In this document: positions 1 to 34,179 of the stretch, piece after piece | Layout of the letters: the number at the start of each line of letters is the position of its first letter | How positions within the stretch are numbered: position 1 is the first letter of the stretch | Assembly: GCA_016779225.1 (NCBI GenBank) | Contig: JADHNZ010000034.1 | Location: 1 to 34,179 of the forward strand | Direction: 5' to 3' | Origin: Planctomycetota bacterium | GTDB taxonomy: Bacteria; Planctomycetota; UBA1135; GCA-002686595 | DNA: 34,179 bases | Made by a program: the position numbers and the translations under genes | Notes under the pieces: generated by a model | Told to the model about the DNA's origin: nothing | Seen by the model: the letters and a program-made list of their open reading frames with translations, nothing else | Databases searched by the model: none

Positions 1-1644
1 GCCCTCGACAAGAAGACGCCGCTGCTGCGCTCGAACGAGGCCGTCTCCAAGGCTGCCACGCGCCTGCTGCAGCTCGTGGGCGAGTCCCAGGTGAACCGCG
101 TCAGCGCGAGCGCGGGGATCGAGCAGGAGTACTTCCTGATCGACCGCGAGTTCTACACCCTGCGCCCGGACCTGCTGGCCTGCGGCCGGACCCTGTTCGG
201 CGCGCGCCCCTACAAGGGCCAGGAGTTCGACGACCACTACTTCGGGAGCATCCCGACCCGGGCCCTGCGCTTCATGCACGACCTGGAGTACGAGCTGTGG
301 ACCCTCGGCGTCCCCGCCAAGACGCGCCACAACGAGGTGGCCCCGAGCCAGTTCGAGCTGGCTCCGGTGTACGCGCCGATCTCGATCTCCACGGACCAGA
401 ACATGCTCATCATGGCGGTCCTCAAGGAGGTCGCCGAGCGCCACGGCTTCGCCGCCCTGCTCCACGAGAAGCCCTTCGCGGGCCTGAACGGCTCCGGCAA
501 GCACCTGAACTGGTCGGTGGGCGACAACCTCGGCAACAACCTGTTCGACCCGGGCTCTACCCCCCACGAGAACCTCAAGTTCGTGCTGTTCCTCACCGCC
601 ATCATCCGCGGCGTGGACCTGCACCAGGACCTGCTGCGGGCGGCGATCGCCAGCGCCTCGAACGACCACCGCCTGGGCGCCAACGAGGCCCCGCCGGCGA
701 TCATCTCGATCTTCCTCGGCTCCCAGCTCGAGGAGGTCGTGCACTCGCTCATCGAGGGTCGCGCCCCGGCGGACGGCTCGAACGACGCGACGATTCGCCT
801 GGGCGTCACGAGCCTGCCCGAGCTTCCTCGTGACATCTCGGACCGCAACCGGACCTCGCCCTTCGCCTTCACCGGCAACAAGTTCGAGTTCCGCGCCGTC
901 GGCTCCTACCAGTCCCCCGCCTACCCGGCGGCGTTCCTCAACACCATCCTGGCCGAGTCCCTCGAGTACCTGTCCAACGCCATCGAGGGCGCTGGCGGCC
1001 CGAGCACGGAGAACATCCAGAAGGTCGTGCGCGAGACCCTGACCGCCCACCAGCGGATCCTGTTCTCCGGCGACAACTACTCCGCCGAGTGGCGCGAGGA
1101 GGCCGCCCGCCGTGGGCTCCTCAACCGCGCCGGCACGCCCGAGGCCCACGAGGCCCTGGCGTCGGAGGACAACGCGCGCCTCTTCGAGGCCTTCGGCGTC
1201 CTGTCCCGCGAGGAGCTCGAGTCCCGCTGGCATGTGCAGAGCGAGATCTATGTCAACAAGGTCAATGTGGAGGCCATGGCCACCCGCGACCTCGCGATGA
1301 CCATGATCCTGCCCGCGGCCATGGAGCACCAGCGCCAGCTGGCCGAGTCGATCCTGGCCCTCGAGAAGGCCATGGGCGAGGGCTCCGCCGCGGCCCAGAA
1401 GGAGGTCCTGCAGGTCGTCACCGACGCCATCGGCCGCCTGAAGGCCTCGGTCGACAGCCTGCTGGCGATCCAGGAGGAGGTCGAGCCCATGGTGGACGAC
1501 CTCGCTGCACAGGCGACGGCCTACCGCGAGCGCGTCCTCCCGGCGATGGGCGAGGTGCGTGAGGCCGCAGACCTCCTCGAGCGCCTTGTCGACGACGACC
1601 TCTGGCCGCTGCCCAAGTACCGCGAGATGCTCTTCGTCCACTAG
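1..1644 (+). CDS. glnN: Glutamine synthetase type III, C-terminal ~547 aa; the 5' end lies upstream of the window
   Basis: The reading frame is open from nt 1 ([11 protein letters not shown]...) and is in frame with the listed ORF 76..1644. It carries GS catalytic motifs ([12 protein letters not shown]; [16 protein letters not shown]). The length of this C-terminal portion fits the long type III enzyme. Confidence 0.8.
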
Positions 1645-1662
1645 GACACTAGGATCGGGCGC

Positions 1663-2367
1663 ATGGTCCTCGACCCGTGCGCCCACCCCCTCCACGAGGC
1701 GCCCGGCTCCCCTCGAGCCGGGCGCCTCGCGCATGGAGCGCGGAGCAGGCTCGCTCGCGCAGGCGCGCTCCTCGCGCTGCTGCTGCCTGCCCTCTCCAGC
1801 TGCGGAGAGCGCTCGCTGGCGACCTGGGGCGAGGGCGTGGTTCGCTTCGAGGGCGCCGGGCGTCCGCGCGCCGAGGAGGGGCCCTGGTCCCTGTGGTACC
1901 GGGACGGCCAGCTGAGGGCGCGCGGCGCCTACGAGGACGGCCTGCGCACCGGGGTCTGGGAGACCTTCTACCCCTCGGGCGGGCAGGGCGGCGGCGTCCA
2001 GTCCCGCGGGGAGCGCCTGCCCCTGCCCGACGAGGGCCGAAGCCCGCGCCAGGGCCCGTGGAGCTTCTGGCATCCCAACGGACGCCTCCTGAGGCGCGGG
2101 CGCTTCGAGCGCGGGCTCGAGGAGGGACTCTTCGAGGAGTGGCACCCCAGCGGCCAGGCCAAGGCCCGACTCCACTACCGGGCGGGCCTCCTCGAGGGGC
2201 CCGCGGAGGAGTGGTTCGACGACGGCAGCCCGCGGGCGCGCGGCGCCTACGCCGAGGGCCTGCGCACGGGAGCCTGGGAAGGATGGCGAAGGGACGGCAC
2301 GCCCGACCCGGAGCTGACCGGGGCGTTCCTCGAGGGGCGGCGCGAGCCCTCCGAGGCGCCGCGCTGA
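1663..2367 (+). CDS. MORN-repeat (YwqK-like) lipoprotein
   Basis: A hydrophobic stretch ends in a lipobox-like LSSC. It is followed by repeated G-x-W-x-x-W/Y-x-x-G units (GPWSLWYRDGQLRARGAYEDGLRTGVWETFYPSG; GPWSFWHPNGRLLRRGRFERGLEEGLFEEWHPSG). An AGGAT sequence lies 9 nt upstream of the start. Confidence 0.55.
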   Translation: MVLDPCAHPLHEAPGSPRAGRLAHGARSRLARAGALLALLLPALSSCGERSLATWGEGVVRFEGAGRPRAEEGPWSLWYRDGQLRARGAYEDGLRTGVWETFYPSGGQGGGVQSRGERLPLPDEGRSPRQGPWSFWHPNGRLLRRGRFERGLEEGLFEEWHPSGQAKARLHYRAGLLEGPAEEWFDDGSPRARGAYAEGLRTGAWEGWRRDGTPDPELTGAFLEGRREPSEAPR

Positions 2368-2434
2368 GGGCCGACCCGCCCGCGATCCCCCGGCGCTCCG
2401 CATCCCCCACGCCTCCCTCCGCGAACACTCGACC

Positions 2435-3889
2435 ATGAGCCGCCGCTCCCTCGAACGCCTCGCCGCCCTGGTCTGGATCGGGGTCGGCCTGATGCTGCTC
2501 GTGCGCGGGGCGCGCATGCTCATCGCGCACGAAGAGGCTGGAGGCTCGCCCTGGGGCTGGCTGGTGGGCGGCGTCCTCCTGGGCGCCGCAAAGGGGCGCT
2601 TCGTCCTCAGCCGCTCGGCCGCCCGCAACAGGGCGCGGATCGCCGCACTCGAGGCGCCCCGGCCGTGGCAGGTCTTCGCCCCGCGCTTCTGGCCGCTCAT
2701 CGCGGTGATGATGGGCTTCGGCTTCGGACTGCGCAGCCTGGCCGAAGGAGGCGTCCTCGGCTGGGGCCTCGTGGGCGGGCTCTACGCCGGAATCGGCGCG
2801 GCGCTCCTGGCCAGCTCACGGGCCTACTTCGGCGCGCTCCCCGCTCCGATCGACACCGGCATCCCGGCGGACTTCGAGCCCGCGAACCCGCCGCGCGGGC
2901 TGCTGGTGGTGAACCTCGGGACCCCCGACGCCCCCACCGCTCCGGCCGTGCGCAGGTACCTGCGTGAGTTCCTCGGGGACCCCCGGGTGGTGCGGCTGCC
3001 CCGCCCCCTGTGGTGGACGATCCTGAACCTGTTCGTGCTGCCGAAGCGCTCGCCACGCTCCGCCGAGGCCTACCGCAAGGTCTGGGGCGAGCGCGGCTCA
3101 CCGCTGATGTTCCACACCGCGGACACGGCCGCCGGCCTCGCCGAGCGCCTTGGTCCGCGCTGGAAGGTCGTGACCGCCATGCGCTACGGCCACCCCTCCA
3201 TCGCGCACGGCATCGAGCTGCTGGCCGCCGAGGGCGTGCGCGAGGTGACGATCCTGCCGCTGTTCCCCCAGTGGTCGGACACGACCTGCGGCACCTCCCT
3301 GGTCGAGGTGGCCCGGGTGCTGGGCAGCCGCCGCGACGGACCCGCGCCGCGCATGATCCCACCGTTCCCCGCGGACGAGGCCTGCCTCGCCGCTATGGCC
3401 GCGCTCGCGCGCGAGGAGGTGGGCGAGACGCCCATCGACCGCTGGGTCTTCAGCTTCCACGGCGTCCCGGAGCGCTATGTGCGCGACGGAGACCCCTACC
3501 TCGAGCAGTGCCAGGAGACGGCGGTCGGCCTGGCCCGCCACCTGGGCCTCGAGCGCGCGCAGTGGGAGCTCGTCTTCCAGTCGCGCTTCGGCAAGGAGCC
3601 CTGGCTGACGCCGGCCGCGGACGAGCGCGTGCCGGAGCTCGCGCGCGAGGGCGTCGGAAGCGTGGCGGTCCTCACTCCCGGCTTCGCCTGCGACTGCCTC
3701 GAGACCATCGAGGAGATCGGCATGGAGCTGGCGGACGAGTTCCGCGAGGCCGGCGGGACGACCTTCATCCGCGTGCCTTGCCCGAACGCGGACCCGCGCT
3801 GGGTCGCCGCGCTCGCGCGCCTGGTCGAGGAGGCCCCGGCGGCTGCCCTGGCCGTCAGCTCGGAGTCTCGGGTCGCGGCCCGGGCCTGA
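2435..3889 (+). CDS. hemH: Ferrochelatase with an N-terminal polytopic membrane extension of about 150 aa
   Basis: From about residue 155 onward the protein is ferrochelatase-like (LLVVNLGTPDAPTAPAVRRYLREFLGDPRVV, WTILNLFVLPKRSPRSAEAY, FSFHGVPERYV). The N-terminal region is hydrophobic and Gly-rich, and has GC3-rich codons typical of coding sequence. Confidence 0.8.
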   Translation: MSRRSLERLAALVWIGVGLMLLVRGARMLIAHEEAGGSPWGWLVGGVLLGAAKGRFVLSRSAARNRARIAALEAPRPWQVFAPRFWPLIAVMMGFGFGLRSLAEGGVLGWGLVGGLYAGIGAALLASSRAYFGALPAPIDTGIPADFEPANPPRGLLVVNLGTPDAPTAPAVRRYLREFLGDPRVVRLPRPLWWTILNLFVLPKRSPRSAEAYRKVWGERGSPLMFHTADTAAGLAERLGPRWKVVTAMRYGHPSIAHGIELLAAEGVREVTILPLFPQWSDTTCGTSLVEVARVLGSRRDGPAPRMIPPFPADEACLAAMAALAREEVGETPIDRWVFSFHGVPERYVRDGDPYLEQCQETAVGLARHLGLERAQWELVFQSRFGKEPWLTPAADERVPELAREGVGSVAVLTPGFACDCLETIEEIGMELADEFREAGGTTFIRVPCPNADPRWVAALARLVEEAPAAALAVSSESRVAARA

Positions 3890-3920
3890 CCCGCGCACCC
3901 GTCCGGCCGCCTGACGAGCC

Positions 3921-4754
3921 TCAGGGCGCGGCGTCCGGATCGTCCTCCTCGGGCCTGCGCATCGGGGAGAGCATGGCGCGGATGGAGTCGGGCGCGCGGA
4001 AGTACTGAGCAGGCCTCCCGGGCGCGACCTCTGATTCGTCCAACCGCATGCTGAGCATCTCCTCCTCGGCGCAGGGCTCGAGCCAGCCCGGGACCTTGCG
4101 CACCTTGCGCTGGAAGTTGCCGGGCTCGAGACGAACTCCCCACACGGCCTCGTAGACGCGGCGCAGGTCGCTGATCCGGAACGGCCCCGGCTCGAACGCC
4201 GAGGCGAGGGTCGTGTCCTCGAGGCGCTGGCGCAGGGCCTCGAGGGCGTCCTCGAGAATCTGCCGGTGATCGAAGGCCAGCTCGAGCTGCCCGTCGAGGA
4301 TCTCGTCCACGCCGATCAGGTCCGCGAAGGCCGCATCCGAGCCGGCCTGAGGGGTGGGAAGCTCGGGGATCACGGCCCACCAGGCCACGGTGACCACGCG
4401 CATGCGCGGGTCGCGGTCGGGGTCCCCATAGGCACCCAGCTGCTCGAGGTGGCGCGGCCCGCTCTCGATTCCGGTCTCCTCGGCCAGCTCGCGGCGAGCC
4501 GCCTCCTCCAGGCCCTCCCGTGGGAGCACGAAGCCGCCGGGGAGAGCCCAGGCCCGCTCGTGGGGCGGCGTGCCGCGCTGCACGAGGAGCACATGCAGGC
4601 GCCCGCCTTCGAGGGTGAACACCACCACATCGACCGTGACCGCGAACGCGGGGAAGGCCGAGGGGTCGTAGGCGGCGTCGGGCGATGCGCCGGCCCCCTC
4701 ACCCCCAGCACTGCTGGGGGTGCCGCTGGAGGGCCTTCGGCGGGCAGAAGCCAT
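3921..4754 (-). CDS. NUDIX hydrolase fused to a C-terminal NrtR-type winged-helix domain (Nudix-related transcriptional regulator-like)
   Basis: The NUDIX box is intact (GGFVLPREGLEEAARRELAEETGI = G-x5-E-x7-REUxEExGU). The C-terminal part has NrtR-like motifs (RRVYEAVWG, NFQRKV, GRPAQYFRA). Confidence 0.65.
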   Translation of the reverse strand: MASARRRPSSGTPSSAGGEGAGASPDAAYDPSAFPAFAVTVDVVVFTLEGGRLHVLLVQRGTPPHERAWALPGGFVLPREGLEEAARRELAEETGIESGPRHLEQLGAYGDPDRDPRMRVVTVAWWAVIPELPTPQAGSDAAFADLIGVDEILDGQLELAFDHRQILEDALEALRQRLEDTTLASAFEPGPFRISDLRRVYEAVWGVRLEPGNFQRKVRKVPGWLEPCAEEEMLSMRLDESEVAPGRPAQYFRAPDSIRAMLSPMRRPEEDDPDAAP

Positions 4755-4768
4755 GCCCGAAGACTAGC

Positions 4769-4804
4769 TTCTTATCGACTTGACACGAACCCCCGGGGCC
4801 ATTA
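4769..4804 (+). promoter_or_regulatory. Candidate sigma70-like promoter (TTGACA, 17 nt spacer, TATTGT) in the divergent intergenic region
   Basis: TTGACA lies at 4769-4774. It is followed by a 17-nt spacer and then TATTGT, which matches TATAAT at 4 of 6 positions. It points toward the ARH-vWA gene. Confidence 0.2.
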
Positions 4805-5190
4805 TTGTCCCCCATACAAAAAGCGCCAGGGGCCGCGTTCGGACGCTGCTCCTCCCGCGCTGGAACCTCCGCGAGACGCACCCCGCTCGCCTTCGCACCC
4901 CTTGCGGCGACCCAGCTGGCTCCCCGTCAGCCGCTCGCCCCTCCACACCGCCCCCCCTCGCTCCGCGGGGGGCTGCTGGCCCCCGGCCAGTCCTCGAGCG
5001 CGCCGCGTCGCGGCGCTGCTCTCCCCCCCAGGCCCCGCCCTGGAGGCCTCCACCCCTCCCTGGACCCCGCGCTCCCATCGGGCACGGCCAGGGCCCGCAC
5101 CCCGGACCTCAACGCTCCGCGGCGCAGCGCGGACACCTCCCCCATGGGAGGCGCCCCAACCCCACGAAGACACTCCAAGACTCCCAGACG

Positions 5191-6981
5191 AACTTGACGA
5201 ATCCCGACCTCCCCCCCTCCTCCTCCGACCTCCACGACGCCGACCGGGAGCTTGCCCGGCGCGGCCTCTTCCCGACCTCCGGCGAGCTGCCCCCCGAGGC
5301 CACGGCGCGCCTTGCCGCGGGTCCTGCCCCCGGCCCCGAACGCGTCGAGGGCGTCCTCCTCGGCGCGGCCCTCGGCTCTGCGCTGGGACGCCAGGTGACG
5401 GGCATGCGCCCTGAGGGCATCCAGAGGCGCTTCGGCTGGCTGGCCGAGCTTGAGGTGCCCCGCCGCATGCGGGCCTGCCCCCAGACGGATGACAGCCACA
5501 CGCTGAGGCTCACCCTCAAGGCCTGCATGCAGAAGGAGGCCCCGGCCGCCGAGGCCTTCGCTACGGAGCTGATCCAGCACCGCGATGCCCTGGCTCACCT
5601 GGGACGCGCCTCCAGCGAGGCCATGCGACGCCTCGCGGAGGGCCGCCGCTGGTGGCGGGCCGGCACTCCCTCCGCAGGCAACGGCGCGGCCCTGCGCGCC
5701 GCTGCGATCGGCCTGGCGTTCGGCGACGATCTCGAGGCTCTGCGCCGCGAGGCCGCGCGCAACGCCGTGGTCACCCACGCCGACCGCCTGGCCGTGGCGG
5801 CCTCGGCCGTGGTCGCCCATGCCGTGGCGCTCCTCGCTCGAACGCCCGAGGGCTGCCTGGTGCCTGAGGCCTTCCTGGAGCACCTCATCGCCGGACTGGG
5901 CGACCTTGGTGACGCGTACGGAAAGGACCGGCGCCCCGAGGCCCAGGGGAGCAGGATCCTCCTGGCCGAGCGCCTGCGCACCGTCGGCACGCTGCTCGGG
6001 CAGAGTCCCAAGGAGGCCTTCGGCATCACCCAGAACGGAGCCTATGTGCTCGAGACCCTGCCAGCAGCCCTGTGGTGCTTCCTGGAGCACCCCGAGGATC
6101 CCGAGCTGGCCATCCTGACGGCGGTGAACGGCGGGTTCGATGCGGACAGCGTCGCCAGCCTGACCGGCGCGTTCGCCGGGGCCTATCGAGGAGCCTCCGG
6201 CCTGCCGAGTCGCTGGGCCGAGCGCCTCGCCGGAGCACGGGAGTTCAAGCGGCTGGCCCGCAGGCTCGCGACGGGGACCCACGACACGAGCCAGGGCGCA
6301 GGCGCCGCGGATCGGGTGCATGTCTCGGTCCTGCTGGACCGCAGCGGGTCGATGGGGAGCATCCAGGAGGACACCCTCGGCGGCTTCAACGCGTTCGTCG
6401 CGAAGCAGCGGGCGCTCCCCGGGGACTGCCGGCTGACGCTGGTCCAGTTCGACACTGGGGACCCCCAGGAGGTCACGCTCGACGCGGCTCCGATCGGCTC
6501 CGTTCAGGACCTGGACGAGGCGAGCTACGAGCCTCGTGGAGGCACGCCGCTGCTCGACGCCCTCGGGACGCTGCTCGAGCGTCTCGACCTCCGCGAGGAG
6601 GCCGACCCGGACGAGCAGCAGCTCGTGGTGGTCATCACCGATGGTCACGAGAACGCGAGCTGCAGCTACTCGCGGGCTCAGGTGCTGGGGATGGTCGAGG
6701 AGCGCAAGGCCTCCGGGTGGGCCTTCGTCTTCCTCGGCGCGAACATCGACGCCTTCGGGGAGGGACAGTCTCTCGGACTGGGCCGGGGTCAGGTGGGCGC
6801 GTGGCGCCACACCCGTCGCGGCGTGAGGGACTCCTTCGAGCAGGTCGAGGAGGCCACGGCCCTCTACCGCGCGACGGGCCGTGCGGAGCGCGGCGAGCTG
6901 GCCTGCATGCTCATGGAGGAGGTGCGCACCCGCCGCTCCACGCGCCGTCCCCGCGCAGGCGGAAGCAGCCAAGAGGCCTGA
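5191..6981 (+). CDS. ADP-ribosylglycohydrolase (DraG/ARH family) fused to a C-terminal von Willebrand factor A domain
   Basis: ARH motifs are present: GVLLGAALGSALG near the N-terminus and NGGFDADSVASLTGAFAGAYRG near the end of the domain. The vWA domain has a MIDAS motif, DRSGSMGS, plus VQFDTG...GGTPLLDAL...VVVITDGHEN. The listed ORF starts at the ATG at 4780. The 4780-5190 stretch has many codons ending in A/T, unlike the rest of the gene, and the in-frame TTG at 5191 is the only plausible start before the conserved ARH N-terminus. Confidence 0.65.
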   Translation, partial: NLTNPDLPPSSSDLHDADRELARRGLFPTSGELPPEATARLAAGPAPGPERVEGVLLGAALGSALGRQVTGMRPEGIQRRFGWLAELEVPRRMRACPQTDDSHTLRLTLKACMQKEAPAAEAFATELIQHRDALAHLGRASSEAMRRLAEGRRWWRAGTPSAGNGAALRAAAIGLAFGDDLEALRREAARNAVVTHADRLAVAASAVVAHAVALLARTPEGCLVPEAFLEHLIAGLGDLGDAYGKDRRPEAQGSRILLAERLRTVGTLLGQSPKEAFGITQNGAYVLETLPAALWCFLEHPEDPELAILTAVNGGFDADSVASLTGAFAGAYRGASGLPSRWAERLAGAREFKRLARRLATGTHDTSQGAGAADRVHVSVLLDRSGSMGSIQEDTLGGFNAFVAKQRALPGDCRLTLVQFDTGDPQEVTLDAAPIGSVQDLDEASYEPRGGTPLLDALGTLLERLDLREEADPDEQQLVVVITDGHENASCSYSRAQVLGMVEERKASGWAFVFLGANIDAFGEGQSLGLGRGQVGAWRHTRRGVRDSFEQVEEATALYRATGRAERGELACMLMEEVRTRRSTRRPRAGGSSQEA

Positions 6982-7015
6982 CCCCCGGGGCCATCGCGCC
7001 CCCCAAGCAACACCA

Positions 7016-7073
7016 GGCCGACCGCTTGCGGTTGGCCTCAAAAAGGCGGAGGGCCGACCGCTTGCGGTTGGCC
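7016..7073. repeat. Two copies of a 22-nt imperfect palindrome, GGCCGACCGCTTGCGGTTGGCC (7016-7037 and 7052-7073)
   Basis: The direct duplication is read directly from the sequence. Each copy folds as a hairpin (GGCCGACCGC/GCGGTTGGCC). It shares a GGCCGACC core with the hairpin at 7082-7115. Confidence 0.7.
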
Positions 7074-7081
7074 CCAGACAA

Positions 7082-7115
7082 ACGGAGGGCCGACCCCAAG
7101 GGGTCGGCCCTCCGT
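7082..7115 (-). terminator. Strong GC hairpin (about 16 bp stem: ACGGAGGGCCGACCCC aa GGGGTCGGCCCTCCGT) just downstream of the tRNA 3' end; probable terminator
   Basis: A perfect inverted repeat is read from the sequence. On the minus strand it is followed by TCCGTTTGTC. It is positioned a few nt after the tRNA CCA end. Confidence 0.4.
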
Positions 7116-7121
7116 GTGGAT

Positions 7122-7198
7122 TGGTAGCGGAGGCGGGACTCGAACCCGCGACCTCAGGGTTATGAATCCTGTGCTCTAACCAGCTGAGCTACCCCGCC
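7122..7198 (-). tRNA. tRNA-Met (CAT anticodon), 77 nt with encoded CCA; elongator-type, but tRNA-Ile2 (lysidine) cannot be excluded
   Basis: The reverse complement reads GGCGGGGTAGCTCAGCTGGTTAGAGCACAGGATTCATAACCCTGAGGTCGCGGGTTCGAGTCCCGCCTCCGCTACCA. The D arm is GCTC/GAGC, the anticodon loop is TTCATAA, and the T arm is GCGGG-TTCGAGT-CCCGC. The acceptor stem is 7 bp with two G-U pairs. Confidence 0.9.
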
Positions 7199-7305
7199 AT
7201 CGAGGGCGGAGAAGGTACGCCGGGGGGGGCCGCTGGTCAAGGAGACCCGCTCGTCCCCCCCGCCGCAGGACCCACGCGGCGAGGTCTCCGCACTCTGGAC
7301 GCCGC

Positions 7306-7899
7306 TCAGGCGCCCCAGGTCCCCGCGAGGACCTGCTCCCGGATCACAGCCGGATCGTCCCCCGCGCAGAGCTGCCCCCGGACCGAGTGGTAGCCCATGG
7401 CCACCGTCTCGGCGCGGCCAGTGTCCGCACAGAAGATGCGGCAGGTGTCGATCGGGTTCGAGTAGAGGTGCAGCGACACGGCCCGGCCGCCTCGCGGGCG
7501 GATCAGGTGGAACGCGATGCCGTCGTCGATGAAGGCGACCTGTCCTGCCTGGAAGGGCTGCACGCGCCCCTGCTCGATGCCACCCGCGGCCGGAGTGCGG
7601 TAGTGGACCTCCTCCAGCTCGCCCTGCAGGACCCCCATCCAGCAGCGCTGATCGGCGTGGTCGTGGATGGGGCTCTCCTGGCCCTCCTCCCAGCACAGCA
7701 GCAGCAGCTCGTAGGAGCCACACCGCGCCACCAGGTTGCGCGTGTAGCGCTCCTGACTGAAGTGGGTCCAGGAGCGCCAGTCCTCATGGTCCGCCTGGTA
7801 CCGGGAGAGCAGCTTCGGGACGCCCGGACCGCGGGGGTCACGGTCGAACTCGGCCTCGAGGGCGCGACAGAGCTGGTCGATGGGGAGCGGAGAGGCCAT
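7306..7899 (-). CDS. Cysteine dioxygenase type I (cupin)
   Basis: The protein carries CDO signature segments (YTRNLVARCGSYELLLLCWEEGQESPIHDHADQRCWMGVLQGEL; FHLIRP). Confidence 0.8.
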   Translation of the reverse strand: MASPLPIDQLCRALEAEFDRDPRGPGVPKLLSRYQADHEDWRSWTHFSQERYTRNLVARCGSYELLLLCWEEGQESPIHDHADQRCWMGVLQGELEEVHYRTPAAGGIEQGRVQPFQAGQVAFIDDGIAFHLIRPRGGRAVSLHLYSNPIDTCRIFCADTGRAETVAMGYHSVRGQLCAGDDPAVIREQVLAGTWGA

Positions 7900-7908
7900 C
7901 TCCCGAGC

Positions 7909-8310
7909 CTACCCGAGGGACCCGGCTTCCTCATCCCCCAGGGTGCGGATGCCCCCCCGAGAGACGGCGTAGAGCAGGCACGCGGGGTTCGCAGGGCCCG
8001 CAGGGGCGCCCGGATCCCCCAGGGCCACGGGCGCATGGCGGGTCCCCGGCTCATAGCGCAGATACTCGCCGGCACGATGCTCGCCCAGGTGGTCCCGATA
8101 GCCGCCCGCAAGGATGAGGACCTCCTCCGGGCCCAGGTGCTCGTGGGCGGGGTAGCCGCAGCCCGGCTCCATGCGGATGAGGACGGCCCCTCCGGCCCGC
8201 TCACCCCGGCCCTCGCTTGCCAGGAGGCACCACTGCACCCCGGGGGTCTTGGTGTCCCGCCAGGCCACGCCAGCACCGTCCACATCCAGCCTGAGCCCGG
8301 TCGCCGCCAT
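7909..8310 (-). CDS. Cupin-domain protein (ChrR C-terminal-like cupin)
   Basis: It has a cupin metal-site-like segment (GYPAHEHLGPEEVLILAGG...YLRYEPGTRHAP). It lies 9 nt upstream of CDO on the same strand, so the two are probably an operon. Confidence 0.55.
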   Translation of the reverse strand: MAATGLRLDVDGAGVAWRDTKTPGVQWCLLASEGRGERAGGAVLIRMEPGCGYPAHEHLGPEEVLILAGGYRDHLGEHRAGEYLRYEPGTRHAPVALGDPGAPAGPANPACLLYAVSRGGIRTLGDEEAGSLG

Positions 8311-8472
8311 GTCCCGACCTTAGCGCGAACGGGGCGGCTTCCCAGGAGTGGGAAGCCTCAGAAAGAACGGGCATGACCGGTCAATCAGAGCTTGCCCACT
8401 CGTAACTCTGTCCCTTGGGCATCGCACCCGGCGCCGCAGGCGTTCCCGGGAGCCTGGCGAAGTCCCACTCTC

Positions 8473-8500
8473 TCCCCGGGGGCCGCTGCAGGGGCAGCGG
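8473..8500 (-). terminator. 12-bp-stem GC hairpin (GGGGGCCGCTGC aggg GCAGCGGCCCCC); possible terminator downstream of the ppx operon
   Basis: A perfect inverted repeat is read from the sequence. There is no T-tract, which is common in GC-rich genomes. Confidence 0.3.
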
Positions 8501-8537
8501 CCCCCACCCTCTCCGGGCCGGCCGGTCCGCTGCAGGG

Positions 8538-8650
8538 CCCAGCCAGCGGCTTGAGGGAGGCCCAGCCAGCGGCTCGAGGGAGACTCAGCCAGCGGCTTGA
8601 GGGAGACTCAGCCAGCGGCTTGAGGGAGTTCCAGCCAACGGCTTGAGCCG
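8538..8650. repeat. Tandem direct repeat, 23-bp unit (AGCCAGCGGCTTGAGGGAGACTC), about 5 copies
   Basis: Copies begin at about 8541, 8564, 8587, 8610 and 8633, with point variants. The period is not a multiple of 3. The array is intergenic between the ppx stop and the cupin start. Confidence 0.85.
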
Positions 8651-8653
8651 GCT

Positions 8654-9571
8654 TCAGCGCCTCTCGCCGCGCAGCGCATCCAGCAGAGCCGCATGGCGCA
8701 GGCCACGGGTCGAGACCGCAGCCTCCCGGACGCCAATCGACCCCAAGGCCTCGGCCAGGCACACGAGCCCGGACGGGAGGGTGCCCGCTCGCTCGGCCTC
8801 GATGGGGAAGCGTGCAGCCCGCTCAGCCTCGTCGAGTGCAGCCAGCTCCCTCGCCCACTGCAACAGCTGTCCGGCCTCGACGCGCGCCGCCTCGGCAGCC
8901 TCCACGCGAAATGCTGCTGCGCCTCGCTGGGTCAGGCTGCCCGCGTTCACAGCGGTGCCCCCCACCAGGACCACGGCGCCGTGCGGAGGGACCGGCGGCA
9001 CCTCGGCAAGTGCCTGCTGAATGCGTGCACGAGCCTCGGCCCGCTGGGCCTCCAGGTCCCACCCCTTGAGGCGCGCCTGCTCCGCCAGCCAGCTTGCTCC
9101 CACCGGGGCGGAGCAGGCCCAGGCGCCGCCGTCGGTCACGAGCTCGGTGCTCCCGCCGCCCGTGTCGATCACGAGGCCAGAGGGGCTGCCGCCACAGGCC
9201 CCTGCGTGGGCGAGGCGCGCCTCCTCCTCACCGGAGACCACGCGCAGGGGCACTCCCAGGCGCCGTGCCAGCTCCGCCGCCACCTGCTCGCCGTTCTTCG
9301 CGCGGCGGAACACCGCCGTCCCGACGACCTCGACCAGCGGGCAGCCTGCGGCCTCAGCCAGGCCACGCAGCTCGACGAGAGCGGCGGCGGCCCGCTCGAG
9401 CGGTGCCGTCCCGAGCGCGCCGGTCGCGGCCAGCCCCTCACCGAGGCGCGGAAGCCGCGCGTCCTGCACCAGCACCTCGAGCTCTCCGGTTGCGTCGAGG
9501 CGCCCCCCGAGCAGCACCGCGGACTGGGTGCCGAGATCGATCACGGCGCGCGCTTGCGAAGGGCCGCTCAT
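8654..9571 (-). CDS. ppx: Ppx/GppA family phosphatase (exopolyphosphatase / guanosine pentaphosphate phosphohydrolase)
   Basis: Ppx/GppA motifs are present (AVIDLGTQSAVLL, VVGTAVFRRAKNG, LVIDTGGGSTEL). The start is placed at the internal ATG at 9569-9571 (MSGPSQARAVIDLG). That ATG overlaps the upstream gene's stop as ATGA. The listed ORF start at 9676 would add a low-complexity N-terminus. Confidence 0.75.
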   Translation of the reverse strand: MSGPSQARAVIDLGTQSAVLLGGRLDATGELEVLVQDARLPRLGEGLAATGALGTAPLERAAAALVELRGLAEAAGCPLVEVVGTAVFRRAKNGEQVAAELARRLGVPLRVVSGEEEARLAHAGACGGSPSGLVIDTGGGSTELVTDGGAWACSAPVGASWLAEQARLKGWDLEAQRAEARARIQQALAEVPPVPPHGAVVLVGGTAVNAGSLTQRGAAAFRVEAAEAARVEAGQLLQWARELAALDEAERAARFPIEAERAGTLPSGLVCLAEALGSIGVREAAVSTRGLRHAALLDALRGERR

Positions 9572-12009
9572 GATCCCTGCGGCTCCAGGCGCACGACGCG
9601 CTCCTGACGCCGCCCCGTGGGCACCAGACGCTCCTGGTGCCGCTTGCAACCCGGCGCCTCCACGACGAGCCGCCACGCGCAGCGGGGCACCTCCCCTTGG
9701 AATGCGCCGCGCTCCTCACGGGACCGATCGAGCCGCACGCCCTGGCCCCAGGTCGAGCCGCCCTCCTCCGGCGGAACGAGCAGCAGGCGCGCGCTGGCAC
9801 GCACCCCTTCGGGAACGCCCTCCACGCGCACGATGAGGGTCGTGGTGCGCCGCAGCTCGAAGCGCCCCAGGTCCAGCGCACCGTTGGAGGGCAGGTCCAC
9901 GGGCTCGAGCCGCACGAGCTCGACCCCGTCCCCGCGCAGGGCCAGCTGCAGGTTGCCGGGAACGACCTCGCGCACCTCGAAGAAGCTGCCGTCGGTGTGG
10001 AGCACGCCGCCCTGCGCACCGAGGACCTCGAGCCCGGGGACGGGGGCCCCCGAGCCGAGCAGCACGACCTGACCCCGCAGGGTGCCGGGCTCAGGAGGAA
10101 GCTCACGCGCCGCGCGCAGGATCACTGGCCCTGCGCCTGGCGCAACCTCCGCCTCCTCGACGGAGCGCCAGCCGCGCTCGCGCACCGCGACCGTCAGGGG
10201 CTCGAGCTCGCCTCCCCGGGAGCCTGGGTGCGCGAAGGAGAAGCGTCCGTTCGCGTCCGTCGAGGCGCCGCCCCGAGGCCCTCTGCGCCGGTCGTCCGCA
10301 CCCGGGCGCTCGGCGTGGACATAGACGCCGGGCACCGCGGCACCGAAGGGGTCCAGCACCAGCCCCTCGATGCGCGGCTCCGGCTCGAGGACCAGCACCA
10401 CCGCGTCCTCCTCCGTCTCGAGGCGCGCGAAGTTGCTGTCGAAGCCGTGCAGCTCGGCCCAGACCCACTGGTGCACGCGCTCGAGCGAGCGGAGCGCGGC
10501 GGTCCCGTCGGGGCCGGTCCTCGCGGCCTCCCCCTCGAGGCGCGTGCGCTGGCCCCGACCCGTGCGAGGCAGACGGCCACCCAGCCGCACGAGGGCTCCC
10601 TCGAGGGGCAGCCCCTCGGGGTCGGTCACGGTCACGCGCAGAGCCCGCTCGGCCGCGACGCGCAGCTCGAGGTCATCGCGCCTCTGCCCCTCACCGACCT
10701 GAGTGGTCTCGGTGGCAACGATCGCACCGTCCAAGCGCACGAGGACGGCGAGCGGCCGGTTCGCGGCCACCGTCCCGAGGTCGAACCGCCCCCCGCCGTC
10801 GGTAGTCGCGCGCTGCACGAGGCCCGGCCAGCCGTCACGCTCCTCGCGCGCATCGAGCCCCGCGCCCTCGAAGTGATCGGCGGACACGACGGCGACCTCC
10901 AGGCCGGGCACCCCGGCGCCCTCCGCGTCGAGGACCACGCCGCCGAGACGCGCCGGGGGCGCGACGATGATGAGCTGCTCGTCTTCCGCACCGGGCTCGA
11001 GGGTCGCCTCCAGCTGATAGGGCTGCCCCCAGGGCGTCGCCACCTCGACGCGGTAGGCCCCGCGGGCGAGGCCGGCGACCACCACCCGGCCGTCGGGGCC
11101 CGTCACGCCGCGGCGGGCGGCCAGGGCCTCGAGGCTGCGGCGTACGGAGTCGTGGGAGGGAATGACCGTGACCTCGACGCCCTCCACCGGCTCGCGCGTC
11201 CGCTTGAGCACCGCGCGTCCGCGCCAGGCCGCACGCTCGGGGAGCAGCACCTCGGCCAGCGCCTCGCCCCCGGGATCCAGGCGCAGCTCGGGCACGACCA
11301 CGAACGGCGCATCCTCCGACAGCAGCGCGAGGGACCAGACTCCGGGCTCGAGCACGAGCTCCAGGGGCTCGAGCGGACCGTCCCCCAGCGGCTCGAGCCG
11401 GTCAGGCTCACCCGAGGCGCGCTCGGAGCGTCCCTCCCACAGGGCAAGGGCAGCACCCTGAACAGGCTGGGCACTGCCGGGGCCCAGGAACACCACGCGC
11501 AGGGTGGCGGTGGGCTCGAGGACCAGCTGCAGGGGCTGCTCGAGCAGGCCCGGCTCGGGGTAGTGCCCGGTGGCGAAGCCCTCGGCCGCGGCGGCCAGGG
11601 TGTAGGTTCCGCCCGCGGGGACCTCGATTCGGAACGCGCCGGCCGCACCCGCCGTCGTCCCCGCGAGCCCCAGCTCCTCAGGCAGGACCAGGATGCGCGC
11701 GCCGGGGAGGCCGGTCCTCAGGCGGCCGTCGAGCACGACGCCCTCCAGCGTGCGGAGCTCGCCCGCGTACGGCCGGGGGGGGACGCCGGCGAGCGCAGGG
11801 TCCACGGCGTCGAGGCGTGCGCCCGTGGCCGGCCCCTCCGAATCGGGTTCGTCCAGGGAGCGACCCAGCTCGCTCGCCGGATGGGCATCGCCCTCGGCGG
11901 CCGCGTCCAGCCCGAGTGGCGCGCGGCTCCCAACCGCGGGGTCCTCGCCCAGCACGAGGAGCCCGGCGAGAGCCAGGCAGGAGGCAAGGGCGAACCAGAG
12001 GCGGCGCAT
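9568..12009 (-). CDS. Large secreted protein built from repeated carboxypeptidase-regulatory-like (prealbumin-fold) beta-sandwich domains
   Basis: It has a signal peptide (MRRLWFALASCLALAGLLVLG). It contains repeated G-x-V-x-D...G...P-x-A-x-V units (GVVLDGRLRTGLPGARILV; GGVVLDAEGAGVPGLEVAVV; GLVLDPFGAAVPGVYVHAE...DANGRFSF; GQVVLLGSGAPVPGLEVLG). Its stop overlaps the ppx start. Confidence 0.65.
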   Translation of the reverse strand: MRRLWFALASCLALAGLLVLGEDPAVGSRAPLGLDAAAEGDAHPASELGRSLDEPDSEGPATGARLDAVDPALAGVPPRPYAGELRTLEGVVLDGRLRTGLPGARILVLPEELGLAGTTAGAAGAFRIEVPAGGTYTLAAAAEGFATGHYPEPGLLEQPLQLVLEPTATLRVVFLGPGSAQPVQGAALALWEGRSERASGEPDRLEPLGDGPLEPLELVLEPGVWSLALLSEDAPFVVVPELRLDPGGEALAEVLLPERAAWRGRAVLKRTREPVEGVEVTVIPSHDSVRRSLEALAARRGVTGPDGRVVVAGLARGAYRVEVATPWGQPYQLEATLEPGAEDEQLIIVAPPARLGGVVLDAEGAGVPGLEVAVVSADHFEGAGLDAREERDGWPGLVQRATTDGGGRFDLGTVAANRPLAVLVRLDGAIVATETTQVGEGQRRDDLELRVAAERALRVTVTDPEGLPLEGALVRLGGRLPRTGRGQRTRLEGEAARTGPDGTAALRSLERVHQWVWAELHGFDSNFARLETEEDAVVLVLEPEPRIEGLVLDPFGAAVPGVYVHAERPGADDRRRGPRGGASTDANGRFSFAHPGSRGGELEPLTVAVRERGWRSVEEAEVAPGAGPVILRAARELPPEPGTLRGQVVLLGSGAPVPGLEVLGAQGGVLHTDGSFFEVREVVPGNLQLALRGDGVELVRLEPVDLPSNGALDLGRFELRRTTTLIVRVEGVPEGVRASARLLLVPPEEGGSTWGQGVRLDRSREERGAFQGEVPRCAWRLVVEAPGCKRHQERLVPTGRRQERVVRLEPQGS

Positions 12010-12054
12010 GGAACTCGAGGGGTGCGGGGTCCACCGTCGGGGACCCGACGCAGC

Positions 12055-12915
12055 CTACGCGCTCCCCGCCTCGCCGCGTGCAAACGCTCCGTAGCAGGTG
12101 CCCTCGAGGTTGAACACCTGCACGCGGCGACCATCCCGATCCAGCAGCACCACGCGGGTGTGCCGGTCGTCCTCACCCGGGACGCACACGAGGCCGGTCG
12201 GATACGCCACGCTGCCCTCGTCCTCACCGAACGCCGCCAGGCAGCCCTCGATGGCGCCCTCGCGGTCGAGGGCCAGGACGGCCCCGCGCTCGCCCTCCCA
12301 GGCCACGACAGGGCGGCCCCCCGGGGCGAGGGCGAAGGCGGAGGGGCGGGCGTCCCCCAGCTCGGGCAGGGGCACCGCGTAGTGGAAGTCCCCGCCGCGG
12401 AAGACCTGCAGGCGGCTGCGCCCGGCCTCGAGCACCCAGACCTCGTCCTCGACGAGCTCCACGCCGACCACATCCTCGAAGCGGCCCTCCGGGTCACCGA
12501 GGGGGCGCAGCGAGAGGGAGCGCCCGGTCGCCGGGCTGAGCAGCTGGACCGCGTGGCGGCGGCGTCCCGCCGAGGCCACCGCGACGACGAGCTCGTCATC
12601 GGTGCCGCGCACGGCAACTCCGCTGGGCCGGCCAAGGCTTCCGCGGGCGTCGGCCTGTCCGCCCGGCACCTGCGCAACCTGCTGGCCGAAGACGCTGAAG
12701 GTCCGCAGGCAGCGTCCCTCCCCGTCCGCGATCCAGAGGCGCCGGTCGGCGTCGACCGCAAGGCCACTCACGCTGGAGCGCCCGCGATCCTCGTCGCGGA
12801 ACGCGAGGGAGTCGTCCAGCGGGCGGCCGTCCAGGTCGAACACCATCACGCGCGCGGTCCGCGCGTGGGATCCGACGAACAGCACGCCGCTGCGCTCTGC
12901 GAGAGCTCCACTCAC
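12055..12915 (-). CDS. NHL-repeat / beta-propeller protein
   Basis: It has repeated blades with a hydrophobic-x-V/L-x-D...G...V-x-V motif (LWIADGEGRCLRTFSVFGQQV; GVAVRGTDDELVVAV; VWVLEAGRSRLQVF; VVLLDRDGRRVQVFNLEG). Confidence 0.55.
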   Translation of the reverse strand: MSGALAERSGVLFVGSHARTARVMVFDLDGRPLDDSLAFRDEDRGRSSVSGLAVDADRRLWIADGEGRCLRTFSVFGQQVAQVPGGQADARGSLGRPSGVAVRGTDDELVVAVASAGRRRHAVQLLSPATGRSLSLRPLGDPEGRFEDVVGVELVEDEVWVLEAGRSRLQVFRGGDFHYAVPLPELGDARPSAFALAPGGRPVVAWEGERGAVLALDREGAIEGCLAAFGEDEGSVAYPTGLVCVPGEDDRHTRVVLLDRDGRRVQVFNLEGTCYGAFARGEAGSA

Positions 12916-12925
12916 GCGGTCGAGT

Positions 12926-13810
12926 CTAGGGGGACGGGGGGGGCTCCCCCCCCGGCACCAGATCCAGCAGCACCACCTCCGCCGGCACGCGGCAGCGCAG
13001 CGGCACCCCCACCACGCCGAGCCCGCGGCTCACCACCAGGCGCGTGGGCCCGAGTTGCACGCGCGTCCCGGGGTGGCGCGGGCCCAGGTCCCGCAGCAAG
13101 GGCAGGTCGATCTGCCGCCCGTGCGTGTGACCCGAGAGGATCGCCACACATCCGGGCCGCGCAAGGGCGGGGCCCGCAGAGGGGTTGTGGCAGAGGCAGA
13201 CCTCGACCGCTCCGTCCGGGATGGGTGCGCGGGCCGCCTGGATGTCCACCAGGCGCCCCTCCTCCGGATCCTCGATCCCGCTCAGCCACAGGGGCAGGTC
13301 CCCGAGCCGAGCCGCGTCGTTGCGCAGGAAGGTCCAGCCCTCCGAGGACAGGGCCTGCACGAGGGCCTGCTCGCGACGCCCGCGATAGTCGTGGTTCCCG
13401 AACACCGCATAGGCCCCCAGGGGCGCGGCCCGCGCCAGGCGCGCGAGGGGCTGCCGCAGGGCCACTCCGGCCTCCACCTCGTGTGCGATGAAGTCGCCCG
13501 TCAGGGCCACCGCGTCGACGCCCTCCCCGAGCAGGCGGTCCACCACGGGCTCGAGACTACGCGCATTGAAGAGCCTGCCGGCGTGCAGGTCCGAGAGCTG
13601 GGCGATGCGGACGCGGGAGTGAGAGCCCAGCGCGCAGCCCACCGGCACGACCTCGCGGCGCAGGAGCAGCCGCCGCGCGGAGAGCCAGCGGCGGGCGTAC
13701 CAGGCGCGGCCGCCAAGCAGGGCCGCCGTGCCCTCGACCGCGTCGAACAGGGCGAGCCGCCCCTGCGAGTGGCGGCGGACCGGCTGGCGCACGGGTCGAG
13801 CGGGCGGCAT
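12926..13810 (-). CDS. Calcineurin-like metallophosphoesterase (YkuE-type)
   Basis: Metallophosphoesterase motifs are present (IAQLSDLHAG, VALTGDF, GNHDY, CLCHNP, LSGHTHGRQ). The start is set at the ATG at 13808-13810 (MPPARPV...). The longer listed ORF start at 13942 would read through the 24-bp tandem repeat and produce an artificial GTALRCPA repeat. Confidence 0.75.
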   Translation of the reverse strand: MPPARPVRQPVRRHSQGRLALFDAVEGTAALLGGRAWYARRWLSARRLLLRREVVPVGCALGSHSRVRIAQLSDLHAGRLFNARSLEPVVDRLLGEGVDAVALTGDFIAHEVEAGVALRQPLARLARAAPLGAYAVFGNHDYRGRREQALVQALSSEGWTFLRNDAARLGDLPLWLSGIEDPEEGRLVDIQAARAPIPDGAVEVCLCHNPSAGPALARPGCVAILSGHTHGRQIDLPLLRDLGPRHPGTRVQLGPTRLVVSRGLGVVGVPLRCRVPAEVVLLDLVPGGEPPPSP

Positions 13811-13817
13811 GGCAACA

Positions 13818-13937
13818 GCTTGGCACGGGAGCGCTGTACTTGCTTGGCACCGGAGTGCTGTGCCTGCTGGGCACCGGAGTGCTGTGCCTGCTGGGCACCG
13901 GAGTGCTGTGCCTGCTGGGCACCGGAGTGCTGTGCTC
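13818..13937. repeat. Tandem direct repeat, 24-bp unit (CTGGGCACCGGAGTGCTGTGCCTG), about 5 copies
   Basis: Copies begin at about 13818 (degenerate), 13842, 13866, 13890 and 13914. The array lies immediately upstream of the metallophosphoesterase start and downstream of the anti-sigma stop. Confidence 0.85.
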
Positions 13938-13959
13938 AGCACCCGCCGTGCCCAGAGCC

Positions 13960-14721
13960 TCAGAGCTCGAGGAGGACCTGGTCGCCAGGGGCGAGGGTGC
14001 GCTGCACAGTGGCGCTCTGCACGCGCGGCGCACCCTCGAGGGCCTCTGCGGAGAGGCCTCCGGTGACGAGCGCGATTCGCGCGCGATCCCCGGCCGCAAG
14101 GAGCACGAGGCCCGCGTCCGCGCGCACCCGAGCCGGGCCGCGCACCTCGAGGGTTCCCGCCTCGAGGGTGAGCGAGAGCTCGGGTCCCGCGTGGTGTACG
14201 AGGGACAGGGGATGCTCCCCCTCCGCCCTCGCTGCGCCCCGCTCCAGCACCAGTCGAGCGCCGGTCTCCGCGCGTATGGCGGACTCCTCGGACAGGCGCT
14301 GCTCGGTCCCAGGCTCGACGAGCCCCTGGGAGGTGACCGCCGTGCCGCCCTCGACGAGGAGTCGCGCTCCCGGACGCGTCGTGTCCTCGAGCGCGATGCG
14401 CAGGATGGCGAGGAGCCCAAGGGGCACGAGGATTCGCGCGAGCACGCCCGGACGCAGCCAGGGCCGCGGATCAGCCTTCCCCTGCAGGGCGCGCCGCTGG
14501 CGCACGGCGGTGCGGAGGGCGTCATGCTCCGCGGCCTCCGCGCGCCGCGCGCGAGCGCCGGCGGCCGCTGCGCCCACCGTCGACTCCAGGGCCTCGCGGC
14601 AGGAGGCGCAGGCGCGCAGGTGCTCGCTCAGCCGCTCGCGCTCCCCACCGGACAGCTCGCCGAGGGCACGACGGGCCAGCAGCGGCGCCGCGGCCGCGCA
14701 GTCGAGTTCGGGAGCCGTCAC
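13960..14721 (-). CDS. Putative zinc-finger (zf-HC2) anti-sigma factor with one transmembrane segment and a periplasmic C-terminal domain
   Basis: The N-terminal part has an H-x3-C-x2-C motif (LSEHLRACASC) about 40 aa in. A hydrophobic segment follows (VLARILVPLGLLAILRIAL), and then a roughly 130-aa C-terminal domain. Confidence 0.5.
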   Translation of the reverse strand: MTAPELDCAAAAPLLARRALGELSGGERERLSEHLRACASCREALESTVGAAAAGARARRAEAAEHDALRTAVRQRRALQGKADPRPWLRPGVLARILVPLGLLAILRIALEDTTRPGARLLVEGGTAVTSQGLVEPGTEQRLSEESAIRAETGARLVLERGAARAEGEHPLSLVHHAGPELSLTLEAGTLEVRGPARVRADAGLVLLAAGDRARIALVTGGLSAEALEGAPRVQSATVQRTLAPGDQVLLEL

Positions 14722-14769
14722 CCCCCCCTCATCGTCCGAAGACCAGCGTCCCTGGACCCGCGGGCAGGC

Positions 14770-16245
14770 TCAGTCGCTCGCGAGGACTCCCGCCGCCGCG
14801 CCCGTGATCCGCGCGAGGGCCTCCTCGCGGCCGAGGAGCGCGATGATCTCGAACAGGTCGGGCCCCCCGGGCTGCCCGGTGAGCGCGCAGCGCAGGGGCT
14901 GGAACAGGGCGCCCACCTTGATGCCCTCGTCGGCCAGCCAGGCCTTGGCCGCGGCAGCCTGATCCGGTGCGGCCTCCTCGACGGGCCGTCCCTCGAGCCA
15001 GGACGCGAACGCCGTGAGGTGCGCGACCCGGTCCGCGTTCTTGCACGCGCCCTTCAGGGCCTTCTCGTCGTACTCGAGGTCTGCCGCCCCCACGAAGTAG
15101 GGGCGCAGCCATGCGGGCGCGTCCCCGTAGAGGCTGAGCCGCTCCTGCACCGCCGCGCAGGCGCGCACGAACCAGTCCCAACGCGCCCCGAGGTCCTCCT
15201 CGCCGGCGAGGCCCGCCTCGAGGACGAAGGGGAGGCAGTTCTCGGCCAGCTCCGCGGGGCTCTCCTTCCGCAGGTACTCGCCGGCCAGCCACAGGAACTT
15301 GTCCGGGTCGAAGACGGCGCCCGCCTTGGAGACCGCGCCGGGCTCGAAGGCGGCCACGAGTTGCTCCAGGCTGAACACCTCCGTCTCGCCGTCGAGGGCC
15401 CATCCCTGGAGCGCCAGGAAGTTCTGGATCGCCGCGCGGGGGAACCCCTTCGCCCGGTAGTCGCCGAGGCTGGTGTCCCCACTGCGCTTGCTGAGCTTGC
15501 GCCGGTCCTTGCCAAGCAGGAGCGGGAGGTGCCCGAAGGCGGGCGCCTCCGCGCCGAGCGCCGCATAGAGCAGCAGCTGCTTGGGGGTGTTGACCAGGTG
15601 CTCCTCGCCGCGGAACACATGCGTGATCCCCATGGTGAGGTCGTCGCAGACCACCGTGAAGTTGTAGGTGGGCATGCCGCCCCCCCGGCGCACGAGGACC
15701 CAGTCGTCCACCTCGTCGTGCGGGATGGAGACCTCTCCGCGGATCAGGTCGGTGAACTCCGTGGCCCCGTCCGGGATGCGGAAGCGCACGGCGAAGGGCT
15801 CTCCCCCCTCGGCCCTCCGCGCGGCCTCTGCAGGGTCGAGGTCACGGTCGTCGCCGCGGTACGCCACGCGCTGCTTGCGCGCCTCCTGCTCGGCCCGCCA
15901 GGCCTCCTGCTGCTCGGGGGTGGAGAAGTCGCGGTACACGAGCCCCTGGGCAAAAAGGCGCTCGAGCACCTCGTCGTAGGAGGCGCGGCGCTGGCTCTGG
16001 AAGTAGGGCTCGTGGGGACCGCCCACATCGGGCCCCTCGTCCCAGTCGAGGCCCAGCCACTTCAAGCCCTCGAGGATCGCGTCGAGGGACTCCTGGGTGT
16101 TGCGCTCGGTGTCGGTGTCCTCGATCCGCAGGAGGAACTGACCCTTGCGCCCGCGCGCGAAGGCCCAGTTGAAGAGGGCCGTGCGGCACAAGCCGAGGTG
16201 GACGGAGCCGGTCGGGCTCGGGGCGATGCGGACGCGGACGGTCAC
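14770..16245 (-). CDS. gltX: Glutamyl-tRNA synthetase
   Basis: It has the class I HIGH region (APSPTGSVHLG) and KMSKS (KLSKR), plus RIEDTDTERN. The start is set at the GTG at 16245, just before VTVRVRIAPSPTG. The ATG at 16380 would add about 45 low-complexity residues and would overlap the divergent add start. Confidence 0.85.
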   Translation of the reverse strand: MTVRVRIAPSPTGSVHLGLCRTALFNWAFARGRKGQFLLRIEDTDTERNTQESLDAILEGLKWLGLDWDEGPDVGGPHEPYFQSQRRASYDEVLERLFAQGLVYRDFSTPEQQEAWRAEQEARKQRVAYRGDDRDLDPAEAARRAEGGEPFAVRFRIPDGATEFTDLIRGEVSIPHDEVDDWVLVRRGGGMPTYNFTVVCDDLTMGITHVFRGEEHLVNTPKQLLLYAALGAEAPAFGHLPLLLGKDRRKLSKRSGDTSLGDYRAKGFPRAAIQNFLALQGWALDGETEVFSLEQLVAAFEPGAVSKAGAVFDPDKFLWLAGEYLRKESPAELAENCLPFVLEAGLAGEEDLGARWDWFVRACAAVQERLSLYGDAPAWLRPYFVGAADLEYDEKALKGACKNADRVAHLTAFASWLEGRPVEEAAPDQAAAAKAWLADEGIKVGALFQPLRCALTGQPGGPDLFEIIALLGREEALARITGAAAGVLASD

Positions 16246-16372
16246 GGGAGGCGCGGGGGCTGGAGGGCGGGCGAGGGTCGCCGCGGCTGGGGCCGGGGGA
16301 CCCGAAGGGGGAAGAGGATAGGCACCGGGATCCCCCGCGCGGGTCCCCGCCCCGGGCTCTAAAGTCGAGGGC

Positions 16373-17509
16373 ATGCCCATCGGTCCCCTTGACCCGGAGC
16401 TCGTCCGCCGCCTGCCGAAGGTGTCCCTCCACGACCACCTCGACGGGAGCGTGCGGCCGGGAACCCTGATCGAGCTGGCCGCGGCCTCGGGTTACGCGGA
16501 GCTCCCGACCACCGAAGCGCCGGCCCTGGCGGAGTGGTTCCGGCGCGGCGCCGATCGCGGCAGCCTGCCCCTCTACCTGGAGGGCTTCCGGCACACCATC
16601 GCCCTGCTCCAGGACGCCGCCGCCTTGGAGCGGGTCGCCTTCGAGTACGCGGAGGACCTCGCTCGCGACGGTGTCGTGTATGCCGAGGTCCGCTTCGCGC
16701 CGCACTTCCACACCGCGGGCGGCCTGGGTCTCGACGCGGTCCTCGACGCAGTCCTCCGCGGCCTGCGCAGGGGTGAGGCCGAGCACGGGCTGACCGTGCG
16801 CGTCCTCGTATGCGCCCTGCGCAACGAGCCCGCCGAGCAGTCGCACCGGCTCTCCGAGCTGACCACGGCCTGGATGGACCGCGGCGTGTGCGGATTCGAC
16901 CTGGCCGGAGAGGAGTCCGGGCACCCGGCGAAGCACCACCTGCAGGCGTTCCACCGCGTCCAGCGCGCCAACGGCTCGATCACCATCCACGCGGGCGAGG
17001 GCTTCGGTCCCGAGAGCATCTGGCAGGCGCTCCAGTTCTGCGGCGCCCATCGCATCGGCCACGGCACGCGCCTCGCGGAGGACATGACGATCCACGACGG
17101 CCGGGTGCTCAAGCTCGGCAGCCTCGCGCGCTATGTGCTGGACCATCGCATCCCCCTCGAGATGTGCCTGTCCTCGAATGTCCACACCGGGACCGTTGCG
17201 AGCCTCGAGGCCCACCCCTTCCCCCACTTCCTGCGCGCGGGCTTCCGGGTCACCCTGAACACCGACAACCGCCTGATGAGCGGCGTCACGCTCACGGACG
17301 AGTACCTGCTGGCGCACCGCACCTTCGGCCTCACCCTGACCGAGCTGGAGCGCGTCACCGCCAACGCCATCAACGCCGCCTTCCACCCCTACTGGGAGCG
17401 GCGTCGCATCCTGCACGCACGCATCGAGCCGGGGTTCGCGGCGGCGCGAGCGGAGGCCCTGGAGGCAGGCCTCGACCCGGGGCCGCCCCTCGGCGGCGAG
17501 GACGCCTGA
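16373..17509 (+). CDS. add: Adenosine deaminase
   Basis: The N-terminal metal-binding segment SLHDHLDGSVRPGTLIELAA is present, along with HAGE and TLNTDN motifs. Confidence 0.85.
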   Translation: MPIGPLDPELVRRLPKVSLHDHLDGSVRPGTLIELAAASGYAELPTTEAPALAEWFRRGADRGSLPLYLEGFRHTIALLQDAAALERVAFEYAEDLARDGVVYAEVRFAPHFHTAGGLGLDAVLDAVLRGLRRGEAEHGLTVRVLVCALRNEPAEQSHRLSELTTAWMDRGVCGFDLAGEESGHPAKHHLQAFHRVQRANGSITIHAGEGFGPESIWQALQFCGAHRIGHGTRLAEDMTIHDGRVLKLGSLARYVLDHRIPLEMCLSSNVHTGTVASLEAHPFPHFLRAGFRVTLNTDNRLMSGVTLTDEYLLAHRTFGLTLTELERVTANAINAAFHPYWERRRILHARIEPGFAAARAEALEAGLDPGPPLGGEDA

Positions 17510-17533
17510 TCCAAGGGGACAGCCCTCGGGGCG

Positions 17534-18598
17534 GTGGGCCTGGTCCCTATCCTGGGGCCCATGACCGCCGCCCGCCTCCACGACCCCGGCGCGTTCCAGG
17601 GCTCGCTCACCGTCCGCGTGCTCGAGTCGAAGCTCCTGGCCGGGAACCCGCTCGGGGATCCCAGCGCCCGCGAGGTCTCCGTCTGGAGCCCCCCGGGAGC
17701 GGGCGCCGGCCTCCCCGCCCTGCTGGTCCTGGCCGGCTTCACCGGACGGGGCCAGAAGTACCTGGACACGCACCCCTGGCACCCGGGCCTCGCGCTGCGC
17801 ATCGATCGCGCCTTCGCGGAGGGACGCTTCCCCTCCTGCCATGTGGTGTTCCCCGACTGCTTCACCGCCCTCGGCGGCAGCCAGTACCTGGACTCCTCCG
17901 CGGTCGGCCCCTACCAGAGCCACCTCCTCGACGAGCTGCTGCCCTTCGTGAGCGAGAACTGGAGCGCAGCCTCCTTCGGCGTGGCGGGCAAGAGCTCGGG
18001 CGGCTTCGGCGCCCTGCGCCTCGCCATGGCGCGCCCGGGCGCATTCCGCGTCGCGGGCTCCCTCTCCGGGGACCTCGGCTTCGACCTCGCCTACGGCGGC
18101 GAGCTGATGGCGGCCTGCCGCGGGCTCGTGCCCCACGGGGGGGACCCCGCGCGCTTCCTAGAGGAGTTCCGGCGCGAGCCCAGCCTCAGCGGCGACGGGC
18201 ACGCGGTCATCGATGTCCTGGCCATGAGCGCCTGCTACGCCCCGGACCCGAGCCAGCCGCTGGGCTTCGAGCTGCCCATGGACCCCCACACGGGCGAGCG
18301 CACCCGGGGCTGGGACCGATGGCTGGAGAACGACCCCCTGTGCCGGCTCGAGAGCGAGGGGGAGGCGCTCCGGAGCCTCGACCTGCTGGACCTGCGGGCG
18401 GGTACGAGGGACGAGTTCCACCTGCAGTTCGGCCTCCGTCGCTTCGTCCGCAGGCTGGTCGAGCTGGGGATCCCCCACAGCCACGCGGAGTTCGCCGGGG
18501 GGCACTTTGGGACCGACGGGGAGCTGCTGGAGCTGACCCGAGCCCTGGCGCAGCGGCTCTGCGGGGGGGCATCCTCCAAGCCGAGCGACGGGGCGTGA
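17534..18598 (+). CDS. Alpha/beta-hydrolase, putative esterase family (esterase D / enterochelin esterase-like)
   Basis: It has a GxSxG nucleophile elbow (GKSSGGFGAL) and the family-typical PSCHVVFPDCFTALGGSQYLDS segment. An alternative start at the M 9 codons downstream is possible. Confidence 0.65.
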   Translation: MGLVPILGPMTAARLHDPGAFQGSLTVRVLESKLLAGNPLGDPSAREVSVWSPPGAGAGLPALLVLAGFTGRGQKYLDTHPWHPGLALRIDRAFAEGRFPSCHVVFPDCFTALGGSQYLDSSAVGPYQSHLLDELLPFVSENWSAASFGVAGKSSGGFGALRLAMARPGAFRVAGSLSGDLGFDLAYGGELMAACRGLVPHGGDPARFLEEFRREPSLSGDGHAVIDVLAMSACYAPDPSQPLGFELPMDPHTGERTRGWDRWLENDPLCRLESEGEALRSLDLLDLRAGTRDEFHLQFGLRRFVRRLVELGIPHSHAEFAGGHFGTDGELLELTRALAQRLCGGASSKPSDGA

Positions 18599-18638
18599 AG
18601 ATCCCGACGCCCCGCGCGTACACTCCTCCAGGACGCCC

Positions 18639-19187
18639 ATGGACATCTTCCAGGACTGGACCATCGCCAGCACCTATGTGCTGTGCTCCGCCGTCGGGGG
18701 CGTGATCCTCACCCTCCAGCTCGTGCTGATGATGTTCGGCGGGGACGCCGACTTCGACGGCGACCTCGAGATCGACGACGGGATGGGCCTGCTGAGCGTG
18801 CGCTCGGTGGCCTCCTTCCTCACCTTCTTCGGCCTCGTCGGTCTCTGGGGCCACCAGAACGACTGGACCCCCGCCATGAGCGCGGGCGCAGGCCTCGTAG
18901 CCGGCATGGCGATGATGGTCCTCGTGGCCTGGGTGATGCTGCAGTACCGCAAGCTCGACTCCTCGGGCACTGTGGATCCGAGCGGCGCGATCGGTGGGAC
19001 GGCCGTGGTCTACCTCACCGTCCCGGCGGAGGGCGCCGGCCGCGGGAAGATCACGGTGAGCCTCCAGGGCCGGACCCACGAGTTCCAGGCCACGACCACG
19101 GGCCCCACCCTCCCGACCGGCGCGGAGGTCCGCGTCCTGCGTCGCGTCAGCTCCGACACCTTCGAGGTCAGCGCCCTCGACTCCTGA
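18639..19187 (+). CDS. NfeD-like membrane protein (OB-fold C-terminal domain), partner of the downstream flotillin
   Basis: It has N-terminal transmembrane helices and then a soluble beta-rich domain (GRGKITVSLQGRTHEFQATT...VRVLRRVSSDTFEV). It lies directly upstream of an SPFH protein. Confidence 0.65.
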   Translation: MDIFQDWTIASTYVLCSAVGGVILTLQLVLMMFGGDADFDGDLEIDDGMGLLSVRSVASFLTFFGLVGLWGHQNDWTPAMSAGAGLVAGMAMMVLVAWVMLQYRKLDSSGTVDPSGAIGGTAVVYLTVPAEGAGRGKITVSLQGRTHEFQATTTGPTLPTGAEVRVLRRVSSDTFEVSALDS

Positions 19188-19240
19188 GACCCACCGAGGG
19201 AGCGCGGCCCGCGGGCCGGCCCCTCCGCCCCACGAAAACC

Positions 19241-20878
19241 ATGCACTGGACCCCCCTCCTCGCCCTCGCACCGCAGGGCCCCATCGACAGCGTTCCCGTA
19301 GAGGTGATCATCGGCATTGCGCTGGTCGTCATCTTCGCGGGGTTCCTGATGATCCTCAGCCGGCGCTACAAGCGCTGCCCCTCGAACAAGGTGCTGGTCG
19401 TCTTCGGCCGCACCAGCGAGGGCCAATCGGCCAAGCCGGTCCACGGCGGCGGCGTCTTCGTCTGGCCCCTGATCCAGGACTACGCCTTCCTGTCCCTGGA
19501 GCCCATGCAGATCGAGATCCCGCTGCAAGGCGCTCTGTCGCGGGAGAACATCCGCGTCAGCGTCCCCAGCGTGTTCACCGTCGCCATCGGCACCCAGCGG
19601 GAGATCATGAGCAACGCCGCGGTGCGCCTGCTCAACCTCGCCCGGGGTGAGATCATCAAGCAGGCCGAGGACATCATCTACGGCCAGCTGCGCCAGGTGA
19701 TCGCCTCGATGCCGATCGAGGAGATCAACCGCAACCGCGAGGTCTTCCTCGCCAATGTCCAGTCCAGCCTGGAGCCCGAGCTGGCGAAGATCGGCCTCGT
19801 CCTGATCAACGTCAACATCAAGGACATCACCGACGACTCGGGCTACATCGAGGCGATCGGCCGCAAGGCGGCCTCCGAGGCCATCAACCAGGCCGAGATC
19901 GATGTGGCCCAGCAGCAGAAGCGCGGGGCCATCGGGGTCGCGGAGGCCGAGAAGGAGCGCGCCGTGCAGGTCGCCGAGGCCGAGAAGGTGCGCGACATCG
20001 GCACCAAGACCGCCGAGCGCGACCGGTCGATCAACATCGCGGACCTCGAGAAGGCCCGCGTGATCGGCGAGCAGCGCGCCAGCTTCGAGCAGGAGGCCCA
20101 GGTGCGCGACGCCGAGCGCGAGATGCGCATCCGGGTGGCCGAGGCCAACGCCACGGCCGTGACCGGCGAGAACGAGGCCAAGGCTCGCATCGCCAACACC
20201 AATGCCGACCTCCAGGTGCAGGAGGCCGACGCCTTCCAGCGCTCGGAGACCCGTCGGCGCGAGGCCGAGGCCCTCGTGAAGGAGGCCCAGTTCATCGCCG
20301 AGGCCCGGGCTGCCGAGGCCGAGGCCAAGAAGATCGAGGCCGAGAAGCGCGCCGAGCTCGAGGCCTCCGCCAAGGCCATGAAGGCCCAGACCATCGTGGA
20401 CGCCGAGGCCGAGGCCGAGAAGACCCGCATCCGCGCCCAGGGCGAGGCGGCGGCGATCTTCGCCAGGCTCGAGGCCGAGGCGAAGGGCCAGTACGAGATC
20501 CTCGCCAAGAAGGGTCAGGGTCTGCGCGAGATCGTCGACAACTGCGGCGGTGCGGACGCGGCCTTCCGCATGCTGATGCTGGAGCACATCGACCACCTCT
20601 CGGAGGTCGCGGCCCAGGCCATCTCGAACATCAAGTTCGACAAGGTCGTGGTCTGGGACGGCCAGGGCGGAGGCGACGGCAAGACGGCCACCTCGAACTT
20701 CCTGCGGGGCCTCGCAAGCTCCCTCCCGCCGGCGCTCACCATGATGCGCGACATCGGCGGGGTCGAGATGCCGGAGTTCTTCGGACGCCTGCTGGAGGAC
20801 GCCTCCGGCAGCGACAGCCCGAAGGATGCCGCCGCCGACTCCAACGAGGCCAGCGACGAGGAGGAGAGCGAGGCCTGA
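19241..20878 (+). CDS. Flotillin-family SPFH/band-7 protein (YqiK/FloA-like) with a long Ala/Glu-rich coiled coil and an acidic tail
   Basis: It has an N-terminal transmembrane segment (VEVIIGIALVVIFAGFLMIL) and an SPFH domain. It also has an extended EA-repeat region (AEARAAEAEAKKIEAEKRAELEASAKA...). The start is placed at the ATG at 19241 (MHWTPLL), in frame with listed ORF 18683..20878. Confidence 0.85.
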   Translation: MHWTPLLALAPQGPIDSVPVEVIIGIALVVIFAGFLMILSRRYKRCPSNKVLVVFGRTSEGQSAKPVHGGGVFVWPLIQDYAFLSLEPMQIEIPLQGALSRENIRVSVPSVFTVAIGTQREIMSNAAVRLLNLARGEIIKQAEDIIYGQLRQVIASMPIEEINRNREVFLANVQSSLEPELAKIGLVLINVNIKDITDDSGYIEAIGRKAASEAINQAEIDVAQQQKRGAIGVAEAEKERAVQVAEAEKVRDIGTKTAERDRSINIADLEKARVIGEQRASFEQEAQVRDAEREMRIRVAEANATAVTGENEAKARIANTNADLQVQEADAFQRSETRRREAEALVKEAQFIAEARAAEAEAKKIEAEKRAELEASAKAMKAQTIVDAEAEAEKTRIRAQGEAAAIFARLEAEAKGQYEILAKKGQGLREIVDNCGGADAAFRMLMLEHIDHLSEVAAQAISNIKFDKVVVWDGQGGGDGKTATSNFLRGLASSLPPALTMMRDIGGVEMPEFFGRLLEDASGSDSPKDAAADSNEASDEEESEA

Positions 20879-20899
20879 GCCGACGCTCCCCCTGACGCA

Positions 20900-20936
20900 G
20901 CGGGGCCGCGCCTGGGAGATCCAGGCGCGGCCCCGC
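20900..20936. terminator. Bidirectional GC hairpin between convergent genes (GCGGGGCCGCGCCTGG gagat CCAGGCGCGGCCCCGC)
   Basis: A perfect 16-bp inverted repeat is read from the sequence. It lies in the 150-bp gap between the flotillin stop and the queF stop. Confidence 0.45.
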
Positions 20937-21028
20937 TCGCATCACGCGGAGAGGTGCAGGGTCCGCCCTGCCGGGGATCGGGCCCGAGCTCGGGATAGCC
21001 CATGGGGCGCAGCCCGAGCGGACCCGAC

Positions 21029-21379
21029 TCAGGGGTAGCTCGCCTCCACCACCGTGTGGATGCCACCGCGGACCATGAAGTCGCCCTCGACGACCATGCT
21101 CTTCGGGCTGGTGGCGGCGACCAGGTCGTCGAGGATCTGGTTCGTCACGGCCTCGTGGAACGCCCCCACCTCCCGGTAGGACCACAGGTAGAGCTTGAGG
21201 CTCTTCAGCTCGACGCAGGTCTGGTCCGGCACATAGCGGATCCGGATCGTCGCGAAGTCCGGCTGGCCGGTCTTCGGGCAGACGCAGGTGAACTCGGGGC
21301 AGTCGAAGCGCACCTCGAACGCGCGCCCGGGGCGCGGGTTCGGGAAGGTGTCGAGATCGCGGGAGGGCTGGGTCGACAT
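21029..21379 (-). CDS. queF: NADPH-dependent 7-cyano-7-deazaguanine (preQ0) reductase, single-domain type
   Basis: QueF motifs are present ([27 protein letters not shown] and [13 protein letters not shown]). The start is placed at the ATG at 21377-21379 ([10 protein letters not shown]). The listed ORF extends in frame upstream without homology. Confidence 0.8.
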
Positions 21380-21390
21380 GGGGCGGCAGA

Positions 21391-23502
21391 CTAGCGCGCG
21401 CCCTGGGCCCCGGCCACCGCCACTCCGTCCACCTCGAGCTCGAGCGACCACCGCGCGGCGCCGCTGCGATCGCTCACGAGGAGCGGCTCGTCGTCCTCCG
21501 CCAGGAGCACCTCCTCCGCGAGGGTCGCTCCCGCTGCGTCGGTCCAGCGCAGGCGCCAGGCGCCCGCAGCCTCCTCCCGCACGGCCGAGGGCGCGTCGAA
21601 CGCCGCCAGGTCCAGGCTCCACCCTGCGTCGCTGCGCCGCGGCGTCGCCTGCGGTGGCAGCGGCCACGGCCGCGCGCTCACCTCGAGCGTGCGACCGGCG
21701 AGCGGTCCAACGAGGCGCAGGTCCGCGAGCGTCCCGGCCAGGGACCAGGTGAGCTCGCCGCGGAGGTCGAAGCAGGCAAAGGTTCCCTCGCCCGTCCGCA
21801 CCCAGGCACCCGTCGCACGGCCTGACCAGCCCGCGCCGGTGGTCCACTCCACGCTCGGCGGATCCTCCCCCGGCAGCGACGGCGGAACGGCCACGCGCAG
21901 GTGCGCGGTCCGCGCGGGCACGACCTGGGCCAGGGCGTCGGCAGGAGCCCCGAGCCAACGGGCCGGCAGCAGGTCCTGGCCGGGCTCCGGCCGCAGGAGC
22001 AGCCTCCCCGTGCCGGCGGCTCCGAGGAGGGCGCGGGGCACCAGCAGTCCAAGGCCCTCGCTGCGCCAGCGCACGCCGAGGTCGCCGCAGAGCGCCCGCC
22101 CAAGATCGCCGGGCTGAAGCAGACGCACGCGCGGAGAGAGAGGCCCGCCGAGGTCCGGCCCTCCCTCTGCCAGGCGGCGGCTGAGGAGCAGTGAGGGGTC
22201 CCGCGGAACGAGCAGGCGCTCCGCCGGGTCCTCGACCAGGATCCAGGTCGGCTCGAAGCCCGCCTCCTCAGCGGCGCCCTCGAGGTCTGCGCGCGCGGCG
22301 TCCACCGCGCGACCGGCCTCGCCGAGCGGCACGGCCACGCCGTGCGCCAGCCAGGCGAAGATCGGCACCACCAGCGCCGGCAGCAGACGCCTGCGCAGGT
22401 CAGGCACCGCGGTGACCATGACGCCCAGGCCGGCACACAGCACGACCGAGGCGAGCAGGAGGTTCTCCGCCCCGTCCAGGCTGAAGCTCGCCGCGCGGGT
22501 GTCCGCATCCAGCAGCAGCGCCAGCAGCACGGCAGCCCCCCAGCCGAGGGTCGCCCGGCCCCAGAACCGCGGTGCGGTGCGGCCGGCGATGAAGGCGGGG
22601 TGCAGGAGGAGAGCGAGTGAGAACAGCGCGGCGAGGATCGACAGGGGGCCCAGGCTGTCGAGGGGCGCGGGCATGAGGAGCACGCCGACCTTCTCCGCCG
22701 TCAGCGGGATCGCGAGCAGGTGAGCGGAGACCTCCTGGAAGGTGCGCGCGTCCTCTGGAGCGAGGCGCGCGCGCAGGGCGTACTCCGCGGACACGCACAC
22801 CGCACACAGCAGCGCGGTCAGGAGCGCCGTTCGCGTGCGCTGGCCCGAGCTGCGGAAGCGGCGCCCCGAGGCGGCCTCGAGGATCCCGTAGAGCGGGGGC
22901 AGATAGAGGGCCCAGCGCCCGCAGAGCCCGGCGAGGGTCGCCAGCAGGAAGGCGCGGCCCAGACGGCCCGCGGCCGGGTGGTCGCGATCCTGGCGCGCGC
23001 GCAGGAGCGCCGCCGCGCCGAACAGGCCGAACGCAAGGGCCAGCAGCTCGCCGCGCAGGTGCAGCTGCGGGACCGCCGCCACCGGAAGGGGGTGCACGAG
23101 GAGCAGGACCGCAGCGGCCAGCCCGCCCGCGCGCGCGCTGTCCTCCCCCACCCAGGGCGCCAGCGCCCGACGCACGACGAGGCGCAGGCCCATGGCCACG
23201 ACGAGGAGCACCGCCAGGTTCTCGAGGCGCAGCCAGGTCGCGGCCTGGGGCGTCCAGACCTTCTCGGCAGTCCAGATCGACCGCGAGAGGAAGAGGGACA
23301 GGGCCGCGAGCGGCCGGCCGTCGAGGTGAGGGACGCGGTAGAGCGAGGCCGGCCCCTTGCCGCTGAGGCCCGCCAGCAGCTCGAGGTCGTCGCCGAAGGG
23401 GCCCGCCGTGAGGGCCGGAGCATGGGCCCAGGCCACCAGCAGGCCGAGGGCCACGAGCCACGGCAGGGCGAGGCGGCGGGGAGCGTCCTCCATGGGCGTC
23501 AC
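21391..23502 (-). CDS. Large polytopic membrane protein with a C-terminal extracytoplasmic domain; function unknown, possibly a GT-C-like glycosyltransferase fold
   Basis: About 12 hydrophobic segments span the first ~420 aa. A soluble C-terminal region of about 280 aa follows. A DD/DE-containing first loop (FGDDLEL) resembles GT-C loops. The gene ends 11 nt upstream of queF on the same strand. Confidence 0.55.
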
Positions 23503-23533
23503 ATTAGCCCAGGGGCGCCGCTACCGTGTCGGG

Positions 23534-23986
23534 ATGCTCTCCACCTTCGAACCCCTGTGGCGCGCCGCCGAGGGCGTGGACCTCAGCGACTCCGCCGCAG
23601 CCGTCGCAACCCTGACCCAGCGCCTCGACCCGGCGAGCCCTGAGGGCCAGGCCCTCAGCTCCGCCCTGTGCGACCTCCTCGAGAGCGGAGCGGTTGCGGA
23701 CCGTGGCGCCCCCCCCGTGCGCTGGAGCCGCGTGGCCAAGGCCGGCCCCGAGACCGGCGCCTTCTCGATCGATGTGGTGCACATGAACGGGGCAGGCCCG
23801 CGCCACACGCACCACGAGGGCGAGGTGAACTGGTGCATCGCCCTCAGCGGCGAGCCGCGCTTCGACGGCCAGGGCCCCGGCTGGGTCGCGTTCCCTCCGG
23901 GCTCGACCCATGTGCCGACCGTGGAGGGCGGGGAGATGCTGATCGTCTACCTCCTGCCCAACGGAGCGGTCGAGTTCCACGCCTAA
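23534..23986 (+). CDS. Small cupin-like protein of unknown function
   Basis: It has a His-rich segment (RHTHHEGEVNWCIALSGEPRFDG...GSTHVPT) typical of cupin metal sites. The start is at the ATG at 23534 (MLSTFEPLW), inside the longer listed ORF. Confidence 0.45.
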   Translation: MLSTFEPLWRAAEGVDLSDSAAAVATLTQRLDPASPEGQALSSALCDLLESGAVADRGAPPVRWSRVAKAGPETGAFSIDVVHMNGAGPRHTHHEGEVNWCIALSGEPRFDGQGPGWVAFPPGSTHVPTVEGGEMLIVYLLPNGAVEFHA

Positions 23987-24131
23987 GGCGTGCAGGGGGC
24001 ACCGCTGGGAGGGCCACCGGTCCCGCGACGCCCCAGAGGTGTCCAAACCAAGGCCGTGAGTCGGGACAGGGACTTGGCGCCGTGACCTGCCGGACCCAGG
24101 AGGGTTGGGCTTCGGCCCCTCGCCCGACTCC

Positions 24132-25544
24132 ATGCCCATGCTGCGTGCCCTCCTGCCCCTGACCCTGGCCCTCCTCCTCCCCGACCCGGCATCCACCCGC
24201 GGGGGCATCCCGTGGGAGGCCGACTGGGCCGCCGCGCGCGATCGAGCCCGCACCGAGAACCGCGTCGTCTTCCTCGCGGTGAACATGGACGGCGAGCGCG
24301 CGAACGACCGCCTGGCCAAGGAGGTCTACCGGGAGAAGGCCGTGGTCGCCCTGGCCGAGCGGACGGTGCCCCTGGTCGCCAGTGCCTTCGCACACGGGAG
24401 CGGCGTCTGCCCGCGCTTCGGCGGGCTGCGCTGCGCCGAGCACCAGCAGGTGGACATCCGCGCGCGGGACGAGGTCCTCCAGCCCGACGCGGACGGGTTC
24501 GTGGTCGCGCCCCAGCATGTGTTCCTGGCGCCCGACGGCGCCGTGCTGCTCTCGGTCCCCTACGAGGTCACCGCGGACGAACTCGAGTGGTGCCTCGCCG
24601 AGGCCCTGCGCAAGCACGACCCCGAGGCGGAGGTGCGCCCGAGCTCCGGCGCGCGCCCGCCCAAGCGGCTCGTCATGGACGGGCTGGCCCCGGCCGAGGG
24701 GGCCGGAGGCCCCGGCCCGCCTACCCGCGAGGAGGTCCTCGAGCTGCTGCGCGAGCTCAAGAAGGGCACCCTCGAGGACCGAGGGAGCGCGGTCCGCCGC
24801 ATCATGACGGCGGACGAGGACGAGGCGCGCGAGTTCGCGGTCCAGGAGCTGCGCCGGTCCAACGGCGGCGGCAAGCGCGGCGGCGGAGGCGGAGGCGGCG
24901 CGACCTCGAACGAGGCCGGCTCGGGCCCGTGGGCGCGTCAGGAGGCCCTCGTGCGCCAGATCGGGCGCCTGTCCCCGCCCAGCTGGTGGGTGGTCGTCGA
25001 GGAGTTCGCAGGCAACGGGGACGAGGACCTGCGCGCCGAGGTGGCCGCCGCGCTGGAGCAGCTGCAGGCTCCCGACTCGAAGCGCCTGGTGGCCACGGCC
25101 CTGCGCAAGGAGCGCGTCCCCGCGCTCGAGGGAGCCTGGCTGCGCGCGCTGGCCAGCGTCGCGCCCGACGACCGCGCCTCGTTCGCCGCGCTGGAGAAGG
25201 CCATCCGCAAGCACAAGGAGGGGCTGGTCCGTGTGCAGGCGCTCGTCGGCCTCGGCTGGCTCGCTCCGAGCGAGGAGCGCAATGGGCTCCTGCTCGAGTT
25301 CCTGGGCGGCGAGCGCGAGGAGCTGGCGCGCGCCGCGGCCCTGGGCCTGGCCCTGACGCGGGAGGCCGACCACCTCGAGGCCCTGAAGGCACGCGTGGAG
25401 GGTGCCTCCCCGGCCCTGGCGGGCGACCTCGAGGCCGCGATCACCGTGCTCGAGACGGGCAGCCTCGAGCCCCTCGGCGCCCCCATCGCCAGCTTGTGCC
25501 GAGACGAGGTCCCGCGGGAGCGGTTCTTCGGCATGGCCCGCTGA
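24132..25544 (+). CDS. Secreted protein with an N-terminal thioredoxin-like (Thioredoxin_7-like, no CxxC) domain and C-terminal HEAT/PBS-lyase-type helical repeats
   Basis: It has a signal peptide (MPMLRALLPLTLALLLP). The pattern WEADWAAARDRARTENRVVFLAVNMD...LAKEVYREKAVVAL resembles thioredoxin-fold DUF255/Thioredoxin_7 but lacks CxxC. The C-terminal half is made of repeated helical pairs (RAEVAAALEQL...VQALVGLGWL...RAAALGLAL). Confidence 0.5.
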   Translation: MPMLRALLPLTLALLLPDPASTRGGIPWEADWAAARDRARTENRVVFLAVNMDGERANDRLAKEVYREKAVVALAERTVPLVASAFAHGSGVCPRFGGLRCAEHQQVDIRARDEVLQPDADGFVVAPQHVFLAPDGAVLLSVPYEVTADELEWCLAEALRKHDPEAEVRPSSGARPPKRLVMDGLAPAEGAGGPGPPTREEVLELLRELKKGTLEDRGSAVRRIMTADEDEAREFAVQELRRSNGGGKRGGGGGGGATSNEAGSGPWARQEALVRQIGRLSPPSWWVVVEEFAGNGDEDLRAEVAAALEQLQAPDSKRLVATALRKERVPALEGAWLRALASVAPDDRASFAALEKAIRKHKEGLVRVQALVGLGWLAPSEERNGLLLEFLGGEREELARAAALGLALTREADHLEALKARVEGASPALAGDLEAAITVLETGSLEPLGAPIASLCRDEVPRERFFGMAR

Positions 25545-25590
25545 CGCTCGGGACCCAAGGGAGATCGGAGCCCGGGGCCCGGCCCGAGCA

Positions 25591-25820
25591 CAGCGGAGCC
25601 GGGCTTGGCCGGCAGCGCCCGAGCGCAGAGCAGCCGGGCTCGGCCAGCACCGCCCAAGCACAGAGCAGCCGGGCTCGGCCGGCACCGCCCAAGCACAGAG
25701 CAGCCGGGCTCGGCCGGCAGCGCCCGAGCGCAGAGCAGCCGGGCTCGGCCGGCACCGCCCAAGCACAGAGCAGCCGGGCTCGGCCAGCACCGCCCAAGCA
25801 CAGCGCAGCCGGGCTCGGAT
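25591..25820. repeat. Tandem direct repeat, 35-bp unit (CAGCCGGGCTCGGCCGGCACCGCCCAAGCACAGAG), about 6.5 copies
   Basis: Copies begin at about 25596 (degenerate), 25631, 25666, 25701, 25736, 25771 and 25806 (partial), with G/A variants at fixed positions. The array lies in the 380-bp intergenic region upstream of the three-paralog operon. Confidence 0.85.
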
Positions 25821-25926
25821 CCGCGTCCGGGTCCGAGCCCGACCCCGCAAGTGGGGTTCGAGGCCACTGCGCGCGCGCTAGGATGGGACCCGAGGGCGCC
25901 CCGCGCGGGCGCCCGGCCCCTGCCCC

Positions 25927-27453
25927 TTGCGACGCACCGCCCCGCTCCGACTCCTTGCCTGCGTGCCGCTCCTGGCGGCAGTCCCGCCCGCTCCCGCAGC
26001 GGGTGGCTCGCCCCTCCCCCCGCCCAAAGCCAGCGCGCAGCCGAGCCTCCGCGCCGACTTCGACGAGGCCCGAGCCGGGCTCCGTGCCCAGACCGCTACG
26101 GCCCTGGAGGACCTGGCCGAAGCCTGCCAGAAGGAGAAGGCCTACCTGCAGCGGGACCTGACCTACGACGCGGTGCTGAAGTTCGATCCGGACCACGCCA
26201 AGGCCCGCAAATACCTGGGCTACAAGCAGGACCGCAAGACCGGCGAGTGGTCGCGGCCGCGGGAGTACAAAGCCCCCAGGGACAAGGACCACGCCGCGGC
26301 CCTCGAGCTCCTCGAGCAGCGCGCGGGCGTGCTGGCGGGGCACACGGACCGGCTGCTCGCACTCTTGGAGGAGCACCGCGCCGACCTGCCCAAGGCGCGC
26401 TTCCAGCAGGAGGTCGATGAGCTCCTGGACGCTGACCCGGACTCCGAGCGCCTCCGCGCCATGGTGGGTCAGGTCAAGGTCGAGATCGACGGCCAGACGC
26501 GGTGGATGAGCAAGGCCACGGCGCTCACCCTGACCCAGCGCAAGGAGCAGCGCGCGGCCTGGGACGAGGCTCGCAGCGGCGCGCCCGAGCCCGCACCCGC
26601 TGAGGCCGAGACCTTCGAGACCGAGCTCGGGGTGACCTTCACCGGGGTGGTCGAGACCGAGCACTACCGGGTCCTGGCGAGCTCGGGCAAGGGTGAGGCC
26701 GCCGAGGTGGCGCGCCTCCTCGAAGCCCTCACCACCTGGATGCATCCGCTCCTCGGCACGCGCCACTCCCAGGGCCAGGTGCGCGTGTACCTGATGTCCG
26801 CCAAGGCCGGGGAGGACTTCACCGACAAGTTCCCGGGGATCGCGGCCACCGACAGGCTGCGCTACAAGGGCATCAACGGCGCCTGGATGGCGAGCAGCGA
26901 GCGCCTCGGCGTCTGGAACGGCACCAAGGAGAGCCGCGTCGACCAGGCCCTGCGCCTGATCATCAGCTATGCGCTGCTCGACACCTACGGCCGCACCGAG
27001 GACGGCACCTGGGTGAAGGGCGGCATGCCCGGCTGGATCGAGCAGGGCCTGGGCATCTATCTGGTCTGGCAGATGGCCGGGACCAAGCTCTCGCTGCAAA
27101 TCAAGGAGCGCGACTCGTCGGCAACGGGCCGCCCCGACTACATCGAGAACCTGCGCGATGAGGACGCCAACTGGATCACCCTCGCTCGGCGGATGATGGG
27201 CGGAGCGCGGAAGCCGAGCCTCGCGATCAGCCTCGGCAAGGACGCCATGGCCATGGAGCCTGACGACCTGCTGCTTGCCTACGCCGTCTCGGCCTGGCTC
27301 GTCGAGGGCCACGAGGCCGAGCTCGTCCACCGCATCCTCTCGCGCTGTGGCCAGCGCGAGGCCACCGTCAAGGTCTTCGAGGAGGAGCTCGGCATGCCCC
27401 TCCCGCGCATCGAGAGCGCCCTCATCGCCTGGCTCGACGAGGTCCGCAAGTGA
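25927..27453 (+). CDS. Secreted protein of unknown function, paralog A of a tandem triplet
   Basis: It has a signal peptide (MRRTAPLRLLACVPLLAAVPPAPAAG). It shares family motifs with the next two genes (EACQKEKAYLQR; DPDHAKARKYLGYKQDRKTGEW; GWIEQGLGIYLVWQ; DLLLAYAVSAWLVEG). Confidence 0.7.
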   Translation: MRRTAPLRLLACVPLLAAVPPAPAAGGSPLPPPKASAQPSLRADFDEARAGLRAQTATALEDLAEACQKEKAYLQRDLTYDAVLKFDPDHAKARKYLGYKQDRKTGEWSRPREYKAPRDKDHAAALELLEQRAGVLAGHTDRLLALLEEHRADLPKARFQQEVDELLDADPDSERLRAMVGQVKVEIDGQTRWMSKATALTLTQRKEQRAAWDEARSGAPEPAPAEAETFETELGVTFTGVVETEHYRVLASSGKGEAAEVARLLEALTTWMHPLLGTRHSQGQVRVYLMSAKAGEDFTDKFPGIAATDRLRYKGINGAWMASSERLGVWNGTKESRVDQALRLIISYALLDTYGRTEDGTWVKGGMPGWIEQGLGIYLVWQMAGTKLSLQIKERDSSATGRPDYIENLRDEDANWITLARRMMGGARKPSLAISLGKDAMAMEPDDLLLAYAVSAWLVEGHEAELVHRILSRCGQREATVKVFEEELGMPLPRIESALIAWLDEVRK

Positions 27454-28964
27454 GCATCCCCACCACCATGAGCATCCGCCTGCACCCCCTCCTCGCCCTC
27501 TCCCCGCTCCTGCTGGGCGCGGGCGCGCCCAGCCTGACCCTCGCGCCGAACCACGCGGCGGCTGCCGGGCTTCTCGCGTCGCTGCCCGCCGAGCGAGCGG
27601 ACTTCGACAAGGAGCTACGCGAGCTGCAGGGTCTCCTGGTGAGCGACCTGGAGCAGGTCGCGGACGCCTGCCAGAAGGTCAAGGCGTTCCTGCAGCGCAA
27701 CCGGGCCTACGAGCTGATCCTGGAGTACGACCCCGAGCACAAGAACGCGCGCAAGTTCCTCGGCTACAAGTACGACCGCAAGGCCGAGGAGTGGACCATG
27801 CCGCGCAAGCCGCGCGACCCCAAGGACGCCAGCGACGAGGCCGTCGCGGAGGCCGCGGCGGAGCGGGTCCGGATCCTGGGGGGCCACAGGCAGCGCATGC
27901 TGCAGCTCCTCGACGCCCACCCGGATCTGCCCCTGAAGCTCAAGAACCGCGAGCTCAAGCGGCTGGTCGCGCTCCTTCCCGACGACGCCGAGCTGCGCGG
28001 GATGCGACGCGAGGTGCGCAGCGAGGGCGAGGACGGGACGGTGACCTGGATGCTCGAGGAGAGCCTGCGCGGGAACAAGGTCCACAAGGAGAACGAGGCC
28101 CTGCTCAAGAAGATGAAGAGCGGCGCCCCCACCCCCACCGAGGAGCCCCTCGAGGACTGGGAGAAGGAGCTCGGGGCAGGGTTCCTCGACAAGGCCGCGG
28201 TGACCGACCGCGTGCGCGTCGTCGGGAACGCCTCGACCAGCGAGAACGAGACCGGCGCCCGGATGTGCCACATCATCTGGGACTACCTCGAGCACCTGTT
28301 CGGGATCGGCCTCGAGCCCTCGTACACCACCTATCACATCGAGGGCCGCTCGGCGAAGAGCAGCTTCCTCGGCAACTGGCCGGGCCTCGACCCGGACCAG
28401 GTCGAGTACCTCAAGGGGACCGGCGGCAGCACGCTCTCGGGGCGCGAGATGTTCCAGTCGGGCCCGACCAGCGACAACCGCGTAGACGGCTCGGTGCGCA
28501 TGTCCATCGCGATGTACATGGGGCGCAACTTCGGGGTCGGCTCGAGCACGGGCTGGGCGATCGAGGGCTTCGGCATGTACATCACGCACCAGCTCCTCGG
28601 CACTCGCCTGACCTATTTCATCCGGCGAACCGACTATGTCCAGAAGGGCAAGAAGCGGGACCTCCAGGACCCCAACGCGAACTGGATGAAGATGGCGCTC
28701 GAGGTCCTGACGGACGAGAAGCCCTTCAACCTGCCCTTCGCCATGGGGCGCGATGTGAACAACCTCACCCCGGACGACCTGCTGGTGTCCTACGCCCTGG
28801 CGGCCTACCTGCTCGAGGGCTGCGAGCCGGAGACGGCGACCACCGTGCTGTCCAAGATGGGGACCGAGGGCGTGGGCGGCGTGCAGGCCGTCGAGCAGAC
28901 CCTCGGGTTCGATATCGAGACGGTCCGGGACCGCCTCGCCCAGTGGCTGCAGGAGCGTGACTGA
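27450..28964 (+). CDS. Secreted protein of unknown function, paralog B of a tandem triplet
   Basis: Its start overlaps the upstream stop (GTGA; an alternative start is the ATG at 27468). It has a signal peptide. It carries the shared motifs DACQKVKAFLQR, DPEHKNARKFLGYKYDRKAEEW, GWAIEGFGMYITHQLLGTRL and LLVSYALAAYLLEGCEPE. Confidence 0.7.
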   Translation: MSIPTTMSIRLHPLLALSPLLLGAGAPSLTLAPNHAAAAGLLASLPAERADFDKELRELQGLLVSDLEQVADACQKVKAFLQRNRAYELILEYDPEHKNARKFLGYKYDRKAEEWTMPRKPRDPKDASDEAVAEAAAERVRILGGHRQRMLQLLDAHPDLPLKLKNRELKRLVALLPDDAELRGMRREVRSEGEDGTVTWMLEESLRGNKVHKENEALLKKMKSGAPTPTEEPLEDWEKELGAGFLDKAAVTDRVRVVGNASTSENETGARMCHIIWDYLEHLFGIGLEPSYTTYHIEGRSAKSSFLGNWPGLDPDQVEYLKGTGGSTLSGREMFQSGPTSDNRVDGSVRMSIAMYMGRNFGVGSSTGWAIEGFGMYITHQLLGTRLTYFIRRTDYVQKGKKRDLQDPNANWMKMALEVLTDEKPFNLPFAMGRDVNNLTPDDLLVSYALAAYLLEGCEPETATTVLSKMGTEGVGGVQAVEQTLGFDIETVRDRLAQWLQERD

Positions 28965-30448
28965 TGACCAGCCCGCTCACCCTCCTCCTCCCTGCCGTGC
29001 TCGGAGCCCCGATCCTGTGGGGGCCTGCGGTGCCCCTCCGGCCCGCGTCGAGCGCGAGCACACCGGGAGCCCCCGCGTTGGCCCGTCCCCAGGACGAGGC
29101 CCGGGCCGCACTCGACAAGCAGCTGGCCTGGGAGCTGGAGGGCCTGGCGGAGCGCTGCCAGCAGGCGAAGGCGTTCGTGGAGCGCAACGCCACCTACGAG
29201 CTGCTCCTGCGCTTCGACCCCGAGCACGCCAAGGCGCGCAAGACCCTGGGGCACAAGAAGGACCGCAAGTCGGGCGAGTGGACGGTCCCCGAGCGCAGCC
29301 GCCCCCCGAAGGCCGCCGAGGAGGAGATCGCTGCGCCGCTGCGCGCCGAGCGCGAGACCCTGCTGCGCGGCCATGTGGACGCGGTTCTGGTCCTGCTGGA
29401 CGGGCAGGAGCTGCCCGTCCGGATCCTGCGCCGGGAGGAGCAGCGCCTGCTGGAGCTGATGCCCGACCATGAGGGCCTGCGTGAGCGCACGGGCGAGGTC
29501 CGCGAGGGGGACTCGTGGGTGCTGCGGGAGACGGTCCACGCGCGCCTCACCCGCAAGGCGCACGAGAAGCTGCGCGGCGACCTGAAGGGGGCAGCCCCCG
29601 ACCCGGCCGAGGCCGCGATCGAGGCCGCGGAACAGACCTGGGGCGTCACCTTCTCCAAGGCCCTCGCGACGCCCGCCGTGCGCGTGGTCTCCGCGGTGTC
29701 GGACGGTGAGGCCAGCGAGACGGCGAAGCGAGCCCATGCGACCTACGCCTATCTGGATCAGCTGCTCGGCACCACGGACACCCTCGCCCAGGGAACGCTC
29801 TACCTGTTCGAGGGGCCCGCGGCCACGGCCGCGTTCTGCCAGGCGTACCCCGGGCTTGAGGAGGCGACCCGCAAGCTCTTCGGCGGACTCCTCTGCTCCT
29901 ACCTCGACCACCACCACGCCAACGCATCCAGCGCCAAGCGCGAGGAGCGCCTGGACGGGGCCGTGCGGATGAGCATCGCGCGGCACCTCGCGTGGACCAC
30001 CGGGACCTGGAGCAAGCACGGCTGGATCGCCGAGGGCTTCGGGATCTACATCACGCACCAGATGACGGGCACGCGCCTGATCTACACCGTGCGCGAGTCC
30101 GAGGGCAGCAGCTCCAAGGGCGGTGACAAGGTCGAGGACCGCATGAAGCGCAAGGACGCCGACTGGCTGGCGCTCGCGCGCACGACCCTCCAGGGCAAGG
30201 ATGCGCCGAAGCTGGCCTTCACCCTCGGGCGCGATGTGAACACCCTCACCCGCGGCGATGTGCTGGTGGCGAACGCCCTCGCGGCCTACCTGCTCGAGGG
30301 CTGCGAGCCGGGGACCGCCCTGCGGGTGCTCAAGCGAATCGGGCGGGACGAGGTCGGCTCCGCCAAGGCCCTCGAGGAGGAGCTCGGGCTCGACCCGCCG
30401 GCCCTCGAGCGGCGCCTCATCCGCTGGCTCGAGGAGCTGGGCAAGTAG
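28964..30448 (+). CDS. Secreted protein of unknown function, paralog C of a tandem triplet
   Basis: Its start overlaps the upstream stop as TGATG. It has a signal peptide (MTSPLTLLLPAVLGAPILWG). It carries the shared motifs ERCQQAKAFVER, DPEHAKARKTLGHKKDRKSGEW, GWIAEGFGIYITHQMTGTRL and LVANALAAYLLEGCEPG. Confidence 0.7.
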   Translation: MTSPLTLLLPAVLGAPILWGPAVPLRPASSASTPGAPALARPQDEARAALDKQLAWELEGLAERCQQAKAFVERNATYELLLRFDPEHAKARKTLGHKKDRKSGEWTVPERSRPPKAAEEEIAAPLRAERETLLRGHVDAVLVLLDGQELPVRILRREEQRLLELMPDHEGLRERTGEVREGDSWVLRETVHARLTRKAHEKLRGDLKGAAPDPAEAAIEAAEQTWGVTFSKALATPAVRVVSAVSDGEASETAKRAHATYAYLDQLLGTTDTLAQGTLYLFEGPAATAAFCQAYPGLEEATRKLFGGLLCSYLDHHHANASSAKREERLDGAVRMSIARHLAWTTGTWSKHGWIAEGFGIYITHQMTGTRLIYTVRESEGSSSKGGDKVEDRMKRKDADWLALARTTLQGKDAPKLAFTLGRDVNTLTRGDVLVANALAAYLLEGCEPGTALRVLKRIGRDEVGSAKALEEELGLDPPALERRLIRWLEELGK

Positions 30449-30482
30449 CGTGTCCGCTGGCCCCTCTGCGCAGGAGCCCCGC

Positions 30483-31757
30483 ATGGGGCTCCTCGAGCGC
30501 CTGCTGCGCTCGGCCGCGGGTCGGATCCTGCTGGTGGCGGCCAGCGTCGCGCTGCTCGCCGGCGCGAACACGCTCGAGCTGAGCAGCGCCCTGGCGGGCC
30601 GCAGCTTCGGCCCCGCCCTGGACGAGGGCGCCTTCTTCCTCTCCCAGCTCACGCGCTGGGGCCTCTGGGGAGCGGTCGCTCTCCTGGGCATCGTCCCCCT
30701 CATGCAGCTCAGCGGCCGCTGGAGTCGGCCCCAGCAGGTCCTGGGGCACCTGCTGCTGGCGGGCGCCTCCACCTGGGCAGTCGGGACGATCTGGAGCGCG
30801 CTGCGGCCGCAGCTGCCAAGCCCGTTCGACTTCAGCACGATGGAGGAGCTGCGTGGAGACCGCCCTGGCCCCCCGCGGGGCGAGCGAGGAGAGCGCGCCC
30901 CTGCGCCCGAGGATCCGGAGGAGGACCTGGAGGACCGCCCCCCGCGCAGGCAGGGGCGCTTCGACCCCCGCCGCGGACGGGGGGCCTTCGGTCGCGAGGA
31001 CGACACCCTCGACCGGTGGCTCACCCACGGCCTGCTCCTGCTGCTCTGCGCCGGGGGCGCCAGCCACCTGCGCTCCGAGGAGGCGCGCCGGCGGGCCTCC
31101 GCGCTCGCCATCGAGCGCGCGCAGCTCGCAGGCGAGCTCACCACCGCCCAGCTCGCCTCCCTGGAGGCCCAGCTGCGCCCCCACTTCCTGTTCAACGCCC
31201 TGCACTCGGTCGGCGCCCTGATGCGGCTCGGTCGCAGCGATGAGGCCCGTACGGCCCTGGTCACCCTGGGGGACCTCCTGCGCGGCACCCTCGACCGCTC
31301 GCGCGAGGGCCGCTCCACCCTGGCCGACGAGCTCGAGCTGTGCGAGAGCTACCTGGACCTGGAGCGGCTGCGCCACGGAGACCGGCTGGCGGTGACGACG
31401 ACCTGCCCGGAGGAGGCGCGCACCTGCGAGGTGCCGCCGCTGCTGCTGTTGCCCCTGGTCGAGAATGCCGTGCGCCACGGCCTCGAGCGCACGACCCAGC
31501 CCGTGGAGGTGCGCCTGCGCGTGGATCTCGCGGACGGACACCTCCAGCTCATCGTGGAGAATGATGGTCCCCCGCTCCCGCCCGAGGTGCTGCAGGCGGG
31601 GCAGGGCCAGGGCATCGGCCTCGCGAACACGCGCAAGCGCATCGGAACCCTGTACGGCGCGCGCGGTTCCATGACCCTTGAGAATCCGCCCTCGGGTGGC
31701 GCACGGGTGGTGCTCGGCCTGCCCTGCTCCCAAGGTGCACACGACCCGAGCTCCTGA
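30483..31757 (+). CDS. LytS/AlgZ-type sensor histidine kinase (His_kinase + HATPase_c) with a short transmembrane sensor and a charged disordered linker
   Basis: It carries the family signature LRPHFLFNALHSV followed by an HATPase region (LLPLVENAVRHG...GQGIGLANTRKR). It has N-terminal hydrophobic helices. The start is at the ATG at 30483 (MGLLERLL), in frame with listed ORF 30258..31757. Confidence 0.8.
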   Translation: MGLLERLLRSAAGRILLVAASVALLAGANTLELSSALAGRSFGPALDEGAFFLSQLTRWGLWGAVALLGIVPLMQLSGRWSRPQQVLGHLLLAGASTWAVGTIWSALRPQLPSPFDFSTMEELRGDRPGPPRGERGERAPAPEDPEEDLEDRPPRRQGRFDPRRGRGAFGREDDTLDRWLTHGLLLLLCAGGASHLRSEEARRRASALAIERAQLAGELTTAQLASLEAQLRPHFLFNALHSVGALMRLGRSDEARTALVTLGDLLRGTLDRSREGRSTLADELELCESYLDLERLRHGDRLAVTTTCPEEARTCEVPPLLLLPLVENAVRHGLERTTQPVEVRLRVDLADGHLQLIVENDGPPLPPEVLQAGQGQGIGLANTRKRIGTLYGARGSMTLENPPSGGARVVLGLPCSQGAHDPSS

Positions 31758-31829
31758 CCGTCCGTCAGCCCCCGCCGCAGCGTCCCCCACCGCCGCAGCG
31801 TCGCGCCGCCCCAGGGAAGCCCCGCTCCA

Positions 31830-32531
31830 ATGCCTCACCTTCGCACCCTCGTCGCCGACGACGAGCCGCTCTCGCGCGCCGAGCTGGCGGCCCTTGTCGA
31901 GCAGCACCCTGACCTCGAGCTCGTCGCCACCTGCTCCGACGGCCCGAGCGCTCGGGCCTGCCTCGAGACCGCGGAGGTGGACCTGGCCTTCCTCGATGTG
32001 GAGATGCCCGGCTGCAGCGGCCTCGAGGTCGTGCGCTCTCTCGGCCCGCGTGCACCGCGCGCCGTGGTGTTCGCCACCGCGCACCCCGAGTTCGCGGTCG
32101 AGGCCTTCGAGGTGCGCGCCATCGACTACCTCCTCAAGCCCTACGACCCCGAGCGCTTCGCCGCCGCCGTCGAGCGCGCACAGGACAGGCTCGAGGCCTC
32201 CGGCGAGGGCGCCCGCCTCGTACTCCGCAAGGAGGGGCGCATGGAGGTCGTGGTCCTCTCCTCCCTGCGCTGGGTCGAGGCCGCGGACCAATATGTCCTG
32301 CTGCACACGACCGAGGGCAACCGCCTGATGCGGGAGTCCATGGCGCGCATGGAGGCGGCCCTCACCCCCCACGGCTTCCTGCGGGTCCACCGCTCCGCGA
32401 TCGTCCCCCTCGCCGCGGTCCGCGAGCTCCGCTCCCTCCCCTCGGGCGGGGGCGAACTGGTCCTCGAGGGCGGGGACCGGGTCCCGGTCAGCCGCTCCAG
32501 GGCCCCCGAGGTCCGCAGGGCCCTGGGCTGA
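31830..32531 (+). CDS. LytTR-family response regulator (receiver + LytTR DNA-binding domain)
   Basis: The receiver domain has the conserved aspartates (VADDEP...DLAFLDVEMPGCSGLEV...IDYLLKP). The C-terminal LytTR fold is indicated by VVLSSLRWVEAADQYVLLHT...FLRVHRSAIV. Confidence 0.85.
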   Translation: MPHLRTLVADDEPLSRAELAALVEQHPDLELVATCSDGPSARACLETAEVDLAFLDVEMPGCSGLEVVRSLGPRAPRAVVFATAHPEFAVEAFEVRAIDYLLKPYDPERFAAAVERAQDRLEASGEGARLVLRKEGRMEVVVLSSLRWVEAADQYVLLHTTEGNRLMRESMARMEAALTPHGFLRVHRSAIVPLAAVRELRSLPSGGGELVLEGGDRVPVSRSRAPEVRRALG

Positions 32532-32675
32532 GCCCCGTTCCCAACAGGGGCCGGGCGCCTGCCTCACGGCCCCATTCTGGCCCTTCCGTCCGGGCGGGCT
32601 CCGACCGAGGATGCCGGGGTCCCACGCGCCAAGCCCCCCACGGGCCACCGCGTCCAGCCCAGACCACCAAGCCCC

Positions 32676-33737
32676 ATGAAGCTCCTCACCGCCCTCTCCG
32701 TTCTCCCCGTCGTGGCCCTGGGGAGCACCCTGGCCACCGACTACACCGCCGACCGCAGCCTGCGCGTGGAGCGCCGGATCCACACCACCAGCGAGGTGGT
32801 GGACATGGTCATGATCGTCGACGGAGAGGAGATGGAGGGGCGGGGCTTCGGCGGCGGCGCGAGCGAGCGCACGCTCACCATCACCACCCTCGACAAGGTG
32901 CTGGAGCACGAGGAGGGCGCCCCCACCCGCGTCCGCCGCACGCTCGAGACCCTCAGCACCGAAGGCGTCATGAGCATGCGCGGCGAGGAGCGTGACTTCG
33001 AGCGCGCCAGCGACGCCGAGGGCGCAGTGCTCGACCTGAGCCGCGCCGAGAACGGCGACCTCGAGGTCAAGGTCGAGGAGGGCTCCGAGCCCGAGGGCGC
33101 GGACTTCGCGTCCCTCGAGCTGACGCTCGAGCTCGACGCCCTCCTGCCCACCGAAGAGGTGGAGCCCGGCGGGACCTGGGACCTCGAGAGCGAGGCGATC
33201 GTCCGCGGCCTCGGCATGGGGCTCGAGGGCTCGCTCTTCGGCCGTCCCTCCATGGAAGGTGACCGTGGCGGCCGCGGCGAGGGCGGCGGCGGTCGCGGAG
33301 GCCGCGGTGGCTTCGGCGGCGGCCGTGGCGGCTTCAGCCTGGAGACCATGATCGGCCTCGAGTGGAAGGGCGAGGCCAAGCTCGCCGAGGAGACCGAGAC
33401 CGTCGACGAGCTCGAGTGCCTGGTGATCGAGCTCGAGCTCGAGGCCGACGGCGCCCTGCCCGAGCGCGAGTGGGGCGGCGGCCGTGGCGGCCGTGGCGGC
33501 GGCGGCGGAGCCCTGGAGCTGAGCGCCCCGCTCTCCTGGCTGGAGACCACCGTCGAGGTCGAGCTCGAAGGCCGCATGCTCTGGAGCCTGGCGGAGAACC
33601 GCCTCGTGAGCCTCGAGCTCGAGGGCGACTTCACCATGCAGATGGAGCGCACCATGTCCCGCGGCGACCGCGAGATGGAGATGAGCTCCACCACCGAGGG
33701 CGCCGTCGAGTTCAAGGTCTCCGTCGAGGCCGAGTGA
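32676..33737 (+). CDS. Secreted, highly acidic protein with Gly/Arg (RGG-box-like) repeat tracts; function unknown
   Basis: It has a signal peptide (MKLLTALSVLPVVALGSTLA). The body is Glu/Leu-rich and has two GGRGGRGGFGGGRGG-type tracts. Codon usage is strongly GC3. Confidence 0.5.
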   Translation: MKLLTALSVLPVVALGSTLATDYTADRSLRVERRIHTTSEVVDMVMIVDGEEMEGRGFGGGASERTLTITTLDKVLEHEEGAPTRVRRTLETLSTEGVMSMRGEERDFERASDAEGAVLDLSRAENGDLEVKVEEGSEPEGADFASLELTLELDALLPTEEVEPGGTWDLESEAIVRGLGMGLEGSLFGRPSMEGDRGGRGEGGGGRGGRGGFGGGRGGFSLETMIGLEWKGEAKLAEETETVDELECLVIELELEADGALPEREWGGGRGGRGGGGGALELSAPLSWLETTVEVELEGRMLWSLAENRLVSLELEGDFTMQMERTMSRGDREMEMSSTTEGAVEFKVSVEAE

Positions 33738-33812
33738 GTCCACGCCCCAGCGAGACCGCATCCCAGATCCGCCCCGAACGAACCGCACTGAACTCTCACA
33801 CCACCTGATCCC

Positions 33813-34179
33813 ATGAGCAGCAACCTTCCCATCGTGGCCCTCGTCGGCCTTGTCGCCGGTGTCGGCGGCGCCGGCCTCACCTCGACCCTCCTGGCCCCCG
33901 GACCGGAGGCCCCCGCCCCGGCCCTCACGGCCAGCGCCCCGTCCGCCGACCTCTCCGGGGTCGAGGAGCGGCTCGATCGCTTCGCCAGCCGGCTCGACGA
34001 GCTGGAGATGCAGGTGGCTGCGGTCCCCATGCGCCGCGATGCGGCGGCTCCGGCCGCCCAGGAGGTGGACCTCTCCGAGCTGCGCGCCGAGCTGGAGAGC
34101 TACATGACGACCCTGCGGAACCCGCAGATCGCCATGCCGCCGCACTTCGAGGACTGGGTCGCCACGGCCCAGGAGAACA
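33813..34179 (+). CDS. Hypothetical membrane-anchored protein with a predicted coiled coil; 5' partial, running off the end of the window
   Basis: An ATG at 33813 opens a GC3-rich frame with no stop up to the window end (MSSNLPIVALVGLVAGVGGAGLTSTLLAP...LDELEMQVAAV...LRAELESYMTTLRNPQ). It is absent from the ORF track because that track only lists Met-to-stop ORFs. Confidence 0.4.
   Translation, partial: MSSNLPIVALVGLVAGVGGAGLTSTLLAPGPEAPAPALTASAPSADLSGVEERLDRFASRLDELEMQVAAVPMRRDAAAPAAQEVDLSELRAELESYMTTLRNPQIAMPPHFEDWVATAQEN

Follow-up and report, generated by a model that had tools for sequence, protein, structure and literature searches.

The window, by which we mean the whole 34,179-nucleotide stretch of Planctomycetota DNA analysed here, carries a divergent gene pair. 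An NrtR-family regulator lies on the minus strand, and a gene for an ADP-ribosylglycohydrolase (ARG) domain fused to a vWA domain lies on the plus strand. The regulator has the following features:

3921-4754, minus strand: NrtR-family regulator gene, 277 aa, with an N-terminal Nudix domain and a C-terminal winged helix-turn-helix
4251-4640, minus strand: Nudix domain, residues 39-168 (Pfam NUDIX, E = 6.2e-20)
4467-4535, minus strand: Nudix box, residues 74-96, intact
3996-4226, minus strand: winged-helix DNA-binding domain, approximately residues 177-253 (PF21906 at residues 189-232)
4101-4118, minus strand: recognition motif NFQRKV, residues 213-218, conserved in partner regulators
3993-4019, minus strand: wing motif GRPAQYFRA, residues 246-254, conserved in partner regulators

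The protein matches MBL6721498.1 exactly, a Planctomycetota MAG protein annotated at NCBI as 'NUDIX hydrolase'. The reading frame is closed off by an in-frame stop at 4764-4766, which makes the ATG at 4752-4754 the earliest possible start. A sequence-only reading of this DNA had proposed an NrtR-like gene with an intact Nudix box and NrtR-type C-terminal motifs, and profile searches bore this out. The box, GFVLPREGLEEAARRELAEETGI, is an exact fit to GX5EX7REUXEEXGU, and the C-terminal domain matched the NrtR_WHD DNA-binding model (PF21906) at 29.6 bits (E = 7.6e-7, gathering score 27). Across the partner regulators the two motifs take the conserved forms NF(Q/R)RKV and G(R/K)PA, and 19 of 27 have an intact Nudix box. 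The NAD-type NrtR equivalog of NCBIfam (NF050029) scored 118 bits, below its cut-off of 400. Judged by these profiles, the window regulator is a member of the NrtR family, yet not an orthologue of the NAD-regulon type.

The best relatives of solved structure were BtAraR (5bs6, 2.7e-26) and Shewanella NrtR (SoNrtR; 3gz5, 9e-26), with alignments spanning Nudix and winged-helix parts and reaching residue 221. Four of the six ADP-ribose contact residues of SoNrtR are identical in the regulator (Y29, F34, R60 and R117 for Y10, F15, R41 and R98), and the pocket arginines R60 and R117 were invariant in all 25 partner regulators compared. These correspondences support the retention of an ADP-ribose-type pocket. 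Other ligands are known in the NrtR family, namely arabinose (BtAraR) and NAD (NdnR). BtAraR, an arabinose-responsive repressor, shares the two-domain build of the window regulator, but its nucleotide pocket is filled (Phe36, Leu67 and Gly89 in place of ADP-ribose contacts), whereas the window regulator keeps the contacts. According to Rodionov et al. (2008 NAR 36:2047), intactness of the Nudix box correlates with ADPR pyrophosphatase activity. The window regulator has such an intact box, unlike two studied but inactive proteins, SoNrtR and Synechocystis NrtR.

The divergent neighbour was assigned as follows:

5194-6981, plus strand: ARG-vWA fusion gene, 595 aa from TTG 5194 (Pfam, family alignment, AlphaFold model)
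5326-6273, plus strand: ADP-ribosylglycohydrolase (ARH/DraG fold) domain, residues 45-360 (Pfam, Foldseek)
6307-6942, plus strand: vWA domain, residues 372-583 (Pfam, family alignment)

The open frame around this gene spans 4780-6981 on the plus strand. The true start is placed at about TTG 5194, not at 4780, because the GC3 coding signal sets in at about 5140-5190 and homologues start at a conserved DxELxxRGLLP. The non-coding spacer is therefore 4755-5193, essentially where the sequence-only reading had put it. That reading had also recognised an ARH/DraG-type hydrolase fused to a vWA domain, and both identities held. The ARG domain, of the all-helical ARH fold, matched Pfam ADP_ribosyl_GH (PF03747) with E = 2.4e-51 (175.6 bits). 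Foldseek searches with the AlphaFold model (mean pLDDT 90.3, pTM 0.82) found MJ1187 and ARH3 as best matches (E about 1e-13), with target-normalised TM-scores of about 0.78-0.85 to ARH3/DraG-family targets. The vWA domain, of Rossmann-like fold, was only slightly over the Pfam cut-offs (VWA_2, 27.2 bits against 27; VWA, 23.9 against 23.8). Its MIDAS is complete (D382-x-S384-x-S386, T451, D483) and was invariant in 36 of 36 aligned family members.

Between the two genes, the following features were found:

4768-4790, unstranded: operator 1, CTTCTTATCGACTTGACACGAAC, 23-bp imperfect palindrome, 22.0 bits
4801-4823, unstranded: operator 2, ATTATTGTCCCCCATACAAAAAG, 23-bp imperfect palindrome with GT-N7-AC core, 12.9 bits
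4780-4808, plus strand: sigma-70-like ARG-vWA promoter, TTGACA-17 nt-TATTGT (promoter scan)
4824-5193, plus strand: non-coding leader, about 370 nt, C-rich, between promoter and start codon

Analysis of the spacers of NrtR/ARG-vWA pairs identified a 23-bp palindromic operator with the consensus GTTATTGTCAAATTGACAATAAC and a GT-N7-AC core, usually present in two copies, with 32-35 bp as the modal spacing across loci. At least one site occurred in 24 of 25 non-redundant intergenic regions, and two or three in 22. Counted with leave-group-out matrices, there were 51 sites in 7.5 kb of pair spacers and 5 in 319 kb from other parts of these loci, a density in the spacers approximately 430 times higher. 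Enumeration of exact inverted repeats in the spacers produced no operator in common; the motif emerged only when GT-N7-AC cores were scored with imperfect arms. The upstream region of one ARG-vWA gene with no adjoining nrtR (L006) also carried two operators.

The palindromic NrtR-type operator that the sequence-only reading had proposed to look for between the genes was thus present twice in the window. Operator 1 was the best match in the whole 34 kb, scored with a matrix trained without the window and without its close relative. Placed 13 nt before the start codon of nrtR, it includes the -35 hexamer TTGACA (4780-4785) and is conserved in two Planctomycetota relatives (L004 and L090). Operator 2 starts 33 bp past the start of operator 1, includes the -10 hexamer TATTGT (4803-4808) and was the second-best match in the window, the next scoring 5.1 bits. 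The two operators cover the -35 and -10 elements of the predicted ARG-vWA promoter, which was the sole promoter-like site in the scanned interval 3800-7400 (0.1 expected from shuffles). On the minus strand a search for an nrtR promoter gave weak hexamers only, and none was identified.

The leader showed no codon-position GC signal. In alignments with L004, L090 and L093, a block at about 4835-4893 was conserved within the clade and the remainder was poorly conserved. An Rfam search of the 370 nt returned nothing at E ≤ 1, and a fold z-score of -2.8 with patchy conservation was insufficient to establish an RNA element.

These features resemble those of characterised NrtR regulators (SoNrtR, MsNrtR), which combine Nudix and winged-helix domains, face a divergent target gene and bind 21-23-bp palindromic operators with a GT-N7-AC core. 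Like the window operators, that of MsNrtR, GTTTTCGA-N7-TCGAAAAC, has an 8-N7-8 layout with GTT...AAC ends. The window differs in having two operators, three helical turns apart, and a target that is not a gene of NAD biosynthesis or salvage.

The divergent pair recurred with the same flanks in four Planctomycetota relatives (L004, L005, L090, L093), and with different flanks in Acidimicrobiales (L001-L003), other Acidimicrobiia and Longimicrobiales (Gemmatimonadota). Among loci carrying the vWA family of the window, NrtR adjoined 22 of 29 in which ARG or ARPP-1 was coupled to the vWA, compared with 4 of 45 with plain vWA (Fisher p = 3.6e-9), indicating that the pairing exceeds chance. A core of NrtR and vWA with ARG optional was rejected, as plain vWA genes were seldom NrtR-adjacent and ARPP-1 occurred in 7 of the 11 NrtR-linked cases lacking ARG. 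Synteny across phyla and the conserved operator pair on the promoter support the regulatory unit that the sequence-only reading had suggested.

Relatives of the window pair carry TY-Chap3, a calcineurin-like phosphatase and ARPP-1. In L001-L003 a deacetylase-fold gene follows the pair, and TY-Chap3 and Metallophos are also present. These Acidimicrobiales downstream genes were not conserved in other loci, where neighbours were heterogeneous, so the conserved unit is the pair itself. In one locus (L012) the ARG protein bears a C-terminal HCxxGxxR motif. The window pair sits amid housekeeping genes (glutamine synthetase III, ferrochelatase, cysteine dioxygenase, Ppx, GltX), and no defence island, phosphatase or effector was seen around it. 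No ART or sirtuin was found among the scanned window proteins (5 of 10 in one scan lacked a Pfam match, and the genome is incomplete) or in the Pfam annotation of L004. None of the PADLOC models covers the ARG-vWA protein. A scan of viral contigs recovered standalone vWA genes only, with no NrtR, ARG, ARPP-1 or PARP beside them, indicating that the cassette is not viral. Metagenomes were scanned with the ferrochelatase for syntenic loci lacking the cassette, which might have pointed to insertion beside tRNA-Met; only relatives at 97% and at ≤47% were returned, none informative.

Adjacency by chance, with NrtR regulating NAD genes elsewhere and its position beside ARG-vWA meaningless, would agree with the NAD regulons for which the family is best known (Rodionov et al. 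2008). It is already contradicted by the synteny across phyla, by operator pairs confined to the spacer, with no further site above 5.1 bits in the 34-kb window, and by the NAD-type equivalog score of 118 against 400. We regard it as highly improbable.

The pairing is real and regulatory, but it was not new, as the sequence-only reading had supposed; it had been predicted in 2008 and again in 2022. Streptomyces '#nrtR1-draG-SCO1765' was listed as an ADP-ribosylation regulon (Rodionov et al. 2008 NAR 36:2047), and ARG systems that include Nudix-HTH repressors and vWA chaperones were predicted computationally (Iyer et al. 2022, Viruses 14:1977, section 3.8). In the circuit of Iyer et al. 2022, which is also that of the sequence-only reading, the operon is derepressed by the ADPr set free, and processing of that ADPr is aided by the Nudix domain. 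Our literature search found no experimental report on any member of the ARG-centric family, anti-phage function included. The operator sequence and the two-site layout over the promoter, which were not found in the main text of Iyer et al. 2022, were worked out in the present analysis.

The window locus shares with the ARG-centric systems an ARG domain, a Nudix-HTH (NrtR-like) negative regulator (the published alternative being a WYL one-component repressor) and a peptide-binding chaperone (vWA, SseB or TY-Chap), here the fused vWA. The ARG gene of the published systems has no linked ADP-ribosyltransferase or sirtuin, and neither was seen among the window proteins scanned. Such systems are found in actinobacteria and planctomycetes, and their TY-Chap3, calcineurin-like phosphatase and ARPP-1 genes accompany relatives of the window pair. 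The window differs in being a minimal two-gene form with the vWA fused to ARG, in lacking effector or defence-island context, and in an ARG domain without two ARH3 catalytic residues. The phosphatase, present in approximately 55% of systems and not obligatory, is absent beside the pair.

On balance we favour, with reasonable though not high confidence, a two-gene, self-regulated divergon that falls within the class of ARG-centric ADP-ribose systems put forward by Iyer et al. 2022. Dimers of the NrtR-family protein would bind the two 23-bp palindromic operators over the ARG-vWA promoter. Since these sites cover its -35 and -10 elements and lie 13 nt from the nrtR start, ARG-vWA would be repressed, and probably nrtR itself. 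An ADP-ribose-type ligand entering the Nudix pocket would release the repressor, and the intact Nudix box would probably hydrolyse that ligand and so reset the switch. In the induced protein, the vWA MIDAS would hold a protein target, from which the ARH-fold domain, binding ADP-ribose, may also remove it. What the analysis shows is the domain identities, the conserved synteny and the operators that overlap the promoter; repression, ligand, Nudix catalysis and target, as well as any role against phage ADP-ribosyltransferases, are inferred. Of the circuit drawn in the sequence-only reading, the regulatory unit, the ADP-ribose-type pocket and the intact Nudix box stood, whereas a hydrolase that makes ADP-ribose became uncertain on inspection of the ARG active site.

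The window ARG domain keeps the fold and the TDD, TH and DxD[ST] motifs of ARH3/DraG hydrolases, including the metal-binding Asp/Thr residues whose absence would have counted against the sequence-only reading. TDDS lies at residues 98-101, TH at 194-195 and DADS at 316-319; T98-D99-D100 and D316-x-D318-S319 match the ARH3 metal ligands T76/D77/D78 and D314/D316/T317. The domain differs from these hydrolases in its C-terminal vWA fusion and in Ser62 and Thr69, which stand in for Asp34 and Glu41 of human ARH3. A further difference is that the window showed no recognisable partner transferase of the DraT kind. Both catalytic equivalents are replaced in all four Planctomycetota clade members, the clade relatives having Ser/Lys. 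Asp34 and Glu41 are both required for catalysis by ARH3, and the D34G and E41A substitutions severely cut activity, although E41A still coordinates Mg and binds ligand. ADP-ribosyl hydrolysis is therefore doubtful here, and the domain may bind rather than cleave.

This raises the possibility, which we consider unlikely, that the ARH-fold domain of the Planctomycetota clade is catalytically dead and binds ADP-ribosyl groups only. The vWA-ARG protein would then be a sensor, adaptor or sequestering factor for ADP-ribosylated proteins, and the repressor's ADP-ribose would come from elsewhere, e.g. from NAD-consuming enzymes. In keeping with this, dN/dS values of 0.08-0.30 nevertheless show purifying selection on the domain; many family members have degenerate metal-site motifs, which are eroded in several other lineages, with TH the sole invariant motif, while the MIDAS is invariant; and the unrelated ARPP-1 domain takes the place of ARG on the same vWA. 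However, the window keeps the remaining metal ligands and the TH motif, the Glu41 equivalent is present in 26 of 36 family members, and the catalytic requirements are known from ARH3 alone, so that another residue could substitute. An extension of this idea that we hold equally tentatively casts the conserved vWA with its MIDAS as the adaptor that stays constant in a modular unit for ADP-ribose surveillance, placed under an ADP-ribose-sensing, self-resetting NrtR switch, with ARG, ARPP-1 or catalytically eroded ARG as interchangeable heads and the Planctomycetota ARG head as a non-catalytic reader of ADP-ribosylated proteins. In that case the protein would capture or signal, not erase.

For bacterial responses to ADP-ribosylation from outside, such as by phage transferases, the ARG-centric systems are so far the sole proposed dedicated host answer. 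The divergon described here is their smallest form, with two genes, one promoter and two mapped predicted operators, which makes it well suited to asking whether the repressor is released by ADP-ribose, whether an intact Nudix box resets the switch, what cargo the vWA domain holds and whether the altered ARH domain is still able to cleave. Searches of complete genomes with the operator matrix could likewise reveal the regulon.

Somewhat less probable again than a catalytically dead domain is a housekeeping function with no link to phage conflict. The pair would act on small-molecule derivatives of ADP-ribose (O-acetyl-ADP-ribose, ADP-ribose phosphate) or on regulatory ADP-ribosylation of endogenous origin, the role proposed for Streptomyces nrtR1-draG. 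Its position amid core genes in the window and its relatives, its stable inheritance in the clade, the deacetylase-fold gene after the pair in L001-L003 and the assignment of nrtR-draG to reversible protein ADP-ribosylation (Rodionov et al. 2008) all point this way. Against it, the pair occurs only patchily among phyla, and the closest homologues of both proteins outside the clade are in another phylum. The accessory genes are variable, and Acidimicrobiales neighbours include toxin, ATPase and nuclease families. A protein-binding vWA module would also be unexpected in a small-molecule enzyme.

The sequence-only reading had described a gene for a Nudix-type NrtR regulator facing a fusion of an ADP-ribosylglycohydrolase (ARG) and a vWA domain. 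Profile searches confirmed this arrangement, with Pfam matches to the NUDIX, NrtR winged-helix, ARG and vWA models. The features of the locus are as follows.

3921-4754, minus strand: NrtR-family regulator (277 aa; MBL6721498.1), assigned by Pfam and solved-structure matches
4768-4790: operator 1, which includes TTGACA
4801-4823: operator 2, which includes TATTGT
4780-6981, plus strand: ARG-vWA open reading frame (Pfam ARG 2.4e-51, then vWA)
7122-7198, minus strand: tRNA-Met, 140 bp past the ARG-vWA stop

The regulator matched NUDIX at 6.2e-20, and its winged-helix domain scored 29.6 bits (Pfam gathering score, 27). By sequence, its nearest solved structures were BtAraR and Shewanella NrtR (~1e-26), both repressors of the NrtR family, with both domains aligned. 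As had been claimed, the Nudix box, GFVLPREGLEEAARRELAEETGI, was canonical, and the NFQRKV and GRPAQYFRA motifs were both present and conserved. An intact box, which in the NrtR family accompanies ADPR pyrophosphatase activity (Rodionov et al. 2008), was found in 19/27 partner regulators. Six ADP-ribose contacts are reported for Shewanella NrtR (Y10, F15, R41, N43, K76 and R98). Four of these six positions are occupied by Y29, F34, R60 and R117 in the window regulator, and that of K76 by E93, the Glu that is canonical in the Nudix box; R60 and R117 were unchanged in 25/25 partner regulators. In the arabinose sensor BtAraR, by contrast, the ADP-ribose contacts are replaced. We infer the ligand and Nudix activity of the window regulator from its sequence.

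The window, a contig of 34,179 bp with a G+C content of ~73%, belongs to a metagenome-assembled Planctomycetota genome (NCBI proteins MBL67214xx-MBL67215xx), and holds the pair in its minimal form, two genes among housekeeping neighbours. Ferrochelatase and cysteine dioxygenase genes flanked the same divergent pair in three more Planctomycetota-type contigs, at 67-95% identity. Marine Acidimicrobiales had the same pair (regulators ~64% identical, ARG-vWA proteins ~50%) in wholly different surroundings. In a scan of one genome per species, with matches mapped by custom HMMs, many Acidimicrobiia and one Longimicrobiales genome had a divergent NrtR adjoining ARG-vWA fusions. NrtR adjacency was found for 22/29 vWA genes coupled to ARG or to the unrelated domain ARPP-1 versus 4/45 plain vWA genes (Fisher p = 3.6e-9). 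The pairing is thus meaningful. Among Acidimicrobiia, additional NAD/ADP-ribose genes lay beside the pair: one for a SIR2_2-domain protein (L007, 5654-7849, minus strand), a second ARG whose C-terminus bears an HCxxGxxR motif of phosphatase type (L012, 8497-10188, minus strand), and a second ARG gene (L069, 7592-9130, plus strand). Syntenic relatives lacking the cassette, which would bear on insertion at the tRNA-Met, were sought and none was found.

The spacer between the two genes (4755-5193 in the window) was searched for a palindromic operator by scoring GT-N7-AC cores, with imperfect arms allowed. A 23-bp palindrome with consensus GTTATTGTCAAATTGACAATAAC was identified in 24/25 non-redundant spacers, in two or three copies in 22/25, with a modal spacing of 32-35 bp. 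It shares the 8-N7-8 geometry and GTT...AAC ends of the verified mycobacterial NrtR operator, and has the GT-N7-AC core that Rodionov et al. (2008) gave as a rule. Using matrices that omit relatives of each locus scored, 51 sites were found in 7.5 kb of spacers and 5 in the flanks, which totalled 319 kb. When the window was scored with a matrix whose training left out both the window and its clade relative L004, operators 1 and 2 were the top two matches in its whole length (22.0 and 12.9 bits), followed by a third at 5.1 bits.

The two operators overlap the sole sigma-70-like promoter predicted in 3800-7400, formed by TTGACA and TATTGT with a 17-bp spacer. This layout recurred across phyla, with a -35-like hexamer at the centre of the proximal site and a TAnnGT hexamer in the distal site's left arm. 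The nrtR start codon is 13 nt away from operator 1, which makes autoregulation of nrtR likely; a search for the nrtR promoter itself identified none. At L006, an ARG-vWA locus with no adjacent nrtR, two sites 32 bp apart (5806-5860) lie directly upstream of the fusion gene, and the regulator would therefore be encoded elsewhere in that genome. Strong further matches were seen downstream of the pair in two Spongiisocius-type genomes, at ~3.8 kb in L037 (11466-11488, 21.8 bits) and ~1.6 kb in L056 (8322-8344, 16.4 bits). The latter lies between genes for an XRE-cupin regulator and a 427-aa protein with a hydrophobic C-terminus and zero Pfam matches, and this locus may be a further regulon member.

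Homologues of the ARG-vWA protein open with a conserved DxELxxRGLLP segment, and its start was therefore placed at TTG 5194. Codon-position G+C showed coding to begin at ~5140-5190. In L090, a 95% relative, the called start is the ATG equivalent to 5144; a one-base indel within 5144-5160, which reflects true variation or else a misassembly, puts this ATG out of frame in the window, while TTG 5194 is in frame in both. The resulting leader from promoter to start codon (4824-5193) is unusually long at ~370 nt, C-rich and non-coding, with a fold z-score of -2.8 and no Rfam match. Its length is kept in the Planctomycetota clade, its sequence only at ~4835-4893; Acidimicrobiales leaders are ~100 nt.

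An AlphaFold model of the ARG-vWA protein, with 36 homologues as input, was confident (pLDDT 90.3, pTM 0.82), and its N-terminal half resembled MJ1187, ARH3 and DraG by structure comparison. The vWA scores in the reading frame barely exceeded Pfam cut-offs. The motifs TDD, TH and DxD[ST] were retained, but Asp34 and Glu41 of ARH3 are replaced by Ser62 and Thr69 in the window, and by Ser and Lys in three clade relatives. The ARH3 mutants D34G and E41A have severely lowered activity, and E41A is inactive with metal and ligand binding retained. Across the fusion family the ARG metal motifs were often eroded, TH being the only invariant one, and the vWA MIDAS was invariant. The ARG domain was under purifying selection (dN/dS 0.08-0.30), comparable to the vWA domain; it is functional, though perhaps in binding. 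For the ADP-ribose feedback circuit proposed from sequence, the regulatory part was well supported, but Ser62 and Thr69 leave the enzymatic half uncertain in the Planctomycetota clade.

The pairing, of which the sequence-only reading knew no description, is present in the literature and belongs to a known, computationally predicted kind of system. Rodionov et al. (2008) reported nrtR adjoining draG in Streptomyces, and assigned '#nrtR1-draG-SCO1765' to a regulon for reversible protein ADP-ribosylation. Their Table 1 lists nrtR<#>nrtX-nrtY divergons, with both partners unassigned in function, in Kineococcus, Frankia, Proteus and Hahella; in Streptomyces, nrtX-nrtY is a separate locus bearing an NrtR site. 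These divergons resemble in arrangement NrtR facing vWA and ARPP-1 genes in L058 and L028. Iyer et al. (2022) described ARG-centred systems as widespread in actinobacteria, planctomycetes and proteobacteria, with Nudix-HTH or WYL repressors, phosphatases, and vWA, SseB or TY chaperones; the Acidimicrobiales loci, with TY-Chap3 and a calcineurin-like phosphatase, are an exact fit. Iyer et al. further proposed that ARG-released ADP-ribose induces the operon and that the Nudix domain helps process it. A literature search for experimental tests of ARG-centred systems found none, and the ARG-vWA protein is not covered by any PADLOC model. Added here are the operator and its two-site overlap with the promoter, the statistics tying NrtR to vWA-ARG and vWA-ARPP-1, and the ARG active-site substitutions.

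The vWA domain (6301-6981) matched phrog_7371 at 3.1e-48, a family common in viruses, with standalone copies of ~200 aa in 215 phage genomes as well as in 364 or more viral contigs. In jumbo phage XacN1 (AP018399.1, L087, 2681-4612), the copy follows a WGR-PARP gene (Pfam PARP 1.2e-22) at a distance of 10 bp. PARP, ARG, ARPP-1 or NrtR adjoined the vWA in 0/80 viral contigs checked, and an annotated ADP-ribose-related gene in 0/3 other phage records inspected, so the PARP-vWA link has so far been seen once. In several Microbacterium phage genomes (e.g. MH155873.1 gene 61), vWA homologues are labelled 'DNA ligase', which looks like a mis-annotation.

Follow-up and report, generated by a model that had tools for sequence, protein, structure and literature searches.

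ARG-centric systems were predicted computationally by Iyer, Burroughs, Anantharaman, and Aravind (Viruses 2022;14:1977; PMC9503650). As outlined in section 3.8 and Fig. 7 of that study, vWA proteins are parts of these NrtR- or WYL-controlled systems, and a coupled phosphatase is found in about 55% of them and is not obligatory. NrtR sites share a GT-N7-AC core, ADP-ribose releases NrtR from DNA, NrtR regulons are mostly NAD metabolic, and a Streptomyces nrtR1-draG operon is known (PMC2330246). Bacterial responses to the ADP-ribosylation of the cell's own proteins are known almost entirely from prediction. The 34,179-nt stretch of planctomycete DNA analyzed here (the window) carries about the simplest version of such a system available, with one regulator, one promoter with a recognizable operator, and one fusion protein, in which an ADP-ribosylglycohydrolase (ARH) domain is joined to a vWA domain. 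It contains the following two genes.

3921 to 4754, minus strand: NrtR-family regulator with a Nudix sensor and an NrtR winged-helix DNA-binding domain, divergent from the ARH-vWA gene.
5194 to 6981, plus strand: ARH-vWA coding sequence, 595 aa, TTG start, TGA stop at 6979 to 6981.

The regulator (NCBI record MBL6721498.1) has both domains of the NrtR family. Pfam NUDIX (PF00293) matches it at 6.2e-20, above the cutoff, and NrtR_WHD (PF21906) matches at 7.6e-7, with 29.6 bits against a cutoff of 27. The Nudix box, GGFVLPREGLEEAARRELAEETGI, matches GX5EX7REUXEEXGU. The best solved relatives are BtAraR 5bs6 (2.7e-26) and Shewanella NrtR 3gz5/3gz6 (9e-26), and the alignments to 5bs6 and 3gz5 run across both domains (aa 27 to 221). 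In addition, a palindrome with the GT-N7-AC core lies at the promoter of the fusion gene. On the basis of the NrtR neighbor and this conserved TTGT-N7-ACAA box, the locus matches the ARG-centric systems of Iyer et al. It belongs to a system type already predicted computationally in 2022, and its identity as an ARG-centric module is regarded as highly probable. The regulator, together with the promoter and operator described below, had been overlooked in the preliminary description of this DNA.

As in the systems of section 3.8, an ARG/ARH to which no ART or sirtuin is linked is combined with a negative regulator of the Nudix-HTH (NrtR-like) type and with a vWA "peptide-binding chaperone." Among the 22 window ORFs scanned, of which five large ones match nothing, Pfam detected neither an ART nor a sirtuin domain. 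Compared with the systems presented in that section, the window system consists of two genes, with the ARG and the vWA in one polypeptide, and it has no adjacent phosphatase, ARPP, Macro/NADAR, or nuclease gene. The locus is interpreted here as a two-gene, ADP-ribose-responsive module, a compact ARG-centric form acting by the mechanism proposed below, a reading whose chances are put slightly above even. The published ARG-centric system is itself only a prediction, which weighs against this reading, as does the finding that no phosphatase, second ARH, or Macro gene adjoins the fusion gene, given the share of published systems with a coupled phosphatase. A calcineurin-like phosphoesterase gene at 12926 to 13942 on the minus strand is 6 kb off, with unrelated genes between.

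The ARH-vWA gene is real and already correctly annotated at NCBI, where MBL6721499.1, from a Planctomycetota MAG, is the exact 595-aa product from TTG 5194. A longer ORF, 4780 to 6981 on the plus strand, is also present in the window. The preliminary description had this ORF open with an ATG at 4780, and that codon is a TTG. It further held that the annotated start was probably wrong and placed the true one at a TTG at 5191; the long ORF does over-extend, but 5191 to 5193 read AAC, and the canonical in-frame TTG occupies 5194 to 5196, where the NCBI record already begins. It was correct in that no usable canonical start other than this TTG precedes the conserved N-terminal motif: TTG 5194 is the sole canonical in-frame start from 4780 up to the conserved DADxEL sequence, and JGI callers pick the equivalent TTG in relatives. 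The proposal that the first ~135 codons of the long ORF do not encode protein is borne out, for ~138 codons, by codon bias and indels. In these codons GC3 is 0.73 to 0.80 and GC2 reaches 0.87, and from about 5230 to the stop GC3 is 0.83 to 0.97 and GC2 is 0.33 to 0.77; codon-position bias is absent from 4780 to 5193. In a 95%-identical relative, the same region carries an in-frame TAG, 38 substitutions distributed 11/17/10 over the codon positions, and five indel runs, only one of them with a length divisible by three. Substitutions in the real coding sequence of this relative are distributed 13/12/85, and the dN/dS of the ARH-vWA coding sequence against the related locus L001 is 0.11. Homologs aligning through 4780 to 5190 were not found, save for over-called ORFs in close high-GC relatives. 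Region 4780 to 5193 is, as judged from its composition and substitution pattern, non-coding.

Other explanations of the gene model were rejected. A start at ATG 5144 is out of frame in the window by a 1-nt indel, which may be an assembly error in an A-run. The equivalent ATG is in frame in L001 to L003 and L084 to L085, and the Logan caller used it (616 aa); relatives at 67% identity use a different ATG, immediately 5' of N-D-A-D. Starts at GTG 5395 or ATG 5404 would remove the conserved GxxxGxxxG N-terminus of the ARH domain, and products from either are absent from the public collection. The continuous ORF is found again in dozens of independent assemblies, so a fusion artifact was rejected as well.

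The spurious long ORF opens with a TTG that is part of the -35 hexamer of a promoter at 4780. The annotation lesson is that, where the genome is 73% GC, a -35 TTGACA box can mimic a start codon, here adding 138 spurious codons. The features upstream of the fusion gene are as follows.

4780 to 4808, plus strand: sigma-70-type promoter TTGACA-17-TATTGT, 10 of 12 positions matching the sigma-70 consensus against which it was scored and which planctomycete promoters may not follow.
4805 to 4819, either strand: palindromic NrtR-type operator TTGT-N7-ACAA, overlapping the -10 hexamer.
4772 to 4786, either strand: imperfect upstream NrtR-type box TTAT-N7-ACAC, overlapping the -35 hexamer.
4809 to 5193, plus strand: 5' leader, non-coding and about 380 nt long, provided that the 4780 to 4808 promoter sets the start of transcription.

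The promoter is the only promoter-like site in 4500 to 7400, with 0.0 expected by chance. Both hexamers are kept in L001, L084 to L085, L086 to L088, and Acidimicrobiales L089, with diverged spacers and flanks. TTGT-N7-ACAA has one match in the 34-kb window, against 0.01 expected, and agrees with the core of characterized NrtR sites (PMC2330246). Its arms are kept and its spacer is changed in L001, L086, and L089, and the box is conserved across phyla; the TGT-N7-ACA core persists within diverged surroundings in the 67%-identical relatives and in L089. At the upstream box, the 67%-identical L086 to L088 have TTGT-N7-ACAC, from which the window differs by one core base. L020, L027, and L043 also have similar boxes between nrtR and the vWA gene. 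These footprints suggest that NrtR, bound to the -10 box and to the weaker -35 box, would keep the fusion gene off and probably represses nrtR too. By analogy with characterized NrtRs, the binding of free ADP-ribose or a derivative to the Nudix domain would then release the repressor. The modified proteins at the origin of this signal could be produced by an endogenous enzyme or, following the proposal of Iyer et al., by a transferase of phage or toxin origin. The position of the promoter ~380 nt upstream of the start counts against the module reading, which leaves the long leader without explanation. A riboswitch or other structured RNA in the leader was rejected: Rfam at E<=1 returned nothing but tRNA over 4500 to 7400, the folding z-score is only -2.4, and the leader sequence has diverged in the 67%-identical relatives.

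The N-terminal part of the fusion protein comprises the following features.

5194 to 5337, plus strand: family-specific N-terminal extension, aa 1 to 48, with the motif D-A-D-x-E-L-x-x-R-G-L-[LF]-P.
5338 to 6273, plus strand: ARH domain, aa 49 to 360 (PF03747, E 2.4e-51).
5377 to 5379, plus strand: codon of Ser62 at the position of human ARH3 Asp34, from the alignment to ARH3.
5398 to 5400, plus strand: codon ACG of Thr69, which an ungapped HMMER alignment (GDCVGSFYE41 / GSALGRQVT69) pairs with human ARH3 Glu41, a catalytic residue.

The N-terminal motif is conserved in the ARH-to-vWA family, and the extension is modeled as two confident helices (aa 10 to 22 and 34 to 42); conservation in the 67%-identical relatives does not extend to the first 13 aa. 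ADP_ribosyl_GH (PF03747) matches aa 191 to 478 of the long ORF with 175.6 bits against a cutoff of 26.2, spanning profile positions 1 to 287 of 287. Human ARH3 (ADPRHL2/ADPRS) is the best match of the ARH domain in both sequence (phmmer E 3e-19) and structure (Foldseek to 9rfe_A, E 1.5e-13, TM 0.77), and Foldseek matches to ARH3, MJ1187, and DraG have E values from 1e-13 to 1e-10 and target TM scores of 0.75 to 0.85. The AF2 model (pLDDT 88.4; pTM 0.75 for the fusion protein) has the all-alpha ARH fold. With ARH3, the domain shares this all-helical fold, the TDD and DxD[ST] ligands, the S-x-G-N-G ADP-ribose-binding segment, and the TH motif. In the alignment to ARH3, whose binuclear metal ligands are T76-D77-D78 and D314-x-D316-T317, the residues T98-D99-D100, T194-H195, and D316-A-D318-S319 are retained. 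It differs in its identity of about 25%, in the replacement of Glu41 by Thr and of Asp34 by Ser, and in the addition of the conserved N-terminal extension and the C-terminal vWA domain to the protein. These two replacements contradict the earlier assumption of an intact DraG-like hydrolase. The Glu41 position is occupied by Lys in P0001 to P0003 and in the 95%- and 67%-identical relatives and by Glu in most Acidimicrobiia; the Asp34 position is occupied by Ser in P0001 to P0003.

The C-terminal part of the protein comprises the following features.

6274 to 6309, plus strand: flexible interdomain linker, aa 361 to 372, with pLDDT below 50 in aa 363 to 372.
6310 to 6873, plus strand: vWA domain, aa 373 to 560, with a complete MIDAS.
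6337 to 6351, 6544 to 6546, and 6640 to 6642, plus strand: MIDAS residues D382, S384, and S386; T451; and D483, respectively.
6874 to 6978, plus strand: C-terminal extension, aa 561 to 595, with two short helices and a disordered Arg-rich end.

The order reported previously, an ARH domain followed by a vWA domain with an intact MIDAS, is supported by Pfam, by the fold, and by the aligned homologs. The Pfam matches are marginal (VWA_2, 27.2 bits against 27.0; VWA, 23.9 against 23.8) and cover aa 515 to 653 of the long ORF, and the model has a Rossmann-like vWA fold. The D-x-S-x-S, T, and D residues are invariant in the 21 to 29 homologs aligned at these positions, and no ortholog has lost the MIDAS. 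Both domains are under purifying selection, with a dN/dS of 0.078 for the ARH domain and 0.18 for the vWA domain. The C-terminal ~90 aa had been described as an Arg-rich tail; most of this stretch is the last vWA strand and helix, with the fold reaching ~aa 560, and only ~35 aa, made up of two short helices and a disordered basic end, lie beyond it. The helices of this extension are at aa 563 to 570 and 573 to 584, and pLDDT is below 50 in aa 587 to 595; the last 62 aa contain 21% Arg, yet 9 acidic residues. A profile of aa 531 to 595 matches the vWA proteins of 52 related loci, stand-alone ones included, and the extension therefore belongs to this vWA subfamily. The canonical MIDAS vWA domains of integrin alpha I-domains, TFIIH Ssl1/p44, collagen VI, and the anthrax toxin receptor have 9 to 19% identity to the window domain, which differs in being cytoplasmic and bacterial and in its two extra C-terminal helices and basic end, features common to the stand-alone bacterial and phage vWA relatives.

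The idea that the vWA domain recruits a partner or substrate agrees with the prediction made for ARG-centric systems in section 3.8 (PMC9503650) and, by this analogy, would fit the window protein. In the proposed mechanism, ADP-ribosylated proteins would be recognized at two points, with the ARH pocket taking the ADP-ribose unit and the MIDAS metal of the vWA domain taking an acidic residue or a peptide of the modified protein; this two-point recognition is considered reasonably probable. The ARH domain would then remove the adduct, and the freed ADP-ribose would feed back on NrtR. The steps up to recognition draw on conserved sequence features and gene context. Adduct removal is the weakest step, because the equivalents of ARH3 Glu41 and Asp34 are Thr and Ser in this clade, a point that counts against the module reading along with the Lys at the Glu position in the 95%- and 67%-identical relatives. 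It is also a difference from the published ARG-centric systems, as presented in section 3.8, that the window ARH is without the catalytic Glu. Activity is severely reduced in the hARH3 mutants D34G and E41A (PMC8319183). The fusion protein may hydrolyze only weakly, or it may be non-catalytic and read ADP-ribosylated proteins, and the chances that it hydrolyzes ADP-ribose linkages itself are judged, from the alignment, to be evenly balanced.

The second of these options, in which a dead or very slow ARH domain binds ADP-ribose without erasing it and serves as an adaptor or sensor in this clade and in much of the family, is a tentative alternative. The pocket and the MIDAS would then capture modified proteins to sequester them, mark them, or pass them to a separate hydrolase or effector. 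The E41A mutant of hARH3 is inactive and still binds Mg and substrate, acting as a substrate trap (PDB 7aks, 7akr, and 7arw; PMC8319183), and the window protein carries Thr69 (Lys in relatives) for Glu41 and Ser62 for Asp34. The occurrence of both Thr and Lys at the former position within 95%-identical proteins suggests that it is free of catalytic constraint, and the dN/dS of 0.078, a sign of strong purifying selection on a domain without this Glu, indicates that the domain does something. In a sequence alignment that is less certain for divergent members, the equivalents of Glu41, Asp77, Asp78, Asp314, and Asp316 are all kept in 13 of 78 ARH-to-vWA sequences, compared with 45 of 54 ARH-only and all 4 vWA-to-ARH sequences, and both C-terminal Asp residues are kept in only 16 of the 33 full-length representatives at 50% identity. 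Many ARH-to-vWA members appear to have lost the whole metal center. The TH motif is kept in 77 of the 78, and the MIDAS in every homolog aligned over the vWA domain. In L009, a degenerate fused ARH adjoins a separate ARH gene whose catalytic residues are complete. For the fused ARH of L060, the N-terminal part that is visible has no vicinal Asp pair, and the separate adjoining ARH, a partial sequence, keeps its visible C-terminal ligands. Unfused ARH genes adjoining stand-alone vWA genes are all complete where visible. ARH2 (ADPRHL1), a vertebrate ARH paralog suspected to be inactive, offers a precedent for an ARH fold selected without the canonical catalytic residues (PMC7050489); it is eukaryotic, has no vWA domain, and is not specifically related, and its metal site is less complete than that of the window protein. 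With its four metal-binding Asp residues, Thr98, Ser319, and the TH motif, the window protein is therefore far less degenerate than the clearly dead members. Moreover, the Glu41 requirement is established for ARH3 alone, other ARH subclasses differing mechanistically (PMC7050489), and the 34-kb window holds no second ARH or Macro gene to serve as an eraser. It is a doubtful, though possible, generalization that ARH-to-vWA fusions form a previously unrecognized bacterial class of ADP-ribosyl-protein readers in which the catalytic Glu is lost and the pocket and TH motif are kept. The replacement of Glu41 and Asp34 and the frequent catalytic degeneracy of these fusions appear, from the alignments, to be a new point, and such decay beside a MIDAS that never varies hints, in a way that is cheap to test, that some fusions are readers. 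For the module reading, the locus is a convenient test case for the ADP-ribose-dependent derepression, MIDAS-dependent target capture, and adduct removal of the 2022 model.

The architecture, previously called unusual, is rare, but it is not a one-off. About 33 ARH-to-vWA representatives at 50% identity were found in four phyla, Planctomycetota, Actinomycetota (Acidimicrobiia), Gemmatimonadota, and Acidobacteriota. The reversed vWA-to-ARH order is present in L019, P0035, P0037, P0144, and P0156. Split versions also occur, with an ARH gene divergent from nrtR-vWA in L042, L046, and L059 and a vWA gene adjoining an ARH gene in L061 and L079. In addition, Macro-domain genes lie directly upstream in six Firmicutes loci, and vWA-ARPP-1 fusions were found. 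In L089 (Acidimicrobiales), NrtR is divergent from an operon of ARH-vWA, TY-Chap3, and a calcineurin-like phosphatase, the latter two as in section 3.8 of PMC9503650. Of 82 related loci, 24 have an adjoining NrtR gene, and 15 have both NrtR and ARH. This coupling of the vWA subfamily to ADP-ribose enzymes as fusions, split genes, and neighbors argues for the module reading. A link to ARH, Nudix, or Macro is present in only 36 of the 82 loci, and the sampled stand-alone vWA loci without such a link have heterogeneous immediate neighbors (SNase, DUF2510, M24 peptidase, and others); the vWA subfamily is therefore broader than ADP-ribose systems.

The same coupling bears on a small-molecule role, in which the ARH domain would cleave a soluble derivative such as O-acetyl-ADP-ribose or alpha-NAD+ as an NAD-salvage enzyme of an NrtR-controlled regulon and the vWA domain would serve only in oligomerization or localization. 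The mostly NAD-metabolic content of NrtR regulons (PMC2330246) and the cleavage of OAADPr by ARH3 (PMC7050489) fit such a role, as do the vertically inherited housekeeping neighborhood with its low dN/dS and the adenosine deaminase and Ppx/GppA genes within the window. However, a vWA domain with a MIDAS serves to bind proteins or peptides, no other part of the family is as conserved, and the coupling of the domain in turn to ARH, Macro, ARPP-1, and peptide-binding TY-chaperones points to macromolecular substrates. An NAD biosynthesis or salvage gene was not found adjoining the fusion gene, and this role is considered unlikely.

A type III glutamine synthetase (GSIII) gene lies three genes upstream of the fusion gene. 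The GSIII of Rhizobium meliloti is ADP-ribosylated in vivo. A DraG-type switch, in which the fusion protein would reverse a resident DraT-like ADP-ribosylation of a metabolic enzyme such as GSIII with the vWA domain docking the target, would accord with the synteny with GSIII, kept across the 67%-identical relatives, and with the standing of DraG as the paradigm of a target-specific ARH (PMC7050489). The locus also resembles Streptomyces nrtR1-draG-SCO1765 in linking an ARH protein to NrtR and a GT-N7-AC operator (PMC2330246); the Streptomyces genes form an operon, whereas those in the window are divergent. Identity with DraG was rejected, since the window protein reaches only 67.6 bits with the TIGR02662 DraG equivalog, whose cutoff is 337.05, and it has no DraT or nitrogenase context. 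With this low score, no transferase detected in the window, and Acidimicrobiia fusions occupying quite different neighborhoods without GSIII, the GSIII link is probably plain synteny, and a DraG-type switch is very improbable.

The locus is unlike a fast-evolving defense locus in its identical synteny, low dN/dS, and lack of a PADLOC match, which count against the module reading. Gene order is identical in relatives at 67% protein identity. Rapid evolution and a variable neighborhood, the hallmarks of conflict systems, are not seen in this lineage, where, in contrast to the systems of Iyer et al., the locus keeps its synteny and evolves slowly; across the family as a whole, the ARH domain varies strongly and contexts differ. 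A known defense system was rejected, as PADLOC left the fusion protein unmatched and gave only a weak PDC-S07 Nudix match for the regulator. A phage or plasmid origin of the fusion was likewise rejected, since tblastn gave vWA-only or ARH-only matches and no record covering at least 80% of the query. The stable, housekeeping neighborhood favors a resident stress or repair role over a mobile defense island.

As a separate observation, a ~470-aa protein without a Pfam match adjoins stand-alone vWA genes in 11 actinomycete loci.

The 595-aa protein MBL6721499.1, an ADP-ribosylglycohydrolase (ARH) domain followed by a vWA domain carrying the MIDAS metal site, is the product of the TTG start at 5194. 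The preliminary description had started the gene from an in-frame TTG at 5191, rejected a longer ORF opening with an ATG at 4780, and considered the annotated start probably wrong. In the window sequence the codon at 4780 reads TTG, not ATG, and the next canonical in-frame start is the TTG at 5194-5196. Since MBL6721499.1 is identical to the product from 5194, the proposed start was correct except for an offset of 3 nt, and the public annotation already had it; the reasoning about the start is sound, though three details were wrong. The GC content by codon position is flat over 4780-5193, and a coding-like pattern sets in only at about 5140-5230. In comparison with the 95%-identity relatives (L001 to L003), the upstream region shows 38 substitutions (11, 17, and 10 by codon position), five indel runs (1, 3, 1, 5, and 1 nt), and an in-frame TAG; the corresponding figures for the CDS are 13, 12, and 85 substitutions and one 4-codon indel. 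Homologs with 50% identity start 5 residues ahead of the family motif DADxELxxRGLLP, the 67%-identity relatives have an ATG immediately ahead of N-D-A-D, and the TTG at 4780 belongs to the -35 hexamer of a predicted promoter. On these grounds 4780-5193 is noncoding, as had been proposed for 4780-5190. In close relatives, an ATG lies in frame 17 codons 5' of the TTG and is chosen by the Logan caller, and the JGI callers take the TTG despite it. In the window only, the ATG at 5144 opens a 17-codon upstream ORF (MGGAPTPRRHSKTPRRT, 5144-5197) whose TGA stop (5195-5197) overlaps the TTG start (TTGA). In five related assemblies an A-run is longer by one A and the ATG shares the reading frame of the gene; the 1-nt state of the window could be either a real indel that makes a coupled upstream ORF or a homopolymer assembly error.

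The region between the fusion gene and its divergent neighbor is organized as follows.

3921..4754 (-), NrtR-family Nudix regulator
4772-4786, box TTAT-N7-ACAC over the -35 hexamer
4780-4808, sigma-70-like promoter TTGACA-17-TATTGT
4805-4819, palindrome TTGT-N7-ACAA
4809-5193, predicted leader
5194..6981 (+), ARH-vWA fusion gene

The promoter matches at 10 of 12 positions and is the sole sigma-70-like site in 4500-7400 (0.0 expected), and the palindrome, which overlaps the -10 hexamer, is the single match in the window (0.01 expected). The divergent gene encodes NUDIX and NrtR_WHD domains; its product aligns over both with the solved BtAraR and Shewanella NrtR, and its Nudix box is intact. NrtR sites are 21-bp palindromes with a GT-N7-AC core, NrtR is freed from DNA by ADP-ribose, and an nrtR1-draG operon occurs in Streptomyces (Rodionov et al. 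2008, PMC2330246). In the 67%-identity relatives (L086 to L088), both promoter hexamers (-35 and -10) are conserved together with the TGT-N7-ACA core, the spacer and the remaining intergenic region have diverged, and the box over the -35 hexamer reads TTGT-N7-ACAC. An Acidimicrobiales locus from a different phylum (L089) has the identical layout, TTGACA-18-TATTGTCGTATCGACAC, and L020, L027, and L043 have similar boxes between nrtR and vWA. This phylogenetic footprinting supports the assignment of the region as a putative NrtR-controlled promoter and operator. The leader measures about 380 nt in the two Planctomycetota clades (5790-6240 in L086) and about 118 nt in the Acidimicrobiales locus; it is GC rich and weakly structured (folding z-score of -2.4), its sequence is not conserved, and an Rfam search of it gave no match.

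A word-indexed search returned 69 homologs, including about 45 full-length fusions, mostly from Acidimicrobiales MAGs with about 50% identity. Among the best 150 matches of an exhaustive profile search covering 1.84 billion representatives at 50% identity, about 33 were full-length ARH-to-vWA representatives and at least 2 were vWA-first. In GTDB species genomes, the fusion was found in Acidimicrobiia and Gemmatimonadota (Longimicrobiales) and in reversed order in Acidobacteriota (L019); no GTDB species representative exceeded 40% identity to the window protein. The proposed fusion is real, and a fusion artifact was excluded. A stand-alone vWA gene (about 220 aa) adjoins a separate ARH gene in L032, L042, L046, L059, L061, and L079, and an nrtR-vWA operon is divergent from the ARH gene in L042, L046, and L059. 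In six Firmicutes loci the vWA gene directly follows a Macro-domain gene, and fusions of the vWA subfamily to ARPP-1 also occur. Of 82 loci, 24 have an adjacent NrtR gene, 22 a fused or nearby ARH, and 15 the two together; 36 have NrtR, ARH, Macro, or some combination of these. The remaining loci have heterogeneous neighbors, so the vWA subfamily is broader than ADP-ribose systems.

The vWA-first fusions are L019 (9941-11803, in a Vicinamibacterales genome), P0035, P0037, P0144, and P0156. The fused genes of L016, L024, L027, and L060, which come from long-read MAGs, look frameshifted. In 11 actinomycete loci (L023, L032 to L037, L045, L047, L052, and L061; for example, L033 7821-9242, -), the neighbor of the stand-alone vWA gene encodes an uncharacterized protein (about 470 aa) that has no match in Pfam; an ARH gene is also near the pair in L061 and L032. 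Staphylococcal-nuclease-fold genes lie directly 3' of the stand-alone vWA gene in two unrelated loci (L015, 11262-12212; L074, 10634-11158) and could be effectors. Stand-alone relatives of the vWA subfamily with 30 to 40% identity, C-terminal extension included, are present in phages:

LN887844.1 (Pseudomonas phage VCM), 28574-29329, vWA gene of the ~98-kb Pseudomonas syringae phages
AP018399.1 (Xanthomonas phage XacN1), 298150-298659, vWA gene of a Xanthomonas jumbo phage

The REC/M5.1/Kremar group belongs with these two, and most of the other 224 phage records that match some part of the protein come from Streptomyces and Microbacterium phages.

This assemblage corresponds to the "ARG-centric systems" (ARG, ADP-ribosylglycohydrolase) in section 3.8 of the study by Iyer, Burroughs, Anantharaman, and Aravind (Viruses 2022, PMC9503650). 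That section describes an ARG lacking a coupled transferase, together with a Nudix-HTH or WYL repressor, phosphatases in many cases, peptide-binding "chaperones" (including vWA, SseB, and TY-Chap1-3), ARPP, Macro/NADAR domains, and nucleases. In the scheme put forward there, repression of the operon would be lifted by ADP-ribose released from modified host proteins, the chaperones would attach to ADP-ribosylated targets, and the ARG would strip the adducts of phage transferases. The scheme is presented as a prediction, and a literature search found no experimental follow-up. The window locus is a two-gene minimal version of these systems, and this identity of the module is well supported; a role in small-molecule metabolism or NAD salvage is improbable. 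The Acidimicrobiales set is larger:

L089 (GCA_040219515.1), 5104-10140, NrtR gene divergent from ARH-vWA, Hist_deacetyl family gene, TY-Chap3 (PF22552), calcineurin-like phosphatase

It is flanked by the toxin-antitoxin genes PemK and Rv0078B, and its deacetylase-family gene is absent from the components in section 3.8.

The ARH domain had been described as a DraG-like hydrolase. GDCVGSFYE41 of human ARH3 aligned gap-free (HMMER) to GSALGRQVT69, so that the position of Glu41 is occupied by Thr in the window protein (Lys in the 95%- and 67%-identity relatives) and that of Asp34 by Ser in all of them; T98-D99-D100, T194-H195, and D316-x-D318-S319 are retained. The D34G and E41A substitutions in human ARH3 each cut activity severely, and this glutamate has been called crucial for activity (PMC8319183 and PMC7050489, respectively). 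When all retrieved proteins, a set holding redundant close relatives, were aligned to the ARH profile, the equivalents of Glu41, Asp77, Asp78, Asp314, and Asp316 were all kept in 13 of 78 ARH-to-vWA, 45 of 54 ARH-only, and 4 of 4 vWA-to-ARH sequences, counts that rest on sequence alignment and are less certain for divergent members. Both C-terminal Asp residues are kept in 16 of the 33 full-length 50% representatives, and the TH motif is retained in 77 of 78 ARH-to-vWA sequences. P0035, P0037, P0144, P0156, and L019 have the complete catalytic set, unlike most ARH-to-vWA fusions, and the separate ARH genes beside stand-alone vWA genes all have the full DETDD...TH...DD[TS] set where visible.

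These substitutions bear on the main alternative, in which the fusion protein is a reader or adaptor and not an eraser. E41A of human ARH3 keeps Mg2+ and substrate binding and has served as a crystallographic substrate trap (PMC8319183; PDB 7aks, 7akr, and 7arw). In L009 (9635-11314 and 12497-14188), a degenerate fused ARH adjoins a separate ARH with a complete set, a pairing that suggests a possible reader-plus-eraser division of labor. In L060 (9944-11552 and 11592-13130), where only part of each site is seen, the fused ARH has no vicinal Asp pair in its visible N-terminal portion, and those C-terminal ligands that can be seen in the separate ARH are kept. The window protein is intermediate in degeneracy, with only Glu41 and Asp34 missing; the window has no second ARH or vWA gene, and dN/dS against L001 is 0.078 for the ARH domain, indicating strong purifying selection, and 0.18 for the vWA domain. 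Hydrolysis by the Glu-less window protein is evenly balanced between yes and no, and the reader or adaptor alternative is viewed as the less probable one. In the best-supported model, NrtR would repress the promoter via the box over the -10 hexamer, ADP-ribose would lift the repression, and the fusion protein would recognize ADP-ribosylated proteins via the ARH pocket and the MIDAS and remove the adduct. Such two-point recognition is fairly plausible, given that the coupling recurs in both domain orders and that the MIDAS is invariant. The architecture is of a kind already defined in silico and is correctly annotated; what is added here is the promoter and operator hidden within the false ORF, the regulatory layout conserved across phyla, the ARH-vWA coupling evidenced by both domain orders and split genes, and the degenerate catalytic center.

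The module is flanked by housekeeping genes encoding type III glutamine synthetase (GSIII), a MORN protein, ferrochelatase, tRNA-Met, cysteine dioxygenase, a cupin, Ppx/GppA, GluRS, and adenosine deaminase, and relatives with 67% protein identity, a TARA Oceans scaffold among them, have the identical gene order. The fusion protein had no match in PADLOC, no fused homolog was found in phage and plasmid collections, and no ART (ADP-ribosyltransferase) or sirtuin was detectable in the window; this argues for a resident, vertically inherited function in this lineage, unlike the Acidimicrobiales version, which is surrounded by toxin-antitoxin genes. In all Planctomycetota relatives the module is syntenic with the GSIII gene, which lies three genes upstream:

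window 76-1644 (partial), type III glutamine synthetase
L001 231-2426, type III glutamine synthetase
L086 429-2621, type III glutamine synthetase

The GSIII of Rhizobium meliloti is ADP-ribosylated, and the fusion protein might be a DraG-like switch acting on a neighbor such as GSIII. The Acidimicrobiia loci are without GSIII, so the association is probably mere synteny and such a switch is very unlikely. A calcineurin-like phosphoesterase gene (window 12926-13942, -), syntenic in L086, is 6 kb away from the module and separated from it by the unrelated CDO, cupin, Ppx/GppA, CarboxypepD_reg, and NHL genes; according to section 3.8, such a phosphatase is often part of ARG-centric systems (PMC9503650).

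Between the ARH-vWA stop and tRNA-Met (7122-7198, -) is a 36-nt tandem repeat (7016-7116; 2.2 copies, 88% match), each unit of which forms a GGCCGACCGC/GCGGTTGGCC hairpin, and a weak Rfam match to "mir-341" (7040-7121) is probably this repeat. A perfect 14-bp hairpin after the repeat (7084-7113) reads as a minus-strand tRNA terminator. The window also has five large ORFs, at 21391-23502 (-), 25927-30448 (+), and 32676-33737 (+), whose coding signature is clear but which have no Pfam match; three of them, of about 500 aa each (25927-27453, 27450-28964, and 28964-30448), are adjacent and codirectional and lie 5' of a LytTR-type two-component pair.

Follow-up and report, generated by a model that had tools for sequence, protein, structure and literature searches.

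The 35-bp tandem array located between a HEAT-repeat gene and an operon of three paralogous genes most likely represents an ordinary bacterial minisatellite that evolves fast, rather than a conserved platform on which the LytTR regulator docks, because sister species that possess the operon lack the array and near-identical strains already differ within it. The probability that it is a young, lineage-specific minisatellite of the VNTR type, lying in a non-conserved part of the intergenic spacer, is put at about 0.7. The features of the 34,179-nucleotide stretch of DNA analysed here (the window) on which this reading is based are listed in Table 1.

Table 1. Coordinates of the genes, repeats and palindromes discussed in the text (positions in the window)
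Feature	Position	Strand or context	Basis or remark
23-bp x 4.8 tandem array	8538-8647	between minus-strand genes	TRF
24-bp x 4.9 tandem array	13818-13935	between minus-strand genes	TRF
PnbB-like gene	ends 23986		
HEAT-repeat gene, upstream of the 35-bp array	24138-25544	+	
Species-specific spacer segment	25546-25845	.	blastn break points, alignment
35-bp tandem array, unit types X and Y, 6.8 copies	25582-25818	.	TRF, repeat search, unit alignment
Palindrome/hairpin CGGGCTCGGATCCG-cgtc-CGGGTCCGAGCCCG	25810-25841	.	fold compared with shuffles
Small second hairpin ACCCCGcaagTGGGGT	25842-25857	.	directly 3' of the palindrome
Putative proximal promoter and leader block	25846-25926	+	conserved with L001
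Three tandem paralogs	25927-27453, 27450-28964, 28964-30448	+	signal-peptide-like N-termini, no Pfam family
LytS-type histidine kinase (His_kinase + HATPase_c)	~30480 to 31757	+	
Response_reg + LytTR regulator	31830-32531	+	

The array was delimited with Tandem Repeats Finder (TRF; 91% matches, score 383), and a repeat search recovered seven in-register copies with a spacing of exactly 35 bp. The consensus unit, GCCCAAGCACAGAGCAGCCGGGCTCGGCCGGCACC, searched with up to three mismatches, occurred five times in the window, each time within the array, and not once in 100 shuffles. The head-to-tail array noticed in the original prediction is therefore real, and its location had been correctly recognised, but the start proposed for it, 25591, was about 9 bp late and the proposed number of copies was 6.5 instead of 6.8. 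The units abut directly, as had been stated, and the absence of unique spacers rules out a CRISPR array. When the units were aligned in register, variation was found to be restricted to positions 5, 9, 13, 30 and 34. The G/A polymorphisms that had been described at fixed positions are indeed present at positions 5, 9 and 30, but the alternatives are C/G at position 34 and A/C at position 13. Positions 34, 5 and 9 are linked and thereby define two unit types, X (...GGCAGCGCCCGAGCGCAG...) and Y (...GGCACCGCCCAAGCACAG...), which follow each other in the order X Y Y X Y Y. This order amounts to a 105-bp higher-order repeat and is the reason why TRF also reported the tract with a period of 105 bp (2.3 copies), at a higher percentage of matches (94%) than with the 35-bp period.

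The motif GCCGGGCTCGGC, which is identical to its reverse complement in 10 of its 12 positions, is the quasi-palindrome that had been attributed to every unit; it is exact in the five internal units, but differs by one base in each of the two edge units. More generally, divergence is greatest in the first and last units, while the internal units are homogenised, with a 20-nt core, CAGAGCAGCCGGGCTCGGCC, identical across all five of them. Diverged edge units combined with homogenised internal units are the usual signature of arrays that evolve by unequal exchange. A short history could explain this invariance of the core, but so could constraint. In its organisation, i.e. several head-to-tail direct repeats of a size between ~10 and 100 bp, the array corresponds to a minisatellite.

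The gene map of the region was established by codon-position GC analysis and Pfam; in this map the start of the kinase was estimated at about 30480, the ORF as listed beginning at 30258, within paralog 3. A glutamyl-tRNA synthetase encoded in the window had its best match, with 72% identity, in a Planctomycetota MAG, and MAGs of Planctomycetota also gave the next best matches, which identifies the host as an uncultured planctomycete of very high GC content. The array begins 38 bp after the stop codon of the HEAT gene and ends 108 bp before the TTG start codon of paralog 1 at 25927, in good agreement with the distance of about 100 bp given before, and 144 bp before an alternative GTG start at 25963, which is the one used by gene callers. 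Its placement upstream of a triplet operon also held, as the downstream genes are true paralogs with 32-40% pairwise identity. None of the three products (~500 aa each) matched a Pfam family, even at E<5, and only three homologs of paralog 2 were found among 5.8 billion proteins, two of them being orthologs from sister lineages. The three paralogs are thus predicted to represent a very rare and uncharacterised family of secreted proteins, encoded beside a LytS/LytTR system.

All six reading frames are open across the array, as they are in most of the surrounding 77%-GC region. The real genes of this region have a GC3 of 0.90-0.97 and a GC2 near 0.5, and the ORFs that cross the array show shadow-frame patterns. 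A coding tandem repeat is ruled out by the period of 35, by the codon-position GC and by the fact that the segment is missing in relatives. The non-coding nature of the array, initially deduced from a period that is not a multiple of three, is therefore also supported by the lack of a GC3 signature in the crossing ORFs and by the comparison with related genomes. Known structured RNA families were ruled out as well, since the Rfam scan returned only a sub-threshold chance match (20.6 bits compared to a gathering score of 100, E = 0.37). Scans of the region with the sigma-70 promoter and intrinsic terminator consensus found nothing.

Two sister lineages were identified through contigs encoding homologs of paralog 2. 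Both, represented by L001 and L003, have the same PnbB-HEAT-paralog gene order as the window, and the kinase and the regulator are also present on L002, another contig of the closer lineage. In a blastn alignment, L001 is 90.6% identical to the window up to the HEAT stop codon (25545) and 93.5% identical from 25846 onward, but the intervening 300 bp, which comprise the array and the terminal palindrome, are replaced in L001 by 91 bp of unrelated sequence. L003, with 77-82% DNA identity, has a HEAT-to-paralog spacer of ~117 bp. The species-specific segment of the window consists of the array, preceded by a 36-bp leader and followed by the palindrome's right arm, and no degenerate unit was detectable by local alignment in the 36 bp preceding the array. 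TRF detected no array in L001 or L003, and the 12-mer unit core is missing from both. A single progenitor unit in the sister spacers was also considered and rejected, as local alignments of a unit dimer to these spacers scored no better than shuffles. The array is thus not conserved at the orthologous site of two relatives despite their conserved flanks, and this lack of conservation is a second property that it shares with minisatellites.

The block from 25846 to the start codon of paralog 1, in contrast to the array, is conserved in L001. It contains a -10-like motif, TAGGAT, at 25880-25885, which is also kept in L003 and reads TAsGAT (TAGGAT/TACGAT) across all three lineages; the block is accordingly referred to here as a putative promoter, the sigma-70 consensus scan having given no match. 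Just before paralog 1, at 25894-25914, the same block contains a leader palindrome, GGGCGCCC-cgcgc-GGGCGCCC, which would qualify more readily than the array as a candidate conserved regulatory site or RNA hairpin, because it is identical in L001. Since both sister lineages keep the HEAT-to-triplet gene order and lack the unit, and the closer one also keeps the putative proximal promoter block, their sequences indicate that operon and block exist without the array. A function gained recently in this species may nevertheless be compatible with the absence of the array from sister species.

The array was also compared between contigs of the same species. The Logan contig L085 (SRR12042686) is 100% identical to window positions 25791-27973 and starts inside the last unit. 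L094 (ENA ERZ23495192, sample SAMN03444909), which originates from another metagenome, is 99.67% identical to the window over 4202 bp (21474-25675), carries the array and ends inside it, 131 bp past the HEAT stop codon. Of the 14 mismatches that separate L094 from the window, seven fall within the 94 array bases compared (odds ratio 47; p = 6.8e-9, Fisher test), a difference seen in the last 131 bp of a short-read contig, where the assembly path through a repeat can mix unit variants. Five of these seven mismatches are at the variable positions 5, 9, 30 and 34, a pattern that looks as if unequal exchange or conversion had reshuffled unit variants already present. The unit composition of the array therefore differs between the window and L094, as seen in contigs that end inside the array. 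The proposal of a contingency locus made in the original prediction is partly supported by this difference in unit composition, the array being ~47 times more different than its flanks between strains that are otherwise 99.67% identical, but a variation in copy number and an effect on expression are only putative. The array is real in independent data sets, and the short-read contigs of the population stop or start within it (L085, L094), as expected for a true repeat. It thereby explains why short-read assemblies of this population break at this point, and it could serve as a strain marker for an uncultured marine population of Planctomycetota.

At its 3' end the array runs into the palindrome at 25810-25841, the left arm of which is the core of the last array unit. 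This palindrome forms a 14-bp stem, including one G·T pair, with a 4-nt loop. The 3' end of the array folds as DNA with a z-score of -4.27, none of 200 shuffles folding as well, and the terminal hairpin folds as RNA with -40.6 kcal/mol (z = -4.22). The single array units gave z-scores of -0.4 to -0.8, and since this stability is no better than that of shuffles, a hairpin in each unit was ruled out. The spacer as a whole is marginally structured (z = -1.73 on the + strand and -2.24 on the - strand). Possible roles of the palindrome are those of an operator or of a terminator for the HEAT gene. As for the small second hairpin that follows it, its right half falls in the block conserved with L001.

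The following course of events would account for these observations. A segment of ~35 bp, with the left arm of the palindrome as its 3' half, would have been amplified head-to-tail, the likely mechanism being slippage during replication or unequal exchange between sister strands. Slipped misalignment is known to be favoured by hairpins. A second amplification would later have occurred with the 105-bp block of three units, and continuing unequal exchange or gene conversion would reshuffle the few variant positions, which is the proposed reason why the array differs between near-identical strains. The array would not be needed for the expression or regulation of the triplet operon, because sister species would run the operon from the conserved proximal promoter in its absence. 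Any effect that it has would probably be non-specific and dependent on copy number, possibly through a change in the distance or insulation between the end of the HEAT gene with its hairpin and the promoter of the operon. That the array originated by slippage or unequal exchange, that it was nucleated at the hairpin and that it lacks a sequence-specific function is what we infer from the comparisons above, and the array probably has no sequence-specific role.

The occurrence of the unit elsewhere was searched at several levels of stringency. No copy of the unit or of its core was found in the 34-kb window outside the array, the 16-nt unit core having been searched with up to two mismatches. 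A 24-nt probe, present in five units, had no exact match in 185,579 species genomes (one genome per species) and no match in the JGI metagenome collection, neither of which includes the source genome. No sign of a dispersed element was thus seen in the window or in these two collections; related arrays at other loci of the source genome may exist. Related arrays were searched with a gapped probe made of two 14-nt cores, 15-30 nt apart, which had no match in viral contigs and matched eight metagenome loci, all of them unrelated repeats; for six of the eight, the period is a multiple of three (18, 21 or 36 bp). A perfect 34-bp repeat of 2.3 copies at positions 92-170 of an unrelated high-GC metagenome contig (L092), upstream of a VOC/glyoxalase-like gene, has AGCCGGGCTCGGCC plus CAGC-CCCGAGCG in common with the X-type unit. 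It was rejected as a relative of the array and judged to be a chance resemblance of GC-rich repeats in an unrelated genome. Identical arrays scattered elsewhere, which the original prediction had named as the evidence that would count against it, were thus seen neither in the 34-kb window nor in any of the collections searched (genomes, metagenomes and viral contigs).

The array was then compared to documented repeat systems. MIRU-VNTRs are intergenic minisatellites of mycobacteria, found for instance in the senX3-regX3 intergenic region. Like the array, they consist of direct repeats of tens of bp between co-directional genes, are not conserved in related species and have more diverged units at their edges; they also vary between close strains, as the array probably does. 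However, MIRUs form a dispersed family, with the same unit at ~40 loci, and often contain short ORFs coupled to the flanking genes, whereas the array unit was found at one locus only in the window and the collections searched, and has no coding signature. The phase-variable promoter repeats, such as the TAAA tract of nadA and the TA tract of hif, are likewise promoter-proximal tandem repeats, and they vary between strains, as the array probably does. Their units are 1-7 bp long and they act on the -35/-10 spacing or on an adjacent regulator site, whereas the unit of the array is 35 bp long and its end lies ~60 bp upstream of the -10-like element. REP and BIME elements and CRISPR are similar to the array in that they are GC-rich, partly palindromic, intergenic and located after a stop codon. 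Nevertheless, REPs are dispersed and BIMEs alternate in orientation, whereas the array units are all direct and were found at one locus, and CRISPR repeats are separated by unique spacers, of which the array has none.

Among the alternatives to a minisatellite of no specific function, the array might be a tunable promoter element of the contingency type, in which the gain or loss of 35-bp units would change the expression of the triplet operon and the variation would be selected rather than neutral. Such an effect could be exerted through altered insulation from HEAT read-through, through a shift of an upstream site in position or phase, or through a change in local DNA structure. The location of the array directly upstream of the conserved promoter block and its strong polymorphism between 99.67%-identical strains are consistent with this possibility, as is the calculation that three units, or 105 bp, correspond to ten helical turns. 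We nevertheless consider it unlikely, as the array ends ~60 bp upstream of the -10-like element, unlike the known phase-variable tracts, and as two further intergenic arrays, built from other units, are present in the 34-kb window and suggest that this genome has a general mutational propensity, rather than that selection is specific to this locus.

These two other arrays begin 7 and 25 bp after the stop codons of co-directional genes, and the 35-bp array itself begins 38 bp past a stop codon and ends in a hairpin with a 14-bp stem. From this arrangement, the array might be viewed as the 3' end of the HEAT transcript, with a putative role as a terminator, an insulator or an RNA-stabilising element. 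This appears quite improbable, because the structure of the whole spacer reaches only z = -1.73 on the + strand and single units fold like shuffles, because a U-tract is absent and the terminator scan gave no match, and because the sister species do without the array. Moreover, one hairpin would suffice for such a role, so that the array itself would be left unexplained.

The proposal with which this analysis started, namely that the LytTR regulator, whose gene closes the operon, might bind the array at multiple sites, was assessed against the known sites of such regulators. These consist of two repeats of 9-11 nt, 11-13 nt apart (PMC4847170), and for LytTR regulatory systems, as distinct from two-component systems of the LytS type, a position of the repeats 4-11 bp upstream of the -35 element is described (PMC6193735). 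The general idea would draw on the fact that LytTR proteins bind repeated motifs and that the regulator gene is nearby; like the array, the sites of the AgrA, YpdB, BtsR and HdrR type are repeated motifs upstream of a promoter adjoining a LytTR gene. However, the geometry of the array differs, as its 35-bp period leaves ~25 nt between cores instead of 11-13 nt (PMC4847170), and ~7 copies are present instead of one pair (PMC4847170). The position differs as well: the array spans about -62 to -298 relative to the -10-like TAGGAT and is therefore far upstream of the 4-11 bp before -35 reported for LytTR repeats (PMC6193735), and it has not been conserved together with the regulator. The closest correspondence is found in the palindrome, whose outer arms (25810-25819 and 25832-25841) are 10 nt long and 12 nt apart and thus match the documented arrangement (PMC4847170), but pairing continues inward from these arms to form a stem of 14 bp that closes on a loop of 4 nt, which points to a plain hairpin. 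Above all, the array, the palindrome and any unit-like sequence are missing upstream of the operon in the two sister lineages. A role as a LytTR platform is consequently very unlikely and this part of the original prediction is not upheld. A repeat next to a LytTR gene readily invites a regulatory explanation, which in this case the comparison with sister lineages corrects.

Finally, that the array is an artefact, created or inflated by mis-assembly, is hardly credible: near-identical 35-bp units are difficult to assemble in copy number and the short-read contigs do break there, but two further independent assemblies carry units with the correct unique flanks (L094 on the 5' side and L085 on the 3' side), so that the existence of the array is secure and its exact copy number alone is uncertain.

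The preferred reading of the array as a minisatellite can be set beside the two other arrays of the window (Table 1). The 23-bp array begins 7 bp after the Ppx/GppA stop codon (8654) and lies 228 bp upstream of the start of a cupin gene (8310); a perfect hairpin with a 12-bp stem is located at 8478-8505, 33 bp beyond it, and the same-species short-read contig L095 stops 29 bp short of it. The 24-bp array starts 25 bp after the stop codon of a zf-HC2 (anti-sigma-like) gene (13960) and fills the spacer between this stop and the likely ATG of a Metallophos gene (13810); a 100% identical Logan contig (L097) begins inside it. Together, the three arrays occupy ~465 of the ~2,900 intergenic bp of the window (~16%), and each of them, with ~5-7 copies, begins 7-38 bp past the stop codon of the co-directional gene that precedes it. 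In ~100 kb of related Planctomycetota loci from MAG and metagenome assemblies, one weak comparable repeat was found (17 bp x 2.6). The density of arrays may reflect a genome-wide propensity. It is tempting, if rather unlikely, to go further and to suppose that the species carries an unusual class of fast-evolving minisatellites just after stop codons, each possibly amplified from the arm of a flanking hairpin, which might act as terminators or insulators tunable by copy number. If this density of post-stop arrays were genome-wide, it would provide a natural case for the study of hairpin-seeded minisatellites in very GC-rich bacteria. A general rule by which an inverted unit copy flanks each array was examined with the consensus units and came out marginal at best, with p ~0.06 for the 35-bp and 24-bp arrays and no significance for the 23-bp array.

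Another repeated structure is present at 7016-7198 of the window, between the end of an ADP-ribosylglycohydrolase/VWA gene and a tRNA-Met gene (7122-7198, minus strand). It consists of two copies of the hairpin GGCCGACCGCTTGCGGTTGGCC, each with an A-rich tail and arranged with a 36-bp period, and of a third hairpin, GGGCCGACCCCAAGGGGTCGGCCC; these look like duplicated terminator hairpins. The same-species contig L095 (ERZ23495192) differs from window positions 7102-8509 by one indel of ~43 nt and two mismatches, corresponding to 96.9% identity over the alignment.

Follow-up and report, generated by a model that had tools for sequence, protein, structure and literature searches.

The window analyzed here, a 34,179-nucleotide stretch of a marine Planctomycetota genome with 73% GC, carries three consecutive paralogous genes on the + strand, followed by genes for a histidine kinase and a response regulator. 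Paralog 1 (A-type; 25927..27453) encodes 508 aa and corresponds to NCBI entry MBL6721516.1, annotated as 'hypothetical protein ISQ08_08890'. Paralog 2 (B1-type; 27450..28964) encodes 504 aa, or 498 aa from an alternative ATG at 27468, and paralog 3 (B2-type; 28964..30448), which adjoins the kinase gene, encodes 494 aa. The GC3 of the three reading frames (0.90–0.94) fits real genes at this genomic GC, and against the family profile each product exceeds 500 bits, far above chance. An earlier note, made from the sequence alone, had described three head-to-tail paralogs sharing a conserved N-terminal and a conserved C-terminal block; that description holds, as all three frames are present, align end to end at 32–41% pairwise identity, and display both blocks in their alignment.

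The same note had read stop-start overlaps at both internal junctions. The second is firm: the stop codon of paralog 2 (TGA, 28962-28964) shares one nucleotide with the ATG of paralog 3 (28964-28966), forming TGATG, and no alternative start for paralog 3 was found at this junction. At the first, the stop codon of paralog 1 (TGA, 27451-27453) does form a GTGA overlap with a GTG at 27450, but the ATG at 27468 is kept in the orthologues P0001 and P0002 and lies directly 5' of a hydrophobic segment. This ATG may be the true start of paralog 2, in which case a 14-nt gap would replace the overlap. Between paralog 3 (stop TAG, 30446-30448) and the kinase ATG at 30483 lies a gap of 34 nt, as previously counted; an in-frame GTG at 30450 offers an alternative kinase start that would reduce it to 1 nt. 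The stoichiometric co-translation proposed from such junctions is a conjecture: overlaps are present in some lineages, and L008 and L016 have intergenic gaps of about 35–65 nt.

All three paralogs bear a hydrophobic segment within their first 30 residues, a feature that, by hydrophobicity only, recurs in 136 of 163 full-length family members; this N-terminus is also modeled with low confidence. From its signal-peptide-like character, we infer that the three proteins are exported. The segment is compatible with the former claim that each paralog has its own signal peptide, and may be either cleaved or a membrane anchor.

The histidine kinase gene (30483..31757, +; 424 aa) encodes a PF06580 dimerization/His domain (75.6 bits; cut-off 25.2) and a HATPase_c domain (46.3 bits; cut-off 26.4), with the H-box HFLFN at residue 234. 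By a hydropathy scan, the protein has a charged loop of 72 aa in addition to four hydrophobic segments, and Pfam searches at E<=0.1 recovered neither 5TMR-LYT, nor GAF, nor any other recognizable sensor domain. The label 'LytS-type' given to it earlier is therefore too specific: the PF06580 core is there, but a protein without the 5TMR-LYT sensor domain is not LytS proper. The response regulator gene (31830..32531, +; 233 aa) encodes, as anticipated, both a receiver domain (Response_reg, 72.5 bits) and a LytTR DNA-binding domain (75.4 bits), and its sequence displays the acidic pocket DD together with the Asp of FLDVEMPG. Its top NCBIfam matches, BtsR at 131.7 bits and LytR at 98.8 bits, fall below the respective cut-offs of 246 and 375, so that it is an equivalog of neither.

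About 40 nt 5' of paralog 1 lies the element TAGGATGG (25879..25886, +), a -10-like box with a putative promoter role. It occurs once in the window and, among 17 loci, is shared solely by L003, L005, and L008, where it is placed 40–50 nt 5' of the first family gene; TAnnnT variants take the equivalent place in L001, L009, L012, L013, L014, and L016. A promoter/terminator consensus scan of the locus returned nothing above shuffles. A role for TAGGATGG as an upstream start codon was ruled out, because the ATG within it does not share the reading frame of paralog 1. We likewise rejected a 35-nt tandem repeat 5' of paralog 1 as a regulator-binding array or RNA element: it is missing from the 95%-identical relative L003, folds no better than shuffles (z=-1.2), and has no Rfam match. 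The locus is flanked by two conserved neighbors. Upstream is an exported HEAT-repeat protein (24105..25544, +; 479 aa; HEAT_2 28.5 bits); in L002, L003, L005, L006, L008, L009, and L022, homologues of it lie immediately 5' of the first family gene. Downstream, a secreted acidic protein whose loops are rich in Arg and Gly and which matches no family (32676..33737, +; 353 aa) has homologues 3' of the family genes in L008, L009, L010, L016, and L022, in some of which the two-component pair lies in between. Neither protein yielded PDB or family hints to its function.

In word-index homology searches, seeded either by a single paralog or by a profile of six sequences, the family amounted to 3 proteins. 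This count was misleading: exhaustive profile searching to E<=1e-3 recovered at least 712 clusters (50% identity), of which 407 reached E<=1e-30. Among the 150 matches listed, nearly all are 460–535 aa long and match over their full length. All taxonomically labeled members belong to Planctomycetota, including the 8 of 8 family loci retrieved from the species-genome collection, which are Planctomycetota MAGs; a scan of metagenomes contributed 4 loci. Pfam and NCBIfam gave no match to the three paralogs at E<=0.1 apart from noise, and every database name we saw for the family is 'hypothetical protein', in agreement with the initial impression that they fit no family that could be named. Three members, P0054, P0144, and P0146, carry mutually related C-terminal extensions of ~350 aa, which match no Pfam family and have nothing similar in the loci examined.

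Within this family, a neighbor-joining tree without support values placed paralog 1 with the first-position copies of other lineages, and paralog 3 with P0012 and the L008 copy that adjoins the kinase gene; the L022 copy in that position falls into the 90%-identity cluster of P0012. On these sequence groupings, the paralogs appear to represent old subfamilies, A, B1, and B2, held in the same gene order across lineages. Retention of this order suggests that the three have non-redundant roles, possibly within a mixed A/B1/B2 complex.

A structure model of a family protein (pLDDT 91.4, pTM 0.86) displays a predicted thermolysin-like catalytic-domain fold of the clan MA gluzincin metallopeptidases (M9, M1, M4, and M30), and in a Foldseek search against the PDB the best match of the first model was collagenase G, at a weak E=0.79. 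In this model, the thermolysin/collagenase (MA-clan gluzincin) fold is formed by the C-terminal domain of about 275 residues. The N-terminal domain is predicted to be helical, opening with a TPR-like hairpin; it also contains two beta-hairpins, both carrying a Trp that is invariant or nearly so. The N-terminal block, earlier assigned to no nameable family, resembles TPR: over profile positions 34-92 it aligns, at E=1.9e-7, with a designed consensus TPR protein, as a single hairpin and not an array, and Pfam TPR models match 8 of 70 members at sub-threshold levels. PDB sequence searches with whole-length profiles recovered designed TPR proteins only, and the C-terminal profile recovered nothing relevant.

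The outcome of the profile and structure searches that the earlier note had proposed is thus divided: structure points to a gluzincin fold, whereas sequence profiles gave no significant match to an enzyme family. No Pfam or NCBIfam peptidase model matched the three paralogs, and all Pfam peptidase scores fell far under their gathering cut-offs. Weak matches were seen to Peptidase_MA_2 in 4 of 70 members (best E=0.025) and to Peptidase_M61 in 2 of 70; the positions of two such sub-threshold matches agree with the fold order, and among the C-terminal domains scanned Peptidase_MA_2 reached 13.1 bits against a cut-off of 32.4. For comparison with M1, LTA4H-like proteins of Planctomycetota were used to construct a profile, to which hhalign gave non-significant probabilities of 1.8–2.5%. 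That likeness to real peptidases at the level of sequence profiles is not significant (hhalign 2.5%, and no PDB sequence match) counts against the peptidase-like reading that we favor below.

The zinc-binding motif HExxH is found in the peptidase-like domain of none of 172 members. All six of its occurrences in this set are N-terminal, at residues 70-164, and a forced hhalign alignment sets HELaH of the M1 profile opposite M355-R359 of paralog 2. The sole conserved His, H97 (69%), belongs to the N-terminal TPR-like block, and the peptidase-like domain has none. As judged from these alignments, the family as a whole has lost HExxH and, with it, both His zinc ligands and the catalytic Glu. In gluzincins, the helix following the HExxH helix normally supplies the third zinc ligand. 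The best local hhalign match to the M1 profile, GW..EGFGLYLT against FWLNEGFTvY (P=0.018), together with the helix order, would equate this ligand with the Glu of the GWxxEGFGxY motif. Paralogs 2 and 3 have this Glu, as do 59 of 70 aligned members and, counted by motif, 124 of 163; paralog 1 and other A-type copies have Gln in its place. Several other charged residues are strongly conserved across 70 diverse members (E265 100%, R344 99%, D346 94%, R350 89%, E372 84%, and E456 97%), and they lie in and around the would-be active-site helices. There they could form another active site or a metal site, which is an observation at odds with the non-proteolytic role preferred below.

The two-component pair adjoins the family in 4 of the ~17 lineages sampled. 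Conservation of the paralog-kinase-regulator synteny, suggested earlier as a check on the operon, is accordingly partial: the order of family genes, kinase, regulator, and 353-aa protein recurs in the diverged L008, L016, and L022, but the majority of family-bearing lineages have no such pair alongside, and L009 has an equal gene neighborhood minus the pair. The L022 gene calls for the kinase and the last family protein share 4 nt. Since the pair is missing beside the family in most lineages, regulation by it is not a general property of the family.

Taken together, we tentatively favor, at a confidence short of an even chance, the reading that the paralogs are exported, non-proteolytic, peptidase-like binding proteins whose genes share a transcript with the two-component pair and are probably under its control. 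Under this reading, they would most likely not cut peptides and would instead most likely be pseudo-peptidases of the periplasm or envelope, serving to bind peptides or proteins. The paralogs, kinase, and regulator would most likely lie on one transcript starting from their own -10-like box, and the regulator would most likely feed back on the paralog operon and on the gene of the 353-aa protein just downstream. A literature search on Planctomycetes with LytTR found nothing relevant.

An unlikely alternative holds that the paralogs are active hydrolases, in which E265, D346, E372, E456, R344, and R350 would take the place of HExxH and supply a non-canonical catalytic or metal site on the gluzincin scaffold. 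These residues are conserved at 84–100%, above what a purely structural need would require, they are predicted to sit in or beside the helix pair from which the active site of the gluzincin fold is built, and the Glu of the third-ligand helix survives in most members. Such a site would nevertheless have to work without any conserved His in the peptidase-like domain and, in A-type copies, with Gln for Glu. A narrow literature search on gluzincin pseudo-peptidases and HExxH-less catalysis found no precedent, and we know of none for HExxH-less catalysis on this fold. That the adjacency to the two-component pair is functionally meaningless, the pair having been inserted into a conserved cluster in one clade and regulating something else, strikes us as quite improbable. 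Its restriction to a few of the sampled lineages fits such a history, and as these share the wider HEAT/family/353-aa neighborhood, all four may descend from a single insertion event. Against this, the arrangement persisted through divergence of the family proteins to about 30–40% identity and strong divergence of the kinase (phmmer 925 bits to itself, 172–365 bits in other lineages), and the genes are separated by very short gaps or overlap; this combination argues for selection for co-expression.

Another possibility, to which we likewise assign little probability, is that the paralogs are extracytoplasmic co-sensors, binding a peptide or protein ligand and signaling to the kinase. By analogy, FimS(AlgZ) of Pseudomonas aeruginosa, with its partner AlgR, has been proposed to monitor the levels of envelope proteins encoded by an operon under FimS-AlgR control (PMC5979040). 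The four hydrophobic segments of a kinase devoid of a recognizable sensor domain would suit such a role, as would the kinase-adjacent copy being always B2-type and the gene overlap in L022. Most lineages, however, carry the family without an adjacent kinase, L009 holds the whole neighborhood without it, and the FimS partners are membrane-embedded pilins, whereas the paralogs look soluble after export. A more elaborate version is a long shot: the A-, B1-, and B2-type pseudo-peptidases would assemble outside the cytoplasm into a complex, capture a ligand (peptide or protein) there, and report it to the PF06580 kinase, which has no sensor of its own. If true, a LytTR two-component system would have recruited a degenerate protease fold as its receptor.

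Whichever reading applies, the locus brings to light a sizeable unnamed family, so far confined to Planctomycetota, with no curated model and no described function. Assigning a gluzincin fold to a family in which no member retains the catalytic motif converts a 'hypothetical protein' into testable questions, those of a binding module versus an unusual enzyme and of the partner involved, and the conserved A/B order and the recurrent LytTR link provide experimental handles in the few genetically tractable Planctomycetota. More generally, apparent orphans in high-GC genomes merit re-checking by exhaustive search before being called rare.

Relative to known systems, the paralogs have 10–11% sequence identity to the peptidase domains of M9 collagenases (ColG, ColH, ColT, and the Grimontia hollisae collagenase), from which they differ in having no Peptidase_M9 match, HExxH, or accessory collagen-binding domains; their N-terminal domain has no match to the collagenase activator domain either. 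From M1 aminopeptidases, Peptidase_MA_2, and Peptidase_M61, they are set apart by the absence of HExxH in every family member, with hhalign to M1 at 2.5%. For the kinase, a close parallel in architecture is FimS, which has four segments, no periplasmic domain, and the LytTR regulator AlgR as its partner (PMC5979040): here, too, four membrane segments and no sensor domain are combined with a LytTR partner. In contrast to FimS, which is without the canonical ATP-coordination motif (PMC5979040), the present kinase keeps a normal HATPase_c, and the genes beside the pair are unrelated to pilins. Although this kinase is without 5TMR-LYT or GAF and its regulator stays under the BtsR and LytR equivalog cut-offs, the pair shares with LytS-LytR and BtsS-BtsR (YehU-YehT) the combination of a PF06580 kinase core and a receiver-LytTR regulator.

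The window is a chromosomal contig of 73% GC that carries housekeeping genes for glutamine synthetase, ferrochelatase, a Glu/Gln-type class I tRNA synthetase and adenosine deaminase. From 23.3 kb to its end, a codon-position GC screen picked out as real plus-strand genes those for a PnbB-like protein, a HEAT-repeat protein (24105-25544), three paralogs, a kinase (30483-31757), a regulator (31830-32531) and a 353-aa protein (32676-33737), along with the start of one more. Paralog 1 (25927-27453), identical to NCBI MBL6721516.1, "hypothetical protein ISQ08_08890 [Planctomycetes bacterium]", is followed by paralog 2 (27450-28964) and paralog 3 (28964-30448). Full-length alignment of the three gave 32-41% identity, and both conserved blocks quoted in the earlier note are there. 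The stop-start junctions it described also stand, with caveats on two starts: a conserved ATG at 27468 is a possible real start of paralog 2, leaving a 14-nt gap instead of the GTGA overlap, and the kinase may begin at an in-frame GTG (30450), which would leave only 1 nt after the stop of paralog 3. A hydrophobic N-terminal segment was found in all three window paralogs and in 136 of 163 full-length family members, consistent with export. None of the paralogs matched a Pfam or NCBIfam model, and the basic observation of three such genes without a named family, beside a PF06580 kinase and a LytTR regulator, was confirmed.

An AlphaFold model from six sequences reached a pLDDT of 78, and a second, built from 70 diverse members, a pLDDT of 91.4 and a pTM of 0.86; both produced an identical structural ranking, in which nearly all of the 29 best matches were MA-clan metallopeptidases. 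These comprised the M9 collagenases of Grimontia hollisae (14.3), ColT (12.8) and ColG (12.6), the M30 enzyme Lugdulysin (11.4), puromycin-sensitive aminopeptidase, ERAP1 and other M1 aminopeptidases (10.8-8.1), the M4 enzymes thermolysin (9.0) and LasB (8.2), and the M61 aminopeptidases (7.7), each aligned over ~190-230 residues. From these matches, the C-terminal part (approximately residues 228-504 of paralog 2) is assigned, on the predicted model, to the gluzincin catalytic-domain fold. Foldseek against the PDB likewise ranked collagenase G best, as a weak match. At the sequence level, weak echoes of peptidases sit at the expected places: Peptidase_MA_2 and Peptidase_M61 recur as below-threshold matches among members, and the best local profile-profile match to an M1 profile pairs GW..EGFGLYLT with FWLNEGFTvY, the M1 helix bearing the third zinc ligand. 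The overall hhalign probability against that profile was 2.5%, and a PDB sequence search found no peptidase; the kinship to peptidases is carried by the modeled fold and not by sequence statistics. The N-terminal block noted earlier reads as a TPR-like hairpin, the family profile matching a designed TPR protein of consensus sequence at E=1.9e-7.

Judged from the family alignment, the defining catalytic motif is gone throughout. HExxH is missing from the peptidase-like domain in all 172 family sequences; where it does occur, six times, it is N-terminal (residues 70-164), and the only conserved histidine of the family, H97 (69%), lies in the N-terminal block. Counting back by eye with M1 spacing places V349, R350 and I353 at the His/His/Glu positions, while a forced hhalign alignment puts M355-R359 at the HExxH place; neither register supplies zinc ligands. 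What is retained instead is a set of charged residues in and around two central helices: E265 (100%), R344 (99%), D346 (94%), R350 (89%), E372 (84%), E456 (97%), R386 (91%) and D443 (90%). Such conservation could reflect a new active site, in which case the paralogs would be enzymes, or these residues may stand in for the metal site as a network of salt bridges. Since none of the three canonical catalytic residues is there, we favor a non-proteolytic binding role for the paralogs, with enzymatic activity as the rival reading.

The family is large. A word-index protein search returned three relatives, two close orthologs and one at 41% identity, and missed even the orthologs of paralogs 1 and 3. 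The orphan status it hinted at was rejected as a method artifact when an exhaustive HMMER profile search of 1.84 billion representatives recovered 712 clusters at E<=1e-3, 407 of them at E<=1e-30; rarity judged from a word-index search alone is unreliable for sequences of this kind. Nearly all of the 150 matches listed, of the 712 clusters, are 460-535 aa long and match end to end, and every name attached to family members is "hypothetical protein". In the species-genome collection, all eight recovered loci came from Planctomycetota metagenome-assembled genomes. A few members (P0054, P0144 and P0146, 818-839 aa) bear an extra C-terminal region of ~350 aa; these extensions are related to one another and matched nothing in Pfam or in the compared loci.

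A neighbor-joining tree, built without support values, separates the copies by position. Window paralog 1 groups with the first copies of lineages L005, L008, L013 and L016, and where the EGFG motif of other copies has its Glu, a Gln is shared by this first-position (A-type) group. Paralogs 2 and 3 group with the second copies of the same four lineages. Within this later-position group, paralog 2 associates with the second copy of L005, and paralog 3 with P0012 and the L008 copy next to the kinase; the 90%-identity cluster of P0012 takes in the kinase-adjacent copy of L022. L005 and L022 are probably the same lineage. As the copies group by position across lineages, the three-gene layout is best read from the tree as inherited, with no recent local expansion. 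The retention of each copy argues for distinct roles, and a mixed complex of the paralogs would be compatible with it.

Across ~17 independent lineages sampled for gene neighborhood, tandem family copies occur in ~10. The window and its 85-99% identical relatives carry the HEAT gene, three copies, kinase, regulator and 353-aa protein. The same order is found in L022, a widespread marine lineage with contigs up to 514 kb, where the last copy and the predicted kinase gene share 4 nt and one opposite-strand gene precedes the 353-aa protein. L008 and L016 have two copies followed by the pair and the 353-aa protein. L009 retains the upstream membrane protein, PnbB, the HEAT gene, one copy and the 353-aa protein, without kinase or regulator; on its short contig, L010 has one copy and then the 353-aa protein. 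The LytTR pair is likewise absent from the sequence compared in L013, L019, L021 and L023, with two copies each, and from the single-copy L001, L011, L012, L014, L024 and L025. Because it is seen in some arrangements and missing from others, the pair is an optional element, inserted in a single lineage group between the 353-aa gene and the family copies. Where it occurs, it has persisted through a divergence of the proteins to 30-40% identity.

Several lineages have genuine M28 or M1 metallopeptidase genes no more than a few kb from their family genes, with PDZ accompanying M28 in L016 and L022; they are at 9810-11759 (-) in L016, 16422-18770 (+) and 18898-19521 (-) in L022, 7177-8886 (-) in L023 and 10995-12782 (+) in L024. 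A Sortilin/BNR-PDZ protein is encoded nearby in L014 and L023. These neighbors might point to a connection with the processing of extracytoplasmic proteins.

Upstream of paralog 1 by ~40 nt is a -10-like box, TAGGATGG (25879-25886). The same eight bases stand at the corresponding position in L003, L005 and L008 and are absent elsewhere from the 17 loci compared, and TAnnnT variants occupy that position in six other lineages. The recurrence suggests that the family genes are transcribed from a start of their own and not from that of the HEAT gene. The 382-nt spacer between the HEAT gene and paralog 1 holds 6.8 copies (91% matches) of a 35-nt unit (25582-25818), which was not found in L002 or in the 95%-identical relative L003, folds as RNA no better than shuffles and has no Rfam match. 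With further arrays at 7016-7095, 8538-8647 and 13818-13935 (units of 36, 23 and 24 nt; 2.2-4.9 copies), the four suggest that short tandem repeats accumulate in the source genome.

Elsewhere, the sole RNA family match in the window is a tRNA-Met gene (anticodon CAT; 7122-7198, -). A NUDIX/NrtR-type regulator gene (3921-4754, -) diverges from a gene (4780-6981, +) encoding an unusual fusion of ADP-ribosylglycohydrolase and von Willebrand A domains. The PnbB-like gene (23357-23986, +; 4-hydroxylaminobenzoate lyase family) adjoins one (21391-23502, -) for a 703-aa protein that has many membrane segments and matched no family; their relative position is kept in L002 and L003 and also in L009, a distant lineage.

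The 353-aa protein, which matched no family and no solved structure, is very acidic, with Arg/Gly-rich loops (GGRGGRGGFGGGRGG) and repeats within its gene at 33283-33332 and 33477-33508. The kinase combines PF06580 and HATPase_c domains, with its H-box at residue 234, and has four hydrophobic segments (15-31, 60-76, 87-106 and 180-196). Between the third and fourth, 72 residues form a loop in which Arg, Pro, Asp, Glu and Gly are abundant; this charged loop (27-nt repeat at 30939-30990) resembles those of the 353-aa protein in composition. As the domain search showed neither a 5TMR-LYT nor a GAF domain in it, the kinase is of the PF06580 type and not LytS proper. The regulator has receiver and LytTR domains and scores below the BtsR and LytR equivalog cut-offs.

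Taken as a whole, the chain in which exported pseudo-peptidase binding proteins share expression with the adjacent pair, and are probably under its control, is put forward tentatively, at slightly under an even chance; the model-based fold assignment by itself is much firmer. The earlier picture of an exported, uncharacterized system tied to a LytTR pair survives in part and changes in three respects: the fold is known, as that of gluzincin peptidases, the catalytic motif is lost family-wide and the two-component link is restricted to some lineages. The nearest citable functional analogy to the pair, and an analogy only, is FimS/AlgZ-AlgR. There the kinase, FimS, lacks a periplasmic domain, has four segments in the membrane and has been proposed to track how abundant the envelope proteins of its own target operon are (PMC5979040).
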